Positions 1-64,000 of a DNA stretch of 64,000 nt are shown one piece after another; within the stretch, counting starts at the first letter, position 1, and each line of letters opens with the position of its first letter. Made by a program: the position numbers and the translations under genes. The notes under the pieces were generated by a model. It ran no database searches. It saw nothing but the letters and a program-made list of their open reading frames with translations, and was not told the origin of the DNA. Source of the DNA: a virus (taxonomy: Duplodnaviria; Heunggongvirae; Uroviricota; Caudoviricetes); the IMG/VR virus record IMGVR_UViG_2799112923_000001; one strand, written 5' to 3'.

Positions 1-20
1 ATCAAAGGAGATAACTAAAT

Positions 21-311
21 ATGAAGAAAATCATTCTACTCGCAGTATTCGCTATCGCTCTCACCATGACTGGTTGTAATGGTTGTACGATGATGGCAAA
101 GAACATTGAATCCAACTACTCCGAACTTCACCGAGATGTTGTGGTTCTCAATGCGTTCACTGGTGATACATTGTTTGCTTACAGTGGTCCTTGCTATTTC
201 AACACCCACGAACATTCAAACGATGTTTCAATTATCTACTCTGTAAATGGTCGCAAGTTGAAGGCAGACTTTGTTGGTGCGGGTTTCGTATTTAAGGCAG
301 TGGAAAAGTAA
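21..311 (+). CDS. putative lipoprotein (signal peptide + lipobox LTGC)
   Basis: ATG preceded by AAAGGAG SD; N-term MKKIILLAVFAIALTMTGC. Confidence 0.6.
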   Translation: MKKIILLAVFAIALTMTGCNGCTMMAKNIESNYSELHRDVVVLNAFTGDTLFAYSGPCYFNTHEHSNDVSIIYSVNGRKLKADFVGAGFVFKAVEK

Positions 312-443
312 ATGAATGAAAGAAACGATAAAGGTGGTTGTGGTTGTTTATTACTGCTAGTATTTTTCATACTGGCATGTAATGGAACGATTAGCCCCGG
401 AATCTTTGTCCTGCTTGTATTTCTCTATCTATTTTTTGGGTAA
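312..443 (+). CDS. small hydrophobic peptide (43 aa)
   Basis: ATG abuts stop of upstream gene (TAAATG); Cys/Leu-rich membrane-like sequence; below ORF-track cutoff. Confidence 0.3.
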   Translation: MNERNDKGGCGCLLLLVFFILACNGTISPGIFVLLVFLYLFFG

Positions 444-445
444 TT

Positions 446-1036
446 ATGAAATTTTATTTTATTAGACATTGGCGAACCAAATTTAATCTTACTGGAACAA
501 TGGTAAAGAATTACGATGATGCTGACATCATTGACGAATATCCGACCGATTGGGAAGAAAAGGTTGGTAAATTCATTCCGAACCGAGATTACATTCTCAC
601 ATCACCAGTAAAGAGATGTATTCAAACCTGTAATCTTCTGTTCAAGAAAGACCCAACAGCTACACTAAAAGATTTTGGTGAATTTGATTGTTCCGGTATT
701 GGTAAACGCAAATTTTGGGAAATGACAGAAAAGCAGTTTGAGAAGTATGTTCCACTTACTGCGAAAGATATGGAAAATCGTGCCCACGCAATTTTCCAGG
801 TATTGCCAAACTATCTTGAAATGGAAAAGATTACTGATTGTGTGGTAGTTTCTCATGGGATGCTCATTAGATACCTCTATCACTATCTAACTGGCAATAA
901 GGAAATCACCCCATTCAAGGTTATCAATTCCGAAGGATTTACATTCTCTAATTTGGATTTGATGGTTTACGATACCACTACAAAAGAAATTGAGGTACAC
1001 CGCTATGAAGAACCAATTAGCCATTTTGCAAAATAA
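446..1036 (+). CDS. histidine phosphatase (phosphoglycerate-mutase-like) family protein
   Basis: RHxxT..N motif (FIRHWRTKFN), SPVKRCIQT and VVSHGMLIR motifs typical of the HP superfamily. Confidence 0.6.
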   Translation: MKFYFIRHWRTKFNLTGTMVKNYDDADIIDEYPTDWEEKVGKFIPNRDYILTSPVKRCIQTCNLLFKKDPTATLKDFGEFDCSGIGKRKFWEMTEKQFEKYVPLTAKDMENRAHAIFQVLPNYLEMEKITDCVVVSHGMLIRYLYHYLTGNKEITPFKVINSEGFTFSNLDLMVYDTTTKEIEVHRYEEPISHFAK

Positions 1037-1259
1037 GCAAGATATGTTTAAGAACTTTATTAAAGATTTGGAAAAGAAATACAATTTATCTTGTGAAGAA
1101 ACTGGACTCGGTGACAGAAATTATTTTTACAATAATGTATTGATGTTCACAATTTATGATGATGGCGAAACTGGTGAAATCGTTGGTTATGACGAACCAA
1201 TATCAAGAACTGACGAATTCATTGAAAATCTAAAAATTGTGTTTTCCAATGTAAAATAA
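990..1259 (+). CDS. hypothetical protein
   Basis: ORF with GAGGT SD 8 nt upstream; overlaps end of previous gene in another frame; alternative start ATG 1044. Confidence 0.35.
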   Translation: MRYTAMKNQLAILQNKQDMFKNFIKDLEKKYNLSCEETGLGDRNYFYNNVLMFTIYDDGETGEIVGYDEPISRTDEFIENLKIVFSNVK

Positions 1260-1288
1260 ATTTTACAAGAAAATAGCACAAAAACCCA

Positions 1289-1317
1289 TTGACAAACAAA
1301 AAATAAAAAACTATAAT
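1289..1317 (+). promoter_or_regulatory. sigma70-like promoter CCATTGACAA-N17-TATAAT
   Basis: TTGACA 1289-1294, 17-nt spacer, TATAAT 1312-1317, upstream of HNH gene. Confidence 0.6.
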
Positions 1318-1323
1318 TGAACT

Positions 1324-1764
1324 ATGAACTATGTGAAACTATATAAGAACTTTGTTAAGAAATGTAAAAACGAGGACCGAAAGACCAATGACCCCCGGTT
1401 TACAGTTCACCACATTCTATGTAGAAGTATGGGTGGTTTAGACACAGAAGATAACAGAGTTCTAATGACACCAAAAGAACACTATATAGCACATAGAATT
1501 TTGGCACGAACATACAAAAAGAAACATCCTGAAATATGGTTTCTTTTGGATAAATTTTCTAATGGTATGAAAGGTCCTGATAGTCCGAAATACTCAAATT
1601 TCAATTTCTATTTGAACCAAATCGTATCATTCAAGAAAAATGGCAAACCCAATAACTTTGATGTTTATGTTAAGGTCTTTAAAGACGAACTGCATCATTT
1701 AATGGATTTACCCATTGACAAAACAATGCTTGTAAACAAACTAACTAACTTTATAACAAAATAA
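1324..1764 (+). CDS. HNH homing endonuclease
   Basis: HNH motif FTVHHILCRSMGGLDTEDN...LMTPKEHYIAHRI. Confidence 0.75.
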   Translation: MNYVKLYKNFVKKCKNEDRKTNDPRFTVHHILCRSMGGLDTEDNRVLMTPKEHYIAHRILARTYKKKHPEIWFLLDKFSNGMKGPDSPKYSNFNFYLNQIVSFKKNGKPNNFDVYVKVFKDELHHLMDLPIDKTMLVNKLTNFITK

Positions 1765-1794
1765 CACACTCAACCAAAAAGGAAAAATAAAACT

Positions 1795-3069
1795 ATGAGT
1801 ACAAAAGCAAAGGTAACTCTCATTCTCGCGGCAATTATTCTTATTGCTTCCGCATTCTTCGCAACGTCTATCGTTGGTTATAACGATGAAACGCAGCTTC
1901 TCGTAAAGCAGTCACCAACTGGTTCAATGAGTTGTATTGACCACTCTGGTTTCTACTTCAAGGGTTTCGCAAAGATTTATTCTTATGACCGCACGAAGGA
2001 CTTCTATTTCAACTCTTCCACTGAAAAGGTTAAGGGAGAAGGTTGGGAAGGAGATGATAGTGATGAAGATGATATTTCCGTAACGCTATCACGAAATGCT
2101 AACGCAGCTATCTCCGGTTATCTCAAGTATCAGCTCCCAACAGATTGCGAGGATTTGATTAAGATTCATCGTGAACAGAGATCTGATAAGAAGGTCAAAC
2201 ATGAACTTGTACGAAATTCTGTTCTCTCCGCAGTACGAAAGACGGCTCCATTGTTTACGGCTGAAGAGGCGAAGGTAACGAAGATTGCTGAGTTCCGCCG
2301 TCTCGCTGAAGATATGCTTACTGATGGTGAATACGCAACAACCATTGAGGTTCTCAAAGAAAAGGCTGGTGAAGATGAAGTTGACGCAGCTGGTAAGATT
2401 ATCAAGAGGGCAGAAGTTCAAGAATATCGTGTAACCAAGCTCAAATTGGATAAGGACGGAAATCGTGTAATGACGAAGAAGTCCGCACTCAATCGTTATG
2501 GCATTAAGGTTCTCCAGTTTGATATTCAAAATGTGAAGCTTGATGAAAAGGCACAAAAGCAGTTGGATATTGTTAAAGAACGAGAAATGCAGCGTGTAGC
2601 AAACGCAACTGCTGCTGAAACTGCAAAGCAGAAGGCTCTTACGGCTGAAGCTGAGGGTAAAGCAAAAATCGCTGAAGCAAAGGCTGCCCAGGAAGTAATC
2701 AAGATTGCCGAAGTAACCCAGGCTGAAAAGGAACGTGATGTCGCAATTCTTAACGCAGAACGAGAAAAGGAAGTTGCTCGCCTAAATGCTCTCAAGGCTC
2801 TTGAAGATGCAAAGAGAATTAGAGCTGAGGGTGAGGCAGAAGCAGCCGCCAACCGAGCAAAGGTTATCGCTGGTTTGACCCCACAGGAACGAGCTGAATG
2901 GGAGTATAAGACGAAGGTGGGTGTTGCTGAAGCATTGGCAAAGTCCACTCACCCACTCGTGCCTGAAATCATGATGGCTGGTGACTCTAAGGGTGGTGCT
3001 GGTAATGCTATGGATGCCGTTGGTCTTAACATGCTAATGGATTTGACTAGCAAACTTGCCAATAAGTAA
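1795..3069 (+). CDS. SPFH/band-7 (flotillin/HflK-like) membrane protein
   Basis: N-terminal TM helix, band-7 core, long Ala/Glu/Lys coiled-coil tail (AEAEGKAKIAEAKAAQE...) typical of flotillin family; AGGAAAAATAAAACTATG start. Confidence 0.6.
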   Translation: MSTKAKVTLILAAIILIASAFFATSIVGYNDETQLLVKQSPTGSMSCIDHSGFYFKGFAKIYSYDRTKDFYFNSSTEKVKGEGWEGDDSDEDDISVTLSRNANAAISGYLKYQLPTDCEDLIKIHREQRSDKKVKHELVRNSVLSAVRKTAPLFTAEEAKVTKIAEFRRLAEDMLTDGEYATTIEVLKEKAGEDEVDAAGKIIKRAEVQEYRVTKLKLDKDGNRVMTKKSALNRYGIKVLQFDIQNVKLDEKAQKQLDIVKEREMQRVANATAAETAKQKALTAEAEGKAKIAEAKAAQEVIKIAEVTQAEKERDVAILNAEREKEVARLNALKALEDAKRIRAEGEAEAAANRAKVIAGLTPQERAEWEYKTKVGVAEALAKSTHPLVPEIMMAGDSKGGAGNAMDAVGLNMLMDLTSKLANK

Positions 3070-3082
3070 TTAAAACCACTTG

Positions 3083-3123
3083 AGCCCGAACAATGTTGCG
3101 AAATGTTGTTTGGGCTTTTTTCT
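3083..3123 (+). terminator. rho-independent terminator
   Basis: stem agcccgaacaa/ttgtttgggct followed by T-run. Confidence 0.6.
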
Positions 3124-3139
3124 TTAAAACAAAGGAATT

Positions 3140-3454
3140 ATGGATATGAAACTTAGTTTACTCTTAATTATTGTAGCATTTGTTTTGTTTGCTTTTGCAG
3201 ATCCATTGGGCTATCAAGTTAATTCACCAATTAAGCCAGTTCCAAAAGAACCATCTGTATTTAAAGAAAAACCACTTGTGCTTACTGATGAACCAGTTAT
3301 CGCACCAACACCAAAACCAATTCAACACGAAGAACCAGTTAAAGAAATCACCAATGATTTTGATGAATGTGTGGAAGAATGTAAGGCAAACAATGTTTCA
3401 AATTCTATAATTGAATTTTGTATTAGAGAAAACTGTGGGAGGATAGAAAAATGA
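3140..3454 (+). CDS. secreted small protein, C-terminal Cys4 domain (C-x3-C-x12-C-x4-C) family member 1
   Basis: signal peptide MDMKLSLLLIIVAFVLFAFA; C-term DECVEECK...IEFCIRENC; paralogous to 4109, 4481, 5286, 5605. Confidence 0.55.
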   Translation: MDMKLSLLLIIVAFVLFAFADPLGYQVNSPIKPVPKEPSVFKEKPLVLTDEPVIAPTPKPIQHEEPVKEITNDFDECVEECKANNVSNSIIEFCIRENCGRIEK

Positions 3455-3918
3455 TTGAAGCACTAAAAGATTGGAAAGTAATTACACTAATGATTTTTAT
3501 ATTTTGCGGTTTCGCAGTTTCATATTATGGAATGAATGATGTGGGTGCTAGAATCGTTAAAAATCAAAATGAACTTTATAAGGCCCAAAATGTTGTAAAG
3601 CCAGCAGAAAAAGAAATCGAAAAAGAAATCGTAAAAGAAATTGTTCACGATACAGTTTATATTAAGACCGATGGTTTTAGTTTTAATTCTACAGGAATGA
3701 CTGTTGTAGAAGATAATAAAAGAAAACCATTTATGATTACATTAGGTTTTTACGATTTTAAAGCTGCGTATGAAATTGAAGGAATAAAGAGTTATAAGAT
3801 TTTGTGTGATGGCTCATTATATGATAGTGAATTAGATGGTGGTATCTCAGTTAAAGATTGTAATGGAAATTGGATATTCATCGTAAAGGGAAATAGGACT
3901 TTTAGTGGCGACAATTAA
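3451..3918 (+). CDS. membrane-anchored hypothetical protein
   Basis: N-terminal TM; shares HDTVYI motif with pilin-like protein at 4481. Confidence 0.5.
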   Translation: MIEALKDWKVITLMIFIFCGFAVSYYGMNDVGARIVKNQNELYKAQNVVKPAEKEIEKEIVKEIVHDTVYIKTDGFSFNSTGMTVVEDNKRKPFMITLGFYDFKAAYEIEGIKSYKILCDGSLYDSELDGGISVKDCNGNWIFIVKGNRTFSGDN

Positions 3919-3961
3919 AAAAGAAGAAGGTTTCAAACTCGGTCAACCAAAACCTTCTACA

Positions 3962-4111
3962 ATGAATAACAGACTATATGACTACGATGTTATTAAAAAA
4001 TTATTACAAAATCAGGCCGATTTGAATGAAGGGAAAACTCAAACAAAACAACCACAAAAACAACATTGGAGATTAAATCCCAAGAAAGAAAGGAGAGTAA
4101 AGAAAAAATGA
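3962..4111 (+). CDS. hypothetical small basic protein (uncertain)
   Basis: ORF between genes, no clear SD; overlaps start of next gene. Confidence 0.2.
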   Translation: MNNRLYDYDVIKKLLQNQADLNEGKTQTKQPQKQHWRLNPKKERRVKKK

Positions 4112-4479
4112 AGAAACTGGTATTATTCATTCTGTTATGTGGTGTTGCTTATGCTGCCACATTTAGTGAACTGGAGCGGCGGGTTTTTGAACTAGAACAA
4201 CAGGTCGCAAAACTCACAATCAAAGTACTTGACCAGGAAATGGCTAAGGAGAGCCCGATTTTAAATGCGACTATTGACACCAATAACTATGTAACTGGGC
4301 TCCCTAGTGACAGTACTGACGAAAGTGACGAAGATGACGAATACATTGAGATTGACGAAGAAACTTACAATTTGTTAATGAAGAAATGTATTGATAAATG
4401 TACAGAAGAATATAACAAATCCTGGAATCCTAGTGTGGAAGCAACTCACCAGTGTATGGATGATTGTATGAGGTTCTAA
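4109..4479 (+). CDS. secreted small protein, Cys4 C-terminal domain family member 2
   Basis: AGGAG SD before ATG 4109; signal peptide MKKLVLFILLCGVAYAA; C-term CIDKC...HQCMDDC; acidic Ser/Asp/Glu stretch. Confidence 0.55.
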
Positions 4480-4480
4480 T

Positions 4481-4894
4481 ATGAAAAAAGGTTTTACTTT
4501 AATTGAACTAATGGTAGTTATCGTTATTATGGGCATTTTAGCAGCCGTAGCAGTTCCAAAACTATTTTCATTGAAATGTATGAGTGATTTGGGTAAATGC
4601 GAAGTTAATGACCCGGAAACTTACAATAGAGTATGTTTGGGTGATAGAACTCACTGGTCTTATGAACATGCTAAAGCCTGTGATGACCATTTTAATAAGA
4701 AACATCCAAAGAAGAAAGAAACACCAGTAGTAACTGAAACTAAAGTGGACACAGTTTATATTGTGAAACACGATACAGTTTACATTGGTAATGGAATACA
4801 AACAATGGATGATTGTATTAAACAGTGTAAAGAAAAACATAATGCTGAAAGTTTAATCAAATTCTGTATCAAAGAACAATGTTTAAAGGACTAG
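4481..4894 (+). CDS. prepilin-type (type IV pilin/pseudopilin) N-terminal domain protein with Cys4 C-terminal domain
   Basis: class III signal MKKGFTLIELMVVIVIMGILAAVAVP; C-term DDCIKQCKEK...IKFCIKEQC matching family at 3140. Confidence 0.65.
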   Translation: MKKGFTLIELMVVIVIMGILAAVAVPKLFSLKCMSDLGKCEVNDPETYNRVCLGDRTHWSYEHAKACDDHFNKKHPKKKETPVVTETKVDTVYIVKHDTVYIGNGIQTMDDCIKQCKEKHNAESLIKFCIKEQCLKD

Positions 4895-4898
4895 AACT

Positions 4899-5276
4899 AT
4901 GAAAACTACAATTCAAAAATTTTCTGTTGATAAAAATGGAAACAAATTAAAAGCACTGGGAACTTGTAATCACATTCGTAGTGAAAGTTTCTATTCCAAT
5001 GGTCAGTTAACAGTTGAAGTTGATGGCAATTCAAACGGTCGTAATTATATGACTACTATGACGTTGAAATCCAGTGATACTGAAACTGTTCAAAATTCCA
5101 AATTCAACAATATGCCAGGTTGGTGTAAATCCCAGTTATCCGGTTTTGGTCTCGGGTTTCTTATGAGTCAACCAGCAAAGAAACGCAAATATGGCATTGA
5201 GATTGATGGTAAGTATTTCTTTGTAATTCAAACTGATGCTGATTTACAAAATTTGGGAACATTCATTAACATTTAG
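4899..5276 (+). CDS. hypothetical protein
   Basis: 125-aa ORF directly after stop of previous gene. Confidence 0.45.
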   Translation: MKTTIQKFSVDKNGNKLKALGTCNHIRSESFYSNGQLTVEVDGNSNGRNYMTTMTLKSSDTETVQNSKFNNMPGWCKSQLSGFGLGFLMSQPAKKRKYGIEIDGKYFFVIQTDADLQNLGTFINI

Positions 5277-5285
5277 AGAGGTGTT

Positions 5286-5612
5286 ATGACAAAATACATT
5301 ATTCTTCTATCCGCAGTAATGGCATTTGCTTGTAACTATGAATGTGAAGAACGCAAAATTGCGGCTCTTGAACGGATTGCGTCAGCATTAGAAAAACTAA
5401 ACAACAATTCGTATCATCCTAATGTTGTTGTGAATAGTTATAAAGCACCTGAGCCAACTATCAAGAAAACATACGATACAAAGATTAACGGCAGGTCTTT
5501 AAAAGCAGTTCCAACTGTTGATACAGAATGTATAGATGAATGTATGATGGAACTGTTGCCTTCAAGACGAGATGATTGTATTGAAACCAAGTGTGGAGGT
5601 GGAAATGACTAA
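5286..5612 (+). CDS. secreted small protein, Cys4 family member 4
   Basis: signal peptide MTKYIILLSAVMAFA; N-term CNYEC and C-term ECIDEC...DDCIETKC. Confidence 0.55.
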   Translation: MTKYIILLSAVMAFACNYECEERKIAALERIASALEKLNNNSYHPNVVVNSYKAPEPTIKKTYDTKINGRSLKAVPTVDTECIDECMMELLPSRRDDCIETKCGGGND

Positions 5613-5979
5613 ATACATAATTTTGTTAGTATTCTTCGGTTCTGTATTTGCTAATGCTTGTGATTACGATTGTAAAGCACAATTAAGACGAATCGCAGAT
5701 GCTCTTGAAATTATTGCTGGTAATATGGGAAACAAACCAACACCAAAAGCACCTGAACCAAAGAAAACAACAACTGAAGCAACAGTTGTAGCAGATAATT
5801 GGGGTAAGAATTTAAACCATTTAAATTTTGAACCACGAAATGACGAACCAACTGAGTTTGTATTTGATGATTTTGAAGTAGAAGATTCTTGTGAAGATAA
5901 ATGTAAGAAAAAGAATTATAGTGATTATACAAGAAATATGTGTATAAAGAATAATTGTAAGGAAGATGATGACTTTTGA
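5605..5979 (+). CDS. secreted small protein, Cys4 family member 5 (tandem paralog of 5286)
   Basis: GGAGGTGG SD before ATG 5605; MTKYIILLVFFGSVFA; CDYDC and C-term SCEDKC...MCIKNNC. Confidence 0.55.
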   Translation: MTKYIILLVFFGSVFANACDYDCKAQLRRIADALEIIAGNMGNKPTPKAPEPKKTTTEATVVADNWGKNLNHLNFEPRNDEPTEFVFDDFEVEDSCEDKCKKKNYSDYTRNMCIKNNCKEDDDF

Positions 5980-6304
5980 AGAATACGAACAAGCCTGTAA
6001 AGAATGTGGGCTAACAGTAATGGAATCTGATGTTTGGGGCCGTAGTCATTATGATTATGGTTATACTTACGAAGGATATAAGATTATATCCATACGAACA
6101 CCAGGTGGTAAATCATTTAGCAGTTATAATGTGGTAAAGAATACCCCAGTTATGGCATTTTTGCCATTATTTGATGACCCACTAAAACAGACCTGTATGA
6201 TTGCTGGTGATGTTCTTAAAAACAGAATATACTGGTCAATGAAATTTGTAAAGAATTTTAAAGTTCAGGAAAAAATAAAAGAATTAGATGATGATTTTAA
6301 TTAG
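5966..6304 (+). CDS. hypothetical protein
   Basis: 112-aa ORF ending LDDDFN. Confidence 0.45.
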   Translation: MMTFEEYEQACKECGLTVMESDVWGRSHYDYGYTYEGYKIISIRTPGGKSFSSYNVVKNTPVMAFLPLFDDPLKQTCMIAGDVLKNRIYWSMKFVKNFKVQEKIKELDDDFN

Positions 6305-6351
6305 TTGACAAATCGTCAGTAAATAACTATATTAAAAGAAAAGGAAACACT

Positions 6352-6603
6352 ATGAAGAAAATACTATTAACTCTAATTCTTATGATTCTAGTCGGTTGTT
6401 TTGACGGTCCAAATAAGACCCGAAATGGCGACCGTTATTACAACATCAAAATCTGTGCTATTGGTGGTGATGCCGATACTTGTGTAAATTACAAAGCAAA
6501 AGACTTTAATCCTAGTGGAAACGATTTAATGTTTACAACTCTTGATGACCATGTGTACAGATATAATCATGCTGGTTGGGCTTGGGCAATAGAATTACGA
6601 TAA
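6352..6603 (+). CDS. putative lipoprotein
   Basis: AAAGGAAACACTATG; signal MKKILLTLILMILVGC (lipobox). Confidence 0.5.
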   Translation: MKKILLTLILMILVGCFDGPNKTRNGDRYYNIKICAIGGDADTCVNYKAKDFNPSGNDLMFTTLDDHVYRYNHAGWAWAIELR

Positions 6604-6613
6604 AGGAAAAACT

Positions 6614-7351
6614 ATGAAAACTATTAGACGCGGTGTATTTGAAACAAATTCTAGCACTACACATTGTGCTTCATTCTCAAAAGATTATTCTTCTATTTCT
6701 CAGATCCCATTGAGAGATAAAAAGACATTCCCAACATTCAATGAAAATGGCGAACTAGAAGTTGAAATGAACATTTATTGGGATATGGAAGTCTGTAATG
6801 GTGATATAGATTTGGATTCAGTTGATACCATTATTAAGTATCTCGCAGCTCACGCAGTATTTTCTAGTGAAGAAACTAAGTATGGTAGAAAGAACCACGA
6901 AGTCAAATGTAATTTTGACAAAAACCATACTGACTTTTTGAATGATTTGATTGCAGCATATAAGAAGATTGGATTAACACCACCAAAGGATGTTAAGTAT
7001 TATTTTCTTGATGTGAACGATAACAAGATTTACATTACAAAAGATAATTTACACCATTGGATTTATGCCGAAGGTGTTGACCCTTGGTATGACAGTCACT
7101 CAGATTGGGTAAAGTATGAAAAGAATATGAAAAAGAGATACCCAAATGAAACTTTGCCTTATGCTAAAATTTATTTTGGAATGTGTGGTAATGATTTGCT
7201 ATCACATAGTTATGAACAGGCTACTGATTATTACGAAAACTATGTGAATGTTTATAATTGGGATGAAAACACAGAAGAAAGTGAAGAAACTGGTATTACT
7301 ACAATAGATATGTTGACCAGAGAAATCTCATTGAATTTCTACCACACCTAA
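6614..7351 (+). CDS. hypothetical protein
   Basis: 245-aa ORF with AAAGGAAAAACTATG SD. Confidence 0.5.
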   Translation: MKTIRRGVFETNSSTTHCASFSKDYSSISQIPLRDKKTFPTFNENGELEVEMNIYWDMEVCNGDIDLDSVDTIIKYLAAHAVFSSEETKYGRKNHEVKCNFDKNHTDFLNDLIAAYKKIGLTPPKDVKYYFLDVNDNKIYITKDNLHHWIYAEGVDPWYDSHSDWVKYEKNMKKRYPNETLPYAKIYFGMCGNDLLSHSYEQATDYYENYVNVYNWDENTEESEETGITTIDMLTREISLNFYHT

Positions 7352-7360
7352 GGAGAAATT

Positions 7361-7810
7361 ATGGATAATAGAATTATAAAAGACATGCCTGAAATTTATG
7401 AAAAAGCAAAACCATACATTGATTATTTGGAATCATTGGGTTTTAAAACCAAGCATAATATGATGTATTTCAGTGCTGGTAATGAAGATAACTACGAATA
7501 CTTCAATGGATGGATGTATCCTGGTATAAAAGAAGATGATTTGGTTGTTGACCTTGTTAGTTTTACAGGTGAACTAAAACTTGAAATTTACAAGTTTAGA
7601 ATTATAAAAACACCAAAGAATTATTATGTTCGTGAAGGTGATAAAAATTATCCATTCATAATGATAAATGCTAGAAAAGATGATGCTTGGGAATCAAAGA
7701 TTGTAGATAATCTAAAAGATTTCAAGAAAGAAGTTGGTAATTATCTTAAAACATTGAAAACTTATAAAGAAAAGGTGAAACATTATGAACTGGAAAAAGA
7801 TTTTACCTAG
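7361..7810 (+). CDS. hypothetical protein
   Basis: AAGGAGAAATTATG SD; ends ELEKDFT. Confidence 0.5.
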   Translation: MDNRIIKDMPEIYEKAKPYIDYLESLGFKTKHNMMYFSAGNEDNYEYFNGWMYPGIKEDDLVVDLVSFTGELKLEIYKFRIIKTPKNYYVREGDKNYPFIMINARKDDAWESKIVDNLKDFKKEVGNYLKTLKTYKEKVKHYELEKDFT

Positions 7811-8759
7811 TCCAAACCCCTGGTATGAATACCGGAATGGTAATCACATTGTAAAGTTGTATAGTGATGGAACAAAAGTAAAAGAAACCATTGACCCAAA
7901 CGATGACCATTTTACTTATGAATTTCCTGAATCATTTGATTTAAAGATTACTGACTATTGTGATGCCGGTTGTGCTTATTGCCACGAAAATTCTACCACA
8001 AAGGGTAAACACGCCGATTTGAATAAACTATTACCAATGCTTGACACTATTAAGCCAGGTGTTGAAATTGCTATCGGTGGTGGTGATGCTACTTCTCACC
8101 CACAGATAAATTGGTTTATTTGTGAATGTAGAAAACGCGGTATTGTTCCTAACATTACAGTTAATCAAAAGCATTTAAAGAAATCTTTTGAATTTTTGAA
8201 TGCCTGTATGGTTAATAACTATATCGGTGGTATTGGTATATCATTAACTGACTCTACAAAGAGCGAAGATTTTACAAGAATTGCTAGATTGGGTCAGCAT
8301 GTAGTAATCCACACGATTGCTGGTATTTTAAAGCCCGAAGATTATAAGAGATTGTATGGGAAAAAGGTTCTTATTCTCGGATATAAGAATATCCGCAGAG
8401 GAAATGATAATTTAACCAAACACTCTGATGAAATCAAAGCAAACATTGAACAATTAAGAAAAGATTTACCAATGCTTGAAAAGAAATGTAAACTTCTTTC
8501 TTTTGATTGCCTTGGTATGGAACAATTACATCCAAAAGAAACATTGGGTATGCCAGATGATAAATTCAAATTGATTTATCAGGGTCATGACTACGATATG
8601 TTTGATAAGGACGGAAATATAACAGTATCTACAATGTTTGTGGATGCAGTTCAAATGAAAGTATCTAGGTCTTCTACAAGTGCTATGGATAAAAGATATT
8701 CATTCACAGGAAACGAAGATGTTAGAGAATTATTAGCCAAATCTTGTGAAGGTTATTAA
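7785..8759 (+). CDS. radical SAM protein (NrdG/QueE-like activase family)
   Basis: CxxxCxxC cluster ITDYCDAGCAYCHENSTT resembling the anaerobic RNR activase motif; AAGGTGA SD. Confidence 0.6.
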   Translation: MNWKKILPSPNPWYEYRNGNHIVKLYSDGTKVKETIDPNDDHFTYEFPESFDLKITDYCDAGCAYCHENSTTKGKHADLNKLLPMLDTIKPGVEIAIGGGDATSHPQINWFICECRKRGIVPNITVNQKHLKKSFEFLNACMVNNYIGGIGISLTDSTKSEDFTRIARLGQHVVIHTIAGILKPEDYKRLYGKKVLILGYKNIRRGNDNLTKHSDEIKANIEQLRKDLPMLEKKCKLLSFDCLGMEQLHPKETLGMPDDKFKLIYQGHDYDMFDKDGNITVSTMFVDAVQMKVSRSSTSAMDKRYSFTGNEDVRELLAKSCEGY

Positions 8760-9124
8760 TGTTTGAAGGTGATGTAACTGAATATTTCACACAAATTGAA
8801 TCAAACATATACAAATGCTTTGATTGGAGAAAAGACAGTAAAGAAGCATGTGAAATGTTCTGTACAATGTTTAACAGAATTAGAAACCTTTACAAGGTTG
8901 GTGAATTTGATATTTTAATGCGTTTATTTGACTGTTATGACCCGTTTATGAGTTGGGAAGATGGTGTTATTTGGAGATTACTGAAACTTATTAGATATGC
9001 TCCTTGGAATCAATACTATTATGCCAATATGAGTGATGAAGATTTAAGAAATTTGTGCGACAAACAACTTAAATTGTTCAAAAACGAATTAGCAGTTAAA
9101 CTTCTTGAAGGAGATTTTAAATGA
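8759..9124 (+). CDS. hypothetical protein (tandem paralog A)
   Basis: shares YAPWNQYYYANMSDEDL block with next gene. Confidence 0.5.
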   Translation: MFEGDVTEYFTQIESNIYKCFDWRKDSKEACEMFCTMFNRIRNLYKVGEFDILMRLFDCYDPFMSWEDGVIWRLLKLIRYAPWNQYYYANMSDEDLRNLCDKQLKLFKNELAVKLLEGDFK

Positions 9125-9537
9125 GTTTTCCGAGAGGTAAAAATAAGGGTATAATGGTTATGTTATCCGCATTTGAATTTGTTGCTGCTATTAAAAAACA
9201 AGATGAATTAAAGTGGATATTGCAGTTTGACGAAGAATCTAATGAAATGAAAGATTTCTTAAAATTAAATAAAAGAATCCGAAAACTGTATGTTGATAAC
9301 ATTTCAATGGATAAAGCAGTTGAGTTATTCCCAACTTATGAATTTAATACAGCATTTCCTTGGGGTTATTGTAATGAGATTGCTTATATAATAATGGCTC
9401 AATTAAAATATAAACCTTGGAATCAGTATTACTATTCACACATGAATAACGAGCGATTAACCCAAATGATTGACTGGGCATACAAAGAATACAGAAAAAG
9501 AGCTTTGGAAGAATCAATTACTCAGGATTTTGAGTGA
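9121..9537 (+). CDS. hypothetical protein (tandem paralog B)
   Basis: YKPWNQYYYSHMNNERL block; ends ITQDFE. Confidence 0.5.
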   Translation: MSFPRGKNKGIMVMLSAFEFVAAIKKQDELKWILQFDEESNEMKDFLKLNKRIRKLYVDNISMDKAVELFPTYEFNTAFPWGYCNEIAYIIMAQLKYKPWNQYYYSHMNNERLTQMIDWAYKEYRKRALEESITQDFE

Positions 9538-9558
9538 AATAATTTGTAGCGAAACCCA

Positions 9559-9586
9559 TTGACAATAGAATTGTAAAAACTATATT
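9559..9586 (+). promoter_or_regulatory. sigma70-like promoter CCATTGACAA-N16-TATATT
   Basis: TTGACA 9559-9564, TATATT 9581-9586. Confidence 0.55.
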
Positions 9587-9609
9587 TTAACAAAACAAAA
9601 GAGGATATT

Positions 9610-10137
9610 ATGAAACTAGATTTAAATTTAACCACAGCATTTACACTCCGTAAACGCATTAAGGAACTTCTTAACAAGATTAACACTCAAATGTGTTATG
9701 CTCAGTATGTAGTTGAACCAGAACGCAAGGCAGAATTGCTTGAAGCATTTGAAACCAACGATGTTGAAGGTTCATACAAACTTTTAACTGATTTGATGGA
9801 AGCAAATCGTGAACTTTCCGATTTGATTGATAGTCAAAATTTGGAAGGTAAGAAAATTCTTAATGGTTTGAACAAAGTAAATGCTCAAATCATGGTTGTA
9901 CAACAGATTGAAAACAAATTAAAAGCCAATCGTACTTCCAAATCCCGTAACCCTGTAACCGGTAACTGGGAAGTAGCCACATTGGAAAAGATTACTGACT
10001 TTGATGCTACCAAGGAATTGGAAACATTGAAGCAGAAGAAGGTTCGTCTTGAAGATGAACTATCAAAGATTAATTCTCAGGCAAAGTTCACATTTGACCT
10101 GAATGACGAAATTTATACCCGTATCTACGGTGAATAA
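9610..10137 (+). CDS. hypothetical coiled-coil protein
   Basis: AGAGGA SD; 175 aa. Confidence 0.5.
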   Translation: MKLDLNLTTAFTLRKRIKELLNKINTQMCYAQYVVEPERKAELLEAFETNDVEGSYKLLTDLMEANRELSDLIDSQNLEGKKILNGLNKVNAQIMVVQQIENKLKANRTSKSRNPVTGNWEVATLEKITDFDATKELETLKQKKVRLEDELSKINSQAKFTFDLNDEIYTRIYGE

Positions 10138-10479
10138 TTGACTGAGTTGTTGGAATAATTTGTTGGTGGCTTTTTCGTACAAATCTTGCAAAGATGTTTT
10201 TACGGCTTTAAGCGAAAAGGGGCTTCTAGAGGTAAAATTGAGTGAGTAACCACGATATTTTACTTGCCGAAGGATGTTTCGTGATAATTTGTACAAAAAT
10301 CCAAAATTATGAAGAAGTGTATTCTTCTAAAATTGCAAAATTAACACTTTCCTAATGAGTTTATTTCAATTATCCAATGACACTTATTAAAAAGAAACGA
10401 AATAAGAATTACGATGGTTTTATCACAGTTTCTTTGAAAAAAGTCTTTTTGAATTTAACTAATAACAAAGGAAAACAAA

Positions 10480-10944
10480 ATGATAGTAAAAGCAAATGTT
10501 GTTTATAAAGATGGTAAGCGAGGTTCCGAATGGTTCCTGGTACGCTTTGACCATACCCCAGTAAAAGAAGTAACCAAGAAGAAACGCAGAACTGGCTTGT
10601 GTAGTATCTTCTATTTGACAGATGATGAATCCTATAAGGGTGGTGAAGATTTTGCTTCACGAATCTGTGGTGAAAAGAAGAAATTCTTTGTGACTGATGC
10701 GAAAATTGAGTGTTCCGCAAAGGATAATTATGTAAAAGCATTTGCCCGTAATGTAACTATGAAGAAAGCCATTCAAAAGATTATGGAAATGCAGTCCGAA
10801 AATCGTCTAGACTGGGATTTCTCTTTTGATAATGAAACCTTCAAGTCATTCATTACTACATTGAATAAGCAGCACCCACATGGCAACGAAACTGCTATGA
10901 AGCTCATTCAAAATTCTTCTTATCGTGCCAAAAAGAAGAAGTAA
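10480..10944 (+). CDS. hypothetical protein
   Basis: AAAGGAAAACAAAATG; 154 aa. Confidence 0.5.
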   Translation: MIVKANVVYKDGKRGSEWFLVRFDHTPVKEVTKKKRRTGLCSIFYLTDDESYKGGEDFASRICGEKKKFFVTDAKIECSAKDNYVKAFARNVTMKKAIQKIMEMQSENRLDWDFSFDNETFKSFITTLNKQHPHGNETAMKLIQNSSYRAKKKK

Positions 10945-10962
10945 TGTAAACAAAAATTTACA
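10945..10962 (+). promoter_or_regulatory. palindromic operator-like site TGTAAA-N6-TTTACA
   Basis: dyad 20 bp upstream of the -35 of module at 10975; same dyad at 18657, 37249, 59920, 63866. Confidence 0.5.
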
Positions 10963-10974
10963 GACTCCCCCAAA

Positions 10975-11011
10975 AAATCCATTGACAAAGTCAGTGGATT
11001 TTTCTATATTA
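10975..11011 (+). promoter_or_regulatory. composite module: terminator hairpin embedding -35 (TTGACA) + T-tract + -10 TATATT
   Basis: inverted repeat aaaatccattgac/gtcagtggatttt; TTGACA 10983-88, 17-nt spacer, TATATT 11006-11. Confidence 0.6.
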
Positions 11012-11027
11012 TGGTAGAGGTAGCAAT

Positions 11028-11432
11028 ATGAAACGAAGTACTTTTGAAAAATATGTAACGGAATACTGTGAAGATTTGGCAATTAAGCAAAATGCCCATC
11101 AATACAAGCGTTGCCGACATGCCTGCGTTTTGACCTATAACGATGCCATTATATCCAGTGGGGTGAACTCAAATCTGTTTAACGATTTTACCAAACAATA
11201 CAACGATTTGAAGGCATTACACGCAGAACCGGTCGCAATTATGAGAGCGATGAAACACCACAGCAGAATTATCCATAAATGTGAATTGTGGGTATGCCGA
11301 AACAATGAAGTTTCAAAAGAATCTCGCCCGTGCCCGATGTGTATGCGAATTATCAAGAATTTTGGAATTAAACGAATCCATTACACCACTGGTGGTGGTG
11401 AATGGAAAGAAGAAGAACTAAAGGAGAAATAA
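11028..11432 (+). CDS. dCMP/cytidine deaminase family protein
   Basis: zinc-binding HAE...PCPMC motifs (HAEPVAIM, RPCPMCMRII). Confidence 0.7.
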   Translation: MKRSTFEKYVTEYCEDLAIKQNAHQYKRCRHACVLTYNDAIISSGVNSNLFNDFTKQYNDLKALHAEPVAIMRAMKHHSRIIHKCELWVCRNNEVSKESRPCPMCMRIIKNFGIKRIHYTTGGGEWKEEELKEK

Positions 11433-11783
11433 ATGGCAGCTGCTACCCCAGAACTAAAAGCAAGATTTAAAGAACTCGGTATCTTTAATGGTACATGGTC
11501 AGATGGTCATGAATCATTTGAAGTCGGAAAGGGTGGTTATTTTAATATCCACTCAATTAAGATTACACGATTTAAAGAAGATGATGGAAAATGGCGAAAA
11601 ATGGTTCAATATAAGCCAACTCGCTGGCATGGAAAATATGGCGGTGGTGGATATACTAACCAGTTTGAATATGACCAGTCCCTAGAAAAATTTAACGATG
11701 TTTGGGAACAGTTTATGCTTGGTTATAAGGAATACCAACAACTAAAACAAGAAAATTCTGTAAACCGAGATTTTGGAGAATAA
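11433..11783 (+). CDS. hypothetical protein (tandem paralog)
   Basis: shares IHSIKITRF...QFMLGYKEY with next gene; ends NRDFGE. Confidence 0.5.
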   Translation: MAAATPELKARFKELGIFNGTWSDGHESFEVGKGGYFNIHSIKITRFKEDDGKWRKMVQYKPTRWHGKYGGGGYTNQFEYDQSLEKFNDVWEQFMLGYKEYQQLKQENSVNRDFGE

Positions 11784-11785
11784 CT

Positions 11786-12205
11786 ATGGCAAAACTAGAT
11801 ATTAAAGCAAAAGAAGAACTCAAAAACCATTTGAAAGAACTAAACATCAAAAATGGTAAATGGGAAGCACCCGATGGTGATATTTACTATGTTTGCCATC
11901 AGGGAAAATTTTATATTCATACCATTCAAATTACACGAATCCCAGATGTATATGACCCTGAAGATAGACCGTGGAATTATAATGGTTCTAATTGGGATTG
12001 GATGAAGAAAGAAGGTTTAGATATTAGAGGTTCTAAACGAGAAGTTTGTTATGACAGAATTAAAGATGACGAAGGACGAAATCTTTATTGGATTGAATAC
12101 TCAACCATTGAAGAATTTGATGTTTTGTTTGACCAGTTCTTGTTAGGATATAAAGAATACAGAGTACTCGTTCAAAACGAAGCCATTAACAAAGATTTTG
12201 ATTAA
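11786..12205 (+). CDS. hypothetical protein (tandem paralog)
   Basis: IHTIQITRI...QFLLGYKEY; ends INKDFD. Confidence 0.5.
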   Translation: MAKLDIKAKEELKNHLKELNIKNGKWEAPDGDIYYVCHQGKFYIHTIQITRIPDVYDPEDRPWNYNGSNWDWMKKEGLDIRGSKREVCYDRIKDDEGRNLYWIEYSTIEEFDVLFDQFLLGYKEYRVLVQNEAINKDFD

Positions 12206-12215
12206 GGAGAAAAAT

Positions 12216-12740
12216 ATGGGAAAGAATAAAACCATTTCAAAAACAAATGAAGAAATCACTAAACAATGGATTACCAATGCTATCAATTATCTTGTTGAAC
12301 TAGCTGAAAAGAAAGATAGCACCTATTCTGCTGGTTTTGAATCCGATTGTTATGACGGGCGTTCATTCCACTACAAGATTGATGGAAATGGGCTAAACAA
12401 GGGATTGTATAAGTGGTGTGCTATCAATTATCGTGGCCGATTGGTATTCTATTTCAAGATTGACAATATGGCTACATTCTTCAAATCCAAGTACACAACT
12501 GACCCACCAGCATATTCATTTGTGATTGAAGAATGTAAGAACGAAAACATCTCTAAGGAAGATAAGGTCAAATTGGAAACAATGTATAATGAAATGTGTA
12601 ATAAGGTAGCAGGTTTGAATGAACATGTTATCAAGGCACTAACTCAATGTGAACAAGAATTTGACATTAACATTGATACAGAAACAATGTTTGCTTCATT
12701 CCCAACAAAAGAAACAAAGGAAGAAACTACTAATGATTGA
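12216..12740 (+). CDS. hypothetical protein
   Basis: AAGGAGAAAAATATG SD at 12216. Confidence 0.5.
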   Translation: MGKNKTISKTNEEITKQWITNAINYLVELAEKKDSTYSAGFESDCYDGRSFHYKIDGNGLNKGLYKWCAINYRGRLVFYFKIDNMATFFKSKYTTDPPAYSFVIEECKNENISKEDKVKLETMYNEMCNKVAGLNEHVIKALTQCEQEFDINIDTETMFASFPTKETKEETTND

Positions 12741-13317
12741 TTTTACTAACGAAAATGTTTTTTTGGTAAGCGACACTCATTTTAACCATAACAAGTTGGT
12801 TAGAAGTTGTAAGGACCATTTTGAACAATTTCGTAAGTATGAAACCACAGCAGAAATGGATAAAGATGTTATTGAAATGTGGAACAAGACCATTACTGAC
12901 AATGACATTGTAATCTTTTTGGGTGATTTTATGTTGTGTGTTCCTGGTGACCACAGATATAAGAATGTTTTCCATTCATATTTTGACAAGTTGAATAAGG
13001 GAAAGCAGTTCATTTGGATTATGGGAAATCATGACGAAAAGCTCCACCAACGAATTCCTGAGATTGAAATGGTTGACAAACTCCAGTTCGTTAAGGGAGA
13101 TAAAATCTATTATGTTCAGCATTACGATTATGGTGAAGTCCATGATTTAATGCCAGATGTAATTGACCCAAATGTGGTGTTTGTTCACGGGCATACTCAT
13201 GCTGACACCAAACTCTCACGATTTGATTATAATGACCAGAGTTATATTCAAAACTGTGTTTGTTGGGATGCGTGGTATAGACCAGTAAATGTTAATGAGC
13301 TGGAGAAATGTGGGTAA
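12733..13317 (+). CDS. calcineurin-like metallophosphoesterase
   Basis: DTHFNH, GDF, GNHD, HGHTH motifs; paralog of 42715. Confidence 0.7.
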   Translation: MIDFTNENVFLVSDTHFNHNKLVRSCKDHFEQFRKYETTAEMDKDVIEMWNKTITDNDIVIFLGDFMLCVPGDHRYKNVFHSYFDKLNKGKQFIWIMGNHDEKLHQRIPEIEMVDKLQFVKGDKIYYVQHYDYGEVHDLMPDVIDPNVVFVHGHTHADTKLSRFDYNDQSYIQNCVCWDAWYRPVNVNELEKCG

Positions 13318-13332
13318 AGTCATAAATACATT

Positions 13333-13977
13333 ATGATTGACCCACAAATGTATCTTGACATAGCAGCTAATAACATTGACCCAATGGTTTTTGAATTTGA
13401 CGATTTGGGTGATGGTCCTGGCCCTATGCTTGGTGGAATGGGAGTGAAAATCACTGGGACTTATAATGGACAACCATTTAGTGTAAACCGTGGTCCTTGT
13501 GTTCGCTACCAACAAATGAAAACTGCCGAAGAAATAGAGGCAGAAAGACAAGCCGAGATAGAAGCAGAACAAGCAAGAATTAAATTAGAATATGAAAGAT
13601 GGACTAATATATTCCAGTCTAACCATTATACAACTGATTTGAATTTCATTTTTGGAAAATTGAATAAAGAACAGTTGAAATGGGTAAAACATATTCTTGA
13701 TACTGACGAAGATGCGACATATATTTACGCAGGTTCAAAAGATAGAAGTGAGTTTTTGAGTATAAACGATGTTTGTGCCCATGTAACGAAATCAAGAATA
13801 AGAAATGGTAAACTTGAATGTGAAATAGAATTTGATTTTACCGACCCTGGGGTAAAACTATTCCGAAACTTACAGAATGGTTTCAAACCAAAACTAAATC
13901 TAAACACAGTTTTAGATTATGACCTTAAAAATCCAACTAAACAAAACTTAAAATTCATTTGTTTGGAGTTTCTATGA
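13333..13977 (+). CDS. hypothetical protein
   Basis: 214-aa ORF. Confidence 0.5.
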   Translation: MIDPQMYLDIAANNIDPMVFEFDDLGDGPGPMLGGMGVKITGTYNGQPFSVNRGPCVRYQQMKTAEEIEAERQAEIEAEQARIKLEYERWTNIFQSNHYTTDLNFIFGKLNKEQLKWVKHILDTDEDATYIYAGSKDRSEFLSINDVCAHVTKSRIRNGKLECEIEFDFTDPGVKLFRNLQNGFKPKLNLNTVLDYDLKNPTKQNLKFICLEFL

Positions 13978-14420
13978 TAATTAAACGGAATGAATTTACT
14001 TCACTCATTGAAAATGGTCTAACCAAAGAAGAAAAGAAGTTGCTCAATAATGTGGCTGGTTTAAGGCCACATTTTGTTGTTTTATTATCCTTGCTAGTAG
14101 ATTATTGGTGTGAATCGTGGGTGAATTATACGAACCATCAAGAACCCAGTGTTCAAGTTTCAATAGAACCATATATTCCCGAAAACATTAAGCAGTATTA
14201 TACTGACTCGTCTGCAAATGGGAAATATCATAAACTCAGATGGAATTTCTCTAAAGTTCCACTACATTTAATAGAACAGTATTGTACAGAATTACGCAAG
14301 AATATGTTCCAGTATATAATGGAGCATAAAGATGCAGTAAATTGGGATGAAATCTATTTACACAAAATTATTGAAAATATACTTAGAATTACTAAATTGA
14401 ATATAGATGATTTTTCGTAA
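13974..14420 (+). CDS. hypothetical protein
   Basis: ATGA overlap with upstream stop; GGAG SD. Confidence 0.45.
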   Translation: MIIKRNEFTSLIENGLTKEEKKLLNNVAGLRPHFVVLLSLLVDYWCESWVNYTNHQEPSVQVSIEPYIPENIKQYYTDSSANGKYHKLRWNFSKVPLHLIEQYCTELRKNMFQYIMEHKDAVNWDEIYLHKIIENILRITKLNIDDFS

Positions 14421-14832
14421 CTTAATAAAATTCAAAAAAAGAAAGAATGAAGAAGCTCCAATTCCTATGGAATGGGATGTACAAATCGCAGCATTAGCAA
14501 GAGAACTAAATTGCGTTTTTGTTCCTAGAGATAATTTAGACCCATCAACAGGAAAAATTTATTTCTGTAATAAACCTTATGATTTTACCCATTCATTCGC
14601 CTATAATGCTATCAAGAGTTGGTATGTGGTTTGTGGTTGGGTTAGGAAAGATGGCAAATATAATCTGATTGTTAAGAATGTGAATAACATTGTTAAAAAT
14701 AAAAATATGTGTATTGAATACAAGTTTAAGAACTACAATGATTTCAAAAAAGAATATATCAAACATTTAAAGGCTTTTGACACGAATAAGCAAGAATACG
14801 ATTTACACTTAATCAATATGGACTTAAAATGA
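14407..14832 (+). CDS. hypothetical protein
   Basis: ORF, start uncertain. Confidence 0.4.
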   Translation: MIFRNLIKFKKRKNEEAPIPMEWDVQIAALARELNCVFVPRDNLDPSTGKIYFCNKPYDFTHSFAYNAIKSWYVVCGWVRKDGKYNLIVKNVNNIVKNKNMCIEYKFKNYNDFKKEYIKHLKAFDTNKQEYDLHLINMDLK

Positions 14833-15161
14833 CTAATCAAGAACTGTTAAATAAAATAGCTGAAGATTTTCCTGAATTAGATACCCATAGGTCTAGTTCA
14901 GGAAATGAGATTTATTTTATTGGAATTTATGGTGAATCATTTGCACTGATTATGGAAGAATGTATTCAGCACTATATTATTAGATGTGAAGGATTACAAA
15001 TAAGAGATGGTTATATTTGTGGTGTAAAAGCATCGTCTTATAAACCAAATGAACCACCTGACTATAATGAATGTAAAGAACATATCAAGAAAGTTTTAGA
15101 AGAATATAAGTTATTGCGAGTTAAAAGACTAGAAAATAAAGCCAACGAAGATTTCAAATGA
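14829..15161 (+). CDS. hypothetical small protein (DF-terminus series)
   Basis: ends NEDFK; junction GAAGATTTCAAATGA. Confidence 0.5.
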   Translation: MTNQELLNKIAEDFPELDTHRSSSGNEIYFIGIYGESFALIMEECIQHYIIRCEGLQIRDGYICGVKASSYKPNEPPDYNECKEHIKKVLEEYKLLRVKRLENKANEDFK

Positions 15162-15490
15162 CTAAAACTAAACGAGAATTAGATGAATTATTACATAAAT
15201 CCCATAAATGGTGTAAAGTCTATATGGGCTTTTGTTCATTTGAGTATTGTAAAGAAATAAAGAAATATGAAAACATTTTAACATATATTTTAGTAACTGA
15301 GAATACTGTTGAATTTTCTTGTCAATTAGTTGGTGCTGTAAAAAGACATGTTTTAATTGAAAGAACTTTTAAATTTGATAACATACCAAATAAAAAATTC
15401 ATTGATTGGACTCTTTCTCAGGCAGAAATTACATTTAAGAAAGGGCTAGAAATTTTTAATCTTAACCTTATAGACCAGGATTTCAAATGA
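15158..15490 (+). CDS. hypothetical small protein (DF-terminus series)
   Basis: ends DQDFK; ATGA overlap. Confidence 0.5.
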   Translation: MTKTKRELDELLHKSHKWCKVYMGFCSFEYCKEIKKYENILTYILVTENTVEFSCQLVGAVKRHVLIERTFKFDNIPNKKFIDWTLSQAEITFKKGLEIFNLNLIDQDFK

Positions 15491-15873
15491 GTAAACACAA
15501 ACGAATTATTAAATTCCCATTAGCAAATAACTATTCAAAGAAAGCGGTTGAAAACCTAATTAAAGCAGCTGGGTTTATTCCTGACGATATGGATGATGAT
15601 GGTTGGGTTATTCCAAATGGAATTGGCGACTCATACTATGACCAGGTATTTCAAGTTGGAACAAAATATATGACTGTTGCTACTGGTTATGAAATTGAGA
15701 CTGATATTAAAGGTGGTTCATATATTTCATTTGCTGCTGGTGAAGGTTCAAAAATTACATACAAATTACTCCCTGAAGATATGTTAAAAGAACTTATTAA
15801 CAGAGCTTGGAAAATGTATAAAGACGCATTGATTGATTTGAATGAAGTAAACGCAAGCAAGGATTTCCAATGA
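15487..15873 (+). CDS. hypothetical protein (tandem paralog)
   Basis: ends ASKDFQ; PEDMLKELINRAW block shared with next gene. Confidence 0.5.
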   Translation: MSKHKRIIKFPLANNYSKKAVENLIKAAGFIPDDMDDDGWVIPNGIGDSYYDQVFQVGTKYMTVATGYEIETDIKGGSYISFAAGEGSKITYKLLPEDMLKELINRAWKMYKDALIDLNEVNASKDFQ

Positions 15874-16253
15874 AACCAAAGTTCGTAACTAACATAACAA
15901 AGAAAGAAGTTGCAAAACTTTTGAAGAAACGCGGTTTCGTAGCCTATAATGGTAATGATGACTGGTGTATTCCAACAGATTATGTTGATTATTGGCACGG
16001 TCGTTGTTTCTCAATGGGTAACAAATATCTTTCTTATGCTGTAGATTACAGAATCAGTGAAGATAATGAAAATGTTTATGGCATTTGTATGGTTCGTGAT
16101 GGTGATGCGAAAATACCATTTAAAATGATACCACAAGAAATGTTAGAAGAACTGATTGATAAAGTTTGGCAGTTGTATGAACATGCTCAAGTTCATTTAA
16201 AGAAAGAAAAGGCTAGTTTGGTGATTAGAAAAGCCCAGGAGGATTTTAAATGA
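15870..16253 (+). CDS. hypothetical protein (tandem paralog)
   Basis: PQEMLEELIDKVW; ends AQEDFK. Confidence 0.5.
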   Translation: MKPKFVTNITKKEVAKLLKKRGFVAYNGNDDWCIPTDYVDYWHGRCFSMGNKYLSYAVDYRISEDNENVYGICMVRDGDAKIPFKMIPQEMLEELIDKVWQLYEHAQVHLKKEKASLVIRKAQEDFK

Positions 16254-16570
16254 AAATAGATGATGTTTTTAACAATTTAGAAAAAGATGGTTGGGATTTG
16301 AGAATTGGTGGTTATATGAAAAATGAGTACTGTATTTCCAATGAAATACATAATGGAATTGGTATTTTCATAGAAAAACCAAATGAAGACTCATTTTGTA
16401 TAACTTGTAAAAAATGGGAATCCATAAGTATAGAACTTTATGATAATAAACAAATTAGATTTCGTGAATTACCAAAAAATTATGTAGAATACATTAACAA
16501 CCTAGCCAGTACAATGTATAAAAAAGGGCTAATGAAATATAATTTGAAAAAGATTCAAGAGGATTTTTAA
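16250..16570 (+). CDS. hypothetical small protein
   Basis: ends IQEDF. Confidence 0.5.
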   Translation: MKIDDVFNNLEKDGWDLRIGGYMKNEYCISNEIHNGIGIFIEKPNEDSFCITCKKWESISIELYDNKQIRFRELPKNYVEYINNLASTMYKKGLMKYNLKKIQEDF

Positions 16571-17362
16571 ATGATACATTTAGTTTGTTTGACTAAACCA
16601 TATAATGATAACGATTTTAAACTTTGGTATAAATGGCACAAAGCATTAGGAATTGACAAGATTCATGTATTCCATAATGATAGTGATTTGAGAATTGACC
16701 GATATGTAAATCCACCAGATACATATCAGTATATTCATGGTTGGCCTGACCAGTGGAATCTATTCAATAAAATTCTCAATGAAAATATTTTGAAATTTGA
16801 TAATCAAGACATTGTAATGTTCCTTGATGATGACGAATTTCTTTGGTATGATATGAACTTGCCATTGGATGCCGCTCTAATGAAACAGTTTAGGATGTTG
16901 GATTGTGTATTAGTACCGCAGATTTTGTTATCAACAAAAGAAATTGGTGAACAGAGAAGTAGAAGTTTAATTGAAAACTCTTTTTATCGCAGAGCTGACC
17001 TAAGTAACCAGGGAAAATGTATATTATTGTATAACCAGGGAAACGAATACGATTTTACGAAAGAAGAACAGAATGAAAGAGGTCATGTTCCATTCATAAA
17101 TGGTATGCGTTATTCCGATGTAGTCGGTAGTGATTGTTCTAAAACCACCTATGGATTGGTCAAGTACAACGCACCTGTGCGTTTATATCATTATCATATA
17201 AAATCACTAGACGATTGGAAACACAAACTTGCACGTGGTTCTGCTGCGAATGAAGTCCAATTCTATGACGAAGATATAACAAAGAATTTATGGTATGGTG
17301 GATATGATGTTATTGACCTTACTATGTTGAATACTGCGAAGAAATTGGGTATATTACGATGA
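16571..17362 (+). CDS. putative glycosyltransferase (GT-A-like, DxD motif)
   Basis: VMFLDDDEFLW DxD-type motif and GT-A-like N-terminal region; weak. Confidence 0.35.
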   Translation: MIHLVCLTKPYNDNDFKLWYKWHKALGIDKIHVFHNDSDLRIDRYVNPPDTYQYIHGWPDQWNLFNKILNENILKFDNQDIVMFLDDDEFLWYDMNLPLDAALMKQFRMLDCVLVPQILLSTKEIGEQRSRSLIENSFYRRADLSNQGKCILLYNQGNEYDFTKEEQNERGHVPFINGMRYSDVVGSDCSKTTYGLVKYNAPVRLYHYHIKSLDDWKHKLARGSAANEVQFYDEDITKNLWYGGYDVIDLTMLNTAKKLGILR

Positions 17363-17727
17363 ACGAAAAAACTTACAAAGAAATAATTGACATGTTTAAT
17401 CTACCCCAGTATAGTGAAAAAATCACCAGTGATGGTGGATATTTTATTAAGGGTAATTGGTTTCAATCTATATGTGGTTATCGTTCTTATAAACGATTAA
17501 CAAAGAGAAATATCAGAACAGAAGATGATAGAAAGTTGTATAACAATAAAAACTACAACTGGCCTGCCGGTTCTATGATTTTATTTTCTATGGAAAGAGG
17601 TCAATTTGAAGAAGGTTTTTGGGCTACCAGGAAAGAAGATGCCATTAAAATGTTATCCAAACGATTGAAAGAATATAAAGAACGTCAAATTAAAACTCAA
17701 CTGAAGAATATAGAAAAGGACTTCTAA
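17359..17727 (+). CDS. hypothetical small protein
   Basis: ends IEKDF. Confidence 0.5.
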   Translation: MNEKTYKEIIDMFNLPQYSEKITSDGGYFIKGNWFQSICGYRSYKRLTKRNIRTEDDRKLYNNKNYNWPAGSMILFSMERGQFEEGFWATRKEDAIKMLSKRLKEYKERQIKTQLKNIEKDF

Positions 17728-18053
17728 TGACCCCAACTGAATTTGCCGAACTATGTGAAAGTATTGGATTAGTTCCAGCTACATTGTATATTCCAGGGTC
17801 AAGAGATGTATGTTTATATCAATTACCTGTGGATTTAGAAAATCCAATGAAAAATTATAGTTCAGTTATGACTTCATATTCAAAATCATTTGGTTATAGA
17901 ATTTGTTTGATTGATGAATATGGTGAAAAGAACATTGGTTATTGGTTAGTCACTGATAGTGAAATTAAAGAACGAGCCTACGAATTACAGAAACAAATTA
18001 AAGATTTACGAATTAAACAAAATCTTGAAAATATAAAGAGGGACTTCAAATGA
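17727..18053 (+). CDS. hypothetical small protein
   Basis: ends IKRDFK. Confidence 0.5.
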   Translation: MTPTEFAELCESIGLVPATLYIPGSRDVCLYQLPVDLENPMKNYSSVMTSYSKSFGYRICLIDEYGEKNIGYWLVTDSEIKERAYELQKQIKDLRIKQNLENIKRDFK

Positions 18054-18364
18054 CTGCAAGAGAAATGATTACTATTACAAATGGTGTAAATCGTAAATCC
18101 GATGAAGAAATGATTGCTAGAATTGAAAAACGAATAGAAGAAAATGCTAGTAAAGGTAAAACCTATGTTTCTATTCCACAAGATAGAATGACCAGAACTA
18201 TCTTTGAGCATTTTGAACAAAAGGGGTTTTCATTTAAAGACAGTCATTGTGCTGGAATGACATTTGTTCAAATTTCTTGGGCAGACGCAGAACCATTAAC
18301 AGATTTTGATTTTAAATCCTATTTAATGGAGAGAAAACTAAGGAGCATTGAACATGACTTTTGA
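18050..18364 (+). CDS. hypothetical small protein
   Basis: ends IEHDF. Confidence 0.5.
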   Translation: MTAREMITITNGVNRKSDEEMIARIEKRIEENASKGKTYVSIPQDRMTRTIFEHFEQKGFSFKDSHCAGMTFVQISWADAEPLTDFDFKSYLMERKLRSIEHDF

Positions 18365-18653
18365 TTTCAATAACATTCCATTAAATGATAAAAGGACTAT
18401 TAAAAACTTCTGCCGGCTATGTGTAGAACAGTCTGTGAATTTGGAAAATACGAAGAAAAATGGTTATTACAAAATGAGAGCCATTTTTACACCAAGTCCA
18501 TATCTTACTATGTTTTTTAATAAATTCCAAATAGCAATAGGTAAAGAAGATTATACATTGGTTTGGCCTGAAGAATCTATGCCAAAACTGTTAAAATTGG
18601 GCAAAGAAGTCCAAATGTACGAAAAATTACAGGAAATCAAGAAAGATTTCTAG
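18348..18653 (+). CDS. hypothetical small protein
   Basis: ends IKKDF. Confidence 0.5.
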   Translation: MNMTFDFNNIPLNDKRTIKNFCRLCVEQSVNLENTKKNGYYKMRAIFTPSPYLTMFFNKFQIAIGKEDYTLVWPEESMPKLLKLGKEVQMYEKLQEIKKDF

Positions 18654-18656
18654 TTT

Positions 18657-18674
18657 TGTAAACAAAATTTTACA
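18657..18674 (+). promoter_or_regulatory. palindromic operator-like site TGTAAA-N6-TTTACA
   Basis: 19 bp upstream of -35 of module 18689. Confidence 0.5.
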
Positions 18675-18688
18675 TATTTTTACAAGAA

Positions 18689-18722
18689 TGCAGTTGACAA
18701 CAACTGCATTTTTTACTATATT
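18689..18722 (+). promoter_or_regulatory. composite terminator-hairpin/promoter module
   Basis: gcagttgacaacaactgc hairpin, T-run, TTGACA 18694-99, N17, TATATT 18717-22. Confidence 0.6.
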
Positions 18723-18752
18723 TACAATGTAAAAAGAAAAAGAGGTAACATT

Positions 18753-19079
18753 ATGGAAATGAACGAATTTTACAAGAATCTTGCCACCAAACTTGCTCCG
18801 GCAAATGTTAATAGTAAAATGAAAATTAATGTTTACTTTGACGCGGTTGAATTGGAATGGCCTGTTGATAACCAGATCAAGAAAACCATTTTAATTCGCC
18901 CGGACAAGAATGTTAAACATACGATGCATGCCGATGAAATTTGGATTGGTGAAGATTCCGAAGGTTCTCCTTGGTCTGACCACATGGGCGGTCTCATTAT
19001 TGATTGTAATGGTATGAATTGCCAAACTGCCATTGATACCATTGTACGAAAGGTTAGAACTAATTACGATTTGTTTTAA
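18753..19079 (+). CDS. hypothetical protein
   Basis: AGAGGT SD. Confidence 0.5.
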   Translation: MEMNEFYKNLATKLAPANVNSKMKINVYFDAVELEWPVDNQIKKTILIRPDKNVKHTMHADEIWIGEDSEGSPWSDHMGGLIIDCNGMNCQTAIDTIVRKVRTNYDLF

Positions 19080-19093
19080 GAGAGGTAAAAACT

Positions 19094-39335: not shown

Positions 39336-40184
39336 ATGCAAATACAAAACATAAAAAGTCAATTTGATAATAAAATGGTGCCCTTGGAATTAACCGAGGG
39401 TGTTATGAACAATGTAATTAAATGTATTAAAGAACCTATTACTTGCCCAAATAAAGATAACATTCCACAATGGAAGTTTTGTACTGTAAAGGGTAATGTT
39501 CGTTGTAACGATAATATGGATAAAACCAACATTCTAATTCTTGACTATGATGACGCAGGTTATTCATACCAAGAATTTGAAGATAGATTTAGAGGTTACA
39601 AATACTTCTTACATACAAGTTATTCTTATAATGGAACAAATAGTAAGTTTCGTGTGTTATTATTCCTTGACCAGGAGTATGAAATAGATAGACTATTCTG
39701 TAAAACCAGTCAAGCCATTTATAGCCCATATACTTTATTGTTACAGTATTTTAATCATGTTGATAAAGCAAGTTTTGTAAAATCTCAATTCTTTAAAGTC
39801 CCAGCAGTCAAAGACAAAACTAGCCCATACTATTACAACATTCACGATGGCGAATTGTTCTCATTGAATAACATTGATACTTTCATGTTCGCTTATACAG
39901 AATGTAAGCAGTTTTTGGAAAACGAAAAACGAGATAGAGAAGTTAAATCGCAAGTATTCAAAACCCAATATACAGGTGATTTGACAAAGGCCTTGGAGTT
40001 CGTCAAACGCAAAATGGAAGAAGCTCAACCAGGTGAAAGACATAATGCTGTGTTTGGATTGGGTGCATTCTTCCAGCATTGCGGTGGCGATTATGACACA
40101 TTCTCACGAATTAGACCAACCTGGGCTGATAAGAAATTTGATAACCAAATGAAACGATTAGAAAAAGAATGGTTTAAACTATGA
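39336..40184 (+). CDS. hypothetical protein (possible primase-like; weak)
   Basis: ILILDYDD acidic motif; no firm family assignment. Confidence 0.45.
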   Translation: MQIQNIKSQFDNKMVPLELTEGVMNNVIKCIKEPITCPNKDNIPQWKFCTVKGNVRCNDNMDKTNILILDYDDAGYSYQEFEDRFRGYKYFLHTSYSYNGTNSKFRVLLFLDQEYEIDRLFCKTSQAIYSPYTLLLQYFNHVDKASFVKSQFFKVPAVKDKTSPYYYNIHDGELFSLNNIDTFMFAYTECKQFLENEKRDREVKSQVFKTQYTGDLTKALEFVKRKMEEAQPGERHNAVFGLGAFFQHCGGDYDTFSRIRPTWADKKFDNQMKRLEKEWFKL

Positions 40185-40531
40185 CAATAGAAGAACTTTT
40201 ATCACTAAAAGATTATGGTAGAAATATAGGTTATCTTGTAAATGATAGTTTTAATAATAAATTCTGTTTTACATTAAGATACCCTGAATGTAACAAATAC
40301 GATGTTGTGTTTGATTATACCTATCACGATAGAATTACTTATAGTGTTTCTACCCAAACTGCTGAAGATATAATCCATAATTTTAGTGATTATGATGGTA
40401 ATGTAGCAGAATACAATTATAAAGCTGTACCATTAGAAGTAGCCAAAAATCAAATAAAAGAAAAATGGATAGAATATAAGAACTATCTTAACGATATTGA
40501 AGTCAATAAAATTGGAGAAGATTTTCAATGA
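40181..40531 (+). CDS. hypothetical protein
   Basis: ends IGEDFQ. Confidence 0.5.
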   Translation: MTIEELLSLKDYGRNIGYLVNDSFNNKFCFTLRYPECNKYDVVFDYTYHDRITYSVSTQTAEDIIHNFSDYDGNVAEYNYKAVPLEVAKNQIKEKWIEYKNYLNDIEVNKIGEDFQ

Positions 40532-40713
40532 AAATTTGGGAAATAGTTTTATTTTGGGCAATTATAACTTTAATTGGTTGTTTAGTTATAGGAACACCAT
40601 TATTCTTGTTAATGTATTTTCTTGCCGGTATGCCATTAGCATTTTCATTATACTTCTCATTTGGAGCTTGTATGTTTGGTGGCATCATGTGTGCTTTAAC
40701 CAGTAAATTATAA
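40528..40713 (+). CDS. small 2-TM membrane protein
   Basis: 61 aa, two hydrophobic helices; ATGA overlap. Confidence 0.45.
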   Translation: MKIWEIVLFWAIITLIGCLVIGTPLFLLMYFLAGMPLAFSLYFSFGACMFGGIMCALTSKL

Positions 40714-40738
40714 AGTTCTCAGTGAACAAATTTATTAA

Positions 40739-40774
40739 AGACCCTATTGACTTATAGGGTCTTTTTGTATAGTT
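40739..40774 (+). promoter_or_regulatory. composite terminator-hairpin/promoter module
   Basis: agaccctat-tgactt-atagggtct hairpin with TTGACT in loop, TTTTT, TATAGT -10. Confidence 0.6.
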
Positions 40775-40823
40775 TAACTTAGTAATATATAAAATATACA
40801 CATTATTAACAAAAGGAGCATAA

Positions 40824-42629
40824 ATGAAGAAGTTATTTCTCATTTTAATGGTGGCAATTAGTGCCGCTTTTGGTGGTCCTGGATTGGCAGATGGTGCTGC
40901 GAAATTCGTGGGTAACATTACTACCCAAGGACAAGTTCGTAGTGATTTCACCAGTCTATGGAATCAAATTACAGCAGAAAACGAATGTAAATGGGCATCT
41001 ATTGAAGGAACCCAGGGTCGCTATAACTGGAGTGGTTGTGATGCGGCTTATAATTGGGCAAAGAACAATGGAGGTCATTTCAAGTTCCACGCACTCGTTT
41101 GGGGTTCTCAATATCCTAACTGGTTGAATGGTAAATCTGCCGAAGATACAAAGAAAGCAATTACTAATTGGATGGATGCTGTAAAGAATCATTATCCTGA
41201 TTTGGAAATGATTGACGTGGTAAACGAAGCAATTAAGTCAGGTGGCAAATACCACTCCAATTATGGCTCACAAGGCAATAACAACATTATTGCTGCGTTG
41301 GGTGGTGATAACGGAAACTATGAGTTCGTAGTTACCGCATTTAAGATGGCGAGAGAAAGATGGCCCGATGCTATCTTGATTTACAATGATTATAATACTG
41401 TTCAATGGCAAAAGAATGAAGGTATTGACCTTATTCAAAAGTTGAAAAAACAGGGTGCCCCAGTAGATGCTTATGGTCTCCAGGCCCACGATATGCAGAA
41501 AGCAGGTGGTGGTAATGGTGGTACAGGTGGTGGCGGTTCTTGTTTAGACATTAACCAACTAAAATCTACCATTGAAGAAATTTGGACTAAAACCCAAATG
41601 CCTATGTTCATTAGTGAATATGATATTGCTACCGAAGATGACAATGACCAGAAGAATTGTTACCAACAACAGATTTCTTACTTTATGGAAAATGAACATA
41701 TTGCTGGTATTACTCTTTGGGGTTATATCTATGGTGCTACTTGGACTACAAATGGTAACTCCGGTATCATTAAGAACGGACAAGATAGACCTGCTATGAC
41801 CTGGTTGAAATCTTATTTGAAATCCAATAAGGGTGTAAACTCTACTGGTTTGCCAACTGGTGATGGTGTAACGATTGTTGAACCAGAACCACAAAAACCA
41901 TTTAAGGGTGAAGCATTTAATATAGCATTACCTATTGAAGCAGAAGATTTTGATATTCCAGGTAAGGGAGCAGGCAATAATTCCTATTCAGTTAGTGGTG
42001 ATTGTAATGACACATGGAATACTGAATATCGTAAGGGAACAACTGTAAAGATTGGTGAAAAGAATGGTGGTCTAGTTTTGGGTTGTAATCCAACTGGGAA
42101 CTATTTCCAATACACCATTAAGGTTCCTGAAGCAGGTAATTACTATGTTTACGCAACAGTAGCAGCCGAAGGAGAAGGTGCTATCTTATTCAAGATTGGA
42201 GATAAAGCAATTACAGATACATTGAAATATACCGGTGATTCCTGGACTAAATTTGATAAAATTAAGGGTCAAGCAAAATTTGATGCTACTGGTGAACAAA
42301 TTTTAACATTAGAGATTGCTAAGGGTTATATTGACATAGATAAATTTGAATTTATGGTTACAGATTGTGCACCTGGTGATGCTCGTTGTGGCGGACCTTC
42401 CTATAATTGTGAAGCCTATCCTGATGACCCAATGTGTAGAACTGTGTTAATCAATGGCAACCCCGATATGCCAAAACTCCAGCACTTCACAGTATTTGAC
42501 GTACGAGGCGTTTTCTTGGGTGTGGTTAGTGGTTATACCCCTGACCTAGCCGCTGGCTTCCTTAGATTGCCTCCTGGTCAGTACTTGCTTAAAGATAGTC
42601 GCGGTTCAATATACAAAATTAAAAAATAA
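40824..42629 (+). CDS. secreted GH10 family xylanase with CBM6/35-like module and T9SS-type C-terminal sorting-domain-like tail
   Basis: signal peptide; GH10 blocks NECKWASIEG, HALVWGSQYPNW, IDVVNEA, ISEYDI; beta-sandwich CBM region (EAEDFDIPG...NYYVYATVAAEG...YIDIDKFEF); Cys-rich linker; C-term FTVFDVRGVFLG...LRLPPGQYLLK..SIYKIKK. Confidence 0.8.
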   Translation: MKKLFLILMVAISAAFGGPGLADGAAKFVGNITTQGQVRSDFTSLWNQITAENECKWASIEGTQGRYNWSGCDAAYNWAKNNGGHFKFHALVWGSQYPNWLNGKSAEDTKKAITNWMDAVKNHYPDLEMIDVVNEAIKSGGKYHSNYGSQGNNNIIAALGGDNGNYEFVVTAFKMARERWPDAILIYNDYNTVQWQKNEGIDLIQKLKKQGAPVDAYGLQAHDMQKAGGGNGGTGGGGSCLDINQLKSTIEEIWTKTQMPMFISEYDIATEDDNDQKNCYQQQISYFMENEHIAGITLWGYIYGATWTTNGNSGIIKNGQDRPAMTWLKSYLKSNKGVNSTGLPTGDGVTIVEPEPQKPFKGEAFNIALPIEAEDFDIPGKGAGNNSYSVSGDCNDTWNTEYRKGTTVKIGEKNGGLVLGCNPTGNYFQYTIKVPEAGNYYVYATVAAEGEGAILFKIGDKAITDTLKYTGDSWTKFDKIKGQAKFDATGEQILTLEIAKGYIDIDKFEFMVTDCAPGDARCGGPSYNCEAYPDDPMCRTVLINGNPDMPKLQHFTVFDVRGVFLGVVSGYTPDLAAGFLRLPPGQYLLKDSRGSIYKIKK

Positions 42630-42714
42630 GAATATATTGAATTGTAAATAAACTTTTACTATATTGAGTGGTGAATAGTTGCTATTCACCATTTTTTTAT
42701 TATGAAGGAATGAA

Positions 42715-43302
42715 ATGTTAGACTTAACTAATGAAAATGTTTATTTCGTGAGTGATACGCATTTTAACCATCACAAACTGTGTTCGGAATATCCTGATAG
42801 ATTTGATAGATTTAGAACTTACAAATATGTAAACGAAATGAACGAAGATATGGTAGATAAATGGAATAAGACAGTTACGAAAGACGATGTTGTAATTTTC
42901 TTGGGTGATTTCTGTTATGGCAGACCATTTCATAAACTACCACAAATGGCAAAAGAATTTTATCAAAGATTGAATTTCAAAGGCATGATTTGGGTTGAAG
43001 GAAACCACGATGATGTTATACGAAAAGAATTTAGTAATCTTTTACCAAATTTGAAGTTCAAATACAAAGACAACATTTATCTTTGCCAGCACGAACCATA
43101 TTACGATAATCCACCATTCCTATTAGCCAATAGAGATGCTAATGTTTTGGTTCACGGTCATACCCATTCTACTAGACCAACCTCTAAAGTAGATAATCTA
43201 ATTCAAAACAATGTATGCTGGGAAGCATGGTACAGACCTGTTCATATTGACGAACTTGTTATAAATAATATGAATAATGTAACCAATGGAGTTTTGAAAT
43301 GA
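42715..43302 (+). CDS. calcineurin-like metallophosphoesterase (paralog of 12733)
   Basis: DTHFNHH, GDF, GNHDD, HGHTHS; shared NNVCWEAWYRPVHIDEL tail. Confidence 0.7.
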   Translation: MLDLTNENVYFVSDTHFNHHKLCSEYPDRFDRFRTYKYVNEMNEDMVDKWNKTVTKDDVVIFLGDFCYGRPFHKLPQMAKEFYQRLNFKGMIWVEGNHDDVIRKEFSNLLPNLKFKYKDNIYLCQHEPYYDNPPFLLANRDANVLVHGHTHSTRPTSKVDNLIQNNVCWEAWYRPVHIDELVINNMNNVTNGVLK

Positions 43303-45203
43303 ATCTATTTGAAGGTGGAAATGCCAAAGCCAAAAATGGTGCTGAAGCAACAAAAGTGGATATTAAGAGTTTGAATGACAAACTCTATGAATCTTTTAAG
43401 CAAGATATTGTTAAACTCGTTCTAAGTGTTAATGATAAGTTCACTAAAACTTATCACGAACCATTATTCCCATCCACAGATATAGTTACAAATTTTAAAG
43501 TATTTTCAGGCTCTGGAAATACATTCTTTAAAAAATCAAAGAAAGAATACACAGCTATTAAATCATATCTCGGCGATATTGATGTTCAAATTAACAAAGA
43601 CAAGAAAGAAAAGGTAAAAGAATTCCTAACCAATAATGAAGGAACTGACTTTGCCGGTTTTACTTTGTTGGGAACTCAATATGGTATGGATTTCTTTAAC
43701 ATTTTCAAAGCACCTGAAAAGTATAATCCTGCCGCCACAAACATTCAAATAGATTTTGAATTTGTTCAGTATAACGAGAATGGTGAGATTGACGAACTTG
43801 ATGTTTACATTAGAAATTCCGATTGGGATGATTTGAAAGAAGGTATTAAGGGATTTGCTAAACAAAGACTAATCCCATCCATTTACAAAGCAGTTTATGC
43901 TGTTCCTGGTGTAGTATTCCAAAACAAGAAAGATTTGCCATCAAAAGCATATAAGAAAGATGAAGTATCTTATAAGACATTCGGTCCTAAAGGTTCAAGA
44001 GTAAAATACAACCAGGTCAAAGACGAGAATGGAAATCCAGTTAGTTATGAAGGCAAACCAGCATTTAGAGAAATTCCTACTGAACAGTCTAAATTCAATA
44101 GAAATTTAGACGATGCTTTCAAAGAAATGTTTGGTAAGAAACCAACTGCTGATGAAAAACAGAAGATGTATTCATTCATTGGTGTTCTTTCTCTAATGAA
44201 GAAATATCTTAATGAAAAGCAAATACAGAGAACTTACAATTTCTTCCACGAAGATATTACAGATATTACTGACGATGAAACTGTTCTCAATGCTATCTTT
44301 AACAAATTCAAAGAAGTATTCCCATTCATTTATGATAAGAACGAATCTTTATCATTCAGCAACTATACAAAGATGATGTTGATGGGTGAATCTTTGGAGA
44401 AGAAAGAAAAGAATAAATTTGTTCTAAAAGATACAGTCAATGTTTTCAACAAAGACGATTGGAAGATTGGTAATTTGATTGGGGAAGCCAATGAAGTTGC
44501 CGGTAGTGTTGAAAATATGATGTATATTGCCAAAACCATTGTGGATAACATTGATGAAGGAAACGATGGTAAACCCGCCAAAGTTTGGATGTGTGGTGGT
44601 GCTGTAAGAGACGAAATTCTCGGCAAACAAAGTAATGACATTGACTTAATGACTAATTGTGATGTTCACAAGGTCGCAGAGTTATTTGATAGATGTGAAG
44701 TTGCTAGAACCAGTAATGCTAGACTAGCAAGAGTTTACATTGACAATGATTTGTTTGAATTGGGTTGCCTAGAAGAAGGTGATACTATTGAGCATAATCT
44801 TGATAGTAGAGATTTGACTTGTAATTCTATTTTGAAAGATTTGATTACAGGACAATACTATGACCCAACAGGTGGTATTAAAGATATTAAAGCAAAAAGA
44901 ATTCGTTTCACAACTGCTGCGAAAGAAAAGATTACTGCAGGTAAAGACCCAGCAGAATTATTGAGAGCTTTCCGTTTCATGGCTCAGTTGGGATGGAATT
45001 TTGCTCCTGATACAGAAGAAGCAATTAAATCATATTCACAAAAAACTGGTGGTAAAATCAAGATTCAATTAAAAGCAGCATTAGGACCTGCTAACTGGAA
45101 GAAACTAATTAACGGAAAATATAAACAAAAAGCACTTGCCGAACTAGAAAAATATGGTTTTATAGATTGGGCAAAGACTTCATTCCCAGATGATTTTCAA
45201 TAA
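43299..45203 (+). CDS. large protein with C-terminal CCA-adding/tRNA nucleotidyltransferase (Pol beta-like) head-neck domain
   Basis: GGAVRDEILGKQSNDIDLMT, SRDLTCNSIL, DPTGGIKDIKAKRIRF, DPAELLRAFRF motifs in residues ~425-600; N-terminal ~400 aa without recognisable motifs. Confidence 0.6.
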   Translation: MNLFEGGNAKAKNGAEATKVDIKSLNDKLYESFKQDIVKLVLSVNDKFTKTYHEPLFPSTDIVTNFKVFSGSGNTFFKKSKKEYTAIKSYLGDIDVQINKDKKEKVKEFLTNNEGTDFAGFTLLGTQYGMDFFNIFKAPEKYNPAATNIQIDFEFVQYNENGEIDELDVYIRNSDWDDLKEGIKGFAKQRLIPSIYKAVYAVPGVVFQNKKDLPSKAYKKDEVSYKTFGPKGSRVKYNQVKDENGNPVSYEGKPAFREIPTEQSKFNRNLDDAFKEMFGKKPTADEKQKMYSFIGVLSLMKKYLNEKQIQRTYNFFHEDITDITDDETVLNAIFNKFKEVFPFIYDKNESLSFSNYTKMMLMGESLEKKEKNKFVLKDTVNVFNKDDWKIGNLIGEANEVAGSVENMMYIAKTIVDNIDEGNDGKPAKVWMCGGAVRDEILGKQSNDIDLMTNCDVHKVAELFDRCEVARTSNARLARVYIDNDLFELGCLEEGDTIEHNLDSRDLTCNSILKDLITGQYYDPTGGIKDIKAKRIRFTTAAKEKITAGKDPAELLRAFRFMAQLGWNFAPDTEEAIKSYSQKTGGKIKIQLKAALGPANWKKLINGKYKQKALAELEKYGFIDWAKTSFPDDFQ

Positions 45204-45212
45204 GGAAAATAT

Positions 45213-47030
45213 ATGCCAACAAAATTAATGACAATTAAATCAAAAAGAAAAGATAATTTTGGTGAACCAGTAGAAGTTAGTGCTTATTACTGGACTCCAA
45301 AAAGCAAACTATTGGGTGTATTATTCGGTCATTTCGCACCATTCACTGGTAAATATGGACATGCCAGATTGATTGACGAAGCAAAAAAATATGGTATTGA
45401 AGATTTCGTTGTTGTAATGCCAGCAAATCTTTCACCATTGGATGACAACAGAAATTTGTTTACTGACGAACAAAAGATTAAAATTGTTAAAGAAGGTTGT
45501 AAAGAATTAGGAATTAACCTTCTTGATTGTTGGGTAGAAAATTTTAGAAACCCAAACGCAGTAATGGGAATGGTTCAAAGAAAATACCAGGATTACAGAA
45601 TTGTGGTATGCTGTGGACCAGATAGAGCCAAACTCTATACAAAACTAGCTGTGCCATACGCAAAAGATAATACTCCATTTTTAGACCCCGAAGACCCTAA
45701 TTTTAGAAAACAAGAAATGATTGTTTGTGAAGATAGAGGTGCTAGAGAAACTTCTGGCACTAGAATTAGAGAGATTCTAAAAAATGGAACTGTAAAAGAA
45801 TTTATGGAAGAAACAGGGTATTCTTCTAAAATGTGGGTAATGATGCGAAACTTCATTAAAAAGAATGGTGTTGTTGAAATAAAAGAATCATTCTTTGAAA
45901 AATACAACAAAGAAAAGTATTTGAATGAAGGAATTGTAGATACCCCTAAGGTTCATATCAAACATTTATATAATCCAGGAAATTCTATGCAGTTGAAAGC
46001 AAATGAATTTTTGGATATTATAGATTGGTTGAAGCAACAGAATGGAAAATTAGACGATAACATAAATGTTTCCTATTCCGAAAAGTGCGATGGTTTACCA
46101 TGTAGATTTGGATTGGATGGTGCTGGTAGATTCTTCCTTGAACAGGGTAAATCTGGTCCAATTTTTGATGCCGAAGAATTTACTAACAGAGATATTGAAC
46201 GAGTTGGTTATAAGACTAGAATTAACACAGCATGGAAAAAGGTCTTTATCAAACTCAAAAACAATAAGAAGTTCCAAAACATTCTTAAAAAATATAATAC
46301 AGAAACAGGCCTAAAAGTAATTGGTGAAGTTTTTATTAACTCAGTTGCTTTTAAAGGAAGAAAAGACGATTTGATTCGTTACATTGGAACTGAGTATTAT
46401 AAATCCAAAATGGGTACATTCTGTTCATTTATTCTCATAAATGCTATTGATGGTGAGAATAATGACCTTGAAGAATTTGAAGATATTAAGAACGACTTGC
46501 TAAAAATTTCTAGTCCTGAAGTTATGTTTGACGATACGAATTATAGAAATAAATTCGGTGCCATTGACTTCAATGAAGAAATCAAAGAATTAGACGAAGT
46601 AATTAAAGGACTTGAAAAAGAATTTGGTTCTGATGTAAAGAGTATTTTGGCTAATCCTTCTCGTAAAAAAGACGATTTATCAAAGAAAAAGAAGATAAAA
46701 GAACTCATTGAAGAATACCAAGGAAAATTTGATAGAAAGATTCAAAATCTATTTAATCAAACAGATGGTAAATGGGGTCCTGAAAGAGAAGGTATTGTTT
46801 TGAAATTAGCAAACAATATAATGCTAAAAATTACATCCGATACATTCAAGAAGTTCCAAGCCAACAATAAGAAAGAAAATGACGAATACGGATTCCAAAA
46901 ACACAGAGAATGGATTTTTGGACCTGCTGACGAAGATGACGAGAAAAATGAAAGTCTTTCTAGTCTAGTTAATACATTATCAAAAACAGTTGGTGAATTT
47001 ATTAACGAAAGTAAAAAGAGTAATAAATAA
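45213..47030 (+). CDS. HxGH nucleotidyltransferase-domain protein (NMN adenylyltransferase/cytidylyltransferase-like) with long C-terminal extension
   Basis: GHFAPFTGKYGH (G-x-F-x-P-x-T-x-x-H-x-GH class motif) near N-terminus. Confidence 0.45.
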   Translation: MPTKLMTIKSKRKDNFGEPVEVSAYYWTPKSKLLGVLFGHFAPFTGKYGHARLIDEAKKYGIEDFVVVMPANLSPLDDNRNLFTDEQKIKIVKEGCKELGINLLDCWVENFRNPNAVMGMVQRKYQDYRIVVCCGPDRAKLYTKLAVPYAKDNTPFLDPEDPNFRKQEMIVCEDRGARETSGTRIREILKNGTVKEFMEETGYSSKMWVMMRNFIKKNGVVEIKESFFEKYNKEKYLNEGIVDTPKVHIKHLYNPGNSMQLKANEFLDIIDWLKQQNGKLDDNINVSYSEKCDGLPCRFGLDGAGRFFLEQGKSGPIFDAEEFTNRDIERVGYKTRINTAWKKVFIKLKNNKKFQNILKKYNTETGLKVIGEVFINSVAFKGRKDDLIRYIGTEYYKSKMGTFCSFILINAIDGENNDLEEFEDIKNDLLKISSPEVMFDDTNYRNKFGAIDFNEEIKELDEVIKGLEKEFGSDVKSILANPSRKKDDLSKKKKIKELIEEYQGKFDRKIQNLFNQTDGKWGPEREGIVLKLANNIMLKITSDTFKKFQANNKKENDEYGFQKHREWIFGPADEDDEKNESLSSLVNTLSKTVGEFINESKKSNK

Positions 47031-47033
47031 TAT

Positions 47034-48386
47034 ATGATTGGAAAATTTACATCCTGGATAGATGAAAACAACATTTTAGACGAAGCTAGAATGGGTGGTA
47101 TTGACACCTTTGGACAAGGCGGTCATAATGGTGGGTTCGGTTATTACAAACAAGTTATTGAAACATTGTTGAATGACGAACCAGTTTATTTGGTAGATGT
47201 AGATGATTCACTAAAACCAACCAATGATAAATCTGATATCTATCTAACTAAAAAAGATTTCAAGAACTTACCAGTTTTAAAATCATTCCTAGATTATGCT
47301 CCAGCAGATGCCCGCTCCAATTATGAATTATTCAATAAATGTTGGAGAGGCACTGTAAATGATGGTGCCGATGAAACTCCTTTATACACTACTCCAATTT
47401 GGAGATACATTTATAAAGGACAATTCACCGGTGGTAGAGGCAATAACCAGGGAAATGCTTTTGAAAAAACATTTGCTGACGAGTTCCAAAAGTTTATGAG
47501 CGGTGGAAAAGTAGATGAAATGTTTGTTGAAGCATTCAATAAGATTTTGAGATATGCTGGTAAAACTAAAAAATCTAAATACGAAGTCATATTAGAAGGT
47601 AAAAAGAATAAGAAGCGCTCTATTGAAATTAATGGTAATGATGTAGTCTTCAGTAAGAGAAACGAATTAACATTAAATGGTAAGGGTGAAGATAAACTAG
47701 ACATTGGTTCTACAGTTACAGATGTTACTATTGATTGGGGTAAAACTCAAACATATATTAGTTTGAAGCACGGTGATACTATTGAACAAGTAAACATTGG
47801 TATTTCTTGGGCAAGAGATGACATTGATGCTTTATTCAAGAAAGCAAAAGAAGAAATGAAAGCACCTGTTAAATGGAAGTTAAATCCAACTTCAAAGACT
47901 GCTCGTTTCTGTAAGTTCTTGGGTATTGATGAAGATAAATTAATGTGGTCTATGTGGTATAAAGATGCTGAATTATCATCTTCTGTTATCGCACCTAGAA
48001 TGCACAAGATTAACCCTGATACAAAGGACAATGCTCCACTCAAACAGTCATTCGTAATTAAGAAAGGTTCCCCATTCTATAAATTCATTGTAGACTGTAT
48101 TGGTTATGGTTATGTTTATGTTCACTATGAAGATAATAAAATTAACTGTATCAATTTGACTAAACCCGAATCAGTAGATAATATATTCAATGACGATATT
48201 AAGGCACAAATTCTTTATAGTAATGGTGCTTCAAAGACCTATGTAAAGATAATTATAGCCGATACAAACGATTTCTTTAATGGTATATTTGAAATTAGAC
48301 CTAATAATGGAAAACTTTCATTCAATGTATGTAATTTGAAGTTCAATTATAATCATGAGAATTTGCCTGATGTTGTTACTAAATAA
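47034..48386 (+). CDS. hypothetical protein
   Basis: 450-aa ORF. Confidence 0.5.
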   Translation: MIGKFTSWIDENNILDEARMGGIDTFGQGGHNGGFGYYKQVIETLLNDEPVYLVDVDDSLKPTNDKSDIYLTKKDFKNLPVLKSFLDYAPADARSNYELFNKCWRGTVNDGADETPLYTTPIWRYIYKGQFTGGRGNNQGNAFEKTFADEFQKFMSGGKVDEMFVEAFNKILRYAGKTKKSKYEVILEGKKNKKRSIEINGNDVVFSKRNELTLNGKGEDKLDIGSTVTDVTIDWGKTQTYISLKHGDTIEQVNIGISWARDDIDALFKKAKEEMKAPVKWKLNPTSKTARFCKFLGIDEDKLMWSMWYKDAELSSSVIAPRMHKINPDTKDNAPLKQSFVIKKGSPFYKFIVDCIGYGYVYVHYEDNKINCINLTKPESVDNIFNDDIKAQILYSNGASKTYVKIIIADTNDFFNGIFEIRPNNGKLSFNVCNLKFNYNHENLPDVVTK

Positions 48387-48389
48387 TGT

Positions 48390-49256
48390 ATGGCAGAATT
48401 AGATAAATTTTATACAAACAAAAATATAGCGAAAAAGTGTGTAGAGTACCTACATACTTTATTTCGTATTGAAAATACAGAAGTTTTCCTAGAACCTACG
48501 GCAGGTGATGGTGCGTTCCTTGATTATCTTGATAACTATGAAGCATACGATTTAAAACCTGAAGACCCTAGAGTAAAAGAACAAGATATATTTAAGTTCG
48601 TTCCTAATAGAAACAATTACATTACGATTGGTAATCCACCATTCGGTAAGAGAAGCAAACTTGCGATTGATGTATTCAATACAGTTTCAAAATACTCTAA
48701 TATAGTTGCTTTCATTGTTCCAGTTTCTTTTATGAAATATAATGTTCAAAAAGAATTGGATAAAGATTTCAAACTTGTATTTGATTGGGTATTACCCGAA
48801 AATTCTTTCCTAGACCGAAATACAGTTTATGATGTGAACTGTGTGTTCCAGGTTTGGGTGAAGAAAGAAAGTAGTTATGACATATACCCAGACAAACGAT
48901 TGACAGAAAGACCAAAGATTAAATGTGATGATTTTAAGATTTGGCAGTATAACGCAACCGAATCTCAATTCAAGGTAGTAAATGAAGATTGGGAAATTGC
49001 GGTATATCGTCAAGGATATAAGAATTATAAGAAGAAATTCACACAGGCAGATAAACAACAAATTATTGCCGAAATGGATGGCAGTTCTACAGGAAAAAAA
49101 ATTCAATTCTTTTTCATAAAACCTCTCAATGATAATGCAAAGTCCATTATAAATAAAATGGATTTTGAGAAGTTAGCAAACCGAAATACCAGCACCCCTG
49201 GTTTTGGAAAAGCTGATTTCGTAGATTATTATAACGAATTGAAACAGGAGACATAA
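48390..49256 (+). CDS. gamma-class N6-adenine DNA methyltransferase
   Basis: motif I LEPTAGDGAF followed by motif IV NPPFG. Confidence 0.65.
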   Translation: MAELDKFYTNKNIAKKCVEYLHTLFRIENTEVFLEPTAGDGAFLDYLDNYEAYDLKPEDPRVKEQDIFKFVPNRNNYITIGNPPFGKRSKLAIDVFNTVSKYSNIVAFIVPVSFMKYNVQKELDKDFKLVFDWVLPENSFLDRNTVYDVNCVFQVWVKKESSYDIYPDKRLTERPKIKCDDFKIWQYNATESQFKVVNEDWEIAVYRQGYKNYKKKFTQADKQQIIAEMDGSSTGKKIQFFFIKPLNDNAKSIINKMDFEKLANRNTSTPGFGKADFVDYYNELKQET

Positions 49257-49285
49257 AATCTCCTGTAAATTATTGAGGTGATTTT

Positions 49286-64000: not shown

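Follow-up and report, generated by a model that had tools for sequence, protein, structure and literature searches.

Within a 64-kb stretch of phage DNA, referred to here in its entirety as the window, an 18-bp inverted repeat with the sequence TGTAAA-N6-TTTACA occupies positions 10945–10962 and recurs upstream of other promoters. This arrangement raises the question of whether the repeat, which we call the dyad, is an operator and, if so, what kind of protein would read it and what that protein would do to transcription.

The phage from which the window derives

Every gene in the window lies on the + strand, and the G+C content is 33%. Coding sequence makes up 92.7% of the window and intergenic DNA 7.3%. 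Its T4-type genes encode a family-B DNA polymerase (PolB) with a T4-type exonuclease domain, a gp32-like SSB, UvsX, a gp41/DnaB-type helicase and a T4-type RNA ligase, and a gp45-like clamp was recognized by a PHROGs match. A megablast search with 10 kb of the window against 50,697 phage records returned no close DNA relative, and in tblastn comparisons PolB was only ~30% identical to its counterparts in cultured T4-likes (cyanophage and coliphage). Because of these two results, we take the window to be part of a deep-branching, uncultivated and very distant T4-type phage. All of the related contigs, as well as the MAG-binned contigs, came from ruminant gut samples. The GH10 xylanase gene is found throughout the clade on phage contigs of 157–415 kb, which ruled out its recent acquisition from a host. 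A chorismate mutase gene (55045–55299) is also present in the window and is not behind any dyad.

Number and placement of the dyads

Exact matches to TGTAAA-N6-TTTACA were found at seven positions in the window (1250, 10945, 18657, 37249, 59864, 59920 and 63866). The original prediction had listed five sites, each of which is an exact dyad, and had overlooked those at 1250 and 59864. It had also reported extra TTTACA half-sites at 59942 and 63888; both are present, together with a third at 18679 that had been missed. We asked whether these extra boxes could serve as alternative −35 elements and ruled this out, as no −10 was found 16–18 bp downstream.

The number of dyads is far above that expected by chance. 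One hundred dinucleotide-preserving shuffles of the window yielded 0.00 exact dyads. TGTAAA occurs 92 times and TTTACA 53 times in the window, and from these totals 0.076 dyads are expected per spacing (Poisson P(≥7) = 2.7e-12). When the spacer was varied from 0 to 40 nt, 7 sites were found with a spacer of 6 nt, 3 with a spacer of 16 nt, and 0–1 with every other length. The three sites with the 16-nt spacer arise because an extra TTTACA stands 4 nt after the dyad. Everted and direct arrangements of the half-sites were at background, except for TTTACA-N4-TTTACA (3). The frequency of the motif inside coding regions had been raised as a check on its significance; in the window, five of the seven dyads are fully intergenic compared to 7.3% of the DNA (binomial p = 3.8e-5). 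The dyads typically lie directly 3' of the stop codon of the upstream gene. The dyads and the elements that accompany them are as follows.

1250–1267, unstranded: exact dyad TGTAAAATAAATTTTACA, starting 39 bp before the −35
1289–1317, + strand: promoter TTGACA-N17-TATAAT, 12/12 positions, downstream of dyad 1250
1324–1764: HNH-endonuclease-like ORF downstream of promoter 1289–1317
10945–10962, unstranded: exact dyad directly 3' of the stop codon of ORF 10480–10944, starting 37 bp before the −35
10973–11010, + strand: terminator–promoter cassette; hairpin 10973–11003, T-run, −10 TATATT at 11005–11010
18657–18674, unstranded: exact dyad 3 nt past the stop codon of ORF 18354–18653, starting 37 bp before the −35
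18679–18684, + strand: extra TTTACA half-site, 4 nt past dyad 18657 and 15 bp before the −35
18684–18722, + strand: hairpin 18684–18713 around the −35 (18694–18699), then −10 TATATT (18717–18722)
18728–18733, + strand: TGTAAA half-site 5 nt past the −10, at about the predicted transcription start
37249–37266, unstranded: exact dyad upstream of gp32 (SSB)
42643–42660, unstranded: one-mismatch dyad TGTAAATAAACTTTTACT after the GH10 gene, abutting terminator hairpin 42668–42700
59864–59881, unstranded: exact dyad within the 3' part of ORF 59580–59918
59920–59937, unstranded: exact dyad 1 nt past the stop codon of ORF 59580–59918, starting 37 bp before the −35
59942–59985, + strand: TTTACA 59942–59947, hairpin 59947–59977 around the −35 (59957–59962), −10 TATATT 59980–59985
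63866–63883, unstranded: exact dyad 1 nt past the stop codon of ORF 63397–63864, starting 37 bp before the −35
63888–63942, + strand: cassette with TTTACA 63888–63893, hairpin 63893–63921 around the −35 (63903–63908) and −10 TATATT 63926–63931
63937–63942, + strand: +1 TGTAAA half-site, part of the preceding cassette

Dyad 1250 overlaps the final codons of a doubtful ORF. Dyad 59864 is situated 56 bp upstream of dyad 59920 and could represent either a further operator or a remnant. The one-mismatch dyad at 42643 has no canonical −35 nearby.

The dyads are attached to terminator–promoter cassettes

Five of the dyads precede sigma70-consensus promoters that match 11–12 of 12 positions with a 17-bp spacer. 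These promoters have the form TTGACA-N17-TATATT or TATAAT and begin at 1289, 10982, 18694, 59957 and 63903. All of the strong promoter matches in the window are on the + strand and none are on the − strand. In four modules 19 bp separate the end of the dyad from the −35, and at 1250 this gap is 21 bp, such that the distance from dyad start to −35 is 37 bp in four modules and 39 bp at 1250. The predicted spacing of 19–20 bp in four modules was therefore confirmed at 19 bp. The core promoters (TTGACA-N17-TATATT) are already at consensus, so that an activator should be unnecessary, an observation that runs against an operator model.

The site upstream of the SSB gene differs from this arrangement. 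It had been described as abutting the −35, and a TTGACA (37273–37278) does lie 6 bp past the dyad. However, with 27 bp between it and TATAAT, this hexamer lacks the spacing of a proper −35. What serves as the promoter is an extended −10 element, TGTTATAAT (37303–37311), relative to which the dyad is centred at about −60.5.

G+C-containing hairpins with predicted stabilities of −10 to −19 kcal/mol, all of which have a T-run behind them, enclose the −35 of the promoters at 10982, 18694, 38343, 50097, 59957 and 63903; at 10982, for example, the −35 (10982–10987) sits within the hairpin stem. No enclosing hairpin was found at promoter 1289. As the hairpin encloses the −35, a few dozen bases both end the upstream transcript and begin the next one. 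Each cassette extends from the stop codon of the upstream gene to an AAGAGGT-type SD and ATG. Cassettes at 6305, 9559, 38343 and 50097 in the window do not contain a dyad, and thus the dyad is an optional module.

Cassettes of this type are known in the T4-likes RB49/phi1, PST/T4 and nt-1/KVP40 as promoter-early stem-loops, or PeSLs (Arbiol 2010, PMC2839356; Comeau 2014, PMC4122927). Their stem-loop lies between or over the −35 and −10 elements, with an “AT-rich region” upstream, and they have been proposed to be recombination sites, with mini-circles as products of exchange between cassettes, and handles for gene shuffling (PMC2839356, PMC4122927). We scanned 100 kb of RB49, the PeSL prototype, and found 0 exact and 0 one-mismatch dyads; none of the 15 PeSL promoters in these 100 kb has such a palindrome. 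When the window was compared with the 97%-identical relative L108, one of the four indels, a small sample, began exactly at the −10 of cassette 10945. In addition, the 73% relative L109 carries a dyad cassette at a place where there is none in the window. Both of these findings would fit a shuffling role of the PeSL type. The cassette type is already known; what is new is the dyad, which we regard as a clade-specific operator added to PeSL-type cassettes.

The dyad is helix-phased with the promoter and conserved in sequence

Viral contigs were first scanned for the dyad together with the extra half-site. Most of the output came from one unrelated coding family in sample 3300045988, and these matches were set aside. 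Twelve loci contained the full array TGTAAA-N6-TTTACA-N4-TTTACA-N9-TTGACA-N17-TATATT, each in a differing gene context. The resulting catalogue comprised ~22 distinct dyad sites, and in 16 of them the dyad begins exactly 37 bp ahead of the −35. For a second scan TTTACA-N9-TTGACA-N17-TATATT served as the sole anchor, and pooling its output with the earlier loci gave 197 distinct strong promoters (TTGACA-N17-TATAWT) from the window and related metagenomic contigs. Among these 197 promoters the dyad starts 37 bp before the −35 in 24 cases, 38 bp in 3 and 27 bp in 10, with single cases at 36, 39, 48 and 93 bp. The registers of 27, 37–38 and 48 bp are one helical turn apart (~10.5-bp period). Since the relatives were gathered partly by patterns that contain the motif, the absolute counts are inflated; the register pattern and the left half-site are not created by this procedure. 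The anchor TTTACA is missing from 13 of the 24 modules in the 37-bp register, indicating that the register pattern is not a search artefact.

For numbering relative to the start of transcription, the −10 was placed at −12 to −7. The dyad is then centred at −63.5 in the 37-bp register (−72 to −55) and at −53.5 in the 27-bp register (−62 to −45). The original prediction had put the sites around −55/−60; the main register is actually farther upstream. The extra TTTACA at 18679 falls exactly where the right half-site of the 27-bp register would be.

In 15 distinct 37-bp modules both half-sites were as informative as the −35 and the −10, while the spacer (consensus cAaAAt) and the flanks were merely AT-biased. 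We also compared six orthologous module pairs with downstream proteins that are 40–94% identical. The half-sites were identical at 72/72 positions and the core hexamers at 72/72, compared to 179/231 for the other positions. The pair that has diverged most, window 18657 and L080 (40% protein identity), still shares the dyad, its 37-bp register and the extra half-site, and the terminator stem has been rebuilt from other bases. No relatives of ORF 60886–61605 were found, which leaves sites 59920 and 63866 outside the comparison of orthologous modules.

One-mismatch variants at the two registers (n = 13) carried the mismatch at position 1 (8), 4 (2), 6 (2) or 13 (1). G2 and C17 were unchanged in 13/13 of these variants, and the partner base compensated for the mismatch in none of them. 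The predicted RNA stem of the dyad consists of 6 A/U-rich pairs with a stability of only −2.4 to −5.9 kcal/mol, and nothing in the window reached threshold in Rfam. From these comparisons we conclude that selection acts on the sequence of the dyad and not on its pairing. The site itself, its strict geometry, the selection on its sequence and its spread through the clade are shown by the data. The sequence conservation, the invariant G2 and C17, the uncompensated mismatches and the weak stem together point to base-specific reading of the duplex by a symmetric protein. The same results argue against a hairpin, against an UP element and against mere inheritance of a repeated cassette.

An additional TGTAAA half-site at about +1 was found in 16 of 31 dyad modules but in 0 of 16 dyad-less modules of the clade.

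Downstream genes and distribution

The genes behind the 31 dyad promoters are ORFans that belong to ~25 unrelated families, and no gene family was found to recur behind these promoters. This variety indicates that there is neither a functional regulon nor an autoregulated gene. The regulon that had been proposed for the dyad therefore gives way to a general-purpose promoter cassette of the PeSL type.

The dyad upstream of gp32 is present only in near-identical relatives, i.e. those with 99–100% gp32 identity. Relatives with 84–90% gp32 identity contain unrelated sequence at the dyad position, although the neighbouring blocks are conserved. The SSB promoter, which had been counted among the sites of a conserved motif, thus does not qualify as a conserved member, and this loss of the gp32 dyad at 84–90% protein identity is a point against an operator. 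Some dyads also lack a canonical promoter, which speaks in the same direction: the one at 59864 is in coding sequence, and those at L096:3499 and at 42643 in the window, the latter with one mismatch, come before a terminator in a region lacking a canonical −35. The dyad was present in relatives with ≥63% PolB identity, and absent from relatives at 49% PolB identity from the same habitats and from larger GH10-bearing phages.

Proposed mode of action

The original prediction that the dyad is a binding site for a dimeric transcription factor agrees with the strict N6 spacer, the helix-phased registers, the conservation at the sequence level and the retention of the site across diverged phages. 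We consider it likely, on the basis of these sequence features, that a symmetric protein dimer binds the dyad as its operator, that this operator is helix-phased to early promoters of the PeSL type, and that the dimer would act on RNA polymerase at many cassettes. The dimer would read the dyad duplex base-specifically and on one face of the helix. The target promoters are presumed to be early promoters for host RNA polymerase (sigma70/sigmaA-type) in compact terminator–promoter cassettes. Protein bound at −63.5 or −53.5 would be expected to touch RNA polymerase, most simply the alpha C-terminal domain in a class I-like manner, and one factor could in this way tune or time transcription from all of the dyad cassettes together. 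Binding of the protein, its contact with RNA polymerase and the sign of its effect are the parts of this model that we infer.

An activator-like role had been suggested for the site. Because the core promoters are already at consensus, simple activation is not the sole plausible outcome. The consensus core promoters in combination with the +1 TGTAAA are easier to reconcile with timed repression or polymerase trapping than with simple recruitment. Alternatively, a factor already present in the host may use the dyad to boost early transcription.

The PeSL cassettes have so far been viewed as strong, constitutive promoters of early genes that are joined to terminators, and as recombination handles. 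With an added operator, one and the same protein would govern or time many rapidly evolving ORFans together. The dyad is also a well-defined motif by which this phage clade and its early promoters can be searched for in rumen metagenomes and metatranscriptomes. Naming the binder would reveal either a lytic T4-type phage that reads host physiology through a TyrR- or CcpA-like protein or a new early switch resembling p4. The interest of the dyad is moderate now and would be considerably greater if a host metabolite sensor were the reader.

Host and candidate binders

The MAG bins that contain the closest PolB relatives are labelled Bacillota or Clostridia, and relatives at 49% PolB identity are in bins labelled Methanobrevibacter, Bacilli, Succinivibrionaceae (one) and Coprovivens. 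As these labels contradict one another, MAG binning is not a reliable guide to the host. The chorismate mutase scored best against a Gram-positive monofunctional NCBIfam model, at a score below the cutoff of that model. Codon usage of the window was mixed, no tRNA genes were found in it, the NCBIfam typing of a pilin-like protein was generic, and the literature on rumen T4-like jumbo phages gave no usable clue to the host.

Searches of the window with Pfam (~118 proteins), NCBIfam (10) and PHROGs (70) identified no DNA-binding regulator or HTH protein. ORF 19094, which had been put forward as a candidate binder, has no family match, and its 3' half is replaced in the 97%-identical relative, which makes it a poor choice. 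We rank a pre-existing host regulator ahead of other binders, at a little short of an even chance. Within this category TyrR-box specificity is the best lead and the cre-var specificity of CcpA comes second, with some further host factor making up the rest. A switch protein encoded by the phage is possible but not the favoured choice, and a binder of some other kind is unlikely.

Alternative explanations

An explanation at the level of the nucleic acid, in which the dyad is a 3'-UTR stem-loop involved in stability or processing, a cruciform, or a homology patch for cassette recombination, is highly improbable in our judgement. In favour of such an element, the dyad is in every case preceded by the upstream stop codon and followed by the terminator and is hence transcribed, and the dyads at L096 and 42643 directly precede terminators with no canonical −35. 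However, the dyad keeps a fixed, helix-phased distance from the −35 whereas its distance from the terminator stem is variable, the weak A/U-rich stem tolerates uncompensated mismatches and keeps G2/C17 invariant, and the extra half-sites are in direct orientation and unable to pair. The proposal that PeSLs are recombination sites fits the indel relative to the 97% relative at module 10945, but the junction is at the −10 and not at the dyad. The dyad could also be an AT-rich or curved tract resembling an UP element that is touched only by the alpha subunits of RNA polymerase, with no dedicated factor. AT-rich upstream regions are found in PeSLs and T4 early promoters (PMC2839356), the spacer (cAaAAt) is rich in A-tracts, and the 27-bp register covers −62 to −45, the UP-element zone. 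The exact hexamers with their invariant G and C are nevertheless not a degenerate A/T signature, the main register at −72 to −55 is beyond the UP zone, and many modules of the clade as well as all of the RB49 PeSLs lack the dyad; an UP element is accordingly very hard to credit.

If a protein reads the dyad, its identity can be approached from several sides. A host TyrR or TyrR-type regulator of a gamma-proteobacterial host could bind the dyads as a class I activator and couple early phage transcription to aromatic amino-acid status, which is a special case of the operator model. T4-type phages typically infect Gram-negative bacteria, the chorismate mutase of the phage is an enzyme of the pathway that TyrR senses, and the dyad reproduces the TyrR consensus exactly, with G and C invariant 14 bp apart and a strict N6. 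In class I activation by TyrR via the alpha subunit, the box centre lies 33 bp from the −35 centre at ipdC and 42 bp from it at mtr (PMC4374768); the corresponding distances here are 31 bp in the main register, 33 bp at site 1250 and 21 bp in the second register, which are helix-phased and 1–2 bp off the TyrR cases. This departure of about 2 bp from the published cases counts against TyrR, as do the closest PolB relatives in Bacillota/Clostridia bins, with only one 49% relative in a Succinivibrionaceae bin, and the best score of the chorismate mutase with a Gram-positive monofunctional model. The downstream genes are unrelated to aromatic amino acids, and RB49, a PeSL phage of TyrR-bearing E. 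coli, lacks such a box in 100 kb. Taken together, we consider TyrR itself an unlikely reader. A more elaborate version, in which the clade has wired dozens of early cassettes to a host metabolite-sensing regulator of TyrR-box specificity by means of perfect boxes in class I position and its own chorismate mutase raises the aromatic amino-acid signal, seems to us quite unlikely; if true, the early programme would be gated by the nutritional state of the host via a hijacked host activator. In a Firmicute host CcpA could read the dyad as a cre-var and link early transcription to carbon status. The half-sites are identical to those of cre-var, a variant with a 6-nt spacer is functional and the sol sites act positively (PMC5263246), and both the MAG bins and the type of chorismate mutase lean weakly towards Firmicutes. 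On the other hand, the cre-var spacer is flexible (0–40 nt) and that of the phage is N6 only, and the dyad lacks the central CG of a canonical cre. By an arithmetic estimate, a 4.1-Mb genome with 31% GC would contain ~97 TGTAAA-N0-40-TTTACA sites by chance, compared to 103 reported, so that the cre-var motif is itself weakly founded; we regard CcpA as a distinctly improbable reader. More can be said for an early protein encoded by the phage that functions as a temporal switch like phi29 p4, shutting off the consensus early promoters by retaining or impeding RNA polymerase there and aiding −35-less ones such as that of gp32, although we still consider it doubtful. Consensus core promoters are more plausibly repressed than activated, and the gp32 dyad at about −60.5 faces a promoter that lacks a properly spaced −35. 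The distribution of the +1 TGTAAA (16/31 versus 0/16) suggests a second contact over the start, and the dyad is confined to a single phage subclade, being absent from the 49% PolB relatives of the same habitats. The phi29 p4 protein also provides a precedent for a phage dimer on inverted repeats; it turns up a promoter whose −35 is poor and represses the early promoters, the outcome being set by the quality of the core promoter (PMC3100819). Against such a switch, no HTH or regulator match was found in the window, no conserved family lies behind the dyad promoters, a site centred at −63.5 leaves the promoter unoccluded, and the p4 sites are unrelated in sequence.

Comparison with known systems

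Host factors of the CRP/FNR family had been suggested as readers of the dyad. CRP recognizes TGTGA-N6-TCACA (TGT-N10-ACA), with class I sites such as that of lac at −61.5, and FNR recognizes TTGAT-N4-ATCAA. Like a class I CRP site, the phage dyad is a palindrome ending in TGT...ACA that is centred near −60 on one helix face. However, its arms are TGT-N12-ACA, 2 bp wider, and the letters of the half-sites differ. The arms and the strict spacing of the phage sites do not fit these consensus sequences of CRP and FNR, and the literal matches to the dyad are instead the TyrR box and the core of the CcpA cre-var. TnrA/GlnR (TGTNA-N7-TNACA, 17 bp), WalR (direct TGTWAH-N5-TGTWAH), B. subtilis PhoP (direct TT[ATC]ACA repeats at 11 bp), Fis (15 bp, G...C), Rex and the LacI-type cre with its central CG were likewise rejected on geometry.

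The TyrR box of gamma-proteobacteria has the consensus TGTAAA-N6-TTTACA with an invariant G and C 14 bp apart, and a strong box has ≥10/12 matches (PMC4374768). The phage 18-mer equals this consensus letter for letter, although the host of the phage may lack TyrR. The window contains seven strong boxes with 12/12 matches and its relatives contain dozens, and the invariant G2 and C17 of the phage dyad correspond to the G-N14-C of TyrR. The phage dyad would also lie on the same helix face as the −35 and ~3 turns away from it (31–33 bp here and 33 bp in ipdC), with the second register one turn off. Unlike TyrR boxes, the phage sites are all perfect and stand before unrelated ORFans rather than genes for aromatic amino-acid transport or biosynthesis, and the phage modules have no adjacent weak box over the promoter.

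The cre-var motif of CcpA was described in solventogenic clostridia (Clostridium acetobutylicum) as TGTAAA-Yx-TTTACA with x = 0–40, and 103 sites were reported (PMC5263246). A variant with a 6-nt spacer was bound and regulated like the wild-type site with its 15-nt spacer, and the cre-var sites upstream of sol had a positive effect (PMC5263246). The phage dyad shares the two 6-bp arms and the AT-rich spacer of cre-var, as well as an upstream position, at which cre-var has a positive promoter effect. Its spacer is strictly 6 nt whereas that of cre-var varies from 0 to 40 nt.

In phi29 the p4 dimer binds inverted repeats of the form CTTTTT-N15-AAAATG (PMC3100819). These resemble the phage dyad in being inverted repeats beside phage promoters for the host polymerase with A-tracts between the arms. 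They differ in that their sequence and arm spacing are unrelated to those of the dyad and that p4 sites overlap the −35 of early promoters; no p4-like gene was recognized in the window.

The closest known counterpart of the cassette as a whole is the PeSL. Both contain, in the same order, a stop codon, an AT-rich stretch, a near-consensus sigma70 promoter with a terminator stem-loop between or over its −35 and −10, an SD and an ATG. The likeness extends to the T4-type genome, to the many small ORFans behind the cassettes and, from a small sample, perhaps to the indel between close relatives at one cassette. No specific palindromic operator has been described in the AT-rich part of PeSLs, whereas in the cassettes analysed here this part contains a dyad that is conserved like the −35 and −10 elements and helix-phased with them.

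Apparent gene shuffling and conserved sequences at the dyad cassettes

The window is collinear with L108, a 132-kb contig of 97% identity, apart from four indels or replacements, located in the window as follows.

11012 (opposite L108:4172), indel or replacement
11432, indel or replacement
14444-15134, indel or replacement
19257-19378, indel or replacement

One of these four differences is a 53-aa ORF inserted exactly after the -10 element of the dyad cassette at 10945. This insertion is apparently a case of PeSL-like gene shuffling. The dyad promoter at 1289, the only dyad cassette lacking a hairpin, is followed directly on its 3' side by an HNH endonuclease-like ORF (1324-1764; HHILCRSMGG...NRVLMTPKEHYIAH).

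A TGTAAA half-site is also found 5-6 nt 3' of the -10 element, approximately at the transcription start, in the window (18728-18733 and 63937-63942) and in many related modules. Within the clade of related ruminant-gut phages this +1 half-site is present in 16 of 31 modules with a dyad compared to 0 of 16 modules without one (p = 2e-4). It may constitute a second contact for the putative dyad-binding factor, or it may be a preferred initial transcribed sequence.

The region upstream of the gp32 (SSB) gene was compared with relatives of 84-90% identity (window 37200-37345, L083-L095). Block ATAGTTTTTTAnATTTGTGnTAnAnTAAATGGTGAACA and an upstream hairpin are retained in these relatives, whereas the dyad is not. 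The conserved block and hairpin may correspond to the real gp32 promoter or to a gp32 translational operator.

In a different phage lineage, direct repeats of the form TTTACA-N6-TTTAGA-N4-TTTACA-N9-TTGACA occupy positions matching those of the clade's inverted dyad (L151:311, in contig IMGVR_UViG_3300021431_000077, and L197:5443, in a relative). This arrangement is a hint that the dyad may have evolved out of more ancient -35-like hexamers located at -60 and -50.

Auxiliary genes and codon composition

The window contains the following genes.

55045-55299, AroQ-type chorismate mutase of 84 aa (Pfam CM_2, 4e-16)
40824-42629, GH10 xylanase
4481-4894, prepilin-type protein (MKKGFTLIELMVV..., TIGR02532, 1e-9), early gene
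21-311 and 6352-6603, two small proteins whose signal peptides resemble those of lipoproteins, early genes

Chorismate mutase is an unusual auxiliary gene. Its top NCBIfam model is the Gram-positive monofunctional type (TIGR01805), with a score below the model cutoff. The gene is not situated behind a dyad. Should the dyad be read by a sensor of aromatic amino acids, for example TyrR, the gene would become relevant. The xylanase, with relatives in L111-L114, some of which carry CBM_6, is 70-99% identical across a large ruminant-gut phage family that includes contigs of 157-415 kb with T4-type clamp-loader genes. The xylanase gene is shared by the whole phage clade and is not a recent acquisition from a host.

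Codons of the NCG type (TCG 3%, CCG 6%, ACG 4%, GCG 6% and CGG 2% of their families), as well as CTG, are strongly avoided throughout the window, and the NCG avoidance indicates CpG depletion in its coding regions. Three N6/N4 DNA methyltransferases, ThyX and dCMP deaminase are also encoded.

A C-terminal DF tail

Forty-six of the 114-118 predicted window proteins end in ...[LI]xx[IV]xxDF plus 0-2 residues (examples of gene ends: 15161, 16570, 18653, 20924, 59918, 62226 and 63382). The carriers include tandem ORFans of about 100 aa, together with PolB (..GLDDFFV) and the CCA-adding enzyme. As the GAT of the DF-encoding sequence lies 8 nt 5' of the next ATG in both ATGA and TAATG overlaps, the tail would appear to reflect an SD and spacer of stereotyped form that lie within the 3' end of the gene. 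However, DF tails also terminate genes without a coupled downstream gene, e.g. those preceding dyad cassettes. Alternatively, the DF residues could be a clamp-binding tail or mark a recombination junction.

DF tails are likewise frequent in the clade contigs L047 (10/15), L079 (9/17) and L094 (8/23), and occur in L110. Outside the clade they are rare, at about 0-10% in both the relatives with 49% PolB identity and the GH10 jumbo relatives (3/31 in L101), and in 1 of 156 proteins of RB49, the PeSL prototype. The DF tail is a clade-specific feature.

Follow-up and report, generated by a model that had tools for sequence, protein, structure and literature searches.

Why should some 40 small phage proteins that are otherwise unrelated end in the same few residues, and why does the DNA encoding these ends run into the next start codon in nearly invariant form? 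The question is raised by the window, a stretch of 64,000 nucleotides from a virus of the Caudoviricetes (IMG/VR record IMGVR_UViG_2799112923_000001), which is a piece of a T4-like rumen phage with a genome of roughly 400 kb and, probably, Fibrobacter as its host. A sequence-only reading had described the ending as [IL]-x-[KE]-D-F on about 40 proteins and had proposed that the stop-start junction creates it. This interpretation is partly supported: the ending is real, belongs to about 44 genes and is present in all ranges that had been listed, but the motif is longer, comprising 16 residues, and includes a lysine at position -14 that had been missed.

A C-terminal tail under purifying selection

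The tail is carried by about 44 of the roughly 117 genes in the window, ~40% of the genes of the region (Table 1). Among + strand ORFs of at least 40 aa, 47 of 117 have DF within their final 6 residues, while 2.6 would be expected from the internal frequency of DF; the tail genes are this set without the PolB/gp33-type DFF/DFL ends and the end of the CCA enzyme, and with ORF 59580-59918 added. The strict junction pattern RRGAYTTYNAATGA matches 22 times on the + strand, compared with 0.23 +/- 0.49 in dinucleotide-preserving shuffles, and 0 times on the - strand of the window.

Table 1. Tail-encoding segments in the window, all on the + strand; junctions and gaps are those that follow the tail.
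ORF	Tail segment	C-terminal sequence	Junction or remark
5572-5979	5929..5979	TRNMCIKNNCKEDDDF	weak/atypical, no Lys at -14
5966-6304	6251..6304	KNFKVQEKIKELDDDFN	47-nt gap, next start not coupled
7361-7810	7757..7810	KTYKEKVKHYELEKDFT	
8759-9124	9071..9124	KLFKNELAVKLLEGDFK	ATGA, to 9121
9121-9537	9484..9537	KEYRKRALEESITQDFE	72-nt gap
11433-11783	11727..11783	KEYQQLKQENSVNRDFGE	
11786-12205	12152..12205	KEYRVLVQNEAINKDFD	separate SD TAAGGAGAA
13974-14420	14367..14420	...ITKLNIDDFS	variant, Ile at -14
14829-15161	15108..15161	KLLRVKRLENKANEDFK	ATGA
15158-15490	15437..15490	KKGLEIFNLNLIDQDFK	ATGA
15487-15873	15820..15873	KDALIDLNEVNASKDFQ	ATGA
15870-16253	16200..16253	KKEKASLVIRKAQEDFK	ATGA; AF2 model available
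16250-16570	16520..16570	KKGLMKYNLKKIQEDF	ATG directly after TAA
17359-17727	17677..17727	KERQIKTQLKNIEKDF	TAATG
17727-18053	18000..18053	KDLRIKQNLENIKRDFK	ATGA
18050-18364	18314..18364	KSYLMERKLRSIEHDF	AF2 model available
18354-18653	18603..18653	KEVQMYEKLQEIKKDF	99-nt gap with PeSL-like promoter
19921-20310	20257..20310	KEKIIEAKIDTIQEDFE	ATGA
20307-20924	20874..20924	KNLQVTDKITEINKDF	TAATG
20924-21391	21338..21391	KLLEEQTRLEELQDDFE	one-gene indel vs L060, left breakpoint
21378-21698	21645..21698	KYSHRQEAYKNINKDFE	one-gene indel vs L060, right breakpoint
24947-25429	25379..25429	KEMKVKENLKKVQNDF	
25419-25775	25716..25775	KRLEYQHKLNEIKGDFDDR	3 residues beyond DF
31458-31817	31764..31817	KEKLVNDSLEKLQKDFK	ATGA
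31814-32221	32168..32221	KLKQASKVVQDAKSDFK	ATGA
32218-32637	32584..32637	KMDEYGAKLYEIKEDFE	ATGA, to DNA methyltransferase gene
40181-40531	40478..40531	KNYLNDIEVNKIGEDFQ	ATGA
50132-50488	50438..50488	REFLALEKEATVNKDF	TAATG; Arg at -14
50488-50853	50800..50853	KHYMTENISQKIEKDFE	128-nt gap
50982-51284	51234..51284	KVFANLCDISELQKDF	TAATG
51284-51658	51605..51658	...LYEDLKKDFE	ATGA; Leu at -14
53647-54231	54178..54231		ATGA, to dUTPase gene
57471-57743	57681..57743	RTYEIILKYIQTQRDFSDEC	variant, 4 residues beyond DF
57733-57972	57919..57972	KKFDNLINQLKANSDFT	201-nt gap
58174-58731	58678..58731	KLYNEYNKLDEIKEDFE	ATGA
58728-59087	59037..59087	KREKIIKKENELRRDF	TAATG
59087-59617	59564..59617	KKDKVDAELHRIKQDFE	
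59580-59918	59868..59918	KKNLQENLLKSIQKDF	outside initial ORF filter, added
61605-61946	61890..61946	KLKSSKDLLNKIQEDFDD	
61939-62226	62176..62226	KEQCEAKRLDDVQKDF	TAATG
62226-62522	62469..62522	KKEQTKQLIKNLKEDFN	
62524-62706 (60 aa)	62653..62706	KESKVKKLLDAIKKDFQ	ATGA; indel breakpoint L067 vs L068
62703-62999	62946..62999	KQNQVDELIEKANEDFR	ATGA; cassette presence varies between strains
62996-63382	63332..63382	KQIDEYERLKKIKEDF	

The consensus is K-x6-[KR]-L-x2-I-x2-D-F, without indels, and reads K(-14), hydrophobic(-10), [KR](-7), [LIM](-6), [ILMV](-3), polar(-2), [KE..](-1), D(0) and F(+1) when counted from the aspartate. The near-invariant lysine, exactly 14 residues N-terminal to this aspartate, is present in 39 of 44 window tails and in 27 of 33 tails of related phages. 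Even where the paralogs starting at 15870 and 15487 differ by a 7-residue indel within the helix, the change is compensated and another lysine occupies -14. Proline and glycine make up 1.5% of tail residues (background 8.2%), lysine and arginine 27.6% (background 13.7%). The tail is best explained as a basic helix of about 16 residues, poor in proline and glycine, with a fixed face formed by Lys(-14), the hydrophobic residue at -10, Leu(-6), Ile/Leu/Met(-3) and Phe(+1) and flanked by [KR](-7) and Asp(0). As the hydrophobic positions -10 and -6 are just moderately conserved and the amphipathic moment exceeds that of shuffled tails slightly (0.31 vs 0.25), such a helix could also serve as a general cap for solubility or stability rather than as a specific ligand.

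Purifying selection acts on the peptide of the tail itself. This follows from the 3-base periodicity of the nucleotide information, from free synonymous variation and from the tails that lack a coupled downstream gene. The nucleotide and protein logos and the synonymous-site comparison that had been proposed place the conservation at codon positions 1 and 2 (0.5-2.4 bits), with almost none at position 3 (0.02-0.25 bits). The codon for Lys(-14) is AAA in 27 tails and AAG in 12, that for the aspartate GAT (35) or GAC (9) and that for the phenylalanine TTT (31) or TTC (13), while residue -3 is I, L, V or M by way of unrelated codons. The same evidence favours the earlier suggestion of a shared C-terminal peptide signal, be it for docking, degradation (a degron) or packaging. 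A search of related phages with other gene content, likewise proposed beforehand, recovered the same tail logo in L002, L003, L005, L009, L065 and L067. Outside this phage group the tail profile found no matches, so that no functional annotation can be cited in support.

The stop-start junction and its Shine-Dalgarno role

The idea that the junction creates the peptide has the causal direction reversed, because a near-invariant junction results from a selected tail combined with translational coupling, and because 21 of the 44 tails, about half, are followed by neither an ATGA nor a TAATG overlap. Gaps after these uncoupled tails include 47, 72, 99, 128 and 201 nt, and their endings are ...DFN, DFT, DFGE, DFDD, DFDDR or DFSDEC. 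Neighbouring genes of the arrays are coupled in translation, and their last tail codons therefore adjoin the next start, as (A/G)A(A/G)-GAY-TTY-NAA-TGA or ...TTY-TAA-TG. The junction is composed of three layers: the selected C-terminal peptide, the ATGA/TAATG overlap, and a tuning of the wobble bases in the K/E-D codons as a Shine-Dalgarno sequence.

This last layer, also noticed in the sequence-only reading, is real but secondary to the peptide. G stands at the wobble position of the -1 codon in 13 of 23 coupled junctions, compared with 3 of 21 uncoupled ones (Fisher p=0.005), GAG accounts for 4 of 9 glutamate codons at coupled junctions (8% genome-wide), and an SD-like core is found in 18 of the 23. 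At coupled genes the bias towards G places AGGA or GAGG 6 nt upstream of the ATG, where it acts as the Shine-Dalgarno sequence of that start. That conservation extends beyond Shine-Dalgarno needs, as had been stated, is borne out by selection on the peptide, which also acts on tails without a coupled gene.

The methyltransferase ends GEFFE, DEFFE and EGFFE, which had been regarded as akin to the KDF tail, were rejected as its relatives. Of the form [IL]xxFFE, they match the DNA polymerase end GLDDFFV and constitute a distinct motif of the sliding-clamp-binding type, which they share with PolB.

Carrier proteins and the possible function of the tail

The carriers are small, fast-evolving ORFans. 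That they are otherwise unrelated was confirmed, with nearly all of them remaining singletons in iterative HMM searches once the tail was trimmed, and no Pfam, PHROG or PADLOC family is common to the carriers among 72 members. At least two folds are predicted, as two AF2 models, both monomers from shallow MSAs, differ: ORF 15870-16253 is modelled as alpha and 5 strands with a C-terminal helix of 38 residues, ORF 18050-18364 as an S8-N/R3H-like alpha-beta core followed by a disordered linker and a low-confidence tail helix. Compared with L060, tail genes have a median identity of 72% and a dN of 0.189, their neighbours 89% and 0.057, so that tail genes evolve about 3 times faster; compared with L002, the N-terminal parts of the carriers are 25-40% identical, the neighbours 63-90%. 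Other lineages of the clade have array-specific tails of their own (GILKIP, LLEEIDD, IRKAAxxW), and some of these arrays can be recognised as families of paralogs. Hence the KDF set might likewise be a single such family, very old and very diverged, whose conserved part is C-terminal by chance.

TTGACA-N17-TATATT promoter/hairpin cassettes delimit the units in which the arrays lie. Occurrences of the T4 late box TATAAATA are depleted (3, compared with 9.5 expected), with none upstream of the arrays, and the tail genes belong to early, sigma70-type transcription units.

On the best reading, to which we give an even chance, the tail is a portable docking helix for a common partner, and its coding DNA is at the same time a recombination joint for in-frame cassette shuffling. 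Such a helix would plug a variable repertoire of ORFans into one hub protein of phage or host. In T4, interchangeable C-terminal docking peptides occur on unrelated proteins (PMC2988020), and the common clamp-binding C-terminus of gp43, gp33 and gp55 can be likened to the shared tail. T4 also places one targeting peptide on otherwise diverse proteins (PMC3012670), the capsid-targeting peptide of its internal proteins offering a second likeness.

Whole-gene indels in the junction DNA

Whole-gene indels between near-identical strains cross over inside the tail/junction DNA, within GAYTTY..ATGA, which supports the recombination linker that had been suggested as an alternative to a peptide signal. 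The repeated tail/junction sequence of 12-40 nt supplies the homology for deleting, inserting or swapping whole genes in frame between strains, as the indel breakpoints directly show. Between L060 and L061, at 99% identity, the difference is a block of 630 nt with two genes and a crossover within aGGATTT..ATGA. The window contains one tail gene that L060 lacks, and here the crossover falls in GAYTTTGARTGAG. The differences among L067, L068 and L069 are blocks of 236, 279, 282, 331, 619 and 1748 nt, with junction homology of 14-40 nt.

Conservation of a C-terminal peptide

That many small genes of the window share an ending and a junction with the next gene, as the sequence-only reading had noticed, is borne out by the counts. 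Matches to the strict junction RRGAYTTYNAATGA number 22 on the plus strand and none on the minus strand, as against 0.23 in shuffled sequences, and 47 of the 117 ORFs have DF within their last six residues against 2.6 expected. The motif [IL]-x-[KE]-D-F described in that reading is present but too short, as the ungapped logo aligned on DF reaches a Lys far upstream and describes a tail of 16 residues, K-x6-[KR]-L-x2-I-x2-D-F (the KDF tail). Counted from the Asp as position 0, the tail has Lys at -14 (39 of 44 in the window, 27 of 33 in related phages), a moderate preference for a hydrophobic residue at -10 (V/I in 18/44 window tails), K/R at -7 (28 of 33 in relatives), L/I/M at -6, I/L/M/V at -3, a polar residue at -2, mostly K/E at -1 and Phe at +1. 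The DFF and DFL ends of the family-B DNA polymerase (PolB), a gp33-like protein and one other protein were left out of the tail count. So was the end of the CCA-adding-enzyme-like protein at 43299-45203 (...FPDDFQ), which was rejected as a carrier since its relatives have no constant Lys at -14 and Pro stands at -2. With one ORF added that the filter had missed (59580-59918), the total comes to about 44 tail genes, and 15 more are found among 18 genes in the 10 kb beyond the 3' end of the window.

The composition of the tail is that of a charged helix. Pro and Gly are 5-fold depleted and Lys and Arg 2-fold enriched (K+R 27.6%), and with the 4-3-4 spacing of hydrophobic positions a single face of the helix takes up K(-14), -10, -6, -3 and F(+1), bordered by K(-14), K/R(-7) and D(0). 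A membrane-targeting amphipathic helix of the MinD/FtsA type was rejected on account of the mean hydrophobicity of -0.38 and the presence of only 3-4 apolar residues. In the adjacent paralogs 15487 and 15870 (genes are named by their start coordinates), the helix differs by an indel of one heptad and the Lys lies 14 residues before the Asp in both, at positions which are not homologous. Among 72 non-redundant tails, DF is followed by no residue in 27, one in 35, two in 4, three in 3, five in 1 and seven in 2. The tail profile holds about 24 bits of information, which is too few for profile searches of billions of proteins: with two alignments (A2 and A3), one close relative only was found in a word-indexed collection of 5.8 billion proteins, the sole match among 1.84 billion representatives was a repetitive protein of 1451 aa taken as noise, and no significant match was obtained in the PDB, where five sub-threshold matches (E 2.4-8.4) were taken as chance. 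The gene at 14407-14832 ends ...HLINMDLK in the window and ...LTEVEKDFK in its ortholog in the related phage L060; here one of the strains has a decayed tail, with a change of F to L.

Conservation acts on the peptide. The nucleotide information is strictly 3-periodic, with high values for the first two bases of a codon and 0.02-0.25 bits for the third; the tail codons vary (AAA/AAG 27:12 at -14, GAT/GAC 35:9, TTT/TTC 31:13), and I, L, V or M at -3 is reached through unrelated codons. No ATGA or TAATG overlap follows 21 of the 44 tails, some of which have downstream gaps of 47-201 nt, and these uncoupled tails carry free residues past DF (N, T, S, D, GE, DD, DDR, SDEC). The junction is therefore not the source of the peptide, contrary to what the earlier reading had proposed. 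It looks invariant because the GAY TTY codons that close the tail run into TAA-TG or NAA-TGA, where stop and following ATG overlap.

A translational layer lies over this coding signal. The codon at -1 ends in G in 13 of 23 coupled junctions against 3 of 21 elsewhere (p=0.005), GAG makes up 4 of the 9 Glu codons at -1 in coupled junctions compared with 8% genome-wide, and AGGA, GAGG or AAGG stands six nt before the ATG in 18/23 coupled junctions, within the 5-9 nt at which a purine-rich anti-SD complement is expected upstream of an overlapping start. SD function and coupling explain only part of the tail conservation. It is very improbable that the junction is a translational signal alone (SD, spacer and ATGA overlap) with the K/E-D-F peptide as a by-product of in-frame reading, and as the primary cause such a signal is largely refuted. 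The SD-like core, the wobble bias confined to coupled junctions and the tail-type sequence GGAGATTTCTAATGA, which acts as a non-coding RBS at 24936-24950, would all fit this explanation. However, nearly half of the tails have no overlapping start downstream, about half of the strict or coupled junctions read AAGAT or GAGAT without GG, the free-standing SD of this phage is TAAGGAGAA and not GAYTTY, and the 3-periodic conservation extends to the invariant Lys codon 42 nt upstream with unconserved bases in between. A -1 frameshift site was also rejected, as TTT-AAA-TGA is no X-XXY-YYZ heptamer and occurs in only about a quarter of the junctions.

Arrest peptides such as TnaC and SecM have few invariant residues at fixed spacing. 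A tail acting as a nascent-peptide signal, which would slow termination at the overlapping stop from within the exit tunnel and so promote re-initiation and tight coupling, would resemble them in the fixed C-terminal spacing of its few invariant residues, in having just 0-1 residue past DF in 62/72 non-redundant tails and in the start-stop overlap at half of the junctions. Such a role is nevertheless most unlikely: the tail is equally conserved on genes followed by the gaps of 47-201 nt, with 2-7 residues allowed past DF the register at the peptidyl-transferase centre would not stay constant, and the heptad-like hydrophobic pattern suggests the surface of a folded helix. An exact distance to the P-site, as in arrest peptides, is not found in tails with 0-7 residues past DF, many of them uncoupled.

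Diverse carriers and their exchange at tail junctions

Once the tail is trimmed, nearly all carriers are singletons in BLAST and iterative HMM searches. Detectable kinship is limited to four adjacent paralog pairs (8759/9121, 11433/11786, 15487/15870 and 50132/50488), with 40181 joining the third, and Pfam, PHROGs and PADLOC gave no family common to 20 window members or to 72 non-redundant members from the window and its relatives. The carriers range from 60 to 205 aa and include one low-complexity basic protein. The AF2 model of 15870 (pLDDT 84) has an N-terminal helix, five strands and a C-terminal helix of 38 residues, the last 16 of which are the tail, while the model of 18050 (pLDDT 74) has a different alpha-beta-alpha-beta-beta core followed by a disordered linker and a low-confidence tail helix. 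Fold searches with both models gave no match at E<=0.001 in the PDB (for 15870 also in BFVD), with a weak likeness of 15870 to YbjN or T4 MotA and of 18050 to S8-N or R3H, and full-length homolog searches with the two proteins returned only relatives at 51-95% identity. The first 41 residues of 18050 (18050-18364) are nearly identical to those of P0021, a metagenomic protein of 96 aa with an unrelated second half and no KDF tail, a case of mosaicism within a gene besides that at gene junctions.

The carriers evolve fast. Compared with L060 (region about 80-90% identical in DNA), the tail genes have a median amino acid identity of 72% and a dN of 0.189, as against 89% and 0.057 for their non-tail neighbours. 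Compared with L002, another relative (PolB 80% identical), the tail genes at syntenic positions either escape detection or have 25-40% identity outside the tail, as against 63-90% for their neighbours, and within the tails the key positions alone persist between phages. In relatives down to about 67% PolB identity the tail system accounts for 14-39% of the ORFs; at PolB identities of 56% or less, DF-tailed ORFs make up 0-6% and PolB still ends LxxFF. In more distant relatives (PolB 47-51% identical, contigs of 49 kb to 415 kb) the arrayed small genes share other tails, namely ...P.GILKIP..., ...LLEEIDD and ...IRKAAxxW/Y (table); it seems typical of this phage clade that each family of arrayed small genes has a C-terminal tail of its own.

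These relationships also bear on an explanation without any common partner, in which the tail genes would descend from one ancestral gene by tandem duplication and the C-terminal helix, for example a self-association or stabilising helix, would be the slowest-evolving element, homogenised by recombination. The adjacent pairs, the residual paralogy in the arrays of related phages with other tails, the many members of similar length (95-130 aa) in which an N-terminal helix and strands precede a long C-terminal one, and the frequent recombination between junctions are in keeping with such descent. It is nonetheless unlikely, as the two predicted core folds differ, the spread in size is large, with a low-complexity basic protein among the members, and gene conversion alone is insufficient to account for the tail, since the wobble positions vary freely and conversion would have kept them constant. 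Self-association of the tails is less likely judging from the logo, in which an antiparallel symmetric pair would put the conserved [KR](-7) against itself and a parallel pair would not be complementary at g-e'.

The suggestion that the repeat is a recombination linker has direct support from whole-gene indels which cross over within it. The related sequences L060 and L061, 99% identical, differ by a block of 630 nt that comprises exactly two tail genes, and the comparison of three junction sequences places the crossover within aGGATTT...ATGA. Between the window and L060 the difference is an extra tail gene (21378-21698) with the crossover in GAYTTTGARTGAG. Among three further strains (L067, L068 and L069) the blocks that distinguish them measure 236, 279, 282, 331, 619 and 1748 nt, with 14-40 nt of common junction sequence at the breakpoints, and one of these exchanges leads from an FF-type to a DF-type junction. 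Taken over all these phages, at least ten whole-gene indels cross over inside the tail/junction repeat with an overlap of 14-40 nt, while some indels lie instead at plain TAATGA or RBS junctions. Between the stop of thyX and the next start, a non-coding junction of the tail type (TGGAGATTTCTAATGA, 24935-24950) contains the match that now acts as an RBS, and this junction without a tail gene is probably the scar of a cassette deletion.

The promoter-early/stem-loop (PeSL) repeats of T4-type phages, which mediate the modular shuffling of ORFans (Arbiol et al. 2010, PMC2839356; Comeau et al. 2014, PMC4122927), are the closest parallel for these exchanges. In both cases the ORFans of hyperplastic regions are bordered by short, dispersed repeats, which lie at the indel boundaries of close relatives and act as recombination joints for whole-gene insertions, deletions and replacements. 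PeSLs, however, are intergenic and combine a sigma70-like promoter with a stem-loop terminator, whereas the repeat described here is coding, consists of the last tail codons and the start-stop overlap, and has neither promoter nor hairpin; its homology is maintained by selection on the peptide. An exchange therefore keeps the reading frame, the tail and the translational coupling.

PeSL-like cassettes are also present in the window, where they flank the tail-gene arrays. Strong TTGACA-N17-TATATT promoters delimit the units to which the arrays belong, and most of these promoters lie within a hairpin and T-run: TTGACA is in or beside the loop of the hairpin, the T-run follows, and TATATT is 17 nt downstream. 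Such hairpin-embedded early promoters are the PeSL architecture of the hyperplastic regions of T4-type phages (PMC2839356, PMC4122927). The T4 late box TATAAATA is depleted in the window and absent upstream of the tail arrays. Given these sigma70-type promoter units and the lack of a late box before the arrays, the tail genes are therefore most likely early.

Coordinates of genes, regulatory cassettes and arrays in the window and in distantly related phages
Feature	Coordinates	Strand	Remarks
Family-B DNA polymerase (PolB)	26730-29060	+	
PF01555 DNA methylases	29292-29990, 29987-30727, 32634-33371	+	ends [IL]-x-x-F-F-[EA]
UvsX	33711-34628	+	
gp41-type helicase	34756-36171	+	
33-59-32-like gene trio	starts 36181, 36577, 37345	+	
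107-aa ORFan	56861-57184	+	end [IL]-x-x-F-F-[EA], as PolB
Terminator/early-promoter cassettes	10973-11010, 18684-18722, 38336-38371, 50084-50125, 59947-59985, 63893-63931		
Further terminator/early-promoter cassettes	1289-1317, 6305-6333, 9559-9586		
Array with other C-terminal peptides, L012	14811-17127, 18299-20142		
Array with other C-terminal peptides, L018	14009-17094, 18685-22396		
Array with other C-terminal peptides, L010	15255-17176		

A possible docking helix and its rivals

Unrelated early ORFans of this phage carry a selected C-terminal peptide whose codons are overlaid by an SD and whose junctions mediate the insertion and deletion of gene cassettes. The tail would be best understood as a docking helix for one common partner, and readings as a degron, a packaging tag, a remnant of diverged paralogs or an arrest peptide carry less weight. 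By analogy with T4, where gp43, gp33 and gp55 have common, interchangeable C-terminal epitopes for the sliding clamp (Geiduschek & Kassavetis 2010, PMC2988020), the clamp would be an attractive candidate. In both systems a short C-terminal peptide, ending in D-F or F-F, is common to unrelated proteins of T4-type phages, follows a variable linker, is or would be interchangeable, and serves, or would serve, one hub. The clamp motif of T4, however, is "hydrophobic and acidic", has about 6 residues and is found on a handful of replication and transcription proteins, whereas the KDF tail has 16 residues, is net basic and helical with Lys at -14, is polar before the Asp and stands on at least 44 ORFans. 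The ends typical of clamp binding ([ST]-L-D-F-L-[FY] or L-x-x-F-F at the extreme C-terminus) do not occur among the KDF tails, which are polar or charged at -1 and -2 and have K/E/Q or the stop after F. Nor does the distribution of the tail follow that of a conserved clamp: relatives at 56% PolB identity or below retain the LxxFF end of PolB, which implies a conserved clamp pocket in phages devoid of the KDF system. The clamp gene itself is not within the window. A lineage-specific protein would therefore fit better as the common partner than the sliding clamp, because the tail is basic and clamp-type tails persist in relatives without KDF tails.

The tail could also act as a degron or timing signal, through which a protease or adaptor of the host or the phage clears early ORFan proteins at a set stage, though this is improbable. 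A C-terminal tag on many early proteins, exposed on a predicted helix or behind a flexible linker, would suit this role, and an M16 peptidase gene (52544-53647), whose product is one conceivable candidate protease, is conserved among the tail-bearing relatives, the search reaching only close relatives. Known bacterial C-terminal degrons differ from the tail in that they are short, non-polar and unstructured (ssrA-type LAA, Lon and FtsH tags), whereas the tail is highly charged and helical; the strictly spaced Lys would be unexplained, and as many as 7 residues are tolerated past DF. The peptidase, of the insulinase/pitrilysin type, is encoded among the tail genes and is at most a candidate tail-processing enzyme.

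Similarly slight is the chance that the tail is a packaging address, a C-terminal counterpart of the capsid-targeting sequence (CTS) of T4, by which diverse small anti-defence proteins would enter the prohead and be co-injected. The CTS of T-even internal proteins is an N-terminal stretch of some 10 residues that the prohead protease cuts off (Rao & Black 2010, PMC3012670). The likeness lies in highly diverse, fast-evolving small phage proteins with only a short terminal peptide in common as an address tag, and the capsid of a genome of roughly 400 kb would be spacious enough. Against this, the CTS leader ends in [LI]-x-E and marks few proteins per phage, while the KDF tag stands at the C-terminus of dozens of proteins, probably more than 100, and shows no evident site of cleavage; at least 44 cargo species in 64 kb, with arrays extending past the window, would be unprecedented. 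The T4 prohead-protease site was rejected for the tail, as no [LI]-x-E stands at a fixed position (E at -4 in 11/44 and at -1 in 12/44). The location of the tail genes in early-type units, with no TATAAATA box before them, argues weakly against their products being in the virion.

Ankyrin/PRANC F-box-like proteins of poxviruses dock Skp1/SCF through a constant C-terminal element. They resemble the tail proteins as a large, fast-diversifying set with a variable target-binding part and a constant C-terminal plug for a hub; they differ in having recognisable homologous domains, in belonging to eukaryotic viruses and in their partner, whereas the constant part of the KDF set is a helix of 16 residues and its variable parts have no detectable homology. 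Docking could tentatively be extended to a proteome-scale address tag, in which a third or more of all genes would be hypervariable early effectors plugging into a single hub of phage or host, with the DNA of the tag as a cassette connector. If true, this would be an adaptor-and-hub arsenal like the F-box/PRANC families of viruses, with a linear motif in place of a domain, the tag DNA and the next start would form a standard connector for in-frame insertion, deletion and swapping of effector cassettes, and protein function and genome plasticity would be coupled in one element.

Common terminal address peptides and repeat-mediated shuffling of ORFans are already known in T4-type phages. No description was found of a C-terminal tag of 16 residues, borne by about 40% of the genes of a region, whose coding sequence doubles as an in-frame recombination connector. 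Small early phage ORFans are obscure in function and origin; here dozens, and probably more than 100 per genome, bear one selected peptide, which offers a single experimental handle on a whole class of dark-matter genes. The junctions also provide a concrete mechanism of modular gene turnover that preserves frame, tag and coupling, and widen the PeSL idea to a coding connector.

The phage, its clamp-type ends and its likely host

The window belongs to a deeply branching T4-like phage with a GC content of about 33% and all genes on the plus strand. Besides the replication genes listed in the table, it encodes an Rnl1-type RNA ligase, ThyX, a dUTPase, three N6/N4 DNA methyltransferases, the M16 peptidase and a GH10 xylanase; tRNA and Rfam scans of the window were empty. 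PolB is about 32% identical to that of cyanomyophages, and among GenBank phages neither the region nor 15870 has a DNA or protein match. Near-identical sequence is present on scaffolds of 396-409 kb (ENA metagenome assemblies WILK20-1) and on IMG/VR contigs, and the phage is therefore an abundant, uncultured jumbo phage, of a lineage found in the rumen. The protein encoded at 63397-63864 is by itself indexed in 282 blocks. The xylanase gene (40824-42629) has a signal-peptide-like N-terminus, and its product matches, over the full length at 72-74% identity, only proteins of Fibrobacter MAGs from rumen and hindgut. Since the matches are confined to these MAGs, Fibrobacter is the likely host. The xylanase gene is an auxiliary metabolic gene. 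We know of no Fibrobacter phage isolated so far.

Clamp-type ends occur in the window on PolB (...GLDDFFV), on the gp33-like protein (...SILDFLN) and on the three DNA methyltransferases (...[IL]xxFFE), the last being kept in relatives as GLNDFFE, PLTEFFE and GLSEFFE. This suggests that the methyltransferases and the 107-aa ORFan, which share the type of end of PolB, may ride on the sliding clamp, with methylation coupled to replication. The order of the genes at 36181-36573, 36577-37206, 37345-38295 and 38402-39325 resembles that of T4 genes 33-59-32, and the end of the first product, of 130 aa, corresponds to the clamp epitope of T4 gp33. The gp32-like SSB ends DDFFSKLSNM and the adjacent DHH/RecJ-like phosphoesterase DEFMNKLQGVK, so that the two have a second C-terminal motif, D-[DE]-F-[FM]-x-K-L, in common.

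UvsX begins at position 73 of the RecA profile, and a highly conserved ORF of 48 aa (33515-33661, ...LSTNCISVNLLLSGKIQGRN) lies directly upstream; UvsX seems to be split or interrupted, and all relatives share this arrangement. In the related phage L009 (10001-13716), the PolB gene is interrupted by about 1.9 kb, with an ORF of 257 aa, between the part for the first 511 aa and that for the C-terminal 92 aa; the insertion is probably an intron or resembles an intein, and would include a homing endonuclease.
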